Part shown: positions 1 through 64,000 of the stretch, piece after piece | How positions within the stretch are numbered: position 1 is the stretch's first letter | Layout of the letters: each line of letters begins with the position of its first letter | Assembly: GCA_040767155.1 (NCBI GenBank) | Contig: JAXGPC010000002.1 | Span: forward strand, 806,863-870,862 | DNA: 64,000 nucleotides | Direction of reading: 5' to 3' | From: Anaerolineae bacterium | GTDB taxonomy: Bacteria > Chloroflexota > Anaerolineae > B4-G1 > SLSP01 | Position numbers and translations under genes: made by a program | The notes under the pieces: model-generated | What the model saw: the letters and a program-made list of their open reading frames with translations, nothing else | Told to the model about the DNA's origin: nothing | The model's database searches: none

Positions 1-665
1 TCCCCCATGATCCCGGTGATCGTCACGTTGTTGTCGCTCAGGCGATCCTTCTCCCCTGCCGCCATTGGCACATTCAGCACCTTGGCGAGCTTCCCTGTGC
101 GCTTGGCATGTCCGACGTCCGGTGCCACGAGCACCGAGTTGCTCAGATCCTTCTTGCGGAGGTGCTCCAGGAACACCGAGTGCGCCGTCAGGTGGTCAGT
201 CGGCACCGTGAAGAAGCCGTGCACCTGTGGCGAGTGCAGCGTCATCGTGATGACCTGCGTCGCGCCGGCAGTAACTAACATGTCGGCAACCAGACGCGCC
301 GCAATCGAGATCCGGGGGGCATCCTTCTTGTCCGATCTTGCATAGGAGAAGTAGGGGATCACGGCGCAGACGTCTTTGGCAGCTCCACTACGAGCAATAT
401 CCAACATCAACAGGAGTTCCATCAGGTTGTCGCTGCATGGTGGCGAGAGCGGCTGGACGATGAAGACTTGCTTGCCGCGGACGCTCCTTCCGAGCTGTAC
501 ATAGTAGTCATCGTTGGAGAACTTGGTGATCGTGGTCGGCGAGAGCTCCAGCCCGAGGTAGGTGGCGATGGCCTTTGCCAGAGCGGGATGGGCCTTCCCG
601 CTGAACATCAGGACATCTTGAAGGGCAGGATTGGGCGCGATGCTGGCTTGAGTGTGTTGGTTCAA
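1..665 (-). CDS. prs: Ribose-phosphate pyrophosphokinase (runs off the left window edge)
   Basis: Not in the ORF track. Manual translation from TTG at 665 (RBS AAAGGAG) gives ...MFSGKAHPALAKAIA...TKFSNDD...VRGKQVFIVQ...NLMELLLMLD...VIPYFSYARSDKKDAPRISIAARLVADML, a typical PRPP synthetase N-terminus. Confidence 0.93.
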   Translation of the reverse strand, partial: MNQHTQASIAPNPALQDVLMFSGKAHPALAKAIATYLGLELSPTTITKFSNDDYYVQLGRSVRGKQVFIVQPLSPPCSDNLMELLLMLDIARSGAAKDVCAVIPYFSYARSDKKDAPRISIAARLVADMLVTAGATQVITMTLHSPQVHGFFTVPTDHLTAHSVFLEHLRKKDLSNSVLVAPDVGHAKRTGKLAKVLNVPMAAGEKDRLSDNNVTITGIMG

Positions 666-827
666 TGCTCGCTCCTTTTATGTGGATCCGCTCAGCGTCC
701 TCAACGCTGAACGACGCGTATCACTCATTCTAAAGGGCAATGGATTAGCGTCAACCCGCACCGACTGTGCGGGCCGAGTGACCACGGCCCTTACGCTGAG
801 GCGCGAAGGCTCCTGGATCAGAGCAAC

Positions 828-2792
828 CTACAGGTTTCGAATGACCACAGGCTCGATGGCGTCTGCAGGCTCGAATCCGAAGATGCGCCCGTAGAAGTAC
901 AGCTCAGCATCGAGCGCACGCTTGATGTTTTCCGCCCGACGGAAGCCGTGTTGTTCTCCCTCAAAGGCCAGGTACGCCACGGGGATTCCCTTCCTGTCCA
1001 GAGCCTCTACCATCGTAACCGCTTGAGCAGGAGGAACCACTCGGTCCTCAAGCCCCTGGAAGAAAATCACGGGACAGTTGAGCCCCTCGACGTGGTGGAT
1101 CGGTGAGCGGGCCGTGTACACATCGATCCGTTCGGGGTAGGGACCGATCAGGCGATCGAGGTAACGGGACTCGAACTTGTGGGTGTCGCGTGCCAGCGCC
1201 TCAAGGTCGCTTACACCATAGTGACTGGCCCCACAATGAAACACGTTTCGGAAGGTGAGCGCGCTCAAGGTTGTGTAGCCTCCGGCGCTGCCACCGCGGA
1301 TCGCCAGCCGGCCACCGTCCACGCGCCCTTGCGCGACCAGATACTGAGCCCCTCTGGCGCAGTCATCGACGTCGACGATGCCCCAGCGGTCGCGCAGCAG
1401 ATTGCGGTACGCACGTCCATAGCCCGAGCTGCCGCCATAGTTCACATCCAACACCGCGAAGCCTCTGCTCGTCCAGAACTGGATGCCAAGACTGAGTGCA
1501 CTGGATGTCGCCCCAGTTGGGCCTCCGTGGCTAAAGACGATCAGTGGCGGCTTCTCGCCGGCCGGAGCCGCAAAGTCCCGGTTGTTGGGAGCGTAGAAGA
1601 GCCCATAGGCCGTCCGGCCTTCTTCCGATGGGAAAGCCAACGACTCTGGCACAGACAGATAGCCCGGGTCAATATCGAGCGACATTGAACGTTTTATAAC
1701 GGTTTGAGCGCCTGACGCAAGGTCGATCGACACAATAGCACCGGGCAGCGTGGGCGCGCCGCCGCGGAACACGACGCGTTGGCCATCGGTCAAGATGCCT
1801 GAGATACTGGTGTAGGGTGTATCGATTGGTGTTAGAGACCCTGTTGGTACGTCGAGGAATGCCAGATGGTCGATTCCATTCTGGGAGTAGACACAGACGA
1901 TGGTCGAAGCTGTGACGTAGGCGTGGGTCGACAGACCTAGCCCCCATTGGGGAACGCCGAACTCTGCTTCCATTTCTAGTAGGCAACGCAGAGATGCACC
2001 GTCCTCCCAGCGGTAGAGATTCCACCATCCAGAACGGTCGGAGGCGAAGGTTAGGACGCCATCCGGCGACCACACTGGGCAGAAGATCGACTCGTCAATG
2101 CCACCAGCTACAAGATGCTGGTTCCTGACCGAGCCTTCCTCATCGAGATCAGCCACCCAGAGTTCGGTCCCATCCCAGGGCATATTGGGATGGTTCCACG
2201 TCAGCCAGGCCAGATGCTGGCCGTCGGGGCTCAACCTCGGTGCTGCGTAGAAGTCGTTGCCTGCCACCAGAACGCGCTGCGAGCCGTCGACGAGCGACAC
2301 GGCAGCAATCGTGTTGACCGGGTCGCCGTCGTTCTGTGCCAGTGCCGACTCACTATGGTCTTCGCGGATGCAGACTAGGCGCCCCTCCCGAGCCGTACGC
2401 CCGCGTCCCACGTCCATCACGCAGTCGGCAAAGCGCATCGGCGAAGGCACTGTCAGGTGCTGCGGTTCACCCCCTGTATGGACCCGATAGAGCTGCTGAT
2501 CGGTGAAGTTCGAGAAGTAGACGGTGCCCTGATGGACCAGGACGGCGCCGCCGCCATACTCGTGTACCCGGGTGCGCGCGTTGAAAGGGGGTGGCGTTAC
2601 GTCAGTCACCTCGCCGTCTGCCGACATTCTGACAATGACCTGACGTCCGCCCTCAGCAGGGCGGCCTTCCAGCCAGTAGGTATCACCGCCGTCCAGCAGC
2701 GGCGAACCCAGCGCAATCGTCTGCGAGACGATGAGATCCGACGTGATCGGCGAGGCCCATGTGCCGTAAGCGGCGATCTTGCGTGAAGACAT
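828..2792 (-). CDS. S9 family (prolyl oligopeptidase/acylaminoacyl peptidase-like) serine peptidase
   Basis: YGTWASPI N-terminus, HGGPT, catalytic GGSAGG, GLEDRVV and EQHGF motifs. Start moved to ATG 2792 behind RBS AAGGAG. Confidence 0.92.
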   Translation of the reverse strand: MSSRKIAAYGTWASPITSDLIVSQTIALGSPLLDGGDTYWLEGRPAEGGRQVIVRMSADGEVTDVTPPPFNARTRVHEYGGGAVLVHQGTVYFSNFTDQQLYRVHTGGEPQHLTVPSPMRFADCVMDVGRGRTAREGRLVCIREDHSESALAQNDGDPVNTIAAVSLVDGSQRVLVAGNDFYAAPRLSPDGQHLAWLTWNHPNMPWDGTELWVADLDEEGSVRNQHLVAGGIDESIFCPVWSPDGVLTFASDRSGWWNLYRWEDGASLRCLLEMEAEFGVPQWGLGLSTHAYVTASTIVCVYSQNGIDHLAFLDVPTGSLTPIDTPYTSISGILTDGQRVVFRGGAPTLPGAIVSIDLASGAQTVIKRSMSLDIDPGYLSVPESLAFPSEEGRTAYGLFYAPNNRDFAAPAGEKPPLIVFSHGGPTGATSSALSLGIQFWTSRGFAVLDVNYGGSSGYGRAYRNLLRDRWGIVDVDDCARGAQYLVAQGRVDGGRLAIRGGSAGGYTTLSALTFRNVFHCGASHYGVSDLEALARDTHKFESRYLDRLIGPYPERIDVYTARSPIHHVEGLNCPVIFFQGLEDRVVPPAQAVTMVEALDRKGIPVAYLAFEGEQHGFRRAENIKRALDAELYFYGRIFGFEPADAIEPVVIRNL

Positions 2793-3012
2793 CGTGCAGC
2801 TCCTTGTCCCATGATGTTTGTTAGGGATGCTCCCCAGTCTAGCCCTGACCGCTCCCATGTCCAGTCCACACGCCCTCTTTGGGGAGATGGCGAGTGCCGT
2901 GACGGAAGAGCTGCTCACGGGCCTTAGCATGGCAGCCTCGGATGGTGCCGCGGCTGGAGCTTGACATGGGTCAGATCCAGGTTATAAGTGCCCTGCACCA
3001 GAAACCAGGGCT

Positions 3013-4113
3013 ATGGCACAGAACCACTCACAACCCGAGGATACCTACATCACCCTCGACCGGACTACGCTCGAGACTGTGTTGGAAGCGTGCCTTGTCG
3101 AGACCGAGCTCTCCTCCCTGCGCGAGCGCATTGTCGCCTATCGTGCGGGCGTTAGTGCTCTACCTGCATACCCACGCGCCCTCGCCGCGCCATCCGATGT
3201 GGATACCATCGTATTGCAGCGTGACGCGTTCCTGGGCGAACTAGATCAGATCCTGGCAGCCCGGACCGTGCGTCGTGCGGTCTACTACCTGTCGCGGTTG
3301 CAGAAGGGCATTGGCGAAGCCCGCTGCAGTAGTGTCAACGACATCAACCTCAACCGCTGGAAAGAATACGACGAGGTTCTGACCGATAGCCTCTGGGTCA
3401 TGGACCGCCGTGACACTTCAGGTGCCCATCGGGCCTGGTACTGGGGCAACTTCATTCCGCAGATACCGCGGCAGTTGATGCTGCGCTATACCAGAGCTGG
3501 GGAGTGGGTGTTGGATCCCTTTTCTGGCAGCGGCACGACAATGATCGAGTGCCGCAGGTTGGGGCGCCATGGCATTGGCGTTGAGCTTAGTCCCGACGTG
3601 GCTGCGCGCGCTGCTGAGACCGTGGACAGCGAACCCAATCCCTTCGCGATCACAACCGACATTGTCGTGGGTGATAGTGCGACCATCGACTATGGACCAG
3701 TCCTGGCCTCCCATGCGATCGACCGTGTGCAGTTAGTGGTCCTCCATCCGCCATACCATGACATCATCCAGTTTTCGCGTCACGATGCTGACCTCTCTAA
3801 CGCCCCAACAGTGGAGTCTTTCATCGACAGATTCGCTGTCGTCGTGGAACGGGCCCGCGCCGTGTTGGCTCCGCAGCGTTATCTTGCGGTGGTGATCGGT
3901 GATAAGTATCACGAGGGCGAATGGATCCCGTTGGGGTTTCGCACTATGCAAGTGGTCATGGATCAGGGCTGTACCCTCAAGAGCATCGTCGTGAAGAATC
4001 TCGACCGCACCCGAGCCAAACGCGAACAGCAGGCACTCTGGCGCTACCGTGCGCTCGCGGGCGGCTTCTATGTGTTCAAGCACGAGTACATCTTCGTGTT
4101 CCAGACGCCATAG
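3013..4113 (+). CDS. N4-C/N6-A DNA methyltransferase, orphan
   Basis: SAM-binding VLDPFSGSGTT followed by catalytic-like LHPPY; GNFIPQIP segment; C-terminal HEYIFVF. Confidence 0.85.
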   Translation: MAQNHSQPEDTYITLDRTTLETVLEACLVETELSSLRERIVAYRAGVSALPAYPRALAAPSDVDTIVLQRDAFLGELDQILAARTVRRAVYYLSRLQKGIGEARCSSVNDINLNRWKEYDEVLTDSLWVMDRRDTSGAHRAWYWGNFIPQIPRQLMLRYTRAGEWVLDPFSGSGTTMIECRRLGRHGIGVELSPDVAARAAETVDSEPNPFAITTDIVVGDSATIDYGPVLASHAIDRVQLVVLHPPYHDIIQFSRHDADLSNAPTVESFIDRFAVVVERARAVLAPQRYLAVVIGDKYHEGEWIPLGFRTMQVVMDQGCTLKSIVVKNLDRTRAKREQQALWRYRALAGGFYVFKHEYIFVFQTP

Positions 4114-4116
4114 GAT

Positions 4117-4144
4117 TTGCGAACTCTTCTTTTTACACTAGAAT
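4117..4144 (+). promoter_or_regulatory. Putative sigma70-type promoter for the kinase operon
   Basis: TTGCGA-16 nt-TAGAAT in an AT-rich gap upstream of 4207. Confidence 0.5.
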
Positions 4145-4206
4145 CTGATCTGCCTGACTGACGGTGGGCGGCTCAACGAACTATCTCCACAGAGGAGCGG
4201 TGTACT

Positions 4207-8241
<4,035 letters not shown>

Positions 8242-8251
8242 GGAGGAGTGG

Positions 8252-8635
8252 GTGAAGCGGACTGTGCTGTATATCGAGGATCAGTACCACAACCGTCGTC
8301 TTGTTGAAAAGGTCCTGAGCGCTCGTGGGTATGAGGTGCTGCTGGCGGAGGATGGCCCTACCGGCTGGGAGATCCTGAAGGAACGCCGTCCTTCGCTGGT
8401 GCTTCTGGATATCGCGCTTCCGGGTGGACTGGATGGACTCGATGTCGCGGCACGCATCAAGGCGGATCAGGACCTCCGGGGAATATGGGTCATTGCGGTC
8501 ACGGCCTCAGCCATGCATGGCGATCGCGAGCGGTTTCTGAGCCGGGGCTGTGATGACTATCTGTCCAAGCCGCTCCAGATGCGTGAGTTGCTGGCCAGGG
8601 TCGATGGTTTCTTCGAAAGGCAGGGAAGCGGATGA
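8252..8635 (+). CDS. Single-domain response regulator (DivK/CheY-like)
   Basis: YIED, LLDIALP, AVTA, LSKP motifs; RBS AGGAGG. Confidence 0.93.
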   Translation: MKRTVLYIEDQYHNRRLVEKVLSARGYEVLLAEDGPTGWEILKERRPSLVLLDIALPGGLDGLDVAARIKADQDLRGIWVIAVTASAMHGDRERFLSRGCDDYLSKPLQMRELLARVDGFFERQGSG

Positions 8636-9012
8636 AGACGATTTTGATCATGGAGGACAATGCACACCAGTCCCGTCTGATGCGACGGCTGCTGGAGCAC
8701 GCGGGATATGTGGTGCTCGAGGCCGCGGACGGTGAGAGCGGTCTTCGTACCGCAATGACCTCGATCCCGGATCTCATCCTTCTGGACATGGGACTGCCTG
8801 ATCTGGATGGGCAGACGGTTGTGGGTCTCCTCAAGGGTTCCACGCTGCTGGCTCAGACCCCGGTGGTCGCCGTGACTGCCTGGCCTGAGGACTATGCTGC
8901 GGAGATGGCGAAGGCCTACGGGTGTGATGGCTATCTCTCCAAACCCATCAGTGCGCATTTGTTCGCGGAGCAGGTGGGTGCCTATCTGCGCCCGGTGCAT
9001 AGGGGAGCCTGA
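8632..9012 (+). CDS. Single-domain response regulator (DivK/CheY-like)
   Basis: IMED, LLDMGLP, AVTA, LSKP motifs; ATGA overlap with the previous gene. Confidence 0.93.
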   Translation: MKTILIMEDNAHQSRLMRRLLEHAGYVVLEAADGESGLRTAMTSIPDLILLDMGLPDLDGQTVVGLLKGSTLLAQTPVVAVTAWPEDYAAEMAKAYGCDGYLSKPISAHLFAEQVGAYLRPVHRGA

Positions 9013-9016
9013 GCCT

Positions 9017-9895
9017 GTGCCAACACGTGCTCCTTTGCCGGGCCCACGGCCACCGTGTGAGCTGGTGCCTGCATCGGCTTACACCGTCGAGGCACTCACT
9101 GAGGCGTATAACCAGACCCGTGTCGACTACATTGTGCCCATGCCGATGAACCCAGCCCGGCTCCAGGCGTATATCGATGACTACGGCATCGATCTCGATC
9201 GCTCTGTTGTCGCACGTGACAGTGACGGAATCCTGGGTCTGGCGATGCTGGGGACGCGCCCTGGCCGCACCTGGATCACACGTCTGGGTGTGCTACCAGT
9301 CCGGAGGCGTGGGGGGACTGGGGAGGCCATGATGCGTTACCTGATCGATCAGTCACGCGACCTGAGAGTCGATGAGGTTATCCTCGAAGTGATCAAGGAC
9401 AACGAGCCCGCACATCAGCTCTTCCTCAAACTTGGGTTCGTTGAGACCCGCGAACTCCTGATCCTCCGGCGCCCGCCGGGAGCCCCCCGTGAGGTTGTGC
9501 CGCCCTATAAGGTCACTGTGGGGGACCGCGACGCGGCATTGTCTCTGCTCCAGAGACGCCAGAGCGTACCTTCATGGTTGGATGATCTGCCCACACTACG
9601 CAGAACCGACAATCTCGGTTGTCTTGAGGTCGAGTTTGGTGATGGCAGCTACGGTTGGCTCACATACCAGAGTGACGTTTTCCAGCTCGGCCGGCTGGTC
9701 GTACAGGCCGAAGCTGGCGATCCGGCCCAAGTAGCTCAGGTGCTTGCCCACGCGCTGCACACGGCGCACCCGATCCAGGACACCAAGACCGAGAACTTCC
9801 CGGCTGCAGATCCTCACCTGGCGGGGCTTTTCGCGATGCGCTACCTCGAGTCGTTCCGGCGCATCGAGATGCGGCTGGACCTCAGGGGCTCCTGA
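9017..9895 (+). CDS. GNAT family N-acetyltransferase
   Basis: LGVLPVRRRGGTGEAMM acetyl-CoA motif and LEVIKDNEPAHQLFLKLGF. GTG start at 9017 just after the receiver gene. Confidence 0.82.
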   Translation: MPTRAPLPGPRPPCELVPASAYTVEALTEAYNQTRVDYIVPMPMNPARLQAYIDDYGIDLDRSVVARDSDGILGLAMLGTRPGRTWITRLGVLPVRRRGGTGEAMMRYLIDQSRDLRVDEVILEVIKDNEPAHQLFLKLGFVETRELLILRRPPGAPREVVPPYKVTVGDRDAALSLLQRRQSVPSWLDDLPTLRRTDNLGCLEVEFGDGSYGWLTYQSDVFQLGRLVVQAEAGDPAQVAQVLAHALHTAHPIQDTKTENFPAADPHLAGLFAMRYLESFRRIEMRLDLRGS

Positions 9896-12800
9896 CGAGG
9901 GTGTTGGCGAGCACGGCGGAAAGTGCTTCGATGGTGGGAGGCTTGCCCAGCCAGCCAGCGAAACCATGCTCCTGAGGTGTCTGTAGCTCGTCGTTGGCTG
10001 GATGGCCGCTCAAGAAGACGACGGGAAGGTCTATCCCGCGACGCTCCATCGCCTGGAGCAGTGCGCGTCCGCCCATCTCGGGCATCACCCAATCGCTCAA
10101 CACCAGCGCAATGTCTTCGGGACTGCGCTCCAACACGGCGAGGGCTTCCTGTCCGTTGGCGGCCTCTACCGCGCGGTAGTCGAGCACCTCGAGCGTGCGT
10201 ACCACCGCCTCGCGCACCGTGGCGTTGTCCTCTACGACAAGGATCACCTCGCCCTGACCGCGGGTGCATGCCTGTGAGCGTTCGGGATCTCCTGGCAGAG
10301 GCGACCTATCGAGGAGGGGCAGGTAGATGTCGAAGGCGGTGCCTGTGCCCGGAGCGGTGTGAACCTGGATATGCCCGTGGTGTTGCTTGACGATGCCGTA
10401 GACCTGGGCCAATCCCAATCCAGTCCCCTGGCCAGGTCCCTTGGTCGTGAAGAAGGGTTCGAACAGGTGCGCCTGCACGTCTGCATCCATCCCACTACCC
10501 GTATCGCGCATTTCGAGTTTCGCCCAACGGCCCGGGGCCATCTCGACCAGGGGGGCGGCGTCGCCCTCGCTGATCGTGAGCCGCATCACACTCATCGTGA
10601 GCGTGCCACCTTCGGGCATAGCATCGCGGGCATTGACTACCAGGTTCGTGACCAGTTGCTGCAGCCGGGTCACGTCGGCACTGACATAGATCGAGGCTGG
10701 TGTGTCTGACGCGTCCGCATCAGACGCGCCAGCTTGAATCTCCACCCTGATATCATCGGGCAGTGTGCGCGCCAGCAATGCCGCCTGCTCTGTCACGAAC
10801 GCAGCCAGATTCACTGGTTGCGGATCGAGCATCGCGCGGCGACCAAAGTCAAGGATCTGCTGAACCAGACTGGCAGCGTGGTGTGCCTGGTCGAAGATGG
10901 TCGCAATGTAGGAACGGAGCCGCGTGGGCAAGCTCTTATCCTGCAGGCCCATCTGAGCATAGAGCACGATCACGGCCAGGATATTGTTGAAGTCGTGAGC
11001 GATCCCCGCCGCAAGCTGTCCGACGGCTGCCAGACGCTCCTGGCGCGACATCTCGTTCTGCACCTGGCGTGCGTGCGTCACGTCCGAAATAAGGACAACA
11101 TAGCTCTCAGGCTCGGGGCCACTCGACGCCGGGTGCGGGGTAACCTCATAGATGCGCCCATCACTGCGTATCTCGTGTCCCAGTCCCTCCGGGGGCGTGG
11201 CGATCAGTTCCGTGAGCGGGCGCCCCCCCAGCGAGACGAGCGCGCCATTACCGTCAACCTGTGCCAACTGGCCGAGCTCGCTTTCTGCGGCAGGATTGGC
11301 GAGGATGATCCGGCCTCTGTGATCGACCAGGAGCACGGCTTCGGGGACGCTGTCCAGGATCGCCTGGATGCGTTGAGCGTGCTCCAGGCTTTGGCGGAAT
11401 AGGCGGATGTTGGACAGAGCCGCCGCCACGTGATTTGCCAGCGTCTCCAGCAGCACCAGGTCGTGGTCTGTGTACGCCGTGGGGCGATAGGATTGCGTTG
11501 TGAGCACGCCGATGACCTCGTCGTTGGCGCGCAAGGGGACTGCCAGATAGGATCGCACCGGATCCGGTGTCCCAAAGTGCACGATGGCAATTTCATTGTG
11601 CGGGTGACTCTCGTCGATGACGATTGATTCGCCGTGGGCTATTACATAGCCGGTCATCCCCTCACCGGCGCGGAGGCGGACTGTGGGAGCCCGCCCGCCT
11701 CTATCGATGGCGTAGACTACCTCATTGTCGCCGCCCACCGGATCTTTCAGGGCGATTGCGAAGGCTTCTGCGGGCATCAGCCGGGCGACCACGCGGTGCA
11801 CGCTTGCGTAGACACGTTCCGGGTCGATGCCGGCAGCAACCACCTCCTGGCTGGCGTTGTGCAGGGCCTCCAGTTCGGCCAGTTGCCGGCGCATCCCTTG
11901 CTCCAGGCGCAGCCGCTCGATGGCGGTTGCCAGCTGCCCTGCGATCGTCACAAGCAGGCGCTCGTCATCGGCGGAAAAGCGGCCCACACTGGGGCTTTCG
12001 GCGTTGATCACCGCAATCACGCGCTCACCGATCTTCACAGGAACCGCCAGCTCGGACCGCGTGGTTGGTGAATCCGCGATGAAGTTGGTCTCCGTCTGAG
12101 CATCATCGACGCGCCGCGGCCGTCGTTCCAGCACAACCTGGCCGACAGTGCCGTTCCCCGGGCGGATGGCACTCACAGGCTTGCCCTCGCGTTGATGGTA
12201 TGACGCGTGAGGGTACGACACACCGGCTTCGTCCGTCAGGAGAAACCCGAAGTCATCTGTGTAGAGCGCCTCGCTGATCAGATGGGTAAGATCCACGATG
12301 AGCTGGTCTTCGTCCGCGGCACGAGAGCACGTTGTTGCCACAGCGTGCAGCGAGGACAACTCCTTGAGTTGTCGCAGTGCAGTCTCAGCCAGCTGCCGGT
12401 ACCTCTCTTCGCTTTCCTGCAACTCGGCTGTGCGTTTCCGAATAAGCGAATCTGTGGCTACCTCGCGGTTGCGCAGCGAGCCGATGTAGGCTGCTGAGAG
12501 CGCTGATAGCAGCGTTCCCGCCACAGCGACCGCCCAACTGCCGCGCCACGGGGACAGACTGCGTTCGGCCTCTGATGCATGTGTGACGATCGCCCACGCC
12601 TGTCCATGGGCGAATAGCGGGCGTACTTCGGTGATCGCGAACCGGTCAGCGTGCGATGTGTCAACGATGGCGGGCTGGCCCCGGATGCCCTCATCGGGGT
12701 GCGTGGCCATCAACTGAAGGCTCCCATCGATGCGGAGGTCAGCCAGGTGCAGGGGCGTTACACTCCCCCGGTTCTGATAGGGCTTCAGCGCCAGGTCAAC

Positions 12801-14165
12801 CAGTGACTGCAGGCGGACCTCTGCGGCCATGAACCCGATCGGGTACCGGCTCATCTGATCTTGCTCTCTATTGGCCTGCGCGTAGACTGGCCGCGCGATG
12901 AGAATGCCAAGCTCGCCATTTTCCGCGAACGCCAACGGGTAGGCGTCGCTCGCCGCGGTAAGCCCTGTCTTTGCTGCTGCTTCCAGGGTCGCTCTCCAGT
13001 GTGGAACCGAACCCATATCGAGCCCGATCTGGGCCTGGCTGTCGCTCCAGGGTTCAGCGCATCGGATGGGATACGCGAGTCCCGCATCCGATGTCGCGAC
13101 ACGCTCGCCCTCTCTGCCAGACTGCCACACGTGGAAGTCCGGGATTCCGTCGCCCCGGGCTTCAGCTTCCAGTGCCGGGATCTCGCTCGCCTTGACCACG
13201 CGGATCCAGTAGAACCCCTGGATGGCCCTAGAACTCGCCAGCGGCCCGGCGAATATGGAGAGTTCACGACAGTCGACGCGTTGGCTGCTGCCGTGGAAGC
13301 GGACGGCGGCTGCGATGCCGTTGCTGATGTCCTGCAGAGTGCTGGCTACGGCCTCGACATGGGAGTCGCTTGTTGCGAGAATGGCGCGCCTGTAATCACG
13401 CGTCTCGGCGTCGCGCACGATCAGGGTCGCGAGCGCTGTCAAGATCAGGCCCGAGAGCGCCACACCCAGAGTCTCGAGGTGTCTGAGCCAGAGAGCTGTG
13501 TGCGAACCCTGACGGTCGCGCCAACCGATCGCTAACGCGATGCTGACATAGATCGTGGCAAGTGCACAGGCCACAACCCACACGGGTCTGCGCACTGTGT
13601 TCAGATCAGCACGCCAGGTATCAGCAAGGATGTCGATGCCGACCACCATCGCGACCTCGCCGGTCTCCGGAACCACGACCGGCGCCAGTGCAGAGACGAA
13701 GGTGCCATATTCGTCTGTATCTGGTCCTGTCGTATAGGGTAAACCGGATGCAAAGATCTCGTAATCGGCCGGCTGGGGTTGCTGATAGATGGTGCCAGGA
13801 GGGCTAGCCATAGGGTCGTTCTCGTCGTAGGTCTCCGGGCCAAAGACCAGGTTCCCATCTCGTAGCGCGAGCGTGTAGACCCCCCTGGGTTTGATCAGGC
13901 GACCATAGGACGTCAATTGGTTGCGGAGCAGTGCGAAAGCCGGCGTTGCTCGGTCGGCTGCAGTGAAGGTGAGTCGGGCTACGAGCTCGGGGTCGATGGC
14001 CTGAGCGATGCTCCGCGCCTGGTGCAGTAGCCCTGCGCGCATTTCCTCATCGGCAATCCTCGCACGCCACTCCCCGACCCAGGCACCGCTTACCAGCAGC
14101 GCGGCAACGATACCCACGACGACGAGGGGGTTCTGGACCAGGCCGTTTCGTTTTCGCGATGTCAT
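9882..14165 (-). CDS. Membrane-bound hybrid sensor kinase (extracellular sensor + CHASE-like, 2xGAF, PAS, HisKA, HATPase, REC)
   Basis: Several TM segments; [16 protein letters not shown]-box; NLVVNARDAM; FEPFFTTK; GTGLGL; C-terminal receiver (VVEDN...SDWVMP). Confidence 0.93.
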   Translation of the reverse strand: MTSRKRNGLVQNPLVVVGIVAALLVSGAWVGEWRARIADEEMRAGLLHQARSIAQAIDPELVARLTFTAADRATPAFALLRNQLTSYGRLIKPRGVYTLALRDGNLVFGPETYDENDPMASPPGTIYQQPQPADYEIFASGLPYTTGPDTDEYGTFVSALAPVVVPETGEVAMVVGIDILADTWRADLNTVRRPVWVVACALATIYVSIALAIGWRDRQGSHTALWLRHLETLGVALSGLILTALATLIVRDAETRDYRRAILATSDSHVEAVASTLQDISNGIAAAVRFHGSSQRVDCRELSIFAGPLASSRAIQGFYWIRVVKASEIPALEAEARGDGIPDFHVWQSGREGERVATSDAGLAYPIRCAEPWSDSQAQIGLDMGSVPHWRATLEAAAKTGLTAASDAYPLAFAENGELGILIARPVYAQANREQDQMSRYPIGFMAAEVRLQSLVDLALKPYQNRGSVTPLHLADLRIDGSLQLMATHPDEGIRGQPAIVDTSHADRFAITEVRPLFAHGQAWAIVTHASEAERSLSPWRGSWAVAVAGTLLSALSAAYIGSLRNREVATDSLIRKRTAELQESEERYRQLAETALRQLKELSSLHAVATTCSRAADEDQLIVDLTHLISEALYTDDFGFLLTDEAGVSYPHASYHQREGKPVSAIRPGNGTVGQVVLERRPRRVDDAQTETNFIADSPTTRSELAVPVKIGERVIAVINAESPSVGRFSADDERLLVTIAGQLATAIERLRLEQGMRRQLAELEALHNASQEVVAAGIDPERVYASVHRVVARLMPAEAFAIALKDPVGGDNEVVYAIDRGGRAPTVRLRAGEGMTGYVIAHGESIVIDESHPHNEIAIVHFGTPDPVRSYLAVPLRANDEVIGVLTTQSYRPTAYTDHDLVLLETLANHVAAALSNIRLFRQSLEHAQRIQAILDSVPEAVLLVDHRGRIILANPAAESELGQLAQVDGNGALVSLGGRPLTELIATPPEGLGHEIRSDGRIYEVTPHPASSGPEPESYVVLISDVTHARQVQNEMSRQERLAAVGQLAAGIAHDFNNILAVIVLYAQMGLQDKSLPTRLRSYIATIFDQAHHAASLVQQILDFGRRAMLDPQPVNLAAFVTEQAALLARTLPDDIRVEIQAGASDADASDTPASIYVSADVTRLQQLVTNLVVNARDAMPEGGTLTMSVMRLTISEGDAAPLVEMAPGRWAKLEMRDTGSGMDADVQAHLFEPFFTTKGPGQGTGLGLAQVYGIVKQHHGHIQVHTAPGTGTAFDIYLPLLDRSPLPGDPERSQACTRGQGEVILVVEDNATVREAVVRTLEVLDYRAVEAANGQEALAVLERSPEDIALVLSDWVMPEMGGRALLQAMERRGIDLPVVFLSGHPANDELQTPQEHGFAGWLGKPPTIEALSAVLANTLVRSP

Positions 14166-14185
14166 AGCCTCTCAGAGTCGCGGGA

Positions 14186-17100
14186 TCAGGCTTCGCTTGT
14201 GCCGTCGTGGCAGGCGGCGTGAAGGGTCCGTGCCAATTCGTCGAGCTGCAGCGGTTTGGAGAGCCATGCCCGTACGCCATAGGCGCGCAGCTCGGAGATG
14301 GGTTGCGCCTCGGCGTGGCCACTCATGATGAGCATGGGAATGTCGCGACCACGGGCGTGAAGGGCGTGGGCGAGGGCGGGTCCGCCCATCACGGGCATGA
14401 CGGCGTCGCTCAGGATGACATCGACGGCTGCGACGGGGGAATCGAGGAGGGCGAGGGCATCGTGGCCGTTTGCTGCTACGAGAACCTGGTAGCGCCATTC
14501 GAGGAGCATATGGTGGAGTGCCTCGCGGAGAGCGGCGTTGTCCTCGACGATGAGGACGGTCTCGCCGTTGCCGTGCAGCAAGGGCTCGTCGCCGGGCTGG
14601 GTTTCTGAGGGTGCAGCTTCGCGGAAGGCGGGGAGGTAGATCGTGAAGGTCGTTCCAGCCCCTGATGCGGTTTGGACGCCAATGTAGCCCTGGTGCTGGC
14701 TGACGAGGCCGTGCACCTGGGCCAGGCCGAGGCCGGTGCCCTTGCCAGGTGCCTTGGTGGACTGGAATGGTTCGAAGATGTGGGAGAGGAGCTCGTCGGG
14801 GATGCCGGTCCCGGTATCGGTGACCGCGATCCTGACCCAATCTCCGCCCGGCATTCCGGGCAGTGGCGGGTGCGCGGCTGTGCTGGTGACGTGGGACAGG
14901 GAGAACCGCAGGGCACCACCCTTGGGCATGGCGTCACGGGCGTTGATGGCCAGGTTGAGCAGGACCTGTTGCAGGCGCGTCACGTCGCCTTCGACCACGT
15001 ATTCTCCACTCTCGCAATCACACGATACGGCAATGGTCTCCGGAAGCGTGCGCTCGAGTAGCTTGACGTGCTCCTTGAGGAGCGGCATGAGATCCAGTGT
15101 CCGACGATCGAGCATCGAGCTACGGCTGAAGTCGAGCAACTGCTCGATGAGCCTGCTGGCGTGGTAGGCTTGCTGGGTGATCCCGGCGATGCGTTCGCGG
15201 TCGGGTTCCGAGAGTGCCGGGGATGCCTCGGTCAGGCGGGCGTGGAGGATGATCACGGCCATGATGTTGTTGAAGTCGTGGGCAATGCCCGCGGCCAGTT
15301 GTCCGACGGCAGCCAACCGGGCCTGTTGTTGGAGCTCGTCGCGCACCCGGCGCTCCTCGGTCGCGTCGTTGATGACCATGACCCAGTGTCCCGACGCGGG
15401 CGATCCGTTCTTCTCGATGGGCCGGGCGATTACCTCGAAAACACGGCCGGCACCACGGACCTCGTGCCACAATCCCTTGGGTGGGGACGTGAAGAACTCC
15501 TGGAGTGGCTGGCCGCCCAACGCCGTAAGCCGGTCGGCTTCTCCCTGTGCCAGGGCCGCTAGGTCGCGTTCGGCCAGCGGGTTATGGAGCAGGATGTGGC
15601 CATCCTCGCTCAGGAGCAGGACACCCTGCGGTACCGTCTCCAGGACGTGTTGGAGCTGTTCTGCCTGCGTCTGAATCTGGGAGAGGAGCAACTGCCGCTC
15701 TGCCACGGCTTGCCGGCGGCCGGTGACATCACGGCCCGTCCCGACGAGGCCGATCACGCGGCCGGAGGCATCGCGGAGGGGGAACTTCGACGTCTGGAGC
15801 CAGCGGGTGTTGCCGCGGCGATCGGTCACGAGCTCCTCGCGCTCAAGGACCGGCTCGCCGGTTGTGAGCACGTGCTGATCATCGGATGCAAAGGATGTGG
15901 CGATGCTTTTAGGGAACAGCTCGAAGTCCGTCTTGCCCAACACCTCGCGTTCGGAGTCGACGCCCATAAAGTCGAGGTCAGCGCGATTGGCGAGCGTCTT
16001 GCGGCCCCTGGAATCCTTGGCGTAGATCGAGTCAGGGATGTTGTCGATGACGGTGCGGAGGAGCAGGCGCTCCTGGATCAGTGCTTCTTCAGTCTGTTTG
16101 CGCCGGGTGATGTCGTCGAGGGCCATGATCGCGCAGGGCCGACCATCGAGGATCACCGAGTTCACCCTATACGTGACCCACATCGGGCGTGCGGGAAGGT
16201 CACGAGTTAGCAGTGCTTCGCCTGAATCGCCACCATGCGAGTCGAGCGCGCTCTTGATGGCCAGGTTGAGCGGACACAAGGCGCACTGGTCCGTGTATCC
16301 ACAGCCCCGTGGGTCTGTGTGTCGCATGTCACAGGCGATGAAGTCGCCACACCGGTGCCCTATAAGGGTAACGGTGTTCTGCCCGAAGAGTCGCTCCGCC
16401 AGCGGATTGGCGTATAGCAGGCGCTCGCCCTCGTCGAAAACAAGCATAGCGATGGGCGCAGCCGCAAGTGCTGAGGTAAGGTTGTCCTTCTCGCGCTGGA
16501 CGGCGTTCTCGGCTTCCAAACGCTCGACGATGTTCCACACAGCGTCCATGAGCAGCGTCAGTTGCAGGGCATCGGCCTCGGTGTACCCCGTGGCTTTGTT
16601 ACCCATGCCCACTGTGGCGACGATACGATCCTCGCGCGTGACCGGGATGGTTAGAAACGTCTCCAGCGGCACGTGGCCTTCGGGATAGCCTTTCTTCAGC
16701 GGGTTGGGTGCCTGAAAATCGTTGACGATGATCGGCCTGCGTTGACGCACTGCCTCGCCCCAGATCCCGGTTCTGTCAAGGTCGTAGATCAGTTGCGGCT
16801 CCTGGACGGAACAGGCGGGCATCACTTCCTTCGACCAGGCGTTCAGTACGAACTGCTTGCGGTCTTCGTCGTAGCGGTAGATGTAGCCGACGGTACTTTC
16901 TGTCAGTGTTACTGCCTCGTTAAGCGCGTAGTCCAGCAGGTCCTGAATCGACATTGCGGGGTGCTGCAGAATGCGGACGAGGGTGCGCAATCTCGCCTCG
17001 CTCTGGCGAACCATTGCTTCAGCGCTTCGTTCTGGAGTGACGTTTCTGATAATGGCGCCCACCCCGGTGCCATCAGTGAGTTGCACTGGGAACTTGCGTG

Positions 17101-17362
17101 ACTCGAATTCCTGATCTCCGACTGTCTCTGTGGTGACGACAATCCGGCCTTCGCGCAGCGCCCGCTCATCAGAGTCGCGGCAGGCGCGCGCCTGGGGTTC
17201 GGGCATCAGGTCAAAGTCGGTCTTGCCAAGGATCTCCGACTCAGATAGGCCGAAGTAGGCGCAGTTGGCACGGTTGATCATCGTGTAGCGAAACTCCGCA
17301 TCCTTGACGTAGGCGAGATCCGTCATTGCATCGAGGAACGACTGCGGGTACCCCGCATCCAT
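14186..17362 (-). CDS. Cytoplasmic hybrid sensor kinase (PAS, GAF, PAS x3, HisKA, HATPase, REC)
   Basis: PAS motifs (YVKD...LGKTDFDL; YAKD...LGKTDFEL), [19 protein letters not shown], receiver IVEDN...SDAVMP. Start uncertain: ATG 17362 chosen, ORF is open to 17497. Confidence 0.92.
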
Positions 17363-17506
17363 AGGGCGTCGAACTGCCACAAAGCACCTCCCGAGGAATG
17401 CGCCAACCGCCGGTGCAGAGCCATGATCTGCGCACGGCGAGCTAGATCTTACCGTTTTGTAACAATCCCAGTGTACCCTGGAGGCTGCCACAGTCAAATC
17501 GATTGG

Positions 17507-18763
17507 TTAGCGTGGCCCTATGGCTTCGGGCTTGGCTATAGTCTCGATGATGAGATCTGGCGCGAGAGCAGCCAGTTCCAGGTCGCTGGCGGCGGGAAAT
17601 CCGACGCCAAGCGCGGTCCCCAGGACGATGGCAACGGATTTTGTCGCTTCAACGGCGGCCGTGGGTTCGAGGGTGGGTGTTGATACAACGGCGGGTGTCG
17701 CCTCGACAGCGCACGGCATGTGACCAGCCTCGCCAGCGTGCGTTGCTGCAGCAGCCGTGCCGTCGTGAATGAGGGTCAGCTCCGGGTGCCAGCCACAGGT
17801 TGCTGCGACGTGCTCGGCGATCAGTTGCGGCACGTCATCGGCGAGCATACTCATCCGTGCGTAGATGCCATTGCCCATCAGCCGTGTACCCTCGACGTAT
17901 GCTGCGATGCTCATGGCTACCTGGCGATCGACGTGCCATCCCCGACTGGCTGCCTCCTCCATGCTCGTGCCCAGAGCCTCGGTGACGAGATCCAACACTG
18001 CCCGTCCGGCGATGTTCTGCCCTGCACTGGGGCTGTTCTGCCATCGCCACGGCACGGGGTGAGGGGCCAGGACGGCAACGTGGGTAATCGTTCGCTCTTG
18101 AAAGGTCACGACCGATCTCTTGATCGACGTTTGGCCCAGATCCAGGACCAGGGCGTGTCTTTGTCCTGTCGAGGTGTGTGCTGCGGGCAAGCACCGAGCT
18201 GCCCCGAGCGTGGCGATGTGGCCAGGATAGGGTGTGCGTTCGATCTGCAAAGCACTACATCCAGCTTCGGCTAACACGGATCGTGCGTGGGTCACGAGTT
18301 GCCGTCCCAGAGCCCCGGCAACCACACCCCCACCGAGCCAGACATGGCGCACGCTGGCCCACTGTGACCACTCCTGTGCCGTCCATTCCGCGCGTGCGGC
18401 TCGGTTGACCTCATCGCCGCGGTGCAGTACTGCAAGCAGATATCCGAGGTTGCGGCCGAGTCGTCTGGCAATGGACTCGGCAGCGTGGCGGGCCGCAGGG
18501 TCGGCGCTGTTGAAGGAAGCATCGACCCATAGGGGCAGGCTCTGCCGCACCTCGGGCATCTGAGGGTCTGCATCTCGGAGCGCCGTTGGCAGCTCTAGAG
18601 CCTCGGCTTGTTCTCGAGCGTACCGGATCAGAGCTGGGACGGATACGAGATGGTATGCTTGCTCACCGAGAACACCCTCGTCAACCTTCACCGAGGGAAG
18701 ATCGACAAGGGTGATGCGATTGACGGAAGCTGCTAGCGGTGTGTGGCTTGCTATGCCCGACAT
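17507..18763 (-). CDS. ROK/ASKHA-like sugar-kinase-fold protein with apparently permuted motif order
   Basis: VWLGGGV and ATLGAA precede LVLDLGQTSIK, LIHDGTAAA and IVLGTALGVG. Confidence 0.65.
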   Translation of the reverse strand: MSGIASHTPLAASVNRITLVDLPSVKVDEGVLGEQAYHLVSVPALIRYAREQAEALELPTALRDADPQMPEVRQSLPLWVDASFNSADPAARHAAESIARRLGRNLGYLLAVLHRGDEVNRAARAEWTAQEWSQWASVRHVWLGGGVVAGALGRQLVTHARSVLAEAGCSALQIERTPYPGHIATLGAARCLPAAHTSTGQRHALVLDLGQTSIKRSVVTFQERTITHVAVLAPHPVPWRWQNSPSAGQNIAGRAVLDLVTEALGTSMEEAASRGWHVDRQVAMSIAAYVEGTRLMGNGIYARMSMLADDVPQLIAEHVAATCGWHPELTLIHDGTAAAATHAGEAGHMPCAVEATPAVVSTPTLEPTAAVEATKSVAIVLGTALGVGFPAASDLELAALAPDLIIETIAKPEAIGPR

Positions 18764-18786
18764 CCGTCCCCGCCGGTTGCTCTTGC

Positions 18787-19290
18787 TTACCAGGTGTTGC
18801 GGTGGACGAGGGCGTCCATCCAGCGCTCGACGCGGCCACGATCTTCAGCCGGGTGTCCGAGCGCGATGAGGGCGAATGGGACGAACGGTTCATGGATGTC
18901 GAAGAGTACCTTCAGGCCGCCGACGCGGCCTTCATCGGGGTAGACGCCGGTCCAGCAGGTGCCCAAGCCCAAGGCCCGTGCGGCGAGGAGTAGGTTTTCG
19001 GTCGCCGCGGCGCAGTCCTGTTGGAAGAAGCGGGGGGACTTGCTCGTGTCAGCCACCACGAGGATGCCGACCGGTGCCTCGGCGAGCATTCTGGCGTAGG
19101 GGTGGACGGCCATCATCGCGTCCAGCCGATCGCGGCCGTCGACGACGAGGAAGTGCCACGGCTGCCGGTTGTTGGCCGACGGGGCATTCATCGCCGCCTC
19201 CAAAACTGTCTGCAGATCCTCTTCGGAGACAGGCTCTGAGGTGTACTTGCGAATGCTCCGCCGGGTGAAGAGTGTCTCAAGTGCGTCCAT
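18787..19290 (-). CDS. Nitroreductase family protein
   Basis: RRSIRKY, APSANNRQPWHF, LLLAARALGLGTCW, IALGHP. Confidence 0.93.
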   Translation of the reverse strand: MDALETLFTRRSIRKYTSEPVSEEDLQTVLEAAMNAPSANNRQPWHFLVVDGRDRLDAMMAVHPYARMLAEAPVGILVVADTSKSPRFFQQDCAAATENLLLAARALGLGTCWTGVYPDEGRVGGLKVLFDIHEPFVPFALIALGHPAEDRGRVERWMDALVHRNTW

Positions 19291-19322
19291 CGTGTCATTT
19301 CCTTCTGGATAGCTAAGGATGG

Positions 19323-21095
19323 TCAGTTGCTTCTGAATGGCACTTCGGTGACCGTGGCGCGGATCGCTGCCTCCATCGCAGCGATTTGCTGCTTGGCAAC
19401 CGAGACGGCATCGGGTCGGGGGACGAGCTCGCGCGCGTCCGCAGTGCGAAGCTTGAACTCGACAGCGTTCTGGGCAAGGCCGCGGCGCGCGACCGTCAGA
19501 CGCAGGGGCAGTCCGAGGAGGTCCGCATCGTTGAACTTGATCCCGGGGCTGCGGTCGCGATCATCGTAGAGCACCTCGACGCCGGCGGCAAGCAGCTCAG
19601 CGTAGAGGGCATCGGCAGCGGCTTCGGCGTCCGATCCGACCGGACCGAGGTTAATCAGGTGCACATGGTAGGGTGCGACGGAGACGGGCCAGACGAGCCC
19701 CTGGGCGTCGTTATGGGTCTCGGCAATACACGCCATGGCCCGTCCGATGCCAATACCGTAGGAGCCCATCACAACCGGACGCGCAACGCCATCCTCATCG
19801 CTGAAGGTGGCGCCCATCGCGGCGCTATAGCGGGTGCCCAGCTTGAAAATGTTGCCGATCTCGACGCCGCGCTCTGCCCGCATCGCGGCCCCACAGTGGG
19901 GGCAGGCGCTCCCCTGCTCAGCGGCAGCAATGTCGCAGACAATGTCGGGGGTGAAGTCGCGCCCTGCGTTGACGTTGAGGAGGTGATAGCCCACTTCGTT
20001 GGCTCCAGCCACGAGGTTCGGCGAGGCGGCGACAGCCTCATCGATGACGATGATGCAGTCGTGGACACCGACGGGCGATCCGTAGCCAGGCTCTGCTCCG
20101 ATCGCGCGGATCTCGGCCTCAGTGGCGGGGCGCAACTCCTGTGCCTTGACCGCATTGGCCAGCTTGGTCTCGTTGAGGGTCATATCGCCGCGCACGACGC
20201 AGAAGACAAAGCGTTCGGCATCCTCACCTCCCGAGTTCACGGTGGCGACCATGAAGACTGCCTTGGCGGTCCGGGCAGGCGACAGGCTCAGGAACGTGGT
20301 CAGGTTCTGAATGGTGGTGATGCCCGGCGTAGGGATTTTGTGAATGGGCTGCAGTGCCTCAGGTGGGGCCGCCGGTTTCCTGAACCGCGCTACCTGGCGG
20401 TTCGCGGCGTAGCCGCACCGGTCGCAGAGCAGCAGCGTGTCTTCGCCTATCGCCGTCAGTGCCATGAACTCGTGGGCCATGGTGCCGCCCATCATGCCTG
20501 TGTCGGATCCCACGGCGATGGGCTGCAGTCCGCAGCGCCGGAAGATGTTGAAGTAGGCCTGGTAGTGGGCCCGGTACTGGCGATCCAGGCCAGCTTCGTC
20601 GACGTCGAGGCTGTAGCTGTCTTTCATCGTGAATTCGCGCACGCGGATCAGTCCCGCGCGTGGTCGGGGGTCATCGCGCCACTTGGTCTGGATGTGGTAG
20701 ACCAGGGCAGGCAGGTCGCGGTAGGAGTGGATCTCCTGGCGGACCAGGTCGGTCAAGACTTCCTCGTGCGTCATCGCCAGGACCATGTCGCGATCTGTGC
20801 GATCCTTGAAGCGCCCCATCTCGGCGCCGATCGTGTACCAGCGCCCGGTCTCTTGCCAGATTTCGGCAGGGTTGACGATGGGCATCTTGAGCTCCTGTCC
20901 GCCGATAGCGTTCATCTCGTCGCGTACGATCGCTTCGATCTTGGCGAGGGTGCGCAGCCCGAGAGGCAGTGCGCTGAAGATGCCGGCTGCGTGCTGACGT
21001 ATCATGCCCGCTCGCAGAAGAAGTTGGTGGCTGAGGACCTGCGCGTCGGAGGGTGCCTCGCGCAGCGTATTGCCGAAGAGTCGGGTCATGCGCAT
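19323..21095 (-). CDS. proS: Proline--tRNA ligase (bacterial type with INS editing domain)
   Basis: SHQLLLRAGMIRQ, MTHEE, KWRDDPRPRAGLIRVREFTMKDSYS, GIEIGNIFKLG, MGSYGIG; anticodon-binding DDRDRSPGIKFNDADLLG. Confidence 0.97.
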   Translation of the reverse strand: MRMTRLFGNTLREAPSDAQVLSHQLLLRAGMIRQHAAGIFSALPLGLRTLAKIEAIVRDEMNAIGGQELKMPIVNPAEIWQETGRWYTIGAEMGRFKDRTDRDMVLAMTHEEVLTDLVRQEIHSYRDLPALVYHIQTKWRDDPRPRAGLIRVREFTMKDSYSLDVDEAGLDRQYRAHYQAYFNIFRRCGLQPIAVGSDTGMMGGTMAHEFMALTAIGEDTLLLCDRCGYAANRQVARFRKPAAPPEALQPIHKIPTPGITTIQNLTTFLSLSPARTAKAVFMVATVNSGGEDAERFVFCVVRGDMTLNETKLANAVKAQELRPATEAEIRAIGAEPGYGSPVGVHDCIIVIDEAVAASPNLVAGANEVGYHLLNVNAGRDFTPDIVCDIAAAEQGSACPHCGAAMRAERGVEIGNIFKLGTRYSAAMGATFSDEDGVARPVVMGSYGIGIGRAMACIAETHNDAQGLVWPVSVAPYHVHLINLGPVGSDAEAAADALYAELLAAGVEVLYDDRDRSPGIKFNDADLLGLPLRLTVARRGLAQNAVEFKLRTADARELVPRPDAVSVAKQQIAAMEAAIRATVTEVPFRSN

Positions 21096-21112
21096 GGGTG
21101 GGTGTCCTTCCG

Positions 21113-22684
21113 TCAGCCAGTTCTAGGCTGACCCCTGGTCTGGCTGCGAATCAGGCGCACGGCATCGCGCGCACCGACCATCACACTCTGAACGCCACCG
21201 CCGCTCTTGCTTTGAGAGCCGATGAACCAGAGGCCCTTGACCGGCGTCTCATATCCTGGCGCATCCTGGCCCAGAACCGGAACCCGGCCTCCAAAGGCGT
21301 GGTGGGCCTGGTGGGTCCGCTCGCGGAAGTCATCAGGGGTCAGGACGACCTGGGTTCTGACGTGGTCGCGCAGCACAGGGATCACGCGCTCGGCGTAGGC
21401 GATGAGCTTGTTGGCGAACTCACGCCGCCGGCTTTCCCATGTGCCCTCATTGAGCTCATTGGGAGCGATCGTGTAGATCGTAATGGCATGGTGCCGTTGA
21501 GGCGCCATCGCCGGGGAGTGCATCGAGGGGATATAGAGCACGAAACCGTCCGCGCCCTCGTGGTATTGCCCACGCAGACAGGCGGCGACACCCGACTCAA
21601 TGTCGTAGGTACCGTAGTAGTAACCCAGGGGCCCGGGTTGGTAGGGGCGCGGATCCAGGTCCACGCCCAGGTGTACCATGAACACCGATTCCATCAGCTC
21701 GAGCTCGTCAACAAGGTAGGCGAAGTCGGAGGTGAGGTATTCGCGGCCCACCAACGTGTGGAAGGTGTCCTTCGCGCCGCCGCTAGCGATCACGATGTCT
21801 GCCGGCTCTATGTGGCCGCCGGCAAGGGCCACACCGCGAACGCGGTCGCCCTCCACGAGGATCTTTTCGACCGTGGCATGGGTGTAGATCCGGGCCCCGT
21901 GTTGGCGAAGCACCGTACCGAGCGCCTTGACCAGGGTATCACAGCCGTTGAGGACAAACTGGAAGCTGGGGCGCTTTCCCGCGCGTGACAGGCGACGCGG
22001 AATGCGTTCGTCAAAGCTGTTCTCGACGTTGAGCGCCGGCACCGCGAGCGCCGGGAACCGGCTCGGGCGGGCCACAAAGTCGGCCAGGATCGCGGTGAAC
22101 ACGGCTTTGAGCCGCTGGTCGACGAAGAAGTGGTCCATCAGTTGCTGGGCAGACCAGGCCTCGCGCTGTTTGACGCGGTTGAACGCGTGCCAGAGCTGCA
22201 GTTTGAGCAAGCTCTTGCGGGGCTCACGGGCGACGTCCGTGCGTGCATTGAGCGCCACGACGTCGAGCATCCGGTTGTAGAAGGCGTAGTAGTTGTCGAC
22301 GGACTGGCGCTCGGCAGGAAAGAGCGTTTTCAGTCGCTCACGGCGCCAGTTGGGGCCCAGATAGGTGTCGGGGCGCCAGAGGTTGAAGTCAGGGAAGACG
22401 TATCCGCGGTCGCCAGCCTTGAGGGCCACCTTGTCGGAGATGCCAAGGTCCCGAAGGATGTGCCCGCCGCGCTCATCGGGCGCCATCCCCTCGATGAGCA
22501 GGGGCCCGAGATCCCAGGCGTAGCCGTTCTCGCGTAGCGTTGCGGTGACTCCGCCAATCTCGGCGGCCTGTTCGTAGAGGGTGACAGGATGCCCGGCCCT
22601 GGCAAGGTACGCGGCTGCGGTGAGGCCCGACAATCCAGCGCCGATAACAATGACATTGTTCCGGACCTGACTTCGTTTGCGCAT
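21113..22684 (-). CDS. Phytoene desaturase-like NAD(P)/FAD-dependent oxidoreductase
   Basis: VIGAGLSGL...EQAAEIGG Rossmann motif, WDLGP, SVFMVHLG, TPDDF, TPVKGLWFIG...GGGV. Confidence 0.85.
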   Translation of the reverse strand: MRKRSQVRNNVIVIGAGLSGLTAAAYLARAGHPVTLYEQAAEIGGVTATLRENGYAWDLGPLLIEGMAPDERGGHILRDLGISDKVALKAGDRGYVFPDFNLWRPDTYLGPNWRRERLKTLFPAERQSVDNYYAFYNRMLDVVALNARTDVAREPRKSLLKLQLWHAFNRVKQREAWSAQQLMDHFFVDQRLKAVFTAILADFVARPSRFPALAVPALNVENSFDERIPRRLSRAGKRPSFQFVLNGCDTLVKALGTVLRQHGARIYTHATVEKILVEGDRVRGVALAGGHIEPADIVIASGGAKDTFHTLVGREYLTSDFAYLVDELELMESVFMVHLGVDLDPRPYQPGPLGYYYGTYDIESGVAACLRGQYHEGADGFVLYIPSMHSPAMAPQRHHAITIYTIAPNELNEGTWESRRREFANKLIAYAERVIPVLRDHVRTQVVLTPDDFRERTHQAHHAFGGRVPVLGQDAPGYETPVKGLWFIGSQSKSGGGVQSVMVGARDAVRLIRSQTRGQPRTG

Positions 22685-22747
22685 TGTAGGTGCCCCCTTA
22701 CACCGAATGCCGCCACGGACGGCGCCACGTACTGTCGATGGTCTGGT

Positions 22748-22799
22748 GTACGGTGCTACCGCACGGTGCCACTACACGGCGCTAGCTCACGGGACTAAC
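22748..22799. repeat. Degenerate 13-bp direct repeat x4
   Basis: GTACGGTGCTACC / GCACGGTGCCACT / ACACGGCGCTAGC / TCACGGGACTAAC in consecutive 13-nt register. Confidence 0.5.
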
Positions 22800-23841
22800 G
22801 CACCTTAAACAGGAGTACGAGCAAGATGGGTGTGCCAATCGCCTGCAGGAGCACAAAGCGTACCAGAACCTGGGTGTCGGACCAGCCAAGCGTGTGGCGC
22901 ACATGGTCATGCAACGGATAGCGAATGCCTTTGAAGATGCTGATTCTGAAGAAGCGCAACAGAGCCACCTTGAGGAGGCCTGTTGCGCCGTTGACCAACA
23001 CGACGCCGGTGACGACAAAGATCAGGAAGGGATTGCCCGAAGCCATCACAAGCAAGCCCAGTAGAAGCCCCATCGGTCGGGAGCCGGCATCCCCCATCAA
23101 GACGGCGCTGGGCAGGCTGTTGTGCCACAGGTAGCCGGCGAGACAGCCCACCATGATGAAGGCCATCAGCGCCCAGTTAGCGCCATCTGCGTAGTGTGGC
23201 ACGAGAAGGTAACGCGAGATGTCTTGGTGACCCACCACGCCGTAGAGTATGCCCCCGAGGTAGATGAAGGCCAGGATTGACAGACTGGCCGAAAGACCAT
23301 CGACGCCATCGGTGCAGTTGGTCGCGTTGATCATCACCCAGAGCACGGCTGTGGCGAGGGGGATGAAGAGCCAGGGCGATATGGTGAAGGGCGTCTTGAA
23401 CAGGGGCAGCCAGATCACGTAGTCCTGGAACTGGCACAGTGTCACCGCGCCGAGGAGGGAGACGCCGAGATCCAGCGCACCCAGCCTGTACTCTCCCCAG
23501 CCGTGGCTCCTGTCGTCGAGGTATCCCTCGAGCATGGACAGCACGATGCAGCCGACGACGCCGACGACGCGCCAGTCAAAGGGCATGACGAGCAGGGCGA
23601 CGATGGCAAAGACCGAGACAAAGATCAGTCCCGCGCCAACTGGCTTCCCCTTGGCCTTTTCTGCATCGACCGCGTAGACACGCCCTTGATCGTGGGGAAG
23701 CCGGTCCCATAGACGCGGCAGCGCAAACCAGGTACTGAGCGCCGCCATCGCGGCGCCAATGCTCGCCAGAAATAGGTAGGAATTGAACAGCCGAAAGGGC
23801 CCCCAAAACTGTGTGAGTTGCTCACCGAGCCAGGGCAGCAA
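22795..23841 (-). CDS. MraY-like polyprenyl-phosphate sugar-1-phosphate transferase (divergent phospho-MurNAc-pentapeptide transferase)
   Basis: Polytopic membrane protein with GYLDD, NATNCTDGVDGL, VLMGDAGS and YPLHDH. TTG start behind AAGGAG. Confidence 0.85.
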   Translation of the reverse strand: MLPWLGEQLTQFWGPFRLFNSYLFLASIGAAMAALSTWFALPRLWDRLPHDQGRVYAVDAEKAKGKPVGAGLIFVSVFAIVALLVMPFDWRVVGVVGCIVLSMLEGYLDDRSHGWGEYRLGALDLGVSLLGAVTLCQFQDYVIWLPLFKTPFTISPWLFIPLATAVLWVMINATNCTDGVDGLSASLSILAFIYLGGILYGVVGHQDISRYLLVPHYADGANWALMAFIMVGCLAGYLWHNSLPSAVLMGDAGSRPMGLLLGLLVMASGNPFLIFVVTGVVLVNGATGLLKVALLRFFRISIFKGIRYPLHDHVRHTLGWSDTQVLVRFVLLQAIGTPILLVLLFKVR

Positions 23842-23880
23842 GGGTCATCTCCTTAATCTTTAAGCCAGATGTCAGCGGTC

Positions 23881-23889
23881 ATTATACCA
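23881..23889 (-). promoter_or_regulatory. Extended -10 promoter for the MraY-like gene
   Basis: TGGTATAAT on the minus strand 40 nt upstream of the start. Confidence 0.55.
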
Positions 23890-23915
23890 GGGGGGCCGGT
23901 TATGCCATATCGCCA

Positions 23916-25295
23916 TCAGCCAGCCCGACTGGCTCTGCGAACGGCAATATCGGTGAAACGGACCGGGCCATCCTGAGCGTAGAAGAAGAGCAGGTCCCCG
24001 GCAAGTTGGGGCAGACGATTTGCCAGGCACCGTTCTCCCCCCGGATGACCGGTGTTCACGGACACATCGATGAGGTCATCGATCATCACGAGGTCAAGCT
24101 GGAACGGATGGTCAAGGCCGCGTACGAGGGGCAGGGATACGTCCGCCAGGCTTACGGTCGCCTCGTGGGGATCGAAGCGCAGGTCATAGCCTGATGCGAA
24201 GGCGCCGCTTCCCCGGAGCCTCAGGCCAAACGCGTGGGCACCGTTGGGCTCGATCCGCAGGGTGATGTGGACATTACGAGGTACGTCCGAAAACGCAGCT
24301 ACCTCGAATCCCATCGACGCGGTCATTGCGATGCTGCTGGTTGCGACGATTGTATGGCCTGTGAGGGGTTGCATTGGCAGCTCAAGCTTCACATCCGACG
24401 ATGGGACCATTTCGGGTACGAAACGTGTTCCGAGGGTCCCATCTGAGTGCTGGGTGAGCTCCCGGAAAACCAATGCGCCGCCCCATTGCCGGGCACCGCG
24501 GTCGAGATGGCCCTCGCGCGTTCCTACCCAGGCCACGCTCAACCGCCGTTGTGGGCCGAACGGTGCGGTCTTGATCACCGCTGCCATCGCTCCATCCAGC
24601 GTGTCCACGACAGGACGTTGCCAGGGTCCCAGGGGCCCTCGTGCCATCCGGTAGTGGGTTACGAGCCCGTGGCTGTACAGGAGGTACCACCAGCCGTTCC
24701 ACGCAAAGAGGTCGGGACATTCCGGAGGGCCGGCATACCCGGACTCGTAGAACGGCTCCTGCACCTCCCAGTGCTCCAGATCGCGCGACGTCAGATGTGC
24801 AAGACAGCCTCCATAGCCCTCGACGGCTGGCTTCGCAAGCGCCGATGTGACGAGCATGTGAAAGGTGCCCGTCTCGGGGTCACGGAAGACGAAGGGATCG
24901 CGATAGTCAACAGGCGAGAAGCGCGGCCCCGGCGATGCCAGGGGTGGGCGTTTCGTGAAGGTGATGCCGTCGCAGCTTGTGGCAACGCCAAGGTGTTGTG
25001 TCCAGTCGGGACGGCGTGTTGCATAGAAGGCGTAGGTTGTCCCGGCGTGGTAGAACGCCGAGCCCGTGCAGATCGAGCCCTCCCACGGCTCGGTGATCGC
25101 CAGCGCTAGTGGATGATGCTCCCAATGGACCAGGTCTGTTGTCGTCGCGTGCGCCCACTGATGCCCGCCCAATCCCCCAAGGCTGCTATGGTGTCCGTGG
25201 TCGAGCAGATAGAACAGGTGGAAGGCACCATCCTGGTAGAACGGCATTGCATCACCGGCGAACGTGTCTGGTTCTGGAGGGGTGTAGTATTGCAT
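23916..25295 (-). CDS. Glycoside hydrolase family 32-like (five-bladed beta-propeller + beta-sandwich), no signal peptide
   Basis: AGDAMPFY, WAHATTTDLVHW, TGS, YRDPF, ECPD motifs. Confidence 0.85.
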   Translation of the reverse strand: MQYYTPPEPDTFAGDAMPFYQDGAFHLFYLLDHGHHSSLGGLGGHQWAHATTTDLVHWEHHPLALAITEPWEGSICTGSAFYHAGTTYAFYATRRPDWTQHLGVATSCDGITFTKRPPLASPGPRFSPVDYRDPFVFRDPETGTFHMLVTSALAKPAVEGYGGCLAHLTSRDLEHWEVQEPFYESGYAGPPECPDLFAWNGWWYLLYSHGLVTHYRMARGPLGPWQRPVVDTLDGAMAAVIKTAPFGPQRRLSVAWVGTREGHLDRGARQWGGALVFRELTQHSDGTLGTRFVPEMVPSSDVKLELPMQPLTGHTIVATSSIAMTASMGFEVAAFSDVPRNVHITLRIEPNGAHAFGLRLRGSGAFASGYDLRFDPHEATVSLADVSLPLVRGLDHPFQLDLVMIDDLIDVSVNTGHPGGERCLANRLPQLAGDLLFFYAQDGPVRFTDIAVRRASRAG

Positions 25296-25402
25296 AGTGT
25301 TAGGGTATTCAGTTCTTGGCAGAAGATGAGTGACCCGGCGATTCGCAAATCGGGTCAGGGGCCGACTGCCGCGTCTGGTAGATTCGCGGCATTCCTATCC
25401 CA

Positions 25403-25820
25403 TCAGGCTCCAAGTCCTCGTCCTGCCTCTTGCATCGCTTCGGCCACACGCATGCTGTTAACGGCATTCTGGAACGTGGAGCGAACAGGTCTGCCCGCGC
25501 AGGCCGCAGTGAGGAATTCGACATACTCGCCAACGATGCCGACACGTACGAGCTCCGGTGTTGCAGGATCGATCGCGGGGGCCACCGTCGCACAGCAGGT
25601 CATCGAGGCTCTGATAGACGCTACGAAAACCGTATTGGGCGGCGACAGCTCGGGCGGTCTCTTGCTCAAGGCTGTAGAGGCCCTGGAGGTTGAGTTCGAT
25701 GCCAGGCAACGCGTCGGGGTGGGTAAGCAGATAGGCCAGGGCCGGGAAGTGCTTGCTCCGGGCCCAACTGCCGGTTCCGACGAAGGCCAGATTGATCGGC
25801 CTGTTCGTTATAAGCATCAA
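25403..25820 (-). pseudogene. Gfo/Idh/MocA oxidoreductase remnant (internal deletion + frameshift)
   Basis: N-terminal Rossmann part (LAFVGTGSWARSKHFPAL...VYQSLDDLL) is joined out of frame near 25585 to a typical C-terminal part (EYVEFLTAACAGRPVRSTFQNAVNSMRVAEAM). Confidence 0.72.
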
Positions 25821-26665
25821 GCGTCCGCGCGGGCCGAGTCCAGTTCCGCGATAGCGCGGCTAAGGTAAGCGATGCTGCGACGGGTACCCTCACGGAAGGC
25901 CTCGCCACCTTCGTACTCACTGTAGATGGGGCCTTCATATCCCCGCGCCTTCAGGCTCGACAGTAACCACCCGAGCGGCAGTTCGCCCTCCCCGGCGGGC
26001 ACAAACTCAAAGCCGTCGTCAGTCCACTTGCCGTCCTTGATGTGGACGTTGACGATCAAAGGCACCATGGCCTCGAAATCGGCCCGCACCCGTGCTGCAT
26101 CGTGTCCGGCCCAGGCGAAGTTGCCGGTGTCGATCGTGAATCCGAGGTTAGGAGCACCGACCTCCCGCACGAGCTCGACCAGGGCTGGGCCATCGTTGAC
26201 CAGTCGCCCGTGATTCTCGATACCCAGCGTCACGCCCAGCACGCTGGCCAGCGCGCTGGCCTTGCGCAGTGCGGCGACGATGCCGCGCCGTGCTCCTGCG
26301 AACGTGATACCGGGCTTGACATCGCCTACAAAGGTCCGCACGACGGGGACCTGCATCTCGGAGGCGGCCCGACAGGTCGTCATCAAGCGTGCAATCTCCG
26401 CATCCAGGGCTGCTTCGGCTCCGGCGTCCATTGCCGTGCTCAGCGCGAAGTCGCAGTAGCCGCTTAGACTTCCGATTGTGAGGCCCGAGTGCTTCGCCCA
26501 GGTCAGGATCTGGGGGATGGTGCGGGCATCCAGACCGATGTCGTGGTGGCGCTGGGAGTTTCCATTGATCTCGATGACGGTCCCGCCCATGGCGGCGAGT
26601 TCGTCAAAGACCTGGGGCAGTTTCGTGCCGCTCCATCCGAGGCTGACTGCTCCGATTTTCATCAT
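25817..26665 (-). CDS. Sugar phosphate isomerase/epimerase (xylose-isomerase-like TIM barrel)
   Basis: GIENH, TIDTGNF, VHIKD, GEGELP, YSEYEG metal-binding motifs. Confidence 0.9.
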   Translation of the reverse strand: MMKIGAVSLGWSGTKLPQVFDELAAMGGTVIEINGNSQRHHDIGLDARTIPQILTWAKHSGLTIGSLSGYCDFALSTAMDAGAEAALDAEIARLMTTCRAASEMQVPVVRTFVGDVKPGITFAGARRGIVAALRKASALASVLGVTLGIENHGRLVNDGPALVELVREVGAPNLGFTIDTGNFAWAGHDAARVRADFEAMVPLIVNVHIKDGKWTDDGFEFVPAGEGELPLGWLLSSLKARGYEGPIYSEYEGGEAFREGTRRSIAYLSRAIAELDSARADA

Positions 26666-26683
26666 CGCTTGGCTGATCTCCTC

Positions 26684-27406
26684 TCAAAGGGTGACTGCCG
26701 CACGGGGCTGGAGCAGTTCGTAGATCCGCGTGGCCTGGTCGACCAGTGCGGGTAGCTCCTCGGCGGTGGCCACTTTGTCAAAAGTGTAGAGTACCATTAC
26801 CGATCCGCTTGCTTCGAGGCAGAGCGTCGTGTCGTTGTCAAAAACGGCTACCAGATCATCGCCAAAGAGCGACTGGACCGCAAGCCTGTCGTAGCCGTGG
26901 ATATGGGTTCGTTCCGTAAACGACGGGTAGGCTGGTAGCTTGATCTGTGCTGTGCCCAGAACCTTCTCCCGTAACTCGGGGTCGCGTGCGCGGGTAGCGA
27001 GTGCCTCGAAAGCACGCTGTGGCATCACCGAGAAGCTTGGAAGCGAGATGTCCTGCGCCTGAAGGCGGACGACCGTCTGCCGCCAGCTCTGGAGATAGCG
27101 GCCGAAGCGAACATTGAAGGTGTACTCGAACAGCGCGAGCTCTGGTGTGAGCCGGCCGTCCTCCGCAGGTGGAGCCCACGGTCGCTGCAGCGCGTTCTTG
27201 GGTGCGACCGGCATACCCTGGGCGAAAAGCAGGAAATCGGCAGGCAGCTCAAGCAACCGCGAGTCGCCCTCCGGGGCAAAGCTGAAGCCCATCACCTCGG
27301 CCTGTTTGCGCAGACGCCCTCTGCGTCGCCTCTCCTTGAGCTCGTGGAAGCCGTTGATGGACAGCACGATCAGGAGCAGGACACCAACACCGATCAGGAT
27401 TGGCAT
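26684..27406 (-). CDS. Hypothetical membrane-anchored protein
   Basis: RBS GGAGG; N-terminal TM helix followed by a basic stretch; fits between co-directional genes. Confidence 0.75.
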   Translation of the reverse strand: MPILIGVGVLLLIVLSINGFHELKERRRRGRLRKQAEVMGFSFAPEGDSRLLELPADFLLFAQGMPVAPKNALQRPWAPPAEDGRLTPELALFEYTFNVRFGRYLQSWRQTVVRLQAQDISLPSFSVMPQRAFEALATRARDPELREKVLGTAQIKLPAYPSFTERTHIHGYDRLAVQSLFGDDLVAVFDNDTTLCLEASGSVMVLYTFDKVATAEELPALVDQATRIYELLQPRAAVTL

Positions 27407-27487
27407 ATTGCCTCCATTTGTTGCAGGATACGCGCGAGGCAGTCAGGACGAAGCCCCTGGAGTCACGCGCGCTCGGTTACCGCGATG

Positions 27488-28261
27488 TTACTCCACTCCC
27501 ATCGCGCGGAGGTTGTTGTAGCTGATGCGCAGGCTCTCGAAGGGATCGCGTCGGCAGACGTCTTGCTCGATGGCGTACCACTCCACGTCCGCGATTTCAC
27601 AGGCTTCGAGGATACCTTCCCAGTTGAGGTTGCCCTCGCCGATTTCGGCCATCACTTGTTGGCCTCCGTCGATCACCATGTCCTTGAAATGGATGACGGG
27701 CATACGGTCTGCCATCTTGTCGATCCACGAGATCACGTCGCCGCCCCCGTGTTGCACCCAGTAAGTGTCGATCTCGGCCTTGAGGTAGGCGGGGTCACTC
27801 TCCTCATAGATCAGGTCGAGGCCGGTCCGGTTGCCGAACCGCACGAACTCGAAGCTGTGGTTGTGATAGCTAAAGGTCAACCCTGCGTCGGCCAGCTTGC
27901 GCCCGACCTCGGTCGCATCGCGGGCAAACTTCAGAAAACCCGCCTCGCCGTCCTCGCGGTAGGAAGCGGGCATGCTCCCAATCGCGACGTTGGGGCAGTT
28001 CCAGAGTTTGTGTTGGGCAATGGCACCATCGAGATCGTTCTGAAGATAGTCAAAGCCTACGTGGGTAATGCAGATTGTCAGGCCATGGGCATCGGTGATC
28101 GCACGGACCTCCTGGTGGGGGATGGTCGGACCGATCCCTGACACCTGCACAGCCGTATATCCGATATCTGCAATCTTGGCCATGCTCGACCGGAAATCGT
28201 CAGTTGTCTTGCAGAACTCGCGAACAGTGTACAGTTGTGCTGCCAGTCTTGGATGTGTCAT
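27488..28261 (-). CDS. Sugar phosphate isomerase/epimerase (IolE/XylA-like TIM barrel)
   Basis: AQLYTVR, YHNHSFEF, EIDTYWV, IHFKD, GEGNLNW, IEQD. Confidence 0.92.
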   Translation of the reverse strand: MTHPRLAAQLYTVREFCKTTDDFRSSMAKIADIGYTAVQVSGIGPTIPHQEVRAITDAHGLTICITHVGFDYLQNDLDGAIAQHKLWNCPNVAIGSMPASYREDGEAGFLKFARDATEVGRKLADAGLTFSYHNHSFEFVRFGNRTGLDLIYEESDPAYLKAEIDTYWVQHGGGDVISWIDKMADRMPVIHFKDMVIDGGQQVMAEIGEGNLNWEGILEACEIADVEWYAIEQDVCRRDPFESLRISYNNLRAMGVE

Positions 28262-29016
28262 CGGGTGTCTCCTCTAAGAGATCGCAACGTTGCTGCGTCC
28301 GCCAGGAATTGCTCCGGGCTATCATCGCGGACGAACTCGAGCAATGCAGTGTGATCGCGTCCGGTAGACGCGACAACTCCCAGGATCTTCCGCCACGCAT
28401 CGGCCTGCGTGTCGAGCGGGACACGTTGCCCAGCCTGCGAGGCCTGGACGTGTACGTGCTCCAGCCAGGGCAGGACGCTGAGCAGGCCCTCCAGATGCTC
28501 GACCAGCGACACTGCACTCTCGCGCATCTGCCAATAGCAGCGGACGGCTGGGTGGTTGACGTCAGTAAGTAGCCGGATTGCAGCCTCGTCGGTGTCGGTC
28601 AGCGTGTTGCCATGATATTCGAAGGCGATGCGTAGGCCTTCGGCCTGCGCCAGAGTTGCGATCCGTTGGGTATCGGCAACCACGCTGTCCCAGGTTGCTC
28701 TGGTCGCTTCCGGGGATCCGACCGTGCCGGCCCAGACGCGGATCACAGGTGCGCCGAGCGCAACTGCGGTGGAGAGGACACCCTCAAAGCGCTCGGGGTC
28801 CTGGCCCACACGGTAATAGGAGCCGTACGAGGGGATCTCAAGCCCTTCATCGCGTGTCACTCTCCGGACGGTGCGAGCTGTGTCCACATCGCCGTGCGGC
28901 ACGTGGACATCCCCGCCCCATTCGATGGCGTCGAGGTTGGCCTGACGCGCCAATGCGAGGATCGCTGGTGGCGTCAGTTTCCGAAATGTGACCGAGCACA
29001 GTCCTAGCCGTATCAT
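28258..29016 (-). CDS. Xylose-isomerase-like TIM barrel protein
   Basis: GLCSVTFR, IEWGGDVHVPHG, SYGSYY, IRVWAG, FEYHGNTLTD, LLEFV. Start at ATG 29016. Confidence 0.88.
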   Translation of the reverse strand: MIRLGLCSVTFRKLTPPAILALARQANLDAIEWGGDVHVPHGDVDTARTVRRVTRDEGLEIPSYGSYYRVGQDPERFEGVLSTAVALGAPVIRVWAGTVGSPEATRATWDSVVADTQRIATLAQAEGLRIAFEYHGNTLTDTDEAAIRLLTDVNHPAVRCYWQMRESAVSLVEHLEGLLSVLPWLEHVHVQASQAGQRVPLDTQADAWRKILGVVASTGRDHTALLEFVRDDSPEQFLADAATLRSLRGDTR

Positions 29017-29111
29017 CGCACCTCTCAAACTATGGTAGCGCAAGCCTGCGAAAAGGCGAACTCCTGACTCCTTGACATGGCGCTAGAGAGCTTCTGATCT
29101 GCTTGGGGAAG

Positions 29112-29120
29112 TGATACAAT
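29112..29120 (+). promoter_or_regulatory. Extended -10 promoter
   Basis: TGATACAAT ending 17 nt before ATG 29138; supports that start over GTG 29111. Confidence 0.5.
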
Positions 29121-29137
29121 CCGGAGCCGGGGACACT

Positions 29138-30151
29138 ATGCTCGAGAAACCCAGTATCCCGGATGAGACGCTTGTCAGCGCAGTGCAGACAGTGTTTGGC
29201 CTGCGTGTCACAGAGCTGACCTTTCTGCTCCTAGGCGCGGACCAGAATACGGCTGCCTACCGCGCCGAGGCTGACAGCCGGGCGTATTTCCTCAAGCTGC
29301 GGAGCGGTATCTGCCACGAGGCTTCAGTGACGTTGCCGCGCCTCATAAGCAACCGGGGCATCGAGCACCTTATCGTTCTGTTGGAGACCCTGGGTGGCCA
29401 TCTTTCGGCTGAGCTCGACCCTTTCCGGCTTTTCCTCTATCCGTTCATCACGGGGCGCGATGGGTATGAAGTAGCGCTGTCTGACGATCAGTGGATCGAC
29501 CTCGGGCGGACCATGCGACGTATCCACACAATGGCGCTCCCGGTGGACTTGCGACGCCAAATCAGATTGGAGCCGGCCGAGTCTCGTTGGGCCACTATCC
29601 TGAGGGATCTGCTTACCAGGCTCCCGACCGTGCCGAAGCCCGATGGGCTGGTGGCGGACCTGGTCCGGTTCCTGGAAGATCGCGAATGGGAGCTTCGCCA
29701 TGCCATCGCGCGTACCCAGGCGTTGGCGCGGATGGTACCGACGGTGCAGACCGAAAACGCCCTGTGTCACAGCGATCTCCACGCGGGCAATGTGCTAATT
29801 GAGCCGGATGGCGGGTTCTACATTGTGGACTGGGATGAGCCGGTCCTTGCGCCAAAGGAACGGGACCTGATGTTCATTGGTGGGGGCTACTGGGGTGACT
29901 GCCAACTGCCACAGGCAGAGGCTCTGTTCTACCGTGGGTATGGTACGACGGACGTCGATCTGTGCGCGTTGGCCAGCTATCGCTACACACGAGCCGTGGA
30001 GGATATCGCGCTCTTCTGTGAAGCCATTCTCGATCCGGGTACGGGCCAGTCAGATCGGGAACAGTCGTTCGTGTACCTCAGGTCGGCTTTCGAACCCGGC
30101 GGCGCGCTCGATGCCGCTCGTGCGGCGGATCGTCAGGCGGGTGTGTTTTGA
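29138..30151 (+). CDS. Aminoglycoside phosphotransferase family protein (APH(9)/spectinomycin phosphotransferase-like)
   Basis: LGAD...YFLKL, YPFITG, Brenner motif HSDLHAGNV, IVDWDEPVLAPKERDLMFIGGG. Confidence 0.85.
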   Translation: MLEKPSIPDETLVSAVQTVFGLRVTELTFLLLGADQNTAAYRAEADSRAYFLKLRSGICHEASVTLPRLISNRGIEHLIVLLETLGGHLSAELDPFRLFLYPFITGRDGYEVALSDDQWIDLGRTMRRIHTMALPVDLRRQIRLEPAESRWATILRDLLTRLPTVPKPDGLVADLVRFLEDREWELRHAIARTQALARMVPTVQTENALCHSDLHAGNVLIEPDGGFYIVDWDEPVLAPKERDLMFIGGGYWGDCQLPQAEALFYRGYGTTDVDLCALASYRYTRAVEDIALFCEAILDPGTGQSDREQSFVYLRSAFEPGGALDAARAADRQAGVF

Positions 30152-30175
30152 TCAGGTCCGTGGACCAGTGCTCAG

Positions 30176-30264
30176 TTAAGTTGGTTCGTAGGTGCCGACT
30201 CATCAATCCTGGGGCCACCTGCTGAAGCAGTGGAACGATTGAGGTCATACCTACAAACTCCTAA
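30176..30264 (-). ncRNA. Candidate structured RNA (long imperfect hairpin)
   Basis: Nested complementary blocks (see findings). G-U pairs favour the minus strand. Family not identified. Confidence 0.25.
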
Positions 30265-30350
30265 TCCTAGAATCAGCCTAACCAGGCACAAGCGAAGACG
30301 GCGACTGTATCGATTGCTATACAGCCTGTGCCATGCGGAGGTCGGTTAGT

Positions 30351-30379
30351 TTGACAATCCTAACTAAATCGACTATTAT
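30351..30379 (+). promoter_or_regulatory. Near-consensus sigma70 promoter with overlapping inverted repeat
   Basis: TTGACA(30351-56)-17 nt-TATTAT(30374-79); TTAGTT-N10-AACTAA straddles the -35. Confidence 0.75.
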
Positions 30380-30385
30380 GGTTGA

Positions 30386-33004
30386 GTGCGCGTTAGGAAA
30401 CCCGTCAGCTCGTGGATTGAGAGGTTGTGCCGTGCTCTGCGTTGCCGAGGTTTGGCCCGCGCCGCGCGGCGGTGCAATGCTCCGCCGGGTTGGGCGACAG
30501 TCAGGATTGTCCTTCTGATCCTTATCGCAGGGCCTGTCCACCTCTCTCTTGCTGCTCCCACCTCGCCAGCTTCGCCCTCAAGCACCACGTCCGGCCCGAC
30601 CTTCTTGACACAGAGTTTTCGCACAAACGTGAATGAGTACGTTCTGGGACGCGTGCCGCTCTACGGCAAGTTCGAGTTGGCGTTTCAGATTGGTAGTTCC
30701 ATCGCGACGAATCCCTATTTCCCTTTCGATGCTGACCCGCCACCTGGCATCGAGGCAGGGACCGGGATCAGTGTAGATGCCTTGCTCCTGGCACCCGGCG
30801 AGACCGATTGGGCGAGGGCAAGAACCGTGCCGTGTTTTGTCTATCAGCCCGTGAGGGAAGTGGGCGCCGGCGCGAGCGCGGCTCTGTTGCCGACCGGTGA
30901 GCCTGACTGGCGGTGCCGTTTTGCCCCCGATCGTGTGGGCACGTGGCGCTACCGCGTTCGTGCGACCGATGCGAGCGGCACGGCGGAGAGCGCTGAAGAG
31001 CAATTCGACTCCGCCCCTTCTGCCAGCAAGGGGTATGTCCGCGTCAGCGACCGCGATCCACGCTTCTTCGAGACCTCGGACGGGACGCCATTCGTCACGC
31101 CGCTTATCAATGTGGAACAGGGCAGCCCGTTCAACACGCTGGCATCCATTCGCGAGACGATCCCGCTGATGGGTGACGGTGGGATCCGCTTTCTGCGTTG
31201 GTTCCCGACTGGCGAGGGTGCGAACGTTTCTCTGGCGTCCTTTGCTGACACGATCAGGATAAATTGGGTGTTTGGTGATGGGTGGACGACGTCCGAAGGG
31301 GCTGATATCGCGGCGGGCAAGCTGTACAGCTATGCCCCCTATTACTATTCGTCACAGACGCTGCCCGTCATTCCCAACACGACCTACCGGCTTACGTTCC
31401 GTGCCCAAGTCGAGGGTGACCGCGTGTTGCGGCCCCAGCTTGGCAGCCTCGCAGGCGGTACGCTTGATATCTGTTCGCCAACTGGCACCTATCACCAGAC
31501 ACACGGCGGGACCTGCACGGTGCGAGCCGATGGCTGGCAGGACTATGTGCTCCAGGTTCAGACAGGCCCAACGGATACCTCGCTGAATGTCGGGGTGCGG
31601 GGTCTCTATGTCTCGGCAGATGCCCCGGCACCCTACAACAGCGCTCAGGGCGGGAGTGTCCTGGTTCACTCGCTTGTCCTTCAGCGCGACGAGAGCGGCA
31701 ATGGCGACTGGGGCCCGAATCTATTGCTGCGCTCAGACCCCGACAGCCACGTCTACGTCGATGCGCGGGCGGCGGCATTGCTCGATGAGGTCATGCGCCT
31801 CTCGGAACAGCACGGCGTCTACCATAAGTTGACGCTCTTCCACAAGAATGATGCGCTTTTGGCACGTTTCTTGCCCGATGGATCCGTGGGCACGTGGGAC
31901 ATTGATAACTTCTACGCGGCAGACGGGCTGGCCGCACGCTGGTACCAGGAAGCCTATGCCCGCTACTTTGTCGCCCGGTGGTCCTACTCGACAGCGTTGC
32001 ACTCGCTTGAGCTGGCGAATGAGAACAACTTCGATGCTGCGGCACAGGACGCCGCCTTCACCATCGCTCGCGTCGTGCGTGATCTCTCTCCGCGACACAT
32101 CCTGATGTCTAACTCCTTCTGGGGATGGTGGGTCGAGAGCTTCTGGACTGATCCGGTGCGCGGCGACCTGATGGATTACTCGGACAAGCACTGGTACGCG
32201 AACGAGAGCGGGTCTTCATGTGATGCTACGGGCGAGGCCTGCGAGCTGATTAGCAATGTCTGGGATGACTCCGCCGCCTACGTGCGCGAATGCACGCTAC
32301 GTTTCGACGAGTATCGGCATGCCTTTGGCTACGACAAACCGATCGTGCGGGGGGAGGGGGGCGTTGCCGTGGCCGCAACCGGGCCCCAGCACCCCTTGAT
32401 CGCCAAGGACACTGCCGGCATCTACTACCACAAGAAGCTATGGGCGCACGTGGGCACCCTCGGCTCGACGTGTGATGGGGAGTGGTACCCCAACCTCGCA
32501 GCCGAGTACACCTTGGGCGGCGAGTCGTACGACCTTTACGCTATGCTTGCTGCCTACGAGTCTTTCGTCGAGGGCGAGGCGCTGTCGAATGGCCGCTTTG
32601 TTGAGATCGGGACGGACCTGACCGAAGGGCAACGCATCGCTATCAGCCAGACGTCCGGCGCCCTTCGTGCGTGGGGCACACAGGATCAGCTCACGGATCG
32701 AACGCTCTTGTGGATTGACAATGCCAACCATACGTGGGCACGGGTGGCGTCGGGAGGCACTGTGCTGGCAGCGTCAGGCGTCTTGAGCCTGCCCGGGTTT
32801 GTGCCGGGACAGGCGTACCAGGTCGAGTGGTGGGACCCCTACGCGACCGCGTCGAACCGTCGACCGGTCGTCACTCTGTCGTTCGCGACGGCGCGTGCCG
32901 ATGGCACACTCCTGCTCAGCGTGGATGGGCTCACGCGCGACGTCGCGTTGAAGGTGTCGGGCACCAATCCGTACCGCTGCTTCTTGCCTGCTGTGATGCG
33001 TTGA
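30386..33004 (+). CDS. Secreted clan GH-A-like glycoside hydrolase (DUF5060-like N-terminal Ig domain, CBM-like insert, C-terminal FLPAVMR tail)
   Basis: Signal-like hydrophobic stretch; YGKFELAF/NPY/WRCRFAP...GTWRY; YFVARWSYS...ELANE (acid/base); PIVRGEGG (nucleophile-like); YQVEWWDP. Confidence 0.78.
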   Translation: MRVRKPVSSWIERLCRALRCRGLARAARRCNAPPGWATVRIVLLILIAGPVHLSLAAPTSPASPSSTTSGPTFLTQSFRTNVNEYVLGRVPLYGKFELAFQIGSSIATNPYFPFDADPPPGIEAGTGISVDALLLAPGETDWARARTVPCFVYQPVREVGAGASAALLPTGEPDWRCRFAPDRVGTWRYRVRATDASGTAESAEEQFDSAPSASKGYVRVSDRDPRFFETSDGTPFVTPLINVEQGSPFNTLASIRETIPLMGDGGIRFLRWFPTGEGANVSLASFADTIRINWVFGDGWTTSEGADIAAGKLYSYAPYYYSSQTLPVIPNTTYRLTFRAQVEGDRVLRPQLGSLAGGTLDICSPTGTYHQTHGGTCTVRADGWQDYVLQVQTGPTDTSLNVGVRGLYVSADAPAPYNSAQGGSVLVHSLVLQRDESGNGDWGPNLLLRSDPDSHVYVDARAAALLDEVMRLSEQHGVYHKLTLFHKNDALLARFLPDGSVGTWDIDNFYAADGLAARWYQEAYARYFVARWSYSTALHSLELANENNFDAAAQDAAFTIARVVRDLSPRHILMSNSFWGWWVESFWTDPVRGDLMDYSDKHWYANESGSSCDATGEACELISNVWDDSAAYVRECTLRFDEYRHAFGYDKPIVRGEGGVAVAATGPQHPLIAKDTAGIYYHKKLWAHVGTLGSTCDGEWYPNLAAEYTLGGESYDLYAMLAAYESFVEGEALSNGRFVEIGTDLTEGQRIAISQTSGALRAWGTQDQLTDRTLLWIDNANHTWARVASGGTVLAASGVLSLPGFVPGQAYQVEWWDPYATASNRRPVVTLSFATARADGTLLLSVDGLTRDVALKVSGTNPYRCFLPAVMR

Positions 33005-33040
33005 GAATGGGCGGCAGCCCATGCCGCCCATTCTCAACGC
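32998..33040. terminator. Perfect 19-bp stem hairpin at the end of the hydrolase gene
   Basis: GCGTTGAGAATGGGCGGCA-GCCCA-TGCCGCCCATTCTCAACGC between convergent genes; no clear U-tract. Confidence 0.6.
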
Positions 33041-33131
33041 CATTGCACGTAGTGTGGGAGGATGACCCGGTCGCTCGGCGGTCGGAGGGGGCTCTGCTCC
33101 GTAGCGACGGATGGACGCTGGCTGGCGCAGA

Positions 33132-33179
33132 CCCCCCTCCCGGCCTCCCCCCGCGCGGCAGACCACGCGAGGGGAGGGG
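33132..33179. repeat. REP-like C-rich/G-rich palindrome
   Basis: CCCCCCTCCCGG leader, then a 15-bp stem CCTCCCCCCGCGCGG-CAGA-CCACGCGAGGGGAGG. Both mismatches become G-U on the minus strand. Confidence 0.5.
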
Positions 33180-33231
33180 CAAGACTGCGGAACGGCTTGC
33201 CCGCGGTCCGAGAGGGGCGACAGACGGGACG

Positions 33232-35211
33232 CTATCCCATCTTCTTGAGCTGGGCGTCGATCTCCTGCCGCAGTTTCTCGATTTCGGCCCTGGCTTGCGC
33301 CTCCTGTTGACCGAGCCCCTTGAGCGAAGCTTCACTCTGCTCGAGTTGCTCGATGTACTGTACGCGGAGTGCCCCTTCCTTGCCCGTCTGACCGAGGGCC
33401 TGCATGTTCCCCTGGATCTGTTGTTGGGCCTTGAAGATTGTTTCGCGGTCTTTGCCGATCTCGACGAGGCGGGCCTCGAGACCTGCGATCTGCTCCCAGA
33501 GCGACAGAAGCCGTGTGAGCTGATCGAGATCCTGCCGCTTGAGCAGGCCCTGCTGCAGGTAACGCTGGAGGACGCTATACGACTGGCGCTGGATCTCCTC
33601 ACGGCGCCACTGGAGCTGGCGTTCGCGGACCGTGAACTTGGCCTCGCCTCGGGGGGCAACCGTCACCTCGAAGCGCAGGTGGTCGTCCGAGCGTTCTTTG
33701 GGGTTGGGCGTATCGAAGAGATCGTATTGTGCGTTGCGTGGATGTTCGACCAGAACTGTGACGGGATCGCCCGTGCGATTGCTGAGCTGGTACTCATGTC
33801 CGTGGATTTCCCATTCCTCGAACTGCAGGAAGGCCCCCTTGATCTGCAAGCCGCGAACTTCGCGTGAGGTGTTGGTCGTTTCGCTCACTTTAACACCGAG
33901 TTCTACGGCATAGGGTACAACGAGTTCGTCTCCCACGACGGTGAAGGGGAGCAGAGCTTCGCCCACGTACTCGCCGCGCTCGATTACGGTGACAGGGCCG
34001 CGCTCCAGGGTGAGCCCGGTCTCGTTATGCAGTCGCAGTGTGGCCACGGGGTGGGTCGCCATCTTGCGCCCGTTATAGAGCAGGTCTTTGCGGTAGCTCA
34101 GGGTAGCCTGGGCAATGGGGACCATCGCCGATTGGCCGCGACTCACGGTGACGGGCGTGGCGATGGTGTACTGGAAGAGCTCGCCCAGGGCTGTGCCAGC
34201 CGACTCCGCAGTGACGGCCTGCTCCATAGCGTCGATGTCGATGCGATGCGCCGCTTTCGCCATCCTTGCTGGCGCCGCGGCGCGAAGCGACTCCGCCATT
34301 GGGGCAGCCATCGGAGCGGCAGCCCCCATTGCGGCGCCGGCCATATCGCGGGCGGCACCGAAGGCTACGGGCGCCTTGGCGACGCGGGCTTCCTCCTCGA
34401 TCCGGGGGCGCTCCGGTGTGAAGGGGGTGTAGAGGTTGTAGACAAAGGAGATGGGCATTCCGGCGATGAGTGAGAGCTGGATTCCGTCGAGGTCCTCTTC
34501 CAGACGGTTGTCAAAGATGCCCCATGCCTGCATCAGGGCACGGCCGCTGCCTGGGGCGAGGATACGCCCTGGGGCGTCCTGATCCGCAGGCTCCGCGACG
34601 AGGCGGTAACTGACGCGCCAGGTAGGCGCCGGGGCGATGTAGCTGACCGATAGGTCGTGCTCACCCGGCGTGAGGCGTATCGTGACGCTGCGGAAGGCCT
34701 CCTGGCTGAGGGACGTCTGCAGGAAGAAGCGGAGATCGCCGGCCCCGCGCTCGTCGAGGATCTGCACGCCTTGAACGCGGGCGAGTGGAACGACGCGAAC
34801 GTGATCGGCCCCGTCACCCAGGACGGACACCAGGGCCGTGGCGAGCGGCTCGCGCGTCGGGGCGTCATCGAGCCCCACGAGCGTGCCGGTGACCGCTTCT
34901 GCCTGATCGAGAAGCACGGTGACGCGGCGCCCGCGGAGGCTCACGAGCAGGTCCTGCAGACTGCGCGAGTCACTCAGCCTGATCGAACAGCCTTCGAGAC
35001 GTTCGTCACGGCTCTGAGGCGTGGCGTAGTCGATGCCCAGTATTTGTCCTCCGTCCCAGTCGATGGCGGTGAGGCTCTTGAGGATATCGTCCATCTCCTC
35101 CACCCGGAAGGAGAGCTCGATCTTGTCGGTCGCCAGGGTTGCCCGGCGCTCGTAGAAACCCACGCCGTGTTTGTACAACGTCATCCGCGTGATCGGGAGG
35201 TGTGACATCAT
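33232..35211 (-). CDS. DUF4139-like protein with C-terminal coiled coil
   Basis: LPITRMTLYKHGVGFYER, DDILKSL, VSYIAPAPTWRVSYRL, GELFQY...VTVSRGQSAMVP, LERGPVTV...YVGEA. Confidence 0.75.
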   Translation of the reverse strand: MMSHLPITRMTLYKHGVGFYERRATLATDKIELSFRVEEMDDILKSLTAIDWDGGQILGIDYATPQSRDERLEGCSIRLSDSRSLQDLLVSLRGRRVTVLLDQAEAVTGTLVGLDDAPTREPLATALVSVLGDGADHVRVVPLARVQGVQILDERGAGDLRFFLQTSLSQEAFRSVTIRLTPGEHDLSVSYIAPAPTWRVSYRLVAEPADQDAPGRILAPGSGRALMQAWGIFDNRLEEDLDGIQLSLIAGMPISFVYNLYTPFTPERPRIEEEARVAKAPVAFGAARDMAGAAMGAAAPMAAPMAESLRAAAPARMAKAAHRIDIDAMEQAVTAESAGTALGELFQYTIATPVTVSRGQSAMVPIAQATLSYRKDLLYNGRKMATHPVATLRLHNETGLTLERGPVTVIERGEYVGEALLPFTVVGDELVVPYAVELGVKVSETTNTSREVRGLQIKGAFLQFEEWEIHGHEYQLSNRTGDPVTVLVEHPRNAQYDLFDTPNPKERSDDHLRFEVTVAPRGEAKFTVRERQLQWRREEIQRQSYSVLQRYLQQGLLKRQDLDQLTRLLSLWEQIAGLEARLVEIGKDRETIFKAQQQIQGNMQALGQTGKEGALRVQYIEQLEQSEASLKGLGQQEAQARAEIEKLRQEIDAQLKKMG

Positions 35212-35218
35212 TCTCTCC

Positions 35219-35959
35219 TTATGACTCTGCTGACTTCACCCACGCTGCAAGGAAACTGAGAAGCGCCTCTGTGGAAATGCGGCCCACCTCTTCCGATGCA
35301 TAGGCGCGCGGGTCGATGCCGACGAGGCCATAGTTGGGGTGGCCTGCGTACTCGGACCCCATCCAGTTGACGCTCTCGTCCGGCCCGCCGAGATCGTCCT
35401 GCCGGCCCGCTCTTAGCCGGTCCATATCGACCAGCTCGGGCAGCAAGTACAACATATACGACGTCTCAGCTTTGGCCGCATGGTCGCCGCTGGCGCCGGG
35501 CGCCTCATTCTCGACGAGGACCATCACAGCCATCGTGCCCCCTGCGGCAAGGTAGGCATCGCGGGCCGCATCGAGATACTCCGTGCGATTGGGGTAATGG
35601 CCCGACAGCAAGATCACCTTGCGATAGCCGTCGCGTTCGAAGCCGTGAAGGAGCTCGGTGACGATCCGTGTCATCGGTTCGGGCGAGATCATGAAGGAGG
35701 TGGGCCAGTCGGTGTGACCACCCCCGGCGCCGAAGTAGACGGGCGGATAGACCACGCCGCCGATACGGGACGCCAGTCCGACCAGCTGCTCATGCGCCTT
35801 CACGGCATCCAGTCCCACCGGGTTATGGTAGCCGTGCCATTCGATTGAGCCGAAGGGCACGTAGATGGCGGGCTGTTGCGCCTTCGCAGCAGCGATCACC
35901 TCAGGACGCATGCGTTCGAGCCGAACCTCGGTTGTCAGGTAGTCGGAGTAATGGGCCAT
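35219..35959 (-). CDS. Creatininase/creatinine amidohydrolase family protein
   Basis: PFGSIEWHGYHNPVGLD, LSGH, DHAAKAETS metal-binding motifs. Confidence 0.9.
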   Translation of the reverse strand: MAHYSDYLTTEVRLERMRPEVIAAAKAQQPAIYVPFGSIEWHGYHNPVGLDAVKAHEQLVGLASRIGGVVYPPVYFGAGGGHTDWPTSFMISPEPMTRIVTELLHGFERDGYRKVILLSGHYPNRTEYLDAARDAYLAAGGTMAVMVLVENEAPGASGDHAAKAETSYMLYLLPELVDMDRLRAGRQDDLGGPDESVNWMGSEYAGHPNYGLVGIDPRAYASEEVGRISTEALLSFLAAWVKSAES

Positions 35960-35974
35960 TGGACTTGCTCTCTT

Positions 35975-36964
35975 TCAGGCCAACGTCTTGGCTCGCTCGC
36001 GGTCGATCGACCAACGGAGCGGCTCGCCGGCGAGATAGCGCCGGCATTCGTCAATCATGTACCGACCCATCCGCCGGCACTCCCCCTCCATCGAGCCCGC
36101 AATGTGGGGGGTCAAGATGACATTGGGGAGGGTGTAGAGCGGCGAGCCCTCGACGGGAGGTTCGGGATCTGTGACATCCAGGATTGCAAAGAGGTCGGGT
36201 CGCACGCTGAGTACCTCGATCATCTCCAGTTCGCGCACGACAGCGCCGCGGGCGGTGTTGATGAAGGTGGCGCCCTCTTTCATGGAGGCGAGGTGTGCTC
36301 CGGTGATCATCCCACGGGTCTCGGGCAGGTTGGGCGTGTGTAGCGATACAACGTCGGCCTCGTGAAAGACGGTTTCGAGCGCTACGAGGCGCACGCCCAG
36401 GGCCGCGGCAGTGCCGGCGCTGACGTAGGGATCGTAGGCGATGACGTCCACATCGAGTGCACGGAGGCGCTCTGCGACCATCCGCCCGATCATGCCGAGT
36501 GAGATGAGGCCTACGGTACTGCCATAGGCGCCAGCGACAGACACCTTGTCGACCCACGCTTGTGCCTGTTTGATCGCCAGGGCGTGATGCCAGACGCGTT
36601 TGAGGCCGAGGATGATCTGTGCCAATGTGAATTCGGTGACCGGAACCGCGTTGGCGGCCCACGCGCTACAGATCGTGATGCCGCGGTCCCAGGCCGCCTC
36701 GGTAGCGAAGTAGCGGATGGAGCCTGCTCCGTAGAAGACGACTCGCAGGTTCGGGGCTGCGGACAGGAAGTCCTCGTCGAGCGGCGCCATGCCCCATCCG
36801 GAGAAGATGGCCTCAACGCTCTCCAGCATGGCTGAGTCCTCGCGGACGCTGGTGGCTGTCTGGGGCGGTGCCACGATGTCGACCAGCGCTGCAATCGTGT
36901 CACGCTCGGCCTGTCCGTAAATCCTGGCGTAAGCATCGGGATTCAGCAGGTAGATTGCTTTCAT
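35975..36964 (-). CDS. D-isomer-specific 2-hydroxyacid dehydrogenase
   Basis: VGLISLGMIG, VSLHTP, FINTARG, LDVTDPEP, LTPHIAG. Confidence 0.93.
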   Translation of the reverse strand: MKAIYLLNPDAYARIYGQAERDTIAALVDIVAPPQTATSVREDSAMLESVEAIFSGWGMAPLDEDFLSAAPNLRVVFYGAGSIRYFATEAAWDRGITICSAWAANAVPVTEFTLAQIILGLKRVWHHALAIKQAQAWVDKVSVAGAYGSTVGLISLGMIGRMVAERLRALDVDVIAYDPYVSAGTAAALGVRLVALETVFHEADVVSLHTPNLPETRGMITGAHLASMKEGATFINTARGAVVRELEMIEVLSVRPDLFAILDVTDPEPPVEGSPLYTLPNVILTPHIAGSMEGECRRMGRYMIDECRRYLAGEPLRWSIDRERAKTLA

Positions 36965-37040
36965 GGGTAGTCCTTGGATTGGGGTCCTAACGTATAAGAG
37001 AATCTGGACGTCGTCGCCTGGCTATGATGCCGCTGATTGC

Positions 37041-38177
37041 CTATCCCCTATGGCCACGTGCAATGGCTGCTATGCGCTCGAACTTCCCAAGCGAGACACC
37101 GGGCGGGCAGGAATCCGAGTTGGCCAGGACGAAGGGGCCGCCGCAGGCGTCGTCGATGACCTGCTCGACGTAGGGGTCCAGCGCCTCGATCGGCAGTGAG
37201 AGGAAATGCGTTGGCTCAATGCCACCGATGATGGCAATGGGGACGCTCGGAAGCTTACCCTGGACGCTCGGAAGCTTACCCTGGACGCCGAGCAGCTCAC
37301 GTGCCTCACGCAAGGTCACGTTGCCCGTGGGCGGGGGCGAGATCGACTCAATGCCGGCGATGCCGCTGGCCTTCATCGAAGGAAGGAGCGCGCGTACGTG
37401 GCCGCAGGCATGCTGGATGTAATGCATGCCGTTCGCCTCGAGCAGCGTGCACCACTGGTTGATCTCGGGTGCGATGTAGCGGTCATATTGGCGCGGAGAG
37501 TAGTTCTGGGTGCTCGAGTCCTCCCAGGTGAGGTAGTAGGTGTAGAACCCGGTGTCCATAGCGAGCCGTGCAGCCTCGATATCCTTTGAGACCATAGCTT
37601 CCCACAGCATCTCGACAACGTCGGGCATGTCCGCGAGCGCGTAGGCGAGCGCCTCGGTCCCGACGTAGTGTTCGACAAGCATTTGGAAGGCCGACTTGGT
37701 TCGGGGGACCAACATGCCGATCGAGAGCCCCTCACGCCCGTCGCCGGCGAGGTGCTCGCGCACCGGGCTGAGATCCACCTCGAAGCGGGTGTGCTCCTCG
37801 ATCCAGAGCTGCACAGCGAAATCGGCTGCCGTCTTGAGAGGATGCTCGATCAAGAACTCGGTGTTGCCCTGTTCGCTCCGGCGCTTCACCTGGCGCAGTG
37901 TTCCTGCCGGGGTGTGGATCTCGGTGAACGTCCTTTGTCCTCGTTGAAGGGTGGTCACGATCATCTCTGATGGCAAGACCTCCCGTACCGGGCAGGGGGC
38001 ACCACGCCAGAGCGGCGTCGCACCGATGCGCTGGTGGAAGGCGAGCTGCCCCTGCTCCTGGATAGCCCGCGGGAAGCTCTCCCAGACGTATGCCAGGAAT
38101 GGGCTGAACGGCAGATAATCGGTTGGCTCGCCCTGTAACGCAGCAACCAGTCGGTCGTGGGCCGACATAGACATCAT
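37041..38177 (-). CDS. Uroporphyrinogen decarboxylase/MtaA-like (URO-D/CIMS superfamily) protein
   Basis: RLVAALQGEPTDYLP N-terminus, YSPRQYDRYIAP, QHACG, IIGGI, FVLANSDSCP; ATGA overlap with the upstream gene. Confidence 0.82.
   Translation of the reverse strand: MMSMSAHDRLVAALQGEPTDYLPFSPFLAYVWESFPRAIQEQGQLAFHQRIGATPLWRGAPCPVREVLPSEMIVTTLQRGQRTFTEIHTPAGTLRQVKRRSEQGNTEFLIEHPLKTAADFAVQLWIEEHTRFEVDLSPVREHLAGDGREGLSIGMLVPRTKSAFQMLVEHYVGTEALAYALADMPDVVEMLWEAMVSKDIEAARLAMDTGFYTYYLTWEDSSTQNYSPRQYDRYIAPEINQWCTLLEANGMHYIQHACGHVRALLPSMKASGIAGIESISPPPTGNVTLREARELLGVQGKLPSVQGKLPSVPIAIIGGIEPTHFLSLPIEALDPYVEQVIDDACGGPFVLANSDSCPPGVSLGKFERIAAIARGHRG
37241..37288. repeat. 21-bp in-frame tandem duplication
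   Basis: GGACGCTCGGAAGCTTACCCT x2 + GGACGC; encodes VQGKLPS twice. Confidence 0.9.
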
Positions 38178-39310
38178 CCGAGCCACCCCATCATCTTCGT
38201 CAACTGACGCGTGTAGTCGACAAAGTCGGGCCACGCAATATCCGGGGGAACGCCGTGATCGCAACTGGGGATGTAGCCGCCGGTTGCCAGGAGCGGGGAG
38301 ACGACCCGGTCGAGCTCGGCGCGCATGGTAGTGCCGCCCCTGGCGAGAGCACGTTTGTCGATGCCGCCGCGGAAGGCAATCTGGTCGCCATATTGGCGCC
38401 GGTAGGCCAAGATATCATTGCCCGCAGCTACCTCCATGGGCGAGACCGCGTCGAACCCGGCTTCGATCCAGAGGGGCAGCAACTCCGCGTTGTAGCCGTC
38501 GGAGTCCATCTCCACAATTGTATCGGGGCTGGCTGCCTTGATCGCCGCGATCCATTGCTGCCAGGCTGGCATCAAGAAGCGCCGCACCATCGCGGGTGAG
38601 ATCATGCTGTGCAGCTTGTAGGCCATGTCCTCGTTGACGATGACGTGATCCGGCGGGGCGAGTCGCAGGATCGGCTCCAATGTCCGCAACACGAAGTTGG
38701 TCCAGAACGCCTCCATCTCCTCGACGAACTTGGGCTCATCGGCCATCAGAAGGCAGAGGCCCTCCATCCCGCACCATTCGCGGAGCTGCCAGAAGGCACC
38801 ACTGAAGGCGATCGTGAGCACCGTGTCTCGCTCCCGGAGCACGGTACAGCGGGCCTCAAAGTCGTCCGGGAAGCGGCCTGGGGCGGCTGGGTCGTAGCGC
38901 CAGCGGATCTTCTCCTCCCAATCACGGCGCGTCTTGACCGGGAAGCTGTGCCACTTGCGCGTGACGAAGTCCTTGGCGGACCGTATATAGGTGTAGTCGT
39001 AGGTATCGGAGATCTCGGTGATGGCGCCCATCCAGTCCTGGACAATGAAGTGGCCATCGCGGTGCTCCAGCACGCGCTCCTCAAAGGTCGGGATCATGAT
39101 CAAGGAGACACCGAGGTCCACGGTCGGGCGGGTTGGTTCTGTCTCGATGCCCAGGAGCTCCAACAGGTACGGATACCAGTGCACGCCCTCGGGCAAGCCC
39201 TGCTGGTGCCATGCGGCAAGCGTCGACTCCCGCGGACCGCCGGGCTGCAACGGCACCCGGTCGGGCCTGCGAAAGTGCATCGTGTCAAGGAAGCGTTGTC
39301 TGGGAGTCAT
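38174..39310 (-). CDS. Uroporphyrinogen decarboxylase family (URO-D/CIMS superfamily) protein
   Basis: MTPRQRF...PDRVP, NEDMAYK..MISP, DSDG, PMEVAAGND, GGIDK, GGYIPSCDHGVPPD. Confidence 0.85.
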   Translation of the reverse strand: MTPRQRFLDTMHFRRPDRVPLQPGGPRESTLAAWHQQGLPEGVHWYPYLLELLGIETEPTRPTVDLGVSLIMIPTFEERVLEHRDGHFIVQDWMGAITEISDTYDYTYIRSAKDFVTRKWHSFPVKTRRDWEEKIRWRYDPAAPGRFPDDFEARCTVLRERDTVLTIAFSGAFWQLREWCGMEGLCLLMADEPKFVEEMEAFWTNFVLRTLEPILRLAPPDHVIVNEDMAYKLHSMISPAMVRRFLMPAWQQWIAAIKAASPDTIVEMDSDGYNAELLPLWIEAGFDAVSPMEVAAGNDILAYRRQYGDQIAFRGGIDKRALARGGTTMRAELDRVVSPLLATGGYIPSCDHGVPPDIAWPDFVDYTRQLTKMMGWLG

Positions 39311-40283
39311 AGGCCCTTCGCGCCGCTGCGTCGGCGCGCGCACGGATGAGCATCCGTGTCGGATGGAGCTCCTCTTCCAGGGTGAGCGGCATCGGAGCGT
39401 CGGTCAAGATCGAGGCCAGCGCCAGGTCGATCCACTCTGGACCGGGCTCGGTGATGGTCAGGGGGCCGCGGTCTTCACCGTTGAGGACCAGACGTGTTCG
39501 CGTGCCGCCGTCGGTTGATTCCAGGAAGCCCTGGGTACCGAAGATGCGCACCATTTCATTGCCGTGAAGGCCGAAGGCTGGCGGGTTGAGGTAATTGCAG
39601 GCAATACTCGCGACACCGCCGTTAGCCAGCCGCACCATCATCGATGCCGCGACCCGGAGCTCGCCCTCGCCAGGATTGCCGAGCTGGGTATCGATGGCCC
39701 AGATCTGATCGACGGGCTGGCCGGCGGTGAACTCGACGAAGCGCAGTGCGTGGACGCCGACTTGCAGGATCAGGCCACCGTCAACGTCCTCGTCCTGAGG
39801 GCGGTTGTGGTGCAGTGGGTAGGACTTCTGGACGATTACCTGGACGACCTCTCCCAGTGTGCCGGCTTGCACCACTTGACGCATCGCCCAGTAGGGCTGC
39901 GTGGATGCAGAGCCGGACCACATCTCGTGAAAAGAACGCCCTGTCGCCCGCGAGGTGGCGATGATGGCGTCGAGTTCCGCTTCGGTCATCGCTGCGGGCT
40001 TCTCCGCATGGACGTGCTTTCCGGCCTGCATGCAGCGGATGGCTTCCTGTGCCTGGTCGCGACGGCGGGGCGAACAGAGCGAAACCAGGTCGACACGGTC
40101 ATCGGCAAGCAACGCGTCGAGCGTAGCGTAGACACGAAGCGCTGGATCCGCCTGGAGGGATTCGGGTAGCCGGTCGCGCTCGAACGCCGCGACTGCAACA
40201 CAGACGCCGTAGGGGTGATCGACGAGGGCCCGATGGATCTGGTGACCATTGGCGCCATAGAGACCAATCCGGATCCTGTCCAT
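39285..40283 (-). CDS. Gfo/Idh/MocA family oxidoreductase
   Basis: IRIGLYG, AGKHVHAEKP, GGLILQVGVHAL. Start ATG 40283 behind AAGGAG. Confidence 0.9.
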   Translation of the reverse strand: MDRIRIGLYGANGHQIHRALVDHPYGVCVAVAAFERDRLPESLQADPALRVYATLDALLADDRVDLVSLCSPRRRDQAQEAIRCMQAGKHVHAEKPAAMTEAELDAIIATSRATGRSFHEMWSGSASTQPYWAMRQVVQAGTLGEVVQVIVQKSYPLHHNRPQDEDVDGGLILQVGVHALRFVEFTAGQPVDQIWAIDTQLGNPGEGELRVAASMMVRLANGGVASIACNYLNPPAFGLHGNEMVRIFGTQGFLESTDGGTRTRLVLNGEDRGPLTITEPGPEWIDLALASILTDAPMPLTLEEELHPTRMLIRARADAAARRAYDSQTTLP

Positions 40284-40571
40284 AGGCTCAGACTCCTTTC
40301 CGGGTAGCGGTGAAGGGACGAGATCGATCACCAGCCGCGGTGCGTTGCCGGTGCTCATCGCTCTGCCCCGCTTTGTACCATTCGCCTTGATCGTGTCAAG
40401 CACTGGCCGGAGAGCGGGGCCGGTGCGGTGATGGCGGCCCGCTTGGCCACGCGTGGCAGAATGGCAGGTATCGGACAGGATGGCGCCGTGGTCCAAGTGG
40501 ACCCGCTTGACGTGGCGGCGCGAGGGGGGATCATCAGGTCATCCAAGTCAACCGCCCAGGAGGTCCCCACG

Positions 40572-41783
40572 GTGAGCGCAGCAGAGACGATCAAGTCGAC
40601 GCGGTTTCACGATTTCACGATCACGGTTGAGGGGCCGGACATCACCGCGGGCCAGGCGGTGAGGGTCGAGCAGACTCATCACAAGTTCCTGTTTGGGTCT
40701 GCGGCGTTCTGGCTGACGGCGCGGTTGCCCGCTGAGGTGCGGGCGACGCTCGAAGCGCGTTTCCTGGCGCTCTTCAATGCCGCGACACTGCCTTTCTACT
40801 GGGGACGCTATGAGCCTGAGGAGGGCAGGCCTGCAGAGGCGATTACCAAGGAGGCGGCCCTCTGGTGTCACGAGCATGGTATCGTCGCCAAGGGGCATCC
40901 TCTCTGCTGGCATACGGTCTGCGCGGACTGGCTGTTGGCCTATGATACGCCGACCATTCTCAACAAGCAGATGGCACGCATCACGCGCGAGGTCACAGAG
41001 TTTCGTGGCCTGATCGACACGTGGGATGTCATCAATGAGGTGGTCATCATGCCGGTCTTCGACAAATACGACAACGCTGTGACCCGGCTGGCCAACTACC
41101 TCGGCGCCGTTGAGCTCACGCTGCGCGTCTTCAAACGGGCACGCGAGTCCAACCCGGAGGCCACACTGCTGATCAACGACTTCGATCTCTCCCCTGCGTA
41201 CGAGGCTCTCATTGAGGAGCTGCTTGAGCGTGGATGCCCCATCGACGCCATCGGCCTGCAGACGCACCAGCATCAGGGCTACCGTGGCGCCGAGTATATG
41301 ATCGACGTGATCGACCGCTTTGCCAAGTTCGGCAAGCCGCTCCACTTCACCGAGAACACGCTTGTATCCGGCCAACTGATGCCGGCCAACATCGTTGACC
41401 TCAACGACTATCAGGTGAAAACGTGGCCCACGACGCCGGAGGGCGAGGCGCGGCAGCTTGCCGAGGTTGAGGAGATGACCAGCTTGATCTACGCACGACC
41501 AGAGGTGGCAGCGCTCGTGTGGTGGGATATGGTGGATGGGGGGTGGCTGGGCGCCCCTGCCGGCCTCATTCGCCAGGACCTCACTCCCAAGCCTGCCTAT
41601 CTGCGGCTACAGGAGTTGGTCAAGGGCGAATGGTGGTTTGGGGAGACGGCCCTGGTGCTGGATGCACAGCGGCAGCTCCACATGCGAGCTCCCGAAGGCA
41701 GCTACCGGCTGCAGGTAGGGAGCCGTGAGATGACTTTCTCGCTCGACAAAGCTATTCCTGCACTGACACTCGTTCTGTCGTAA
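40572..41783 (+). CDS. Glycoside hydrolase family 10 (endo-1,4-beta-xylanase-like), no signal peptide
   Basis: KGHPLCWH, WDVINE (acid/base), LLINDF, IDAIGLQTH, LHFTE (nucleophile), PKPAY. GTG start behind AGGAGG. Confidence 0.9.
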   Translation: MSAAETIKSTRFHDFTITVEGPDITAGQAVRVEQTHHKFLFGSAAFWLTARLPAEVRATLEARFLALFNAATLPFYWGRYEPEEGRPAEAITKEAALWCHEHGIVAKGHPLCWHTVCADWLLAYDTPTILNKQMARITREVTEFRGLIDTWDVINEVVIMPVFDKYDNAVTRLANYLGAVELTLRVFKRARESNPEATLLINDFDLSPAYEALIEELLERGCPIDAIGLQTHQHQGYRGAEYMIDVIDRFAKFGKPLHFTENTLVSGQLMPANIVDLNDYQVKTWPTTPEGEARQLAEVEEMTSLIYARPEVAALVWWDMVDGGWLGAPAGLIRQDLTPKPAYLRLQELVKGEWWFGETALVLDAQRQLHMRAPEGSYRLQVGSREMTFSLDKAIPALTLVLS

Positions 41784-41814
41784 GGCCCTGGAGTGTTGAC
41801 CTGTGTGCGAGGGA

Positions 41815-42888
41815 TCAGGCCCTGCGCCGCCGAGTGAGTGCGCGGAGCGCGAGCAGGCCCGCGAAGAGCGCTGCCAGTGACGTCCACACCCCACGCCAGT
41901 CAAGCGGGATCCTGGCGCTGCCATCGGGAATGAGCGGATGATCGAGCTCGAAGTGGGGGTAGAGCTCCAGGATAGCCGGTGTCTGGACGTGGGTTCGCGC
42001 AGCGAGCGCGAGGAACTCGTCGGTGAGGTACAGGATCTCGTCCCGGGCTGCGTCGGCGTGTTTGGCAAGCGCGATCTCCATGTGCTCTTTGGTGAGCACC
42101 CTGCGCAGGAATGGCACCATCAGCGGCTCCGGGATCCGGGTGTAGAGCTCGAGCTTACCCGGAGTGACGGGATACCCAAGCTCCCGCAGGACAGCGAAGC
42201 CCTCGTGAACGGCGCGGACCGCAAGCACTACCGCATCGCGGGTGCGTGCCATGCGCTTCAGGTCGGTGCCGCAGGCATACAGTGCAGCGGCGATCGAGGG
42301 CATCAGCAGCGCCACGTGGTATTTGAGCCACGCGTCCATATCGCTGCGGATCTCAGCGCCAAGCCAGGGCGTGGATGCGATGACCGAGGCGATCTCGTGT
42401 GCCCGCGCGGTCACGCTGCCATCGATCTCGCCAAAGGGAATGACCGCTTTGTCGTCCGGCGTTCCCGTGAGGCAGTGCATCGTAGCGCCATCGCGGTAGC
42501 CCGCCGACGCGGGAAAGCCGATCAAAACGCGCTCGCGACCCAGGGCCTCGATCAGGGCACCGGGACCGGCGGCGTTGTTCATGAGGAAGAGCACATCAGG
42601 TGTGTGCCGATTGGCGGCAAGCGCGGGCAGGATGGTCAGTGCGGCGTTCTTGCGCATGACCACGAGGACCAGATCATACGCGTCATCGGGCGCCAGCGTC
42701 TCGACAGCGCGCACCGGCGCTATGACTGTCTGGTCATTGGTTACGTTGTGGATGATGATGCCGTGGTCGCGGATGTCGGCGAGGCGTTGTCCTCTCGCCA
42801 ATATCGCGACATCGTGTCTGGCCTCGTGAAGCTGCTGTGCAAAGAGACTCCCCAAAGGACCTGCGCCGTAGACCAGAATCCGCATCAC
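41815..42888 (-). CDS. Ketopantoate reductase (ApbA/PanE) family oxidoreductase
   Basis: ILVYGAGPLGS, LARG, YDLVLV, FLMNN, MDAWLKYH; C-terminal TM-like tail. Confidence 0.82.
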   Translation of the reverse strand: MMRILVYGAGPLGSLFAQQLHEARHDVAILARGQRLADIRDHGIIIHNVTNDQTVIAPVRAVETLAPDDAYDLVLVVMRKNAALTILPALAANRHTPDVLFLMNNAAGPGALIEALGRERVLIGFPASAGYRDGATMHCLTGTPDDKAVIPFGEIDGSVTARAHEIASVIASTPWLGAEIRSDMDAWLKYHVALLMPSIAAALYACGTDLKRMARTRDAVVLAVRAVHEGFAVLRELGYPVTPGKLELYTRIPEPLMVPFLRRVLTKEHMEIALAKHADAARDEILYLTDEFLALAARTHVQTPAILELYPHFELDHPLIPDGSARIPLDWRGVWTSLAALFAGLLALRALTRRRRA

Positions 42889-42992
42889 ACGCCTCCCCGG
42901 GCACGCTGCGCCCCCACCATCTGACAGATTGGATCTCCAGCAGGCTCTAACCTAATAATTAGCTCGCTTTCGGCCCTCTAACCATCGACAAG

Positions 42993-44450
42993 TCAGCCCA
43001 TCTGGACCACAACCGTGTGGTATGCACCCCCAACCGAAACGGGCAGAGTGTTCTTGGCGATCTCCTGACCATCGACCGTGATGGGCCGGATGCCCTTGCT
43101 CACGTGTGATGGATTATGGACCGTGATGTCGTAGGTGGCGCCGCGGAAGCGACGCCGGACGTGGAAACCATCCCAGGTGGAAGGGATACAAGGGTCGATC
43201 CGCAGGCCTTCGTAGGTGGGCTGGATTCCCAGGATGTACTGTGTGCCGGCCTGGTAGGCCCATGAGGCCGTACCCGTGAGCCAACTGCTGCGCTCCAGTC
43301 CGAACTGTGGGTGCTCGTCCGATAGGATATTCTGGCAGTAGACGTAGGGCTCGACCTCGAATTCCTCGATCCGATCGTTGCGGGTTGCCGGGTTGATCTG
43401 GGCGTAGTACTCGAACGCCCGATCGCCCCGTCCCAACATCGTCTCAGCGATCATAGCCCAGGGGTTCGTGTGCAGGAAGATGCCGCAGTTCTCCTTGGTG
43501 CCGGGCGGATAGGTCGTCATACCGCCCTTGTTGGGGTCGAACCCATCATAGCCAGGTGTCGCGGTTTTCAGGCCTCTGCTGGTATTGAGGTGCGCCCGTG
43601 CTGCATCGAGCGCCTGGACGGCGCGCTCCGCGGTGGCGAAGCCCGAGATCACGGCCCAGATCTGGGCGTTAAGGTAGATGCGTCCCTTGTCGTTGCTCGC
43701 AGAGCCCAGGGGTGTGCCATCGCAGTCGAAGTAACGGATATACCAGGTGCCCCCGCCTATGTCGCCGTCCCAGGCAACACGGTTGACCCGCTCGAGCTGT
43801 CGCGCATTCCAAGGCCGCGCGTGCCAAGGCCGGTCTGGTAGACCGAGAGATAACGCGACCAGTCGAGCGTGACGTAGCACTGGCGCGGATTATGCACGTT
43901 GAGCATGGCGTTCATCGCGGGATTAGGCGTCTCGACCTGCATTTGGTCCAGGTAGCTGTTCCAGACCTCGCCGAGGCGAGCGAGGACATCGTCAACGATA
44001 CGGACGTCGCGGTAAGCGTGGATATCGGGCAGGGCCTTCTCGACGCTCGGCGCCTGCCCAAGCTGGGTGATGAGCGTGCGCATCTCACCCGGTTGGAGCG
44101 TTCCGAGGTGGTGAAGCAGGGCTCCGATGTTCTGCCCACGGTGCGCCTCGTAGTTCGCCAGCTCTGCCTGCTGCAGGGCCTCGGGCGCCGCCCATCCGCC
44201 GTAACCGAGGAACCGGTCGCGGTCCGACTCGAAGCTGGCAACGGGCATGTTGGAGGCGAAGTAGTTCTGGCGGATGTCGCGAAACATGAAAGGATACTGG
44301 CAGAGGATGCGAAGGCCCCCAGCTTCATCGATGACGCGGCTGACCATCGTCTGCGGTACCCAGTCGTTGTTGTTGAACTGCTTGATGGCCTCGGGGTGCG
44401 AGTAATCGACAACGGGGATCGCATCGAGCAAGAGCGGCAGGCGTTGCCCT
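42993..44450 (-). pseudogene. GH94 glycoside phosphorylase (cellobiose/chitobiose phosphorylase-like) remnant
   Basis: Upstream piece ends ...WSRYLSVYQTGLGTRGLGMRDSS. It is joined out of frame near 43795 to a C-terminal piece with YLNAQIWAV, YPPGTKENCGIFLH, EPYVYCQ, SWLTGTASW and IDPCIP. The N-terminus and central region are missing. Confidence 0.85.
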
Positions 44451-44555
44451 GCGGCGCAGATGCTGCTACGTTTCACGGCAGCGGCGCCCTGGCCCCTTGC
44501 CCAAGATACTCCGTAGCCAGTCTTTTGGCTACTCAGCACACCAGTTATGGAAGAG

Positions 44556-45167
44556 CTACTCGGCTGCCTCAATCGCCGCGGCGACCGCGAGCGTCAGTCC
44601 CTTGACGATGTTGTCGAGCGACATACTGGGCTGGTTGGGCTTGGTGATCACTTGTTCCGGCAGGAACGGAACGTGGATGAAACCACCGTACATGGTCGGG
44701 TACTTCGTCTCGATCGTGTGGAGCAGGCCATACATCAAGTGGTTGCACACGAAGGTACCTGCACTATTCGAGACTGAGGCAGGCAACCCGCCCTGGCGGA
44801 TCGCGTCGACCATGGCTTTGATCGGTAAGGTGGCGAAGTAGGCGTTCTTTCCGTCCGGATAGATCATCGCATCGACTGGCTGGTTGCCTTCGTTATCGGC
44901 GATCCGCGCGTCGTCGACGTTGATAGCAACGCGCTCGGGCGTGATGTCGAAGCGCCCCCCGGCCTGACCAATGGCGATGGCGATGTCGGGTTTCTCGCGT
45001 TCCAGTGCCGCGTTGAGGACCTCCAGTGCCTTCCGAAAGACGGTGGGGACCTCGACTTTGACGATCGTGGCGCCCGCGATTTCATCAGGCAACAGCTTGA
45101 CGGCCTCGAATGCAGGGTTGATGCTCTCGCCACCGAAGGGGTCGAATGCGGCCATCAGCACTTTCAT
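44556..45167 (-). CDS. pcp: Pyroglutamyl-peptidase I
   Basis: [36 protein letters not shown] (catalytic Cys), GFIHVP. Confidence 0.96.
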
Positions 45168-45198
45168 CTCAAAGCTCCTTTCGAGTGAGTGGGAAAAC

Positions 45199-45240
45199 GG
45201 CCCTGTGCCACCACCGTGTCACCGGTGGTGACACAGGGCC
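45199..45240 (-). terminator. 18-bp stem hairpin between DUF979 and pcp
   Basis: Minus strand GGCCCTGTGTCACCACCG-GTGACA-CGGTGGTGGCACAGGGCC (one U-G pair) followed by GTTTT. Confidence 0.6.
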
Positions 45241-45275
45241 CCTTTATGTTACCAGAATCGCCCGTCGCGTGACCT

Positions 45276-46190
45276 CTAAAACGCCCAGAAGTACATCAGG
45301 ATGATGTGGACGATGAGCATCGCGATGGCGACGGGAACCTGGCTGATGATCACGCGGTTCTTGTTCTTGGTCTCGAGGATCGCCGCGGGCACGATGTTGA
45401 AGTTGGCGGCCATGGGTGTCATCAGCGTGCCGCAGTAACCCGCCGTCAACGCGAGCGCGCCGGCAACCCATGGATTGGCGCCCTGCGAGTAGACGAAGGG
45501 GATACCGATGCCGGCGGTGATGACGGCGAAGGCAGCGAACGCGTTGCCCATGATCATCGTGAATAGCGCCATTCCGACACAGTAGGCAATGACGCCCGCC
45601 AGGATGTTGCCCTGAGGTAGGACGCCGGAGATGCCATCAGCAATCACCTGGCCGACGCCGGCAGCGCTGAACAGGGCTCCCAGGGCTGCAAGGAGCTGTG
45701 GCAGGATGCTGACTGCGCCCACCTGTTGCAGCAACCGGCTGCCGTCATAGGGGATGTACTTGGCATGGACCTTGGTCATCACCATCGCAATGATCGTGGC
45801 GACGATTGCGCCAAAGCCCAGGCCGACGAGGCCACCCAGGTCGGTGAATTGGCCCACGAGGAAGGCGATAACCGCAATCGCCAGCGCCGGGATGAAGAGC
45901 TGGTTGCCGAGTTTGAGCGAGTGTTCCTCGCGGAACGCATCGGTCGAGTTCTTGAGCGAGCCGATGTTGACCTGTTTGGTCGCAGTTAAGACACCCATCA
46001 GGACCACGGCGACGCCAATGACAGCGGGCGGTACGTGGGGGCCGGCAATGAACGTGAAGGCCAGGAGCACCCAGAAGGCGGCGGAGCCGATCTTGGTCTT
46101 GAGTTCCGAATCGACATAGCAGAAGTAGGCGGTGGCCAAACAGATGAGGCCAGAGAGAATGTACATGATCTCCAGGAGTGTGTTAACCAT
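45276..46190 (-). CDS. DUF979 family membrane protein (putative 5-oxoproline transporter subunit)
   Basis: GNQLFIPAL, ILPQLLAALG, FTMIMGNAFAAF, AGYCGTLMTPMAANFNIVPAAILE; adjacent to pcp. Confidence 0.9.
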   Translation of the reverse strand: MVNTLLEIMYILSGLICLATAYFCYVDSELKTKIGSAAFWVLLAFTFIAGPHVPPAVIGVAVVLMGVLTATKQVNIGSLKNSTDAFREEHSLKLGNQLFIPALAIAVIAFLVGQFTDLGGLVGLGFGAIVATIIAMVMTKVHAKYIPYDGSRLLQQVGAVSILPQLLAALGALFSAAGVGQVIADGISGVLPQGNILAGVIAYCVGMALFTMIMGNAFAAFAVITAGIGIPFVYSQGANPWVAGALALTAGYCGTLMTPMAANFNIVPAAILETKNKNRVIISQVPVAIAMLIVHIILMYFWAF

Positions 46191-46205
46191 GGCGATAGCC
46201 TCCTC

Positions 46206-46892
46206 TTAGTTCTCGGCCTGAGGCTGCTTGGCAGCCAACCGCTTGGCAAGCTTGCGGTCGAAAAAGTAGTTCTGGATCACCGTAGCGATGAAGGCTACGA
46301 CGGCGATGGGAATCGATGCGAGCGAGACTTGCTCTGGCGTGACCACGACGTCGAGTTCCGCAAGCGTGCCAACGATCAGGAGGACGCCACCTGCGGCGAT
46401 GAAGACGTTCTGACCATAGAAGTTACCGTAGTTCTCCGCGGCGGCGGAGTGTCCCTTGATCAACTCCTTGGTCTCCTCGTCTACAGACTCGAACTTCACC
46501 TCTGCGGCGCCAAGAGCCATAGGGTAGACGAGCGGGCGGATGAACTGCACGTGGCCGCCAAGGCGCAGCGAGAAGGCAGCAGCGAGCTCGCGTACGACCA
46601 TGTAGATGGTCATCACGCGACCTGCCGTGGCTGCCTTGATGCTGCGGATAGCACGTCCGGCCAGCTCACGCAAGCCGTACCGCTCCAGGATGCCAATCAC
46701 AGGCAGCGTGATCAAGAAGAGGGTCATGTAACGGTTTGTGGTGAAGGCTGTCCCCAGCGTTGTGAGGATCTCTCCAACGCTCAGGCCACCGACCAGGCCC
46801 GTCACAATCCCGGCGACAAGGACAACCCCAATGGTGTCCAGGCGTAGCGCGAATCCGGCAATCACAATGAGTACACCGATCAGCTTGAGCAC
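46206..46892 (-). CDS. DUF969 family membrane protein (putative 5-oxoproline transporter subunit)
   Basis: LPVIGILERYGL, LGGHVQFIRPL, AAAENYGNFYGQNVFIA. Confidence 0.9.
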   Translation of the reverse strand: MLKLIGVLIVIAGFALRLDTIGVVLVAGIVTGLVGGLSVGEILTTLGTAFTTNRYMTLFLITLPVIGILERYGLRELAGRAIRSIKAATAGRVMTIYMVVRELAAAFSLRLGGHVQFIRPLVYPMALGAAEVKFESVDEETKELIKGHSAAAENYGNFYGQNVFIAAGGVLLIVGTLAELDVVVTPEQVSLASIPIAVVAFIATVIQNYFFDRKLAKRLAAKQPQAEN

Positions 46893-46957
46893 AGATCACC
46901 TCCAAGAAAAGTAGGGAAAGGGAACACGGTACCGCGACCTCCCCGGGTACCATGCCT

Positions 46958-46985
46958 ATTGTAGGCTTGTCCGAATAGTATGCAA
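46958..46985 (-). promoter_or_regulatory. Putative promoter of DUF969-DUF979-pcp
   Basis: TTGCAT-16 nt-TACAAT on the minus strand in an AT-rich patch. Confidence 0.55.
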
Positions 46986-47044
46986 TATGGAACAAGGTGA
47001 ACTTGCTGCCGGGGGCATGGGGAAAGCGAGATCCTGGGGGCGGG

Positions 47045-47079
47045 CGGTTACCTCAGTGACGCCGTCGCTGAGGTAACCG
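47045..47079. terminator. 16-bp stem hairpin downstream of xylB
   Basis: CGGTTACCTCAGTGAC-GCC-GTCGCTGAGGTAACCG. Confidence 0.55.
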
Positions 47080-47095
47080 TGCAGCCATCAGTGCG

Positions 47096-48595
47096 TTACT
47101 CGATGGCCTGGTCGAACGTGGGTTTGAGTGCGGGATAGAGGCCTCGATAGAGCGGGTAGAGCGTCTCGTAGACCGCGACCTGCCCGGACTGCGGCGTAAC
47201 GCGGTCCACGACCTTGACGGCAGCCGCGCATGCTTCCGGGATGCCTGCCCAGGTTCCGGCCCCGACGCCTGCCAGTACTGCGGCACCGTAGGCTGCACCC
47301 TCGGTGGTGTTGACCGTGACAAGCTCGCTGTCCATGACATCGGCAAGGATCTGGCGCCAGAGCGCGCTTTTTGCTCCGCCACCGGAAACGCGCACTTGGG
47401 TGATCTGGCCCAGGCCGGACTGCTTCATCAGCTCCATGCTGTCGCGCAGCCCGAAGGCGACGCCCTCCAGCACGGCGCGGGTCATGTGTGGCCTTGCGTG
47501 ACGGAGCGTGAGCCCCACGAAGCCTGCGCGTGCCAGTGGGTCGGGGTAAGGCGTACGTTCGCCGGTGAGGTAGGGCAGGAAGAGCAGGCCCTCTGCGCCT
47601 GCGGGGACCGTGGCGGCATCCGCGGTCAACGCGTCAAAGGAGAGGTCCGGGGCGAGCGTGTCGCGGAACCACTGCAGGCTGCCAGCAGCCGAGAGCATCA
47701 CGCCCATCAGGTGCCACGTGCCCGGCACGGAGTGGCAGAACGCGTGCAGACGTCCCTCGGGCTCGATAAAGGGTCCACCGGTCGAGGCAAAGACGACGCC
47801 CGAAGTGCCCAGCACCAGGCTGACGATGCCCGGTTCGACGGCGCCGACGCCCACCGCCCCCGCCGCCTGATCGCCGCCACCCCCGACGACAGGTGTGCCG
47901 GCCCTCAGGCCGGTCGCCTCCGCGGCGGCCTTGCTGATCACGCTCGTGACCGCGGGGCCTTCGAACGTCGGTGGCAGCCAGGACGCGGGGATCTCCAGGG
48001 CCTCGAGCACCTCTGGCGACCAGTCGCGCGCCTTCAGGTCGAAAAGCACCGTGCCTGACGCTCCGGCCTTGTCCGTGCCGTATTCGCCCGTGAGCCGGTA
48101 GCGGATGTAGTCCTTTGGCAACAGGATCTGTGCAGCCCTGGCATAGATCTCGGGCTCGTTCTCCCGGACCCAGAGGATCTTGGGTGCCGTGAAGCCGGTC
48201 AGTGCTTTGTTGCCCGTGATCTGGATGAAGCGCTCCAGCCCGACCCTGGCGTGGATCTCGTCGCACTGTGCGCCGGTCCGCTGATCGTTCCAGAGGATCG
48301 CGGGGCGCAGAACCTCGCCGCGGCTGTCGAGCAGCGTGAGTCCGTGCATCTGCCCGGTCATACCAACGGCAGCCACGTCGTTGCCCGACGCACCTGCATC
48401 AGCCAGGGCCTGGCGGATGCTGGCGACGATTCCTTCCCACCAGTCGTGGGGATCCTGTTCAGACCAAAGGGGCTTGGGCGTGGACAGGGGCAGAGGGCTG
48501 GTCGCGCTGCTTACTACGCCACCTGTCTCGTCGATCAAGAGCGCCTTCGCGCCGGTGGTCGAGACATCGGTGCCAAGGAAGAGACGATGGGTCAT
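47096..48595 (-). CDS. xylB: Xylulokinase (FGGY family)
   Basis: WSEQDP, TGQMHG, RPAILWNDQR, GFTAPKILW, GGGDQAAG, LGTSG, PYLTGERTP, SGGGAKS. Confidence 0.93.
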   Translation of the reverse strand: MTHRLFLGTDVSTTGAKALLIDETGGVVSSATSPLPLSTPKPLWSEQDPHDWWEGIVASIRQALADAGASGNDVAAVGMTGQMHGLTLLDSRGEVLRPAILWNDQRTGAQCDEIHARVGLERFIQITGNKALTGFTAPKILWVRENEPEIYARAAQILLPKDYIRYRLTGEYGTDKAGASGTVLFDLKARDWSPEVLEALEIPASWLPPTFEGPAVTSVISKAAAEATGLRAGTPVVGGGGDQAAGAVGVGAVEPGIVSLVLGTSGVVFASTGGPFIEPEGRLHAFCHSVPGTWHLMGVMLSAAGSLQWFRDTLAPDLSFDALTADAATVPAGAEGLLFLPYLTGERTPYPDPLARAGFVGLTLRHARPHMTRAVLEGVAFGLRDSMELMKQSGLGQITQVRVSGGGAKSALWRQILADVMDSELVTVNTTEGAAYGAAVLAGVGAGTWAGIPEACAAAVKVVDRVTPQSGQVAVYETLYPLYRGLYPALKPTFDQAIE

Positions 48596-48706
48596 AGGTG
48601 CCTCCTGAATGTGTAACTCGTGACCAGAGGCGAGCGGAGACGCTGGACTGGCGATTTCCTGGCGGAGTGCCTGTGCTTCCTCGCCGATCCATAGCCTCCG
48701 CCGCCC

Positions 48707-50049
48707 CTAGTGGGTCATTTGACAAGAATGTGTCCATTTCTCGATGATGGTTGGGCGCCGACGGATAGGGCGGTGAGTGCAAGCACCGGAGCCGCCCAGC
48801 GCGTGACGGCGCTGGCGGCTGCGCGCGCGTCGTACAGCCCGTTTCCCGCCCCACTCAAAAGGTGTCGGATGGCGGGCCCAGTGGTCCGCGGTGGCTTCCA
48901 GCCACGCGATGATCTCCTCCGGGGAGTGTGGATCCTGCCCCGCCAGCGCGCGGTGCACGATGATCCGCTGAATCGACTCACTCATGTTCAACCACGACCC
49001 GCTCAGCGGCGTATACAGCGGCATGATGCCATGGGCTACCAGCCACAGCACGAAGTCGGGGGACTTGTGTCCCGTCAGATTGTCCAGGATCAGCAGCACC
49101 CGCAAACGCGGCAGGATCTCCGGCAGCGTGAAATGGACCGTCAGGCCCTCCTGCCAGCGTTCCCACAACTGCCGTTCGTTGCTGGGCTCTGGGATACCCT
49201 CGGGCGCGGGCAGCTCGGCCAGCACGGCACTCAGCTCTTGCTGCAGCCACGGATGCAAGACCCGGTTGGGACACTGCGTCACCCCTTTGGCGCGCAGGTG
49301 TCCGTCTTGAGGATGAAACAGTGTTAGCAACTTGGCCGTCCCTGCACGCACGTACTCCGCTGGCTGCCGTGCAGCTTCCCCTGCGGGCTGCCAAGCCGTC
49401 CCCGGATAGGGGCGGGTCGGATACGGTCCAGCTTGGTCATGACACCATACCTCCAGACCTTGGCTGGCACTTTCGCGATAGGCGCGCTCGATCAAGTTTT
49501 TTTCGCCTCCGCATCGGGATCGCTCACGGTGACCACCCCGCTCTTGCGGCGCCGCTTCACCTGCCCCGTCGCGCACCACGTGCGGCTCTGCTGCCAGGTC
49601 AGCCCCGCTTCATGCAGCACCACCCAGATTGTGTAGGTGCTCACGCCCGGCAGGCCATCCGGCGCCGTGCGCAGCGCGCGCTGCAAACTGCTCAACGACC
49701 ACGTCGCCGTGCCATCCCGTTCGCGGTCGGGAACGCGCCGCGCTTCCTGCAGAATGCGCTCGCGTTGCGCCGCAGTGTAGACCGGGGCGCGCCCCCGGCC
49801 GTGGCGCGGCGCAATCGCCGCCAGCCCTTCCGCGTTGAAGCGGGCCACCAACTGTGCGACCGCATCGTTGGACTGACGCCCCGCGGCGTAGGCTGCACCT
49901 TGGTAGGTCGCGCCGTCCGCCACGGCAAGCAGTATCTTGGCTCGCGCCACGTGGCTGGCCGGCTCACTGCGCGCGCGCGCAATGCTTCCCAATACGCGGC
50001 GCTCCTCTTCCGTCAGTGTTCGCAGAGTATCCTTCCGGTGGCGGGTCAT
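48707..50049 (-). CDS. IS630 transposase, split ORFs joined by a predicted -1 frameshift (~447 aa fusion)
   Basis: OrfA 49492-50049 (RAKILL...GRAP...WSLSSL HTH). OrfB 48707-49579 with CHDQAG / LDNLTGH / WLNMSE. Slippery A7C at 49496-49503. Confidence 0.88.
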
Positions 50050-50141
50050 CGGTGCCTTCCTTCTTGTCTACGCTCGCCCAAGCTCTCGCCACTGTATCAC
50101 CTGCTGCCAAAATAGCTACAGACTTACCAATTGACCCACTA
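48708..50141 (-). mobile_element. IS630-family insertion sequence (1430 bp plus duplicated TA)
   Basis: 17-bp terminal inverted repeats, GTGGGTCATTTGACAAG (48710-26) and CTTACCAATTGACCCAC (50123-39), matching at 14/17. Each is flanked by TA within CTAG. Encodes an HTH ORF and a DDE ORF. Confidence 0.92.
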
Positions 50142-51233
50142 GTCGTTGTGCCTGAAGCTCGTTCGCAGCTCCTGGGTCTCGCCAGTGGAAGCGGCGCGGT
50201 AGCCGGCCTCAATGATGTCGATGACGTGGCGGGCGTGCTCCGCTGTGACGGGCGACGGTGTCCCATCGCGCACCCAATCGACAAGCTGCATCATATCCTC
50301 AAAGACGTGATACTCGCGCATCTGGGTATGGACCCCGCTGACGTGCGGTGGAAAGTCATCGGGTCGCTTGAGGTCTTCATCGCCCAGCTTCGTACCGACG
50401 ATCGCGCCAGCGGTACCATAAAGGTTGGGTTGGAATCCCTGCGTCACCGTGCCTGCAGCCGTTGCGTGGACAAAGGCAAAGAGTGCATCGCCAAAGTCGA
50501 GGAGGAGCACTGTATTGTCATCGATATCGCACGGGATAGGCTTGCCGTGGTAGTTGCGCTCGGCAACGACCAGGCCCGACATAGCAGTGACGCGCTGGGC
50601 CGGACCGAGGATTCCGGTTAGCGTATGCAGGCAGTAGACCGTCACGTCATACTGCGGGCCGCCCCCGGGCTTGCGATAGTACCAGGTCGGGTCAACGTTG
50701 GTCAGGATGTCCTGGCCGGTCCGGAACTCCTCGTTCATATGGTAGGTGCCCACGCCCGCCGTGCCGGTGATGGCCCACACGAGGCGCCCGATCCGCCCGT
50801 CGCGCACAGCCTGGCGGATGCGGCGGTTGTGAGGATAGAGCATCTGTCCCGGCGAGGCCACGACGCGGACGTCGCGCGCAGCGGCTGCTGCGATGATGGC
50901 ATCGGCTTCATCCACCGTCGTCGTCATCGTCTTGTTGAAGTGGACATGCTTACCCGCCTCGATGGCGCGCAGCCCCTGCTCATAGTGCAAGCCGATGGGC
51001 GAGCAGAGCGTCACGGCGTCTACGTTGGGGTCGGCGAGCAACTCCTCGTAGGTCAAGTACCACGACGGGACGCCATAAGTGCGCGCGGCGGCTTCCGCAC
51101 GGCCTGGCACCGGGTCACAGACGGCTGTCACGCGGACGCGGTCTACCACGTCCGGCTGCGTCAAGTGCATGAGAGCGCCGCGGATGCCAATCGCGCCGGT
51201 TCCGACCACGCCCATACCCACAATGGTCTCCAT
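50139..51233 (-). CDS. Gfo/Idh/MocA family oxidoreductase
   Basis: GVVGTGAIG, YEELLADPNVDAV, AGKHVHFNK, WYYRKPGGGPQYD, EHARHVIDII. Start ATG 51233. Confidence 0.9.
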   Translation of the reverse strand: METIVGMGVVGTGAIGIRGALMHLTQPDVVDRVRVTAVCDPVPGRAEAAARTYGVPSWYLTYEELLADPNVDAVTLCSPIGLHYEQGLRAIEAGKHVHFNKTMTTTVDEADAIIAAAAARDVRVVASPGQMLYPHNRRIRQAVRDGRIGRLVWAITGTAGVGTYHMNEEFRTGQDILTNVDPTWYYRKPGGGPQYDVTVYCLHTLTGILGPAQRVTAMSGLVVAERNYHGKPIPCDIDDNTVLLLDFGDALFAFVHATAAGTVTQGFQPNLYGTAGAIVGTKLGDEDLKRPDDFPPHVSGVHTQMREYHVFEDMMQLVDWVRDGTPSPVTAEHARHVIDIIEAGYRAASTGETQELRTSFRHND

Positions 51234-51321
51234 ACCTTTACCTCCTCGCACGCGTGCCTGAACTGGTGGTTGCGTAGCTTGCCAACCACCCATCCCGTGT
51301 GTTTTTGTTCCAGTTCCCTGT

Positions 51322-52215
51322 CTACAGATACTCGCGCCAGCTCGTCGCGTGGTGCCAGCCTACGACGTCCTTGAGACGCTGATTGCTGAGGAAGGAGGCG
51401 TGACCAGGTAGGTCCTGTACCAGATCGAGGTACTCGGGTCGATAGCGCCGGATGAGCTCCAGCGAGGGCTCGAGCGCCGTCGTGTCATCGGCGTTGCAGA
51501 AATACACACCGTGGGGCTCGATGGTATGAGCTTTCTCCATCAGCAGCCGGTGTGCTGAGGCGACGTCTTCGCTGCCGACCCAGGCCCACAGCCACGGGTT
51601 CCAGCCCGAGGCCGGTTCGGCATGGCGGGCCATATCGCGCCGGCGGGCTTCATTGCAGATCCCCGCCGCGCGTATCGCGTAGGTGCGCAGCCCATAGGCA
51701 CGGGTGTAGGAGTCGAGCAGCAGTTCGCCCGCCAGCTTGCTGTAGGAATACGCATCCTCGACGTCCGAGGGGTGGGCCTCATCGACCGGAAAGGCCCGGA
51801 AGGGGAAGGGGCGATCGCTGATACGATAGCCGTGGCCCAGCGCGCAGTTGCTGCCGGTCATCACGAAGGTGCCGACATCGTTGCGTAGTGCCGCCTGTAG
51901 CAGGTAATAGAGGCCCATGATGTTGGTGCGCATCGTCTGGTCGAAGGGGATCCCTCGCTCGACGAACTGCGCGCGAAGCGCCGGATGGTCCGACGGCGAT
52001 GGCTCTGCACCCAGGTGCTGGATCACGTCCACGCCCTGGGCTGCGGCCAGACAATCCTCAAAGGAGTTGAGATCGCCCTGCAGCCAGGGCCATTGCCGGA
52101 GAGCCTCTGCGGGTTCGTGCCTTGAGAACAGCCGCAGCTCGTGGCCCGCCCCGGCCAACTCGCGGACGACGTAGGGGCCCAGCCTGCCGCTGGCGCCCGT
52201 GACGAGAATGCGCAT
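51322..52215 (-). CDS. NAD-dependent epimerase/dehydratase (extended SDR)
   Basis: ILVTGASGRLG and YSYSK catalytic motif; RBS AAAGGAG. Confidence 0.9.
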   Translation of the reverse strand: MRILVTGASGRLGPYVVRELAGAGHELRLFSRHEPAEALRQWPWLQGDLNSFEDCLAAAQGVDVIQHLGAEPSPSDHPALRAQFVERGIPFDQTMRTNIMGLYYLLQAALRNDVGTFVMTGSNCALGHGYRISDRPFPFRAFPVDEAHPSDVEDAYSYSKLAGELLLDSYTRAYGLRTYAIRAAGICNEARRRDMARHAEPASGWNPWLWAWVGSEDVASAHRLLMEKAHTIEPHGVYFCNADDTTALEPSLELIRRYRPEYLDLVQDLPGHASFLSNQRLKDVVGWHHATSWREYL

Positions 52216-52323
52216 CTTCGATCTCCTTTCGAGGTAATGAGCAGTCAGCCAACAGCGATCAAGGATACGGCCAGGGACCGGGGCTTCGGCGACGCTCGCC
52301 GGTCAACTCGCTCCCCGCTGTCC

Positions 52324-53478
52324 TTACTGTATCCGCTTCCGGTACGTTCGCCAGCGTTTGTAGATGGTTGCGCCCATATGTTCCGCGATCAGGGGCGTCT
52401 GCGGGTTGTCCTCGGACGTGATCGACAGGTCAATCCACTGGTAGCCCTTGGCGCGTGCGCGCTGGGCCATCGTGTCGAAGAGCAGCGCTGCGACGCCCGT
52501 GCCCCAGTACTCGGGCTTCACCAGGACGCTCTTGATAGCCAGGCACGCCGGCTTATGCCCAAGCCGTGGGCGAATACCCAGATGCCACGCCGCTGCCGCG
52601 TAGTTCCTCGGGTAACGCAGGCCGTTGACGTGGATCAGGGCCTCGTTGAGATTGGGCACACCCGGCAGGAACCCAATGGTCTCCCCATTGGCATCTGCGA
52701 AGAGGATCAGGTCCATATCAGCGATCTCGCGGAATGGGGCAACGAGCGCCTCAACGGCGCTCCGGTGCCAGCCGACGAAGTCCTCCAGATGGGCCAACGC
52801 CGCATTGAGCAGCCCGTGCAAGCGGTCGACCTCGTCGTCCCAGTGATCCAGGTCGGGTCTGCGGATGACGAAGTCCCGATGCCGCCGCACGGCCTCGGCG
52901 AGACGTGCAAGGTGCTGCAGGGCGGGCGTCTGCTCGTGGATGTCGACGGCAAGCGCAATGTTGTCGGGCCGGCCCTTGGTGAAACCCAGGTGCTCCATCA
53001 TCGGCACGTAGTAGGGTGGGGTATGGCCACAGAGGAGTGTTGGAGGGCGGTCGCGCCCCTCGAGTAGAACGCCGTAGGCATCCTCGTAGTCAAGGTTGAA
53101 CGGTCCAAAGAGCACGTCCAGGCCGTGGTCACGCGCCCAGGTGCTGGCTGCGTCGATCAGGGCCTGTGCCACTGCGGGATCATCCACATAATCAAAGAAG
53201 CCGAAGACGCACTCGTGCCGACCGTTCTGCGCATTGGTGAAGCGATCCTCTGCAGCACAAATCGTGCCGACCGGTTCGCCGTCGCGCCACGCAACGAAGA
53301 GGTCGGCGATGCCACGCTTGAAGAAGGCGCCCCGGTCGGGATCGATCGTCTTCGCCCGCTCGGGGAGTAATGGTGGTACCCAGAGCGGATCGTCCCGGAA
53401 GATGCGCCAGGGGAAGGTGAGGAACGTGTGCCGGTCGCGGGCGGTCCGGACCGGGTGGACATCGATCGCTATGGGCAC
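52324..53478 (-). CDS. YghO-like tandem GNAT acyltransferase
   Basis: FPWRIFRDDPLWVPPL, FGFFD, GPFN, HTPPYY, PNLNEAL, VKPEYWGTGV, SEDN, IYKRWRTY. Start placed at GTG 53478 (uncertain). Confidence 0.8.
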   Translation of the reverse strand: MPIAIDVHPVRTARDRHTFLTFPWRIFRDDPLWVPPLLPERAKTIDPDRGAFFKRGIADLFVAWRDGEPVGTICAAEDRFTNAQNGRHECVFGFFDYVDDPAVAQALIDAASTWARDHGLDVLFGPFNLDYEDAYGVLLEGRDRPPTLLCGHTPPYYVPMMEHLGFTKGRPDNIALAVDIHEQTPALQHLARLAEAVRRHRDFVIRRPDLDHWDDEVDRLHGLLNAALAHLEDFVGWHRSAVEALVAPFREIADMDLILFADANGETIGFLPGVPNLNEALIHVNGLRYPRNYAAAAWHLGIRPRLGHKPACLAIKSVLVKPEYWGTGVAALLFDTMAQRARAKGYQWIDLSITSEDNPQTPLIAEHMGATIYKRWRTYRKRIQ

Positions 53479-53618
53479 ACCGCCTGACTGGGTTGCGGAG
53501 CGCGGTATCTGGCAGAGGTGGCACGGTTGAGGGCCCGTGTGGCAACACCAGGCCAGACGTGGCTGGTCCGGAGTGGGCGATGGATGGGTTGGGGCTGCGG
53601 CATCGGTGTTGTGTGCAT
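53469..53618 (-). CDS. Possible 49-aa small ORF overlapping the GNAT start
   Basis: Strong RBS GGGGAGG before ATG 53618; the stop overlaps the GNAT GTG; no recognisable family. Confidence 0.3.
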   Translation of the reverse strand: MHTTPMPQPQPIHRPLRTSHVWPGVATRALNRATSARYRAPQPSQAVCP

Positions 53619-53872
53619 CGGGCCTCCCCGGTTGTGGTCTTCGCGTCGGTGGTGCACCCAGTATACGTCCAGCTTCAAGTCGCACAAGATTCTGTGGCTG
53701 CCAGCGAAGCCTGGCGCCCTCGACGCCTCAGGTCGATGAGGCAACGTGCTGGGTGCACTCGCACCGAATGGTCGAGGCGGCAGCCTAGGCAGCGACCGTT
53801 TTCGATGTAGAATGCCTGAGGCGGCAGGACGAGAGCGCCCGTCGCGCCATTCCCACACGGAGACAGACAGCC

Positions 53873-55504
53873 ATGCAGACCCTGGACCTCACGAACATCA
53901 CGACCTATCCCATCGCCCAGCGGCGCAACCTCGTGCACCTCGGTGATTTGATCTCACCCGAAGCGCCGCCGCCTGATTTTGACTCCGAGGAGTTGCCTCG
54001 CGTCGCCGATGCGGTTGTTGCGGCGCGTCGCGCAGAACGTCCCGTCGTCTGGATGATGGGGGCGCATGTGGTCAAGAGCGGGCTGTCGCGCCTGGTCATC
54101 GACCTGATGGCGCGCGGGTTCATCACGCATGTGGCGGGCAACGGCGCCGTGTCAATCCACGATGTCGAGCTCGCGCTGATCGGTGCGACCAGCGAGGATG
54201 TCGCCACGAGCCTGGAGGATGGCACCTTCGGGATGGCTGACGAGACTGGGCGCTACATGCACCAGGCTCTGCGCGAGGGTGTTCGTGACGGTCTGGGCTA
54301 TGGGGCGTCGATCGGGCGCTTCATGGATGGCCATCCCGAGTTCTTCCCGTACCGCGAGGTCTCGATCCTCTGGAACGCGTACCGGTTGGGGATTCCCGCT
54401 ACAATCCACGTGACCATCGGGACCGATATCATCCACCAACACCCGGCTGCTGACTTCACGGTGCTCGGTACGGCAAGTGGGCGTGATTTCCTCTCCTTCT
54501 GTACATCGCTGAGCGACCTTGAGGGCGGTGTATTCCTGAACTTCGGCTCCGCTGTCACCGGTCCTGAGGTCTTTCTCAAGGCGCTGACGATTGTGCGGAA
54601 TCTCGGGTACACGGTAGCACGCATCACCACGGCGAACTTCGACCTCATCTCGTTGGGATCTGACTATCACAGCAAGATCGGCTACGCGGATCCGCTCTAC
54701 TACTACCGCCCGCGTAAGAACATCGTCAACCGTCCTGCCTCGCTCGGTGGGGTGGGGTACCACATCACGGGCGATCACGTCGTCACGATCCCCAATCTCC
54801 ACCATCGCGTGGTGGAGGCGCTGGGTAGCGTTCCTGTGGCGGTTCGGCAGGCGACGGCTGCGCCGGTCAGTGGAGCCGCGCAGCGCGTGCTGGACGACCT
54901 GTTGGACAGGCATCCGGAGCTCGAGACCCTCCGCACCGATCTCGTCCGTGCCTATGCCGAGTTCGCCCGCTGCTTTCGCAGTGGAGGCACACTCTATCTC
55001 TGCGGCAACGGCGGGAGTATGGCCGATGCGCTGCACATCTCGGGCGAGCTGCTCAAGTCCTATGCGCATCCTCGGGCGCTGCCAGAATCGCTAGCCCGCG
55101 GCCTGGCGGAGCAGCCCGATGGCAAGCTCTTGCTACGCAGCCTCGAGGGGGGGCTGAGGGCCGTTGTGCTCGGCGCGAACGTCGCGCTTGCCAGTGCCGT
55201 GGCCAACGATCGGCCCGACCGCGATGTCGGGTTGGCCCAGGAGCTTGCGACACTGGCCCGACCTGGCGATGTGCTGCTTGCGATCAGCACGAGCGGCAAC
55301 GCGCGCAACGTTGCTTACGCCATGCAGGTGGCACGGGCGACCGGCGTCACAACGGTAGGCTTGACGGGCGCCGGTGGCGGTCGTCTCGCGGGCCTCGCCG
55401 ACATCGTTGTGCGCGTGCCGGCCGAGCGCACCGACCGCATCCAGGAGCTACACGTACTCTGCTACCATGCGCTCTGCGAGATGCTCGAAGTGGCGCTGTT
55501 CTGA
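53873..55504 (+). CDS. Fusion: deoxyhypusine-synthase-like (GSU2086-type) domain + GmhA-like SIS phosphosugar isomerase
   Basis: N-part MGAHVVK, NGAVSIHD, TSEDV, FGMADETG, IGTDIIHQHP, NFGSAVTGPEVFLKAL. C-part CGNGGSMADALHISGEL, GDVLLAISTSGN, GLTG, TDRIQELH. Confidence 0.85.
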   Translation: MQTLDLTNITTYPIAQRRNLVHLGDLISPEAPPPDFDSEELPRVADAVVAARRAERPVVWMMGAHVVKSGLSRLVIDLMARGFITHVAGNGAVSIHDVELALIGATSEDVATSLEDGTFGMADETGRYMHQALREGVRDGLGYGASIGRFMDGHPEFFPYREVSILWNAYRLGIPATIHVTIGTDIIHQHPAADFTVLGTASGRDFLSFCTSLSDLEGGVFLNFGSAVTGPEVFLKALTIVRNLGYTVARITTANFDLISLGSDYHSKIGYADPLYYYRPRKNIVNRPASLGGVGYHITGDHVVTIPNLHHRVVEALGSVPVAVRQATAAPVSGAAQRVLDDLLDRHPELETLRTDLVRAYAEFARCFRSGGTLYLCGNGGSMADALHISGELLKSYAHPRALPESLARGLAEQPDGKLLLRSLEGGLRAVVLGANVALASAVANDRPDRDVGLAQELATLARPGDVLLAISTSGNARNVAYAMQVARATGVTTVGLTGAGGGRLAGLADIVVRVPAERTDRIQELHVLCYHALCEMLEVALF

Positions 55505-55519
55505 ACGTTGGACGGGCAC

Positions 55520-55560
55520 GCGATCAGAATCGGGCGATCAGAATCGGGCGATCAGAATCG
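55520..55560. repeat. 14-bp perfect tandem repeat (~2.9 copies)
   Basis: GCGATCAGAATCGG x2 + GCGATCAGAATCG, intergenic inside the operon. Confidence 0.92.
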
Positions 55561-55605
55561 ACGCAGAGGGCGAACACGACGGTTCGCCCCACGGACTGAG
55601 GACCT

Positions 55606-56655
55606 ATGTGTCTTGCTGAATGCCTTTCGGCTTCGCGACTGACGGAGTTGCTCCAGCGCGCGCAGACGGCCAGGGTGGGCGTCATGGGCGATCTGGCGCT
55701 GGACGGCTACTGGACTGCCGACATGACGCGGTCGTTGCTCTCACGGGAGACGCCGCGTTTCCCGCGGCCCATCGTGAACGAGCGCTATGCTCCCGGTGCC
55801 GGCGGCAACGTCGCCCAGAACCTTAGCGCCCTGGGCGTGGCGGAGGTTCACGCCTTTTCGGTGCTGGGAGAGGACTGGCGTGGCGAGATCCTGCGGCGTG
55901 AGTTGGCGGCCCGCTCGGTCGCGGTGGCGGCCTGTCTCCGGTCGGCGCGACGCAGCACGCCGACCTATATCAAGCCGGTGCTTGTGGGGTACGAGGCACA
56001 GCAAGAGGATTCGCGCCTCGACTTCGAGAACCCTGAACCACTGGACCGGGACCTGGAGGATGCGCTGATCGCCGAGGTGGCGTCGGCAGTCGGTCAGCTC
56101 GATGCGCTCGTAGTAGCCGACCAGTTTGAGGTCAACGGCGTGGTCACCGATCGCGTCCGCGAGGCGCTGATTGCGATGGCCCAGGAACACGCCCGGACTG
56201 TTTTCGTCGTCGACTCCCGCCGGCGCATTGCGGACTTCCGAGGAATGGTGCTCAAACCTAACTGGGTCGAGGCGACCCGCGCGCTCGACCCGCAGGGCAA
56301 GCCACGAAGTGACACTCCATGCCTGGACGAGGTCGGTGTCGTGGCACGTGCCCTTTCCGAGCAGGCCCGGCGACCGGTTTGTGTGACACTTGGGGGTGCA
56401 GGGGCGTTCGTGTGGGACGGCGGGCCTGTCTTCGTACCCGCGGCGCCCGTCCGTCCACCCCTTGATCCTGTCGGTGCCGGTGATGCGTTCGTGGCTGCGC
56501 TGGCGACGGGCCTGGGCTGTGGTGCCACGCCTCGAGAGGCTGCGGCGTTCGCCAACCTTGCTGCCGCCGTGACGGTGGAGAAGCTGGGCGAGACGGGAAC
56601 GGCAACGCCGGATGAGATCCGGGCCCGCTACGCGCTCGCAGAGGCGATGCGATGA
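55606..56655 (+). CDS. PfkB-family carbohydrate kinase, HldE/RfaE kinase-domain-like
   Basis: VGVMGDLALDGY, SRETP, PGAGGNVAQNL, VVDSR, KPNWVE, DPVGAGDAF, ANLAAAVTVEKLG. Confidence 0.87.
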   Translation: MCLAECLSASRLTELLQRAQTARVGVMGDLALDGYWTADMTRSLLSRETPRFPRPIVNERYAPGAGGNVAQNLSALGVAEVHAFSVLGEDWRGEILRRELAARSVAVAACLRSARRSTPTYIKPVLVGYEAQQEDSRLDFENPEPLDRDLEDALIAEVASAVGQLDALVVADQFEVNGVVTDRVREALIAMAQEHARTVFVVDSRRRIADFRGMVLKPNWVEATRALDPQGKPRSDTPCLDEVGVVARALSEQARRPVCVTLGGAGAFVWDGGPVFVPAAPVRPPLDPVGAGDAFVAALATGLGCGATPREAAAFANLAAAVTVEKLGETGTATPDEIRARYALAEAMR

Positions 56656-57524
56656 GCGGCTTCAGGGATGCTGGCTCCCTCCTTGGTGGCCTGGAGTGGG
56701 TAGAGGTTGCCAATCCCGGGGCGCGGTTGGGTGCCGTTCGTCACGCTGTCTTCGACTTCGATGGAACCCTCTCCGTCATCCGTCGTGGGTGGGAACAGGT
56801 GATGATTCCCCTGATGGTCGAGATGATCTGCGATGGCCGTCCGGCCCCGGCGGGACTCGAAGGCGAGGTCGCCGACTACGTCGACCGCTCGACCGGCATC
56901 CTGACCATCAAGCAGATGATGTGGCTCGAGTCGGCGGTGCGGCGCTATGGGCTGGCGGCGGCGCCTCTGACGGCGCGAGCGTATAAGAAGATCTACAACG
57001 AACGGCTGCTCGGACCTGTGCGCCGGCGCCTGGCCCAGCTCGATGGCAGCCAAGAAGCGCGCGACGCGCTCGCCGTTGCCGGGGCCCGTAGCTTCGTTCA
57101 GGCGCTCGACGATCGGGGTGTTGTTCTCTACCTGGCCAGTGGCACCGACCATGGCTATGTGGTCGAGGAGGCAGAGGCGCTCGGGATTGCTTCTCACTTC
57201 GAGGGGCGGATCTACGGCGCGATGGACGACACCGAGGCCTACTCCAAGGAGCGCATCATCGCACGCATTCTGGCCGACCATGGTCTCGAAGGCGAGGCGT
57301 TGCTTGTCGTGGGCGATGGCCCTGTCGAGATCCGGCACGCCAGGGAGCACGGTGCCGTCGCCCTGGGTGTCGCAGTGGACGAGGATCGTCGTCAGGGGCT
57401 GAACCGTCGCAAGCGCGAACGGCTGCTGGCGGCGGGGGCCGATCTGATCGTGACCGATTTCCTGCACTACGGTGCGTTGGCTGAGGCACTCTGCAGCGCG
57501 GCTGTAGGGGCACATACCGACTGA
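56652..57524 (+). CDS. HAD-superfamily hydrolase
   Basis: FDFDGTLS (motif I), LASGT (II), SK (III), VGDGPVE (IV); ATGA coupling. Confidence 0.88.
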   Translation: MSGFRDAGSLLGGLEWVEVANPGARLGAVRHAVFDFDGTLSVIRRGWEQVMIPLMVEMICDGRPAPAGLEGEVADYVDRSTGILTIKQMMWLESAVRRYGLAAAPLTARAYKKIYNERLLGPVRRRLAQLDGSQEARDALAVAGARSFVQALDDRGVVLYLASGTDHGYVVEEAEALGIASHFEGRIYGAMDDTEAYSKERIIARILADHGLEGEALLVVGDGPVEIRHAREHGAVALGVAVDEDRRQGLNRRKRERLLAAGADLIVTDFLHYGALAEALCSAAVGAHTD

Positions 57525-57537
57525 AACGGGAGGAGCG

Positions 57538-59592
57538 ATGGCCACCAAGACCGTACACGTAGTCTTCAAGACACACCTCGATGTGGGATTCACCGACCTT
57601 GCGGCAAATGTCGTGAGGCAGTACTTTGAGTCGTTCATCCCGGGTGCCTTGGCCTTGGCTGAGACTATGCGCGAGAACTCGTCTGGCAGCCGCTTCGTCT
57701 GGACGACGGGCTCGTGGCTCATCTATGAGTACCTGGAGCAGGCGGGGCCAGCCGAGCGCAGACGCATGGACAAAGCGATCGCAATGGGGGATATCGCGTG
57801 GCATGCGCTGCCTTTCACCACGGCGTCCGAGGGAATGAGCGCTGACCTTTTCCGGTTCGGCCTGTCGCTCAGCCGGCGCCTCGACGCCCGGTATGGACGT
57901 AAGACGATCGCTGCCAAAATGACCGATGTGCCGGGCCACACGCGGGCGATTGTGCCACTCCTGGCGGAGGCCGGCGTGCGTTTCCTGCACATCGGCGTCA
58001 ATCCGGCCTCGTCGGCTCCGGACGTTCCCCCCGCCTTTGTGTGGCGCTCGCCTGAGGGGGCCGAGATCGTCGTGCTTTACTCGGCGGGCAGCTATGGCAC
58101 ACTGCATGTGGTTGAGGGGCTGGAAGACGTCCTCTTCCTCGCGCACACCAACGACAACCTGGGGCCACCGCCCGTCGACCACATCGTCGCGATTTTCGAG
58201 CAGATGGCGGCGCAATTCCCCGGTGCCGAGGTCCGGGCATCGACCCTTGATGCTTTTGCCCGGGCGATTTGGCCCGCGCGGGCTGCACTCCCTGTCGTCA
58301 CAGCCGAACTGGGCGACACCTGGGTCTACGGCCTGGGCTCGGATCCGCACAAGGTGTCGCAGTACCGCGAGCTCCTGCGGTTGCGTGAGCGGTGGCTGGC
58401 CGGGGGTGTCGAGCCTGAGAGCCTGGATGTGTTCACGCGGCACCTGCTTCTGATCCCGGAGCACACCTGGGGGCTCGACGAGAAGACCCATCTGGGCGAC
58501 TATGTGGCCTATGCGCCCGCAGACCTCGCGCGCGCCCGGGCGCAGGACGTTGTCGGCGAGGATGTCATTCCTCCAGAGCTGGAAGCCTTCGCCCGCTTCG
58601 TGAAGCCTGGCAACACGTACAGCCACTTCGCATCTTCGTGGCAGGAACAACGCGCCTACATCACCAGGGCCGTCGCGAGCCTCGACGCCGCGAGGCACGA
58701 CGAAGCGCAAGCGGCCCTTGATGCGCTCGTGCCCGCTGTGCCATCGCGCGAAGGTTATGCCGCGTTCGACCCGACCGCCCCCCTCGACGCCTCGGCCTAC
58801 ACGGTCGCGGTCGATCCGGCAACGGGTAGCATCGTCCGTCTCGATGACAAGGTTCGGGGCAACGCGTGGGCCACGCGCGAGCACACGATCGGGCTGTTCA
58901 GGTATGAGAGCTTCGGGCAGGAGGATTACGACCGCTGGATGCGCGACTACGCCATCAATCTCGATCTGCACGGACTTTGGGCCCATGCGGACTACGTTAA
59001 GCCAGGCATCGATGCGGTGCGCCCGCGCCCCGAGCACCGGTTCTACGCGCCCGACCTGGTCTGGGCCGGCTTCAAGAGGGACGGCGATGCGCTGGACGTG
59101 CTCCTCGAGTTGCGGATGCCCGGCGCCTGCGTGGAGGTCCTGGGGGCGCCCCGCAGAGCGACTGTTGAGTATCGCTTCCTGAGCGACCGCATCGAGGTCC
59201 GTCTCCAGTGGTTCGACAAGCAGGCGACGCGGTTACCGGAGGCGCTATGGTTCTCGTTCAATCCCGTGATCGGTGATCCGGAGGGTTGGAAGCTCGACAA
59301 GATGGGCCAGTGGGTCTCACCTCTGGAAGTCGTGCGTGGCGGCGGGCGTTTCTTACACGCCGTGCAGAGCGGTGCCCGCGTTGAGGATGAGGATGGTACG
59401 GTGTCCTTCGCCTTCGAGAGCCTGGATGCACCGCTCGTCGCCCCTGGTCTGCCGCGGCTGCTTCACGCCGACGACGTCCAGCCGCAACTCGCCTACGGGA
59501 TGCACGTGCTCCTGTACGACAACCTATGGGGGACGAACTTCCCGATGTGGTATGAAGAGGATGCCGCGTTCAGATTCGTGCTGCGTTTCTAG
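57538..59592 (+). CDS. DUF5054-like protein (GH38/GH57-type N-terminal barrel; putative glycosidase)
   Basis: VFKTHLDVGFTD, FVWTTGSW, WHALPF, MTDVPGH, ELGDTW, EHTWG, RLPEALWFSF, NLWGTNFPMW. Confidence 0.78.
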   Translation: MATKTVHVVFKTHLDVGFTDLAANVVRQYFESFIPGALALAETMRENSSGSRFVWTTGSWLIYEYLEQAGPAERRRMDKAIAMGDIAWHALPFTTASEGMSADLFRFGLSLSRRLDARYGRKTIAAKMTDVPGHTRAIVPLLAEAGVRFLHIGVNPASSAPDVPPAFVWRSPEGAEIVVLYSAGSYGTLHVVEGLEDVLFLAHTNDNLGPPPVDHIVAIFEQMAAQFPGAEVRASTLDAFARAIWPARAALPVVTAELGDTWVYGLGSDPHKVSQYRELLRLRERWLAGGVEPESLDVFTRHLLLIPEHTWGLDEKTHLGDYVAYAPADLARARAQDVVGEDVIPPELEAFARFVKPGNTYSHFASSWQEQRAYITRAVASLDAARHDEAQAALDALVPAVPSREGYAAFDPTAPLDASAYTVAVDPATGSIVRLDDKVRGNAWATREHTIGLFRYESFGQEDYDRWMRDYAINLDLHGLWAHADYVKPGIDAVRPRPEHRFYAPDLVWAGFKRDGDALDVLLELRMPGACVEVLGAPRRATVEYRFLSDRIEVRLQWFDKQATRLPEALWFSFNPVIGDPEGWKLDKMGQWVSPLEVVRGGGRFLHAVQSGARVEDEDGTVSFAFESLDAPLVAPGLPRLLHADDVQPQLAYGMHVLLYDNLWGTNFPMWYEEDAAFRFVLRF

Positions 59593-60602
59593 ACGCGCTT
59601 GAGCGCACTGAAGCGGACGAGCTGGCCCTGGGCCTCATCATACAGCGCTAGCCCCAGGCACTTCAGGCTGCTCACCAGTGTGAGCGGTTTCACCCTCTGT
59701 AGTGCGGGGATGTCATCGTACGCAGCCTGCAGGTTGTAGTTGGGGATCGTCGCGCGCAGATGGTGGATGTGGTGCAGGCCAATGTCGCCCGTGAACCATT
59801 GCAGGACACCGGGTAGCTTGTAGTACGAGCTACCCTCGATGGCTGCACGCGTGCGGTCCCAGGACTCGTTCCTTGCCCAGTATACGCCTTCGAACTGGTG
59901 CTGAACGTAGAAGAGCCAGATACCGAGCATCGCCGCGATCAGGATCACGGGCATTTGGATGAGCAAATACGTCCGCAGCCCCATGGTGCTCCAGGCGATG
60001 ACCAGGATCGCGAGCAGCGCCACGTTGGTCAGAGCAACGCTGATATGCTCTCTACGCCCAGCACCCTTGCGTGCAAACCGCTGGCTGAGCACGAAGCTGA
60101 AGAGCGGACCGAGTCCGAACATGACCAAGGGGTGGCGGAAGGCGCGGTAACCCCAACGCTTCCACCAGGGGGCCGCACGATACTCCTCAACTGTCATCGT
60201 ATAGACGTTACCTGATCCGCGTCGATCGAGGTTGCCCACCGTGGTATGGTGACGGGCGTGCGAGAGCCGCCACGGCTCGTAAGGTGTGAACGTGAGTATC
60301 CCGGTGATCGTGCCCAAAATCTGGTTGGCTCGTCTGGTGGCGAAGAAGGATCCGTGACAGCAGTCGTGGAAGATGATGAAGGTGCGGATGACAAACCCCG
60401 CAGCCACGAAGGCGAGCGCAAGGGTCAGGACGTACGGTAGGTTCGACTGCATCAGCGCGAGCATCGCGGCCCAGAGCAGCAGGTAGGGCCCAATGCTTGT
60501 CACGATCTGCCAGATCGCTTTCTTCCGATCGGGCCTCGCATATGCTGCGAGTGTTCGTACCCAGGTGGACCCGGTTGTATCCTGTGCCTCACCGGCTGTC
60601 AT
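59589..60602 (-). CDS. Membrane fatty acid desaturase (Bacillus Des-like)
   Basis: Three His boxes HDCCH, HARHH, HHIHH; WLFYVQHQFE; IPNYNL. Start ATG 60602 (uncertain). Confidence 0.9.
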   Translation of the reverse strand: MTAGEAQDTTGSTWVRTLAAYARPDRKKAIWQIVTSIGPYLLLWAAMLALMQSNLPYVLTLALAFVAAGFVIRTFIIFHDCCHGSFFATRRANQILGTITGILTFTPYEPWRLSHARHHTTVGNLDRRGSGNVYTMTVEEYRAAPWWKRWGYRAFRHPLVMFGLGPLFSFVLSQRFARKGAGRREHISVALTNVALLAILVIAWSTMGLRTYLLIQMPVILIAAMLGIWLFYVQHQFEGVYWARNESWDRTRAAIEGSSYYKLPGVLQWFTGDIGLHHIHHLRATIPNYNLQAAYDDIPALQRVKPLTLVSSLKCLGLALYDEAQGQLVRFSALKRV

Positions 60603-60621
60603 AGTACCCGTCTGCGGTCTC

Positions 60622-61536
60622 CTACTCTGCCCAACGCGCCGTGTCAACCAACCTCTTCAGGCACGTGTGAAACTCCTCCTGCAACCGGCCAGCAAAATCG
60701 AGTTCGGTAGCCTTGGGCCCCAAGATGACGCCCAGGGCTACAGTTGCCGGCCCGTGAGGGGGATCATTCCAGGTGAGACGGGGCTTGCCCCATGTGGGGC
60801 TTGTCCGTCCAGGCTGAGACTCATAGAGCTCGTACGTTCCATCCACGGGATGGGCAAGCTCCGCCGTTACCTGGAAGGCCGCTGGAGAACAGCCATCCTG
60901 CGACCAAGCCATCACACGGGCGACCAGAGCGTGCGTCAGGATCCGCAAACGGTCCTGGAGCACGGTATCACGTTCTACGATGTTGGCCAACGCTCTGGGG
61001 TCGTTGACTGGCGCAAGCAGCTTGGGGTCATCCACGGCTTTCGTGTCAGCAGGCGGGGCGTCGGTCACCTGCATCGGCGTGAGCAAAATTCTCCGGACTT
61101 CCCAGCGGTGGGGGACCTTGGGATTCACCTGAACCTTGCAGGCCCACAGGCAGGGGCGTTCCGGTTCCGGCAGGGCGATCTCGGCTTCGGCACGCCAGAG
61201 ATCCTTTACGTCAGCGGTCCAGTCCTTGGCAGGTTGCCGGCGGGGTATGAGGCGTCCCAGCCCATACGCACCGGCGGCCAGTGCTGTAGCAATGCTGGCC
61301 CAGGCGACATCAGAGAGGAAACCGTTGTCGCGCGTTTCCTCGTCCGCCGGTACGAGTCCGGTTGTTGGAGGATCTTCGTCGTGCGTTGCCGATGCCACTT
61401 CGCGCTGCGCAAGTGGGTGCGTTGTGACGCTGGACGCCAGGAGGTCGCTGGGCGCTGTGAGCGTCCAGGCCATTTCCAGAATGACGACGAGTGCAGTTAG
61501 GGTACCACGAAGCAAATGGTGCGGGCGGTCCATCAT
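60622..61536 (-). CDS. Hypothetical membrane protein
   Basis: Long ORF in the co-directional run, GGAGG before ATGATG, two hydrophobic segments; no family recognised. Confidence 0.6.
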   Translation of the reverse strand: MMDRPHHLLRGTLTALVVILEMAWTLTAPSDLLASSVTTHPLAQREVASATHDEDPPTTGLVPADEETRDNGFLSDVAWASIATALAAGAYGLGRLIPRRQPAKDWTADVKDLWRAEAEIALPEPERPCLWACKVQVNPKVPHRWEVRRILLTPMQVTDAPPADTKAVDDPKLLAPVNDPRALANIVERDTVLQDRLRILTHALVARVMAWSQDGCSPAAFQVTAELAHPVDGTYELYESQPGRTSPTWGKPRLTWNDPPHGPATVALGVILGPKATELDFAGRLQEEFHTCLKRLVDTARWAE

Positions 61537-61707
61537 ACCTCCGGGTCGTGACTGCCAGATTTCACCCAAGACGCGACGCCGCCAGGGCATATAGGTGTCG
61601 AGCTGCAACGGCAGTGGCGGTATCTGTGCCGACCGGATGGATGGGTAGATGCAGCTATTGTAGCCCAGGGCTACGCCGCAGGCAAGGCCAAGTCCAGGGC
61701 CCTGAGG

Positions 61708-62421
61708 TCAGCCGTTGAGCGACCGTGCGAACCACCGGGTTGCTTCGGCGATCAAGTGCGCGCCCATCGACACAGGCACCTCGTCGGCGTTGATGTGGAG
61801 ATGGTAGAGCGTGGGATCGTCCCAGGCGACGCCAAAGTAGCGTTGAAGGTAACGAGCGCGCTCACGATCGCTGCGCTGGATCGCGGCCTCGGCTTCCTCG
61901 CGCGTCCCGGTCCCGCGCGCCATCAGTGTTCGGACGCGCACTGGTATGGACGCGTAGACGCGGACGTGAAGGGCATTGTGTCTGTGGCGCAGGATGACCT
62001 GTGCCCCGCGCCCCGCCACGACGACGCCACCGACCTCGGCGTAGCGCTCGATCACCTGCCGGATGAGGTCGCGGTACTGCTCGGCCGCCAATGCCCGCTC
62101 GCGCTCAGCGATGCACTCCTCTGCAAGCTGTGCGGTGAGCACTTCGGCATAGGCCTGCCCTTCGCGCAGTGTCGCACTGGGCATCATCGGCACGGGCGAC
62201 ATCCGCCCCAACATCTCCAGGATGCGCACCAAGAGCCCCGGCACCTGTTCCTGGTAGGCAAGTGCCTCGACCATAGCCTCGTCGGGAAAACCGGCCTCCA
62301 CCGCAGCGTGTTGGAGGATCTCGCGATCAAGGTAGCGGAAGCCAAGCAGTGTCGCGGCTTCTGTACCCATATAGCTTCCGCCGCTTCCCAGTTGTCTCGA
62401 TAGCGTGATCACCATACCCAT
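61708..62421 (-). CDS. Cytidylate kinase-like family protein
   Basis: VITLSRQLGSGG P-loop variant, VVAGRGA, SDRERARY, DDPTLYHLHIN. Confidence 0.9.
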   Translation of the reverse strand: MGMVITLSRQLGSGGSYMGTEAATLLGFRYLDREILQHAAVEAGFPDEAMVEALAYQEQVPGLLVRILEMLGRMSPVPMMPSATLREGQAYAEVLTAQLAEECIAERERALAAEQYRDLIRQVIERYAEVGGVVVAGRGAQVILRHRHNALHVRVYASIPVRVRTLMARGTGTREEAEAAIQRSDRERARYLQRYFGVAWDDPTLYHLHINADEVPVSMGAHLIAEATRWFARSLNG

Positions 62422-62587
62422 AGTTCCCTCCTGCCCAAGGGACTGACGGAGTGCAAACGATCGTTGGGTGTGCAGTGTCGGTGTGGCAATGAACGATGGG
62501 GACAGTTCCTTCTAACCTTAGAATAGCACAGCGTCAGTCTCATGTCAAATTAGCCGAGGTCGTCGCCATGCCACACCACCACGCGTG

Positions 62588-62616
62588 TTGTGTGCACCGT
62601 GTGACCGTGGTATAGT
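62588..62616 (+). promoter_or_regulatory. Putative promoter for GH130-xylA
   Basis: TTGTGT-17 nt-TATAGT with a TG extension (TGGTATAGT). Confidence 0.5.
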
Positions 62617-62653
62617 CGCAGTGGAAATCGGCGCGACCAAAGGAGTGACGCCT

Positions 62654-63838
62654 ATGCCACGACCGGCACCTTCGGCAGTCCTGCAGCGGCTCCGGGCGGA
62701 GCACGAAGCACTCATCACCCGGCCCAACCGGGTCGATCGGAACTGGAGCAACGGACTCTTCGAGCGCTACGAAAACCCAATCCTCACTGCGGCTCACACG
62801 CCCCTCGACTGGCGCTATGACTTCGACCCTACGACCAATCCCTATATGATGGAACGGATGGGCATCAACGGTGTCTTCAACGCCGGGGCGATGGCCTGGA
62901 ATGGGAAGATCGTGCTGGTCTGCCGCGTTGAGGGCTACGACCGCAAGTCGTTTTTCGCCGTTGCTGAGAGCACGAGCGGTGTCGACGGATTCCGGTTCTG
63001 GGATCGTCCCCTGGTGATGCCCGAGACCGAGAACCCCGACGTCAACGTCTACGACATGCGACTTACGGAGCACGAGGACGGCTGGATCTATGGCGTCTTC
63101 TGCACAGAGCGCAAGGACCCCGTCGCGCCGCCCGGCGACATGAGCAGTGCTGTGGCCCAGGCTGGCATCGCGCGGACGCACGACTTGGTTGTCTGGGAGC
63201 GGCTCGATGACCTGGTCACGTCCTCGCCGCAGCAGCGCAACGTCGTCCTGCACCCGGAGTTTGTGCATGAGAAGTACGCGTTCTACACGCGGCCCCAGGA
63301 CGATTTCATCCAGGCGGGGAGTGGCGGCGGCATCGCGTTTGGACTCGCGGATGACATCGAGCATGCCGTCGTTTTCGAGGAGACTGTCATCGATCCCCGG
63401 GCCTATCACACGATCAAGGAGCTCAAGAACGGCGCCGGCGCAACCCCGATCAAGACGCCCGAGGGGTGGCTGCATATCGCGCACGGCGTTCGCGCATGCG
63501 CCGCTGGCCTGCGCTATGTGCTCTATGCCTTCTTGTGCGATCTGGACGACCCTGCCAGGGTGCTCTATCGTCCGGGGGGGTACCTGATGGCGCCAGTTGG
63601 GGACGAGCGCACCGGCGACGTCTCCAACGTCCTCTTCTGCAACGGTGCAGCCGCCTTACCCGACGGCACGCTCTTCGTTTACTACGCCTCGTCCGACACG
63701 CGGATGCACGTCGCGACGACGACGATCGACAGAATGCTGGATTATGTGAGGAATACGCCGCCCGACGGCGGGCGCTCAGCTACCTCCGTTGCCCAGCGTC
63801 TCGCGCTCATCGAGCGCAACTGCGCGCTCATATCGTGA
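62654..63838 (+). CDS. GH130 4-O-beta-D-mannosyl-D-glucose phosphorylase-like
   Basis: [78 protein letters not shown] 62654 behind AAGGAG. Confidence 0.92.
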
Positions 63839-63860
63839 CCGCAATTTGAAAGGAGTGTCC

Positions 63861-64000
63861 ATGTCTGACCTGTTTGTACCCAAGCCCGAGCACAAGTTTA
63901 CCTTCGGCCTGTGGACCGTGGGCAACACCGGCTCCGACGCATTTGGAGACTCGGTCCGGCCCAAGATGTCGCCGGCGGATCTCGTCTACCTTCTTGGCGA
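63861..64000 (+). CDS. xylA: Xylose isomerase (class I type), 5' part only
   Basis: Manual translation MSDLFVPKPEHKFTFGLWTVGNTGSDAFGDSVRP... matches the FTFGLWTVG..G.D.FG signature; RBS AAGGAG. Confidence 0.88.
   Translation, partial: MSDLFVPKPEHKFTFGLWTVGNTGSDAFGDSVRPKMSPADLVYLLG

Follow-up and report, generated by a model that had tools for sequence, protein, structure and literature searches.

A GSU2086-family gene module with homologues of heptose-phosphate enzymes in an Anaerolineae bacterium

What would a bacterium that appears to lack LPS do with an isomerase and a kinase resembling those of the heptose pathway? This question is raised by a four-gene operon in a 64,000-nucleotide stretch of DNA—hereafter called the window—from an Anaerolineae bacterium. 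We tentatively propose, with somewhat less than even confidence, that this operon codes for a heptose-phosphate route in a nucleotide-free form, in which the GSU2086-family domain of gene 1 serves as an analogue of a heptose 6-epimerase. If this is true, the operon represents an undescribed way of handling seven-carbon sugar phosphates in an LPS-less bacterium. Our literature search found no functional study of the GSU2086 family or of the gene set.

Results

Layout of the operon

The operon consists of four tightly packed, co-directional ORFs (Table 1). Genes 2 and 3 overlap by an ATGA, and the 13-nt gap between genes 3 and 4 contains GGAGG. The 101-nt spacer between genes 1 and 2 holds a 14-nt tandem repeat, the unit of which occurs nowhere else in the window; none of 100 shuffles contained two matches, and the repeat might be an operator. 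The domain calls reveal no nucleotidyltransferase or glycosyltransferase within the four-gene cluster. Both the packing and the lack of these transferases had been described in an earlier note on this DNA, and they hold at these coordinates.

Table 1. Features of the operon and its surroundings in the window
Feature	Position	Strand	Size, matches and location
DDE_3 transposase	48707-49579		Pfam; beside the GFO/IDH/MocA and SDR pair
GFO/IDH/MocA oxidoreductase	50139-51293	-	Pfam
SDR	51322-52215	-	Pfam
GNAT-domain protein, divergent	52324..53685	-	PF00583 48.2 bits, residues 306-430
Gene 1, GSU2086-GmhA-like SIS fusion	53873..55504	+	543 aa; NF052581, TIGR00441
14-nt tandem repeat, 2.9 copies, 100% match	55520..55560	+	spacer between genes 1 and 2
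Gene 2, PfkB-family sugar kinase	55606..56655	+	349 aa; PF00294, TIGR02198
Gene 3, HAD phosphohydrolase or phosphomutase	56652..57524	+	290 aa; PF00702
Gene 4, DUF5054 protein	57538..59592	+	684 aa; PF16477
GH130-like mannoside phosphorylase	62585..63838	+	PF04041 77.2 bits

Gene 1: a GSU2086 domain fused to a GmhA-like domain

Residues 4-311 of gene 1 score 399 bits (cut-off 250) with the NCBIfam family NF052581 (“GSU2086 family”). After a linker, a GmhA-like SIS domain follows at residues ~355-543, with a ~26-residue insertion. The SIS part scores 119.5 bits with TIGR00441, below the cut-off of 209.45; it matches solved GmhA chains at E 5e-28 and keeps the GNGGS..H...E, STSGN, and RIQE.H....H motifs. 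At E <= 0.001, 7857 proteins match gene 1, and the best 120 of these carry SIS Pfam domains, are 508-605 aa long, and are at least 61% identical.

What kind of protein is the GSU2086 domain? In a VIA-align comparison with known structures, the AF2 model of residues 1-320 (pLDDT 96.3) matched AgrE (6lrf, Z 20.6), DHS (8put, Z 19.4), and the LOR/SDH protein 3c2q (Z 18.9). Matches within the DHS / AgrE-C / LOR-SDH group have Z values of 17-21, versus ~10-12 for the next tier. Judged by this model, the domain belongs to this NAD-using fold group, consistent with the “DHS-like” label of the earlier note, and the fold suggests an NAD-type cofactor. AgrE/ArgZ (through its C-terminal ornithine cyclodeaminase domain) and 3c2q also share a sequence block with the GSU2086 family alignment, at profile positions 56-120. 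However, the identity to DHS, AgrE, and 3c2q is just 9-16%, with no Pfam DS match, and while the known members of the DHS/AgrE group act on amines (spermidine, ornithine), the genomic associations of GSU2086 are with sugar-phosphate enzymes. An alignment of 83 diverse family members has ~45 columns with a conservation of 90% or more; His, Asp, Glu, Arg, and Lys account for many of these columns, a pattern that fits an active site. The domain in the window is 41% identical, over the full length, to a GSU2086 protein from a Planctomycete operon, and all of the motif blocks are kept.

Genes 2 to 4: a kinase, a HAD enzyme, and a DUF5054 protein

Gene 2 matches PF00294 with 108.9 bits. Its best NCBIfam match is TIGR02198, the HldE kinase domain, at 158.6 bits (under the cut-off of 345), and its closest solved relative is HldA (4e84, E 1.8e-13). 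The protein shares 30% identity with a Planctomycete HldE that is bona fide, and by its sequence it is distantly related to the heptose-7-phosphate kinase HldA, or HldE domain I. Since the solved structures nearest to the isomerase and the kinase are those of GmhA and HldA, the resemblance to heptose enzymes that had been noticed earlier is borne out.

Gene 3 matches PF00702 with 53.3 bits and has a cap insertion of ~120 residues. As the earlier note had observed, it has DFDG instead of DRDG; this DFDG lies at residues 34-37 in motif I (DFDGT), versus DRDG in a bona fide Planctomycete GmhB (locus L104). The NCBIfam matches are weak ones to HAD-IA and phosphoglycolate-phosphatase-like models; no GmhB model matched, and no solved relative was found by sequence at E <= 0.01. 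An assignment of this capped enzyme to GmhB was rejected on these grounds.

Gene 4 matches PF16477 (DUF5054) with 234 bits (cut-off 37.6); we know of no characterised DUF5054 member. All of the first 32 Foldseek PDB matches listed for its AF2 model (pLDDT 92.3) are GH38 alpha-mannosidases, including 7ufs, 7ufr, and 2wyi, with TMq ~0.6 and identities of 10-13%. The model thus predicts a compact, distant GH38-like glycoside hydrolase, with a multi-domain fold like those of Bifidobacterium longum Man38A-C and Streptococcus pyogenes GH38. Nevertheless, it has 684 aa against the 830-1180 aa of the GH38 enzymes, and the Pfam scan gave no GH38 match at E <= 0.001. The invariant DUF5054 motifs, an N-terminal H-x-D and a central D-x-x-G-H, look similar to the metal and nucleophile motifs of GH38. 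This is the sole DUF5054 copy in the genome.

Conservation of the module

To what extent are these genes found together elsewhere? We collected 79 distinct loci with a GSU2086 homologue from a genome collection, in records whose titles name Chloroflexota, Planctomycetota, Bacillota, Bacteroidota, and, in one case, a Bathyarchaeota bin, and counted partner homologues within 6 kb. The kinase is present in 55 loci, the HAD enzyme in 44, both in 42, and the fused SIS domain in 41. The conserved core is therefore the GSU2086 domain with the kinase and the HAD enzyme, with or without SIS, and it co-occurs widely. In contrast, DUF5054 accompanies the module in just three of the 79 loci (L016-L018), and the suggestion that all four genes form a conserved set did not stand. 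Four loci (L084, L086-L088) have GSU2086 with neither the kinase nor the HAD enzyme within 6 kb.

Among the 150 listed representatives, 25 proteins of odd length were scanned with Pfam. GSU2086 is fused in these to PfkB (1), HldE (1), HAD (3), SIS (4), GH38 (1), HldC-type cytidylyltransferase-like domains (6), and an ARMT1 phosphatase together with HldC (2). Two of the HldC-type domains exceed the heptose-1-P adenylyltransferase cut-off (P0153, 199 bits; P0184, 203 bits).

The ORF clusters that recur around the GSU2086 gene (-7/+8 kb) include GH38 (7 loci), MFS_2 symporters (8), ROK (6) and LacI (5) regulators, as well as ABC sugar importers of the CUT2 or CUT1 type, GH130 and GH4 enzymes, and aldose and AGE epimerases. 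GH38, GH130, and DUF5054 are mannose-active families, among which we know of no heptosidase.

GSU2086 as a candidate replacement for HldD

Why should a protein of the DHS fold be connected with heptose? The evidence comes from 201 Planctomycetota genomes, which are related and are thus not independent samples, so that the Fisher p-value for the pattern overstates its significance. GSU2086 is found in 119 of them, HldD in 51, and HldC in 183. The 183 HldC-positive genomes comprise 108 with GSU2086 only, 43 with HldD only, 7 with both, and 25 with neither; 14 of the 18 HldC-negative genomes also have neither, and the two genes occur together in 7-8 genomes. GmhB-like genes are equally common in the GSU2086 group (88/111) and the HldD group (35/43). 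The gene orders agree with this complementarity: gmhB-GSU2086-hldE (L104) and lpxL-lpxL-GSU2086-hldE (L106) on one side, and hldD-hldE (L108) and hldD-gmhB-gmhA-hldE (L107) on the other, so that GSU2086 lies directly upstream of hldE, in the slot of hldD. This complementarity, together with the shared slot, is new. Outside the Planctomycetota, none of the seven HldC/HldE-positive GSU2086 genomes tested—five from the Chloroflexota sample, all with GT9, and two Clostridia—has HldD over the cut-off.

In the gene table of a Geobacter study (PMC5585712), GSU2086 is flanked by hldE and gmhA, and its Tn-seq phenotype (-3.2) resembles theirs (-3.1 and -3.7). Since the family lies in biosynthetic hldE/LPS operons in Planctomycetota and, by this gene table, in Geobacter, it is not intrinsically catabolic.

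HldD, the ADP-glyceromanno-heptose 6-epimerase (TIGR02197), acts by transient oxidation with a bound nicotinamide cofactor. Such a mechanism is plausible for GSU2086 as well, although the two folds are unrelated (SDR versus DHS) and GSU2086, unlike HldD, also occurs where ADP-heptose cannot be made. The earlier note had suggested an NAD-dependent step such as epimerisation for the DHS-like domain; the epimerisation part gains indirect support from the near-exclusivity with HldD and the common slot, and the NAD part is suggested by the fold. The HldD/GSU2086 pattern could also stem from the use of another heptose stereochemistry or from a last step that differs.

The canonical pathway in the genome of the window

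In the genome, which is 94.6% complete, HldC (best 56 bits versus 181.5) and HldD (best 124 bits versus 274.6) are missing, as is a second GmhA over the cut-off, and GT9 heptosyltransferases and LpxC gave no match. Therefore, the genes supply neither ADP-heptose nor LPS synthesis and do not simply serve a canonical pathway encoded elsewhere, in keeping with the earlier note's view that the host is probably LPS-less. Six further genomes with the same module type (G081, G153, G276, G003, G004, and G005) have no HldC-like match of at least 100 bits. On contig C23 of the window's genome, a 380-aa ORF combines a partial cytidylyltransferase-like N-terminus with a stretch resembling a fucokinase/guanylyltransferase C-terminus, and could be an unrecognised nucleotidyltransferase.

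Discussion

A candidate route for heptose phosphates

Because GSU2086 apparently takes the place of the known heptose epimerase in other genomes, the operon probably handles seven-carbon sugar phosphates. In the proposed route, GSU2086 would be the functional counterpart of HldD, interconverting D-glycero- and L-glycero-manno-heptose by transient oxidation with the NAD-type cofactor suggested by its fold. A heptose phosphate, and not a nucleotide sugar, is its probable substrate, since the gene persists in genomes without HldC. The fused GmhA-like domain would act as a sedoheptulose-7-P/heptose-7-P isomerase, and the co-transcribed GH38-like protein would release the sugar as a glycosidase particular to this lineage. 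The module may thereby connect sedoheptulose-7-P with a manno-configured heptose (or a close analogue of it) that is either imported or set free by a glycosidase; the gene context suggests that, in the window's genome, the direction is probably salvage or catabolism.

The operon shares homologues of GmhA and HldA, a phosphatase-superfamily enzyme, and a putative epimerisation step with the canonical heptose pathway, and in Planctomycetota the GSU2086 gene lies inside canonical gmhB-hldE-lpxL operons. In contrast, the adenylyltransferase, the heptosyltransferase, HldD, and lipid A synthesis are absent from the window's genome, the kinase and isomerase fall far short of the equivalog cut-offs, the HAD enzyme is capped with DFDG instead of capless with DRDG, and the epimerase candidate has a DHS fold instead of an SDR fold in a context of sugar import and degradation. 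The kinase and the HAD enzyme are awkward in the catabolic direction, because they form exactly the biosynthetic middle of the pathway (7-P to 1,7-bisP to 1-P). The HAD enzyme is left without an explanation in that direction.

Might the operon instead work forward? Isomerase, kinase, 7-phosphatase, and epimerase would then convert sedoheptulose-7-P to D,D- or L,D-heptose 1-phosphate, from which an unrecognised nucleotidyltransferase or phosphorylase-type transferase elsewhere would supply a glycoconjugate other than LPS, for example a glycan of the S-layer or cell wall, with the GH38-like gene as an unrelated neighbour. The isomerase, kinase, and HAD enzyme match the biosynthetic steps; the trio is compatible with biosynthesis, since it co-exists with HldC elsewhere in the genome in Planctomycetota (L057, L048), and two clostridial loci (L083, L091) combine GSU2086, GmhA, and HldE with a GT9-like gene. 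The C23 ORF and a GH130-type phosphorylase—a user of sugar 1-phosphates—3 kb downstream are also in line with this reading. We nevertheless regard this reading as rather unlikely, given the missing HldC, GT9, and HldD, the six module-type genomes without an HldC-like match of at least 100 bits, a HAD enzyme that is not of the GmhB type, and neighbourhoods dominated by importers, glycosidases, and LacI/ROK regulators and not by glycosyltransferases or export genes.

The recurrent glycosidase neighbours, which are all mannose-active, and the AGE-family epimerase raise the question of whether the substrate is a hexose. The GmhA-like domain would then interconvert mannose-6-P and fructose-6-P, the kinase and the HAD enzyme would take mannose, mannose-1-P, or mannose-1,6-bisP derived from GH38, DUF5054, or GH130, and GSU2086 would epimerise or oxidise a hexose phosphate. 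The GSU2086-GH38 fusion (P0126) and the low equivalog scores of the kinase, isomerase, and HAD enzyme agree with this, but an extra phosphomannose isomerase is not obviously needed, because all seven module-type genomes tested have either class I ManA over the cut-off (G081, G276, G003, G005) or weaker ManA-like ORFs below it (G000, G153, G004). Together with the hldE/gmhB/lpxL operons, the fusions to HldC-type domains, and the GmhA and HldA relationships, this makes the hexose reading improbable. There is likewise only a slim chance that GSU2086 is not an epimerase, but a subunit for regulation or scaffolding, an enzyme with a nickel-pincer cofactor, or the maker of a further heptose derivative, so that the anticorrelation with HldD would mirror a lineage-specific use of a different heptose product. 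The 25 HldC-positive genomes with neither gene indicate that an epimerase is not obligatory, the four loci without kinase and HAD have a CE7 esterase, GH-like and GNAT-like proteins, and an MFS transporter next to GSU2086, and LarC is present in 16 of the 19 GSU2086 genomes tested. However, LarC is absent from G081 (one contig, 99% complete, with two GSU2086 copies), G153, and G005, the fold group is one of catalytically active NAD enzymes, and the active site-like conservation and the hldD position in the operon argue against this reading.

Surroundings of the operon

The relatives of the divergent GNAT-domain protein fall into atlas clusters of 379-392 aa, and since family members usually have ~380-390 aa, its true start may lie downstream. 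A homologue is a recurrent neighbour, within 8 kb of the GSU2086 gene in nine of the 79 loci; the four Clostridiaceae, Clostridia, or Bacillota loci L084 and L086-L088 carry one at 25-28% identity. The GH130-like ORF has weak matches to beta-1,2-mannobiose phosphorylases and clusters with ORFs from the L018 and L028 neighbourhoods. In L016-L018, the GFO/IDH/MocA and SDR genes (69-83% identity, tblastn) are located downstream of the operon and co-directional with it, while in the window they instead lie upstream, adjoining the transposase.

Architecture of the operon

The four co-directional reading frames described in the earlier note are present at precisely the coordinates that it gave (see the table of features), as are the ATGA overlap between genes 2 and 3 and the 13-nt gap between genes 3 and 4, which contains GGAGG. 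Genes 1 and 2 are separated by a 101-nt spacer that carries a perfect tandem repeat of a 14-nt unit, GCGATCAGAATCGG, with no second site of this unit within the window. The repeat might serve as an operator or attenuator. A single promoter-like site, 60 nt ahead of gene 1, came from a scan that equalled shuffled sequence (1 found, 0.8 expected).

Coordinates of the features discussed (window positions unless a locus or contig is named)
Feature	Position	Strand	Remark
Gene 1, GSU2086-SIS fusion	53873-55504	+	543 aa
Gene 2, PfkB kinase	55606-56655	+	349 aa
Gene 3, HAD	56652-57524	+	290 aa
Gene 4, DUF5054	57538-59592	+	684 aa
Tandem repeat, gene 1/gene 2 spacer	55520-55560		2.9 copies
GNAT-domain protein	52324-53685	-	
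GH94, split	42993-44572	-	overlapping ORFs 43757-44572 and 42993-43880
DDE_3 transposase	48707-49579	-	
GFO/IDH/MocA + SDR pair	50139-52215		
ORF antisense to gene 3	56628-57722	-	
ORF probably antisense to GH130-like gene	62540-63484	-	
GH130-like gene	62585-63838	+	
Partial cytidylyltransferase-like ORF	G000:C23:394036-395178 (L002:1495-2637)		380 aa
HAD fragments of a related locus	L016:11650-12300		kinase gone

Residues 4-311 of gene 1 match NF052581, the GSU2086 family, over model positions 2-300 of 301 with 399 bits (curated cut-off 250), and the same protein scores 400.7 bits when the genome is searched with this profile. In the Pfam scan, DS (PF01916) does not match the gene 1 protein at E <= 0.001; the family profile reaches solved deoxyhypusine synthase (DHS) chains with E 0.023-0.028 at best, and by sequence the relatives of the N-domain among solved structures are limited to a 65-residue block common to ArgZ/AgrE and 3c2q. 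The AlphaFold (AF2) model of the N-domain, built from 83 diverse homologues (pLDDT 96.3), aligns with DHS 8put at Z 19.4 (265 residues, rmsd 3.9), with AgrE 6lrf at Z 20.6 and with the LOR/SDH protein 3c2q at Z 18.9. Over the whole DHS / AgrE C-domain / LOR-SDH group, Z is 17.4-20.6 with a Foldseek probability of 1.00, while the next tier of folds (SIS, sirtuins, ThDP middle domains and transhydrogenase dIII) reaches about 9-12. The predicted structure places the N-domain squarely in this fold group, and the earlier description of it as “DHS-like” holds across the entire domain.

The C-terminal part of gene 1 (residues ~355-543) is a GmhA-like SIS domain. It aligns full-length with solved GmhA structures (5by2, E 5e-28; 1x92, E 1.3e-27), including the GNGGS..DA.H...EL, ISTSGN and RIQE.H....H blocks, which are invariant among 22 fusion homologues and which we take to hold the catalytic and zinc residues. 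An insertion of ~26 residues splits its match to TIGR00441 into two stretches totalling 119.5 bits, under the equivalog cut-off of 209.45. The GmhA identity proposed earlier is thus upheld by the full-length similarity and the motifs, but not by the equivalog score. The search with the fusion returned 7857 proteins at E <= 0.001; the best 120 have 508-605 residues, at least 61% identity and SIS Pfam domains, and those with a named source come from Anaerolineae or Chloroflexi bins.

Similarly, the “HldE-type” kinase has the HldE kinase domain TIGR02198 as its top family and HldA 4e84 as its nearest solved relative (E 1.8e-13), but its 158.6 bits miss the equivalog-domain cut-off of 345; its identity to a genuine Planctomycete HldE is 30%. 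The HAD protein carries a cap insertion of ~120 residues after motif I, DFDGT. GmhB models (TIGR00213) are not among its NCBIfam matches at E <= 0.01, its only HAD-III-class match there is a faint HAD-IIIC (E 0.0054), and no solved structure matches it by sequence at E <= 0.01. GmhB, in contrast, is a capless protein of ~180 residues with DRDG. The earlier remark that the HAD protein has DFDG and not DRDG holds on the one GmhB compared, because that protein, from a Planctomycete operon (L104; 181 aa), has DRDG.

Residues 267-551 of gene 4 match DUF5054 (PF16477) with 234 bits (gathering cut-off 37.6). GH38 Pfam domains do not match gene 4 at E <= 0.001 in the Pfam scan; PF01074 is present on many of its homologues in precomputed lists. 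The first 32 listed Foldseek PDB matches of its predicted model (pLDDT 92.3) are all GH38 alpha-mannosidases, with TMq 0.51-0.62, E down to 5.7e-24 and 10-13% identity. The earlier impression of a glycan hydrolase is thereby borne out as a GH38 fold in the model. Our literature search found no paper on DUF5054.

Conservation of the module

Which of these genes form a conserved unit? Scanning a single genome for each prokaryote species gave 491 stretches encoding a relative, of which the best 80 were fetched, representing 79 distinct loci assigned by record to Chloroflexota, Planctomycetota, Bacillota/Clostridia, Bacteroidales and one Bathyarchaeota bin. Two of the loci, L038 and L064, belong to the cultured organisms Ornatilinea apprima P3M-1 and Caldicoprobacter algeriensis TH7C1. 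Homologues of the window kinase occur no more than 6 kb from the GSU2086 domain in 55 of these 79 loci; over the same distance, HAD homologues occur in 44, both in 42 and any SIS homologue in 47 (fused in 41). When the count is limited to the 38 loci with 3.5 kb or more of sequence on each side, the kinase is present in 25, the HAD gene in 24 and both in 22. DUF5054, however, lies within 6 kb in only three of the 79, the relatives L016-L018, and the close relative L016 lacks the kinase and retains mere HAD fragments. Therefore, the recurrence across genomes on which the earlier proposal depended is real for GSU2086, kinase and HAD, often with SIS, and the four genes as a conserved unit are rejected. 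DUF5054 would be a lineage-specific, GH38-like addition to the module.

In L016, whose fusion is 76% identical to that of the window, two short HAD fragments lie between the fusion gene and DUF5054, and the module is decaying. Several Anaerolineae—Ornatilinea apprima (L038), an Anaerolineaceae bin (L058) and genomes G081 and G153—have two copies: a GSU2086-SIS fusion and a standalone GSU2086 (43-45% identical) flanked by a HAD and a kinase of its own. The two copies of L038 enclose a CUT1 sugar ABC transporter, and a ROK regulator follows downstream. A protein of ~380-390 residues with a GNAT domain, encoded upstream of gene 1 in the window, adjoins GSU2086 genes in 9 of the 79 loci (within 8 kb), in Chloroflexota and Clostridia, often beside an MFS_2 symporter.

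A third context occurs in four loci of Clostridiaceae, Clostridia or Bacillota (L084, L086, L087 and L088), where kinase and HAD are absent within 6 kb. There, an MFS_2 transporter and the GNAT-like gene diverge from a CE7 acetyl esterase (AXE1), GSU2086 and a GH-like protein of ~660-680 residues, which in L084 has a weak Glyco_hydro_42M match. None of the readings considered here accounts for this arrangement.

Domain fusions of the GSU2086 family

The N-domain was searched against 1.84 billion representatives by HMMER, which gave 2309 matches at E <= 0.001, 1538 at 1e-10 and 461 at 1e-30, the last being representative clusters at 50% identity. Most matches are stand-alone proteins of ~300-340 residues. 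From 150 listed representatives, 25 of odd length were scanned with Pfam; six of these had no recognisable partner domain, among them P0122 (679 aa), a tandem GSU2086 duplication.

Partner domains of GSU2086 in the 25 proteins scanned
Partner	Proteins	Representatives
PfkB kinase	1	P0124
Whole HldE	1	P0251
HAD	3	P0127, P0156, P0253
SIS, either order	4	P0200, P0211, P0233, P0145
Cytidylyltransferase-like domain	6	P0262, P0198, P0153, P0178, P0184, P0212
ARMT1 phosphatase + cytidylyltransferase-like domain	2	P0138, P0250
GH38 domains	1	P0126
RyR domain	1	P0254

NCBIfam was run on seven of the nine cytidylyltransferase-like fusions and assigns the HldC type to each of them, with three scoring above the HldC equivalog cut-off of 181.5 bits (P0153, 199; P0184, 203; P0251, 181.8). 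At the sequence level, these partners tie the GSU2086 family to every step of heptose-nucleotide synthesis. P0126 joins the family domain to both the N- and the C-terminal domains of GH38, a parallel to the glycosidases found as neighbours elsewhere. In Geobacter sulfurreducens, GSU2086 sits between hldE (GSU2085) and gmhA (GSU2087), and the electrode Tn-seq data give it a defect of -3.2, next to -3.1 and -3.7 for hldE and gmhA, polar effects being possible (PMC5585712).

GSU2086 and HldD in Planctomycetota

We compared the distributions of GSU2086 and the epimerase HldD in 201 genomes from the phylum of locus L057. GSU2086 was matched in 119 genomes (E <= 1e-40; 115 over cut-off), HldD in 51 (E <= 1e-55; 44 over cut-off) and the nucleotidyltransferase HldC in 183 (E <= 1e-35; 148 over cut-off).

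Co-occurrence of GSU2086 and HldD in Planctomycetota, from hand-copied genome lists and ignoring kinship
Genomes	n	GSU2086 only	HldD only	Both	Neither
HldC-positive	183	108	43	7	25
HldC-negative	18	3	0	1	14
All	201	111	43	8	39

In the HldC-positive genomes, the odds ratio is 0.038, with a Fisher p of 4e-17 that is overstated because related genomes are not independent. In G435, one of the genomes with both genes, HldD is interrupted by an in-frame stop. GmhB-like genes are just as frequent in GSU2086-only genomes (88 of 111) as in HldD-only genomes (35 of 43), and the displacement is therefore specific to HldD. Replacement of GmhB by GSU2086 is rejected on the same counts, and a GmhB gene adjoins GSU2086 in L104. 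With coordinates judged by eye, at least 58 genomes have GSU2086 no more than 3 kb from an HldC domain of the same contig, and at least eight have HldD so placed. Six Planctomycetota regions were fetched and annotated.

Gene orders in six Planctomycetota regions
Locus	Genome	Gene order
L104	G327	gmhB-GSU2086-hldE
L106	G418	lpxL-lpxL-GSU2086-hldE
L105	G423	lpxL ... hldE, GSU2086 match directly upstream by search coordinates; rfaP-like gene near
L107	G433	hldD-gmhB-gmhA-hldE
L108	G481	hldD-hldE
L109	G311	hldD adjoins hldE (hldE position from HldC search coordinates)

In addition, two Clostridia genomes with GSU2086 beside gmhA, hldE and a GT9-like gene (L083 and L091) have no HldD over the cut-off. 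As read from these genomes, distribution and position together form the pattern of a non-orthologous displacement of HldD, which is not proof of it. Known members of the DHS fold group use NAD for transient oxidation, and the displacement pattern fits such an NAD-using fold, as predicted for GSU2086. The organisms with GSU2086 might instead make a different heptose product.

The heptose pathway in the genome of the window

The assembly (4.2 Mb, 94.6% complete, 2.9% contamination) was searched for the rest of the pathway. The best HldC match has 56 bits (cut-off 181.5) and the best HldD match 124 (cut-off 274.6); a second GmhA was not found, and the GT9 heptosyltransferase and LpxC profiles gave no match. 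The absence of a nucleotidyltransferase, which the earlier note had observed locally, thus extends, for the HldC type, to the whole assembly at this cut-off, and its supposition of an LPS-less host agrees with the LpxC and GT9 results. That the operon feeds a canonical pathway encoded elsewhere is rejected for this genome. Its one cytidylyltransferase-like match is an ORF on contig C23 with half such a domain at its N-terminus, a C-terminal stretch resembling that of fucokinase/guanylyltransferase and an SDR gene 3 kb away. By sequence, it may be an unusual sugar-1-phosphate-activating nucleotidyltransferase.

In six other genomes that carry this kind of module, no HldC-like match reaches 100 bits: G081, G153, G276 and G003 have none at all, G005 reaches 53 bits and G004 20 bits. 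Among 301 sampled genomes of the window's phylum—including G043 and G232, flagged unpublished, both without an over-cut-off GSU2086 match—nine have GSU2086 over the cut-off. In four of these (the genome of the window, G081, G153 and G276), HldC-like matches stay below 100 bits or are missing. Each of the remaining five carries an HldC-like gene (145-184 bits) and GT9 genes, and none of the five has HldD over the cut-off. We are highly confident that the module is real and does not feed LPS.

Function and direction of the route

Over its full length, the window N-domain shares 41% identity with the operon-type Planctomycete GSU2086 and keeps all conserved blocks, and an alignment of 83 diverse members has ~45 columns with conservation of 90% or more; the two domains therefore likely share their chemistry. 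Since the genome has no recognisable HldC, the substrate in the window is probably not ADP-heptose, with the partial-domain ORF on C23 as a caveat. A heptose phosphate is the economical guess, and the frequent isomerase fusion suggests the 7-phosphate. GSU2086 appears to stand in for HldD and also to define a nucleotide-free heptose-phosphate module in LPS-less bacteria. An HldD-like 6-epimerase, working before or without nucleotide activation, is the best-supported function for the family, and seems to us an evenly balanced proposition. In the window, it would act on a nucleotide-free route between heptose phosphates and sedoheptulose-7-phosphate, most likely in salvage or catabolism.

Which direction does this route take? 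ORFs within -7/+8 kb of GSU2086 were clustered and their representatives scanned with Pfam. The neighbours include GH38 alpha-mannosidases (7 loci, four confirmed by Pfam), MFS_2 glycoside symporters (8 loci), CUT2-type ABC permeases with binding proteins (7), CUT1 ABC systems (about 5), ROK (6) and LacI (5) regulators, GH130 (the window, L018 and L028), GH4 (3) and AGE-family epimerases (2). Aldose 1-epimerase, DUF4432, BNR/sialidase-like and DHDPS-like genes recur, as do GFO/IDH/MocA and SDR oxidoreductases, and the window adds a xylulokinase, GH10, a split GH94 and a GH130-like gene. The HldC-less neighbourhoods resemble sugar-utilisation loci, and this circumstantial evidence therefore favours import and degradation. 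We give the catabolic direction an equal chance of being right or wrong. It leaves the kinase and HAD pair unexplained, as their steps are the biosynthetic middle of the heptose pathway. Speculatively, an anomeric kinase could act with a beta-phosphoglucomutase-like HAD mutase, or a phosphorylase could be followed by ATP-driven transfer from the 1- to the 7-phosphate.

The alternative that the module serves mannose is weakened, since class I ManA is over the cut-off in four of seven module-type genomes and the other three have weaker ManA-like ORFs; these counts likewise leave unsupported the SIS domain as the cell's sole phosphomannose isomerase. LarC occurs in 16 of 19 GSU2086 genomes, counted with no matched background, but is missing from G081, G153 and G005; an obligatory nickel-pincer cofactor is therefore unsupported. 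G081 is a single contig, 99% complete, with two GSU2086 copies. A clean split into biosynthetic and catabolic clades was seen only partly. In the FastTree of 207 GSU2086 domain sequences, a deep split (support 97) puts most HldC/HldE fusions on one side and the window clade on the other; the 55 rows of this clade are SIS-fused or adjoin kinase or HAD, except six loci with neither in reach. However, the side of the window also includes HldC fusions and the HldE/GT9-linked L083 and L091, so that the contexts are not cleanly monophyletic.

Overall, the observation of the earlier note is confirmed, and its interpretation as a heptose or rare-sugar salvage route is supported in part: the locus represents a widespread form of the heptose pathway in which an uncharacterised family with a DHS fold takes the central place. 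The full statement—an HldD-like epimerase in a nucleotide-free salvage or catabolic route, with DUF5054 as a GH38-like addition—is tentative, and we place it slightly short of an even chance. More broadly, a new class of DHS-fold heptose-phosphate 6-epimerase would substitute for HldD in LPS synthesis, in most Planctomycetota as well as in Geobacter and others, and LPS-less carriers, namely Anaerolineae like this host and gut or rumen Clostridia, would use its module catabolically. The epimerase would be joined by a dedicated kinase, a HAD mutase or phosphatase and a GmhA-like isomerase, and L-glycero-D-manno-heptose from the LPS cores of other bacteria, freed by GH38-like enzymes (DUF5054), would be converted to sedoheptulose-7-phosphate. 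We consider it unlikely that this joint proposal is correct as a whole.

Our literature searches found no functional study of the family, GSU2086 being named in one paper, in a Tn-seq table; no paper linking deoxyhypusine synthase with heptose; and nothing on HldD in the Geobacter and heptose literature. Among the matches listed, nothing relevant concerned heptose catabolism or salvage, and nothing among the HldD and heptose matches listed concerned an alternative epimerase in Planctomycetes. The ADP-heptose pathway, which is regarded as complete, is a target for antibiotic adjuvants, and the intermediates HBP and ADP-heptose act as agonists of innate immunity. An additional enzyme family with such a wide distribution would alter the annotation and targeting of heptose metabolism and would bring the deoxyhypusine-synthase fold into sugar-phosphate chemistry for the first time. 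Should the module prove catabolic, LPS-derived heptose would have its first recycling route, bearing on necromass turnover and on the removal of heptose PAMPs in guts; the broad proposal, if true, would make the module the first heptose degradation pathway.

Other features of the window

The GH94 gene, of the cellobiose/chitobiose phosphorylase type, is split into two overlapping ORFs that lack most of the family length; it is therefore probably a frameshifted or truncated pseudogene. The DDE_3 transposase lies between the xylulokinase gene and the GFO/IDH/MocA and SDR pair, which in L016-L018 is found downstream of the operon in the same orientation. Together, these positions suggest a transposon-associated rearrangement in the window. 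The HAD gene has an antisense shadow that exceeds the real gene in length, and a second minus-strand ORF is probably the shadow of the GH130-like gene.

Follow-up and report, generated by a model that had tools for sequence, protein, structure and literature searches.

A GSU2086-family domain fused to a GmhA-like isomerase in an Anaerolineae bacterium: a candidate heptose phosphate C6 epimerase

The window considered here, a 64,000-nucleotide stretch of an Anaerolineae genome assembly, carries on its forward strand an open reading frame (53873-55504) that encodes a two-domain protein of 543 amino acids. The frame begins with ATG, is free of internal stops and is preceded 10 nt upstream by a GGAG sequence. 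A promoter scan returned one site (53786-53813) where 0.7 would be expected, no more than chance. The N-terminal domain (residues 1-317; 53873-54823) matches the NCBIfam family NF052581, has a predicted fold resembling those of deoxyhypusine synthase (DHS) and the C-terminal part of AgrE, and is a candidate heptose-phosphate C6 epimerase. An Ala/Pro/Val-rich linker, VPVAVRQATAAPVSG (residues 320-334; 54830-54874), connects it to a GmhA-like SIS domain (54875-55504) recognised by both motif and profile matches. An earlier sequence-only reading of the locus had described a continuous 543-residue frame with such a linker, and this description is confirmed.

The fusion is a real and widespread protein. 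The junction between the domains is bridged by contigs from three runs of three studies, comprising two DNA runs (X2, 53700-55015; X3, 54355-55033), each a possible source of the assembly itself, and one RNA-library run (X15, 54616-54927). Both domains are present in each of the 120 homologues listed, which span 508-605 aa and 61-100% identity and are headed by the fusion itself; they are the best of 7,857 found at E<=0.001 from 7,999 scored candidates of 298-951 aa, and their inter-domain gap is 17-68 aa (median 23). The spanning contigs and the two-domain homologues together rule out a chimera or frameshift artefact, and the opposite of a fusion unique to this assembly, the outcome that would have told against the earlier reading, is seen. 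That reading had also asked how often the fusion arose independently: it is indeed recurrent, but within a single tree region. Among 84 open reading frames containing the GSU2086-family domain, 43 are fused to SIS, one to a HAD domain (HAD first) and one to a PfkB domain (PfkB last). In a quick tree of 118 rows, from which 6 duplicate or partial rows were left out, all 43 SIS fusions belong to records of Chloroflexota or Bathyarchaeia type and occupy a single region; one fusion record bears a Bacteroidota label. The tree has 6 state changes, some of which stem from frames cut at contig ends (e.g. L028 and L034), and several independent origins of the fusion are not supported. Related loci belong mostly to Chloroflexota, with others in Bathyarchaeia and Bacillota, and the stretch was detected in runs from anaerobic digesters, sludge and wastewater.

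The C-terminal part of the protein scores 119.5 bits against the gmhA model TIGR00441, below the cut-off of 209.45 and with the match split by an insert of about 25 residues, and its best PDB sequence matches are phosphoheptose isomerases (E 2e-26). The substrate and zinc motifs of GmhA are GNGGS, HxxxE, ND, STSG and QExH followed by a further His, and the SIS domain presents GNGGS (378), HxxGE (388), AND (444), STSGN (472), IQExH (523) and H532, each GmhA motif being kept in 117-120 of the 120 listed homologues. Of the two Pfam profiles singled out in the earlier reading, SIS_2 matches this part at 58.6 bits, and DS (PF01916) gives no match to the N-terminal domain at E<=1.

Downstream on the same strand lie the remaining genes of an apparent cassette. 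Three tandem 14-nt copies (55520-55561) separate the fusion from a gene for an HldA-like PfkB kinase of 349 aa (55606-56655) that lacks an adenylyltransferase domain and scores 158.6 bits against TIGR02198 (cut-off 345). The best PDB match of the kinase family profile is HldA (4e84; E 8e-32), with the runner-up at 5e-19. The next gene (56652-57524) overlaps the kinase stop by 4 nt and encodes a capped HAD phosphatase of 290 aa with a DFDGT motif, which is not of the GmhB type. Profile and fold searches place this protein among generic capped HADs, with beta-phosphoglucomutase appearing only at ranks 41 and 45, a result that speaks neither for nor against a mutase role; its structural neighbours leave either phosphate possible as the leaving group, and its score falls below curated cut-offs. 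A DUF5054/GH38-like glycosidase gene (684 aa; 57538-59592) begins 13 nt after the HAD gene and is probably co-transcribed with the cassette; of the best 80 of 213 related loci, only 3 contain a close relative of it. A GH130 gene lies further along the window at 62585-63838, and no ROK gene was seen among the open reading frames scanned beside the cassette. Contigs from RNA libraries cover parts of the cassette and are silent on expression or on a single transcript.

Across the best 80 of 213 related loci, the GSU2086-family domain is accompanied by PfkB in 64, HAD in 58 and SIS in 47. When the count is limited to the 39 loci flanked on each side by 3 kb or more, PfkB and HAD are each found in 32 and SIS in 20, with SIS absent from the locus in the other 19. 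The kinase and phosphatase are thus steadier partners than SIS, and each is itself occasionally fused to the domain, so that the sequence-only proposal of a Rosetta-stone fusion linking the N-terminal family to phosphoheptose isomerase holds at the level of a sugar phosphate, the isomerase not being the tightest partner.

By profile match, the N-terminal domain is a member of the GSU2086 family: residues 4-311 align to positions 2-300 of the 301 in NF052581 at 399 bits, well over the cut-off of 250. The family had been described from the sequence as an uncharacterised DHS-like one, and it does carry no functional assignment in its name, but it had already been delineated by NCBIfam. A search of the Atlas returned unnamed clusters and weak ArgZ or DS labels only. 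The protein scores 13 bits against the DHS model NF002630 (cut-off 364) and 14.4 bits against the cyclodeaminase model TIGR00300 (cut-off 410.8), and gives no match at E<=1 to the HldD model TIGR02197. The structure model (pLDDT 96.5, built from 92 sequences) bears out the suggestion of a DHS-like fold, with matches to DHS 7cmc (Foldseek E 3e-8, TM 0.59) and 8put (Z 19.6, rmsd 3.9, 268 residues aligned), although the cyclodeaminase domain of AgrE is just as near (6lrf; Z 19.9, rmsd 3.2, 213 aligned), as is 3c2q (Z 18.7), and sirtuins and SIS folds follow at Z 11.3 or less. The modelled fold is therefore equally close to DHS and to the AgrE/ArgZ cyclodeaminase domain, rather than to DHS alone. 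Profile comparison places the domain nearer to the cyclodeaminase (hhalign probability 97.6, E 3e-12, 24% identity) than to DHS (95.5, E 1.4e-8, 16% identity), with homology to the latter over residues 22-224.

The conserved residues separate the domain from true DHS. The catalytic Lys of DHS lies in an E-x-x-S-W-G-K motif, and in a global profile alignment with 8 DHS-type proteins, weak in this region, this motif aligns to K282-N283-I284-V285-N286-R287-P288. The catalytic Lys, a check proposed at the outset, would thus be replaced by a Pro that is kept in 88 of 92 sequences, SWG by V-N-R, and Glu by a Lys present in 69 of 92; structural identity to DHS is 11-14%. With this motif absent and the DHS model far below its cut-off, identification as a true DHS was rejected. 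The Gly-rich loops, D185, D257 and D/H301 align to conserved DHS positions, and the domain may bind NAD. Invariant residues are H65, H96-D97-x-E99, E108, D185, E232, K236, R242, D257, R279-P280 and R287, and the basic residues among them (K236, R242, R279 and R287), together with K282, would suit a phosphorylated substrate if they line the pocket as the alignment places them. The domain also shares with the cyclodeaminase the stretch N-x-x-x-x-x-H-D-x-E, in which H96, D97 and E99 are invariant. The C-terminal domain of AgrE/ArgZ, together with the ornithine cyclodeaminase family TIGR00300 (PF21570; 6lrf, 6juy and 3c2q), is its closest match in both profile and fold, but the GSU2086-family domain lacks the N-terminal part of about 150 residues, occurs in a sugar context and is not always accompanied by lar genes.

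This affinity raises the question of whether a nickel-pincer dinucleotide takes the place of NAD, as is reported of the related ornithine cyclodeaminases, a matter of the cofactor only and compatible with a C6 epimerase. NCBIfam names TIGR00300 nickel-pincer dependent, and an NPAD-dependent cyclodeaminase is among those cited in one paper (PMC13524815). Genomes bearing the domain are richer in larC both in Planctomycetota (84 of 87, against 44 of 64 others) and in the host's own class (38 of 51, against 69 of 150 others), and the host has larC and larE, which are explained by its LarA homologues. However, larC is missing from 13 of the 51 positive genomes of that class (at least 92% complete), among them one assembled as a single contig (G416, 99% complete) that holds two intact copies of the domain with no match to larC or larE. 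Of the 50 cassette genomes, 28 have larC, as does 1 of 7 archaeal ones (0 of 5 with PF01969), and larE is likewise absent from 4 of the 5 larC-negative genomes in each of Bacillota and Chloroflexota. Omnitrophota show no enrichment (5 of 7 against 23 of 34, the E cut-off lying near their scores), and tree-corrected LarC pairs give p 0.5-1. An obligate nickel-pincer dependence in this clade is thus unsupported, and NAD is the likelier cofactor given the larC-less genomes, six of seven archaea among them. The nickel-pincer cofactor is accordingly thought rather unlikely here, although a subset of the family may use it.

The proposal of heptose C6 epimerisation draws chiefly on the distribution of the GSU2086-family domain relative to HldD (RfaD/GmhD), the known epimerase of the ADP-heptose pathway. 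In counts that treat related genomes as independent and draw mostly on incomplete metagenome-assembled genomes, 151 Planctomycetota include 87 with the domain, 29 with HldD and 4 with both (16.7 expected; Fisher p 1e-7, both over cut-off), and 41 Omnitrophota include 7, 23 and none, respectively (p 0.0014). Among the 135 Planctomycetota that carry the RfaE2 adenylyltransferase, 81 have the domain only, 25 HldD only, 4 both and 25 neither, numbers that become 82, 30, 5 and 18 when split or sub-cut-off matches are admitted; the 16 without RfaE2 include 2 with the domain and none with HldD. A RecA tree that covers 130 of the Planctomycetota genomes (21 of the 151 were left out, their RecA coordinates not shown or the sequence not fetched) yields 6 supported independent pairs differing in HldD, of which 4-5 show the opposite difference in the domain and about none a parallel one, a consistent direction that is not significant by sign test (median p 0.125).

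Gene order points the same way. Where G008 has lpxK-lpxL-hldD-hldE, three other genomes (G077, G060 and G139) have lpxK-lpxL, the GSU2086-family gene and hldE. Their flanking sequences are 65-74% identical at the nucleotide level, the slot itself showing as a gap, and the RecA tree joins G008 and G077 as sisters (support 95). This is the one clean swap among 20 regions fetched, and hldD also lies immediately 5' of hldE in G137, G005, G056 and G074. In loci of Planctomycetota and Omnitrophota, the domain adjoins genes for full HldE, GmhB, GmhA, and LpxL-like or LpxK proteins, while a Solidesulfovibrio plasmid copy adjoins NeuB-family and radical SAM genes. The family's namesake in Geobacter sulfurreducens, GSU2086, has hldE and gmhA listed on either side of it, and the electrode Tn-seq fitness values given for the three genes are -3.1 (hldE), -3.2 (GSU2086) and -3.7 (gmhA), obtained with a transposon that the authors argue is read through and hence not polar (PMC5585712). 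The Anaerolineae domain matches that family over its whole model, as above, but differs in its fusion to SIS, in its company of a capped HAD and a kinase that lacks the adenylyltransferase domain, and in a host that has neither RfaE2 nor GT9.

These data could also be read to mean that the domain serves the heptose pathway at another step, be it a different oxidation or epimerisation, metabolite repair or regulation, and that HldD is excluded because the lineages build different inner cores. The 4 Planctomycetota with both genes, the 18-25 RfaE2-positive genomes with neither, the non-significant tree-corrected test and the setting of the Solidesulfovibrio plasmid copy are in keeping with such a role. 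The DHS fold, however, is used to shuttle hydride internally, and the HldD reaction is likewise an internal redox; a sister genome, moreover, has hldD in exactly the slot of the domain, and another step in the pathway is considered unlikely. The C6 epimerase reading is preferred, in which the domain probably performs the task of HldD, an activity suggested by the fold and the exclusion. The resemblance would lie in C6 epimerisation by internal redox, the slot before hldE and the near-exclusive distribution, whereas HldD has the SDR fold, so that the domain would likely work as HldD does without belonging to the HldD family, and on the fold of DHS without being a DHS.

A free heptose phosphate is the likely substrate, since the host and 45 of 50 cassette genomes are without RfaE2 (found at E<1e-50 in the other 5), and for the same reason ADP-heptose, the substrate type of HldD, is probably not used. 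In the host genome (94.6% complete), the best RfaE2 match reaches 56 bits against a cut-off of 181.5, no HldD exceeds its cut-off, GT9 (PF01075) gives no match at E<=0.001, and tblastn with LpxK, LpxL and GmhB queries gives none at E<=1e-8. On these profile searches, the cells that carry the cassette are probably unable to make ADP-heptose. The domain of an Omnitrophota operon that also contains hldA and rfaE2 (L119) nests among clostridial, nucleotide-free copies in the 118-row tree. Were the same reaction catalysed in both settings, the substrate would be a shared intermediate, namely heptose 7-phosphate, 1,7-bisphosphate or 1-phosphate. The steady company of a 1-kinase and a phosphatase favours the bisphosphate, because a route through the 7-phosphate alone needs neither, while the fusion to SIS favours the 7-phosphate, and the choice of bisphosphate over 7-phosphate appears evenly balanced.

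The direction of the pathway is suggested by its neighbours. Among 81 loci, with clusters named from 1-5 representatives each, recurrent neighbours include a ROK cluster (16), GH38 (10), sugar ABC transporter parts (6-10) and GH130 (4), along with GH4 and LacI. Of 69 adjacent genes in 50 loci, 34 were scanned singly and the rest named through cluster representatives; the scanned genes include one glycosyltransferase, no NTP transferase and nine without a match. This company of glycosidases, transporters and ROK kinases suggests that the cassette salvages heptose, and if the domain is a C6 epimerase, salvage is the favoured direction. With the ADP-L-glycero-beta-D-manno-heptose pathway (GmhA, HldA/HldE, GmhB, HldC and HldD) the cassette has in common a GmhA-like isomerase and an HldA-like kinase, and it differs in having no adenylyltransferase, a capped HAD for GmhB, the GSU2086-family domain for HldD and catabolic neighbours, and in the absence of the LPS heptosyltransferase from the host genome, the one genome checked for it.

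A plausible salvage route would proceed in five steps. Glycosidases and transporters would free L-glycero-D-manno-heptose from glycans of dead cells (LPS cores, for example), after which a ROK kinase would convert it to the 7-phosphate, as the neighbours suggest. The HldA-like kinase, judging from its closest relative, would then add the 1-phosphate and so lock the ring. The GSU2086-family domain would use an NAD-type cofactor that stays tightly bound to oxidise the C6 hydroxyl and then to reduce it again on the opposite face, giving the D,D-heptose, a step suggested by the fold and the exclusion of HldD. The HAD enzyme would presumably remove the 1-phosphate, the weakest step of the scheme, and the fused SIS domain, which has the motifs for it, would run the GmhA reaction backwards to turn D,D-heptose 7-phosphate into sedoheptulose 7-phosphate, which would enter the pentose phosphate pathway. 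The family would act biosynthetically in diderms, upstream of the HldE adenylyltransferase. Taken whole, a fusion containing an HldD-replacing C6 epimerase that acts on a free heptose phosphate, and in salvage here, is held to be somewhat short of an even prospect.

A broader and more tentative proposal, doubtful as it stands, is that the GSU2086 family constitutes a second class of heptose C6 epimerases, one unrelated to the first and built on the DHS fold, that uses heptose 1,7-bisphosphate before activation, supplies the L,D-heptose of LPS in most Planctomycetota and in Geobacter, and is reversed in Anaerolineae, Clostridia and Bathyarchaeia scavengers of digesters and sediments to consume the heptose of dead Gram-negative cells. 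If true, it would fill the pathway hole left by the 81 RfaE2-positive Planctomycetota noted above that have the domain and no HldD, endow the DHS fold with sugar-epimerase chemistry, reorder the heptose pathway such that epimerisation precedes activation with L,D-heptose phosphates as intermediates, and point to a catabolic pathway for the heptose of LPS, none having been found in the literature searched. No proposal of a heptose-epimerase role for the family was found in the open-access literature.

The cassette might instead be biosynthetic, with SIS converting sedoheptulose 7-phosphate to D,D-heptose 7-phosphate, followed by epimerisation, and the kinase and HAD yielding L,D-heptose 1-phosphate or free heptose; a nucleotidyltransferase not recognised as such would direct this product to a surface glycan or glycolipid. 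The order of fusion, kinase and HAD does parallel GmhA-HldA-GmhB with the HAD in the place of GmhB, RfaE2 is present in the minority of cassette genomes counted above, and a DegT aminotransferase adjoins 3 loci and a glycosyltransferase one. The capped HAD is, however, unrelated to GmhB, the neighbours are largely hydrolases, importers and kinases, and neither GT9 nor RfaE2 exceeds its cut-off in the host, so that biosynthesis appears a slimmer prospect still than another pathway step.

Many neighbours are of mannose type, including GH38, a GH2 mannosidase, GH130 and an AGE epimerase, with an acetyl esterase besides, and no published heptosidase activity was found for GH38. Together with the GH130 gene of the window, these might indicate that the cassette of Chloroflexota, Bacillota and Bathyarchaeia was retuned to D-mannose or another manno-configured sugar phosphate. 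Yet the nearest relatives of its SIS domain and kinase are the heptose-specific GmhA and HldA, the C6 of a hexose is not chiral, and copies of the domain from both contexts are interleaved in the tree. Tested for a separate ManA, 3 of 5 cassette genomes have one over the cut-off, the host has a weak match and G004 has none; such a retuning is improbable. The preferred reading thus remains salvage of a heptose phosphate, and the earlier reading, which had argued for a carbohydrate rather than a polyamine substrate from the fusion, is upheld on that point by the missing DHS Lys and the heptose-type gene context; it had named no reaction step, and the evidence now points to heptose C6 epimerisation.

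That the domain is instead an aminobutyl transferase that acts on polyamines, as do DHS and homospermidine synthase, and was joined to SIS by chance, is very improbable: the fold match to DHS speaks for it, but the catalytic Lys motif is absent, the DHS model is scarcely matched, the context is that of heptose throughout, and separate, true DHS-like genes occur in Planctomycetota that bear the domain. Weak matches to the domain also occur beside hldD in four genomes (G052, G119, G088 and G071), and the one scanned, in G119, is a DHS-type gene and not a member of the GSU2086 family.

The cassette of fusion, kinase and phosphatase genes is followed on the same strand by a gene for a DUF5054 protein (57538-59592, +) with a weak GH38 N-terminal match (E 0.008); the protein is a candidate heptosidase or mannosidase. 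A fatty-acid desaturase gene (59589-60647, -) converges on the cassette, and a gene for a GNAT-family protein (52324-53685, -) diverges from it. Between the fusion and kinase genes lie three tandem copies of a 14-nt unit (55520-55561), and contigs from other runs end or stack up at 55560-55595, which suggests a repeat that also occurs elsewhere in genomes. Farther upstream, a two-ORF transposase comprised of an HTH ORF and a DDE_3 ORF (48707-50049, -), presumably IS630-like, separates a gene for an FGGY kinase from one of the Gfo/Idh/MocA type.

A longer form of the GSU2086-family domain (N), present in six genomes (G009, G097, G102, G108, G145 and G169), gives a match span of ~1,060-1,080 nt compared to the usual ~900; two of the four genomes that encode both N and the epimerase HldD carry this form. 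A 411-aa protein of genome G194 (locus L124, 1444-2676) matches the N profile weakly (E 3e-7), hits neither a Pfam model at 1e-6 nor an NCBIfam model at 1e-25, and possibly represents another unnamed family of the DHS fold. Within one planctomycete clade (L158 and L159, from G088 and G119, respectively), a DHS-type gene immediately precedes hldD, with recA nearby; that of G119 scores above the cut-off for 1,9-bis(guanidino)-5-aza-nonane synthase.

In the Flexilinea loci L067, L069 and L070, two N copies face each other, with the N-SIS fusion, a second SIS gene and a ROK gene on one strand and HAD-N-PfkB on the opposite strand; the second copy shares only ~42% identity with N of the window. On a Solidesulfovibrio plasmid (L082; NZ_CP026539.1), N is flanked by a SIS gene and a permuted adenylyltransferase-kinase HldE, with a NeuB-family synthase before it and three radical SAM genes after it.

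The window's genome also contains a second LarA-like gene (contig C10, 34826-35308; G000:C10), its match split into two pieces.
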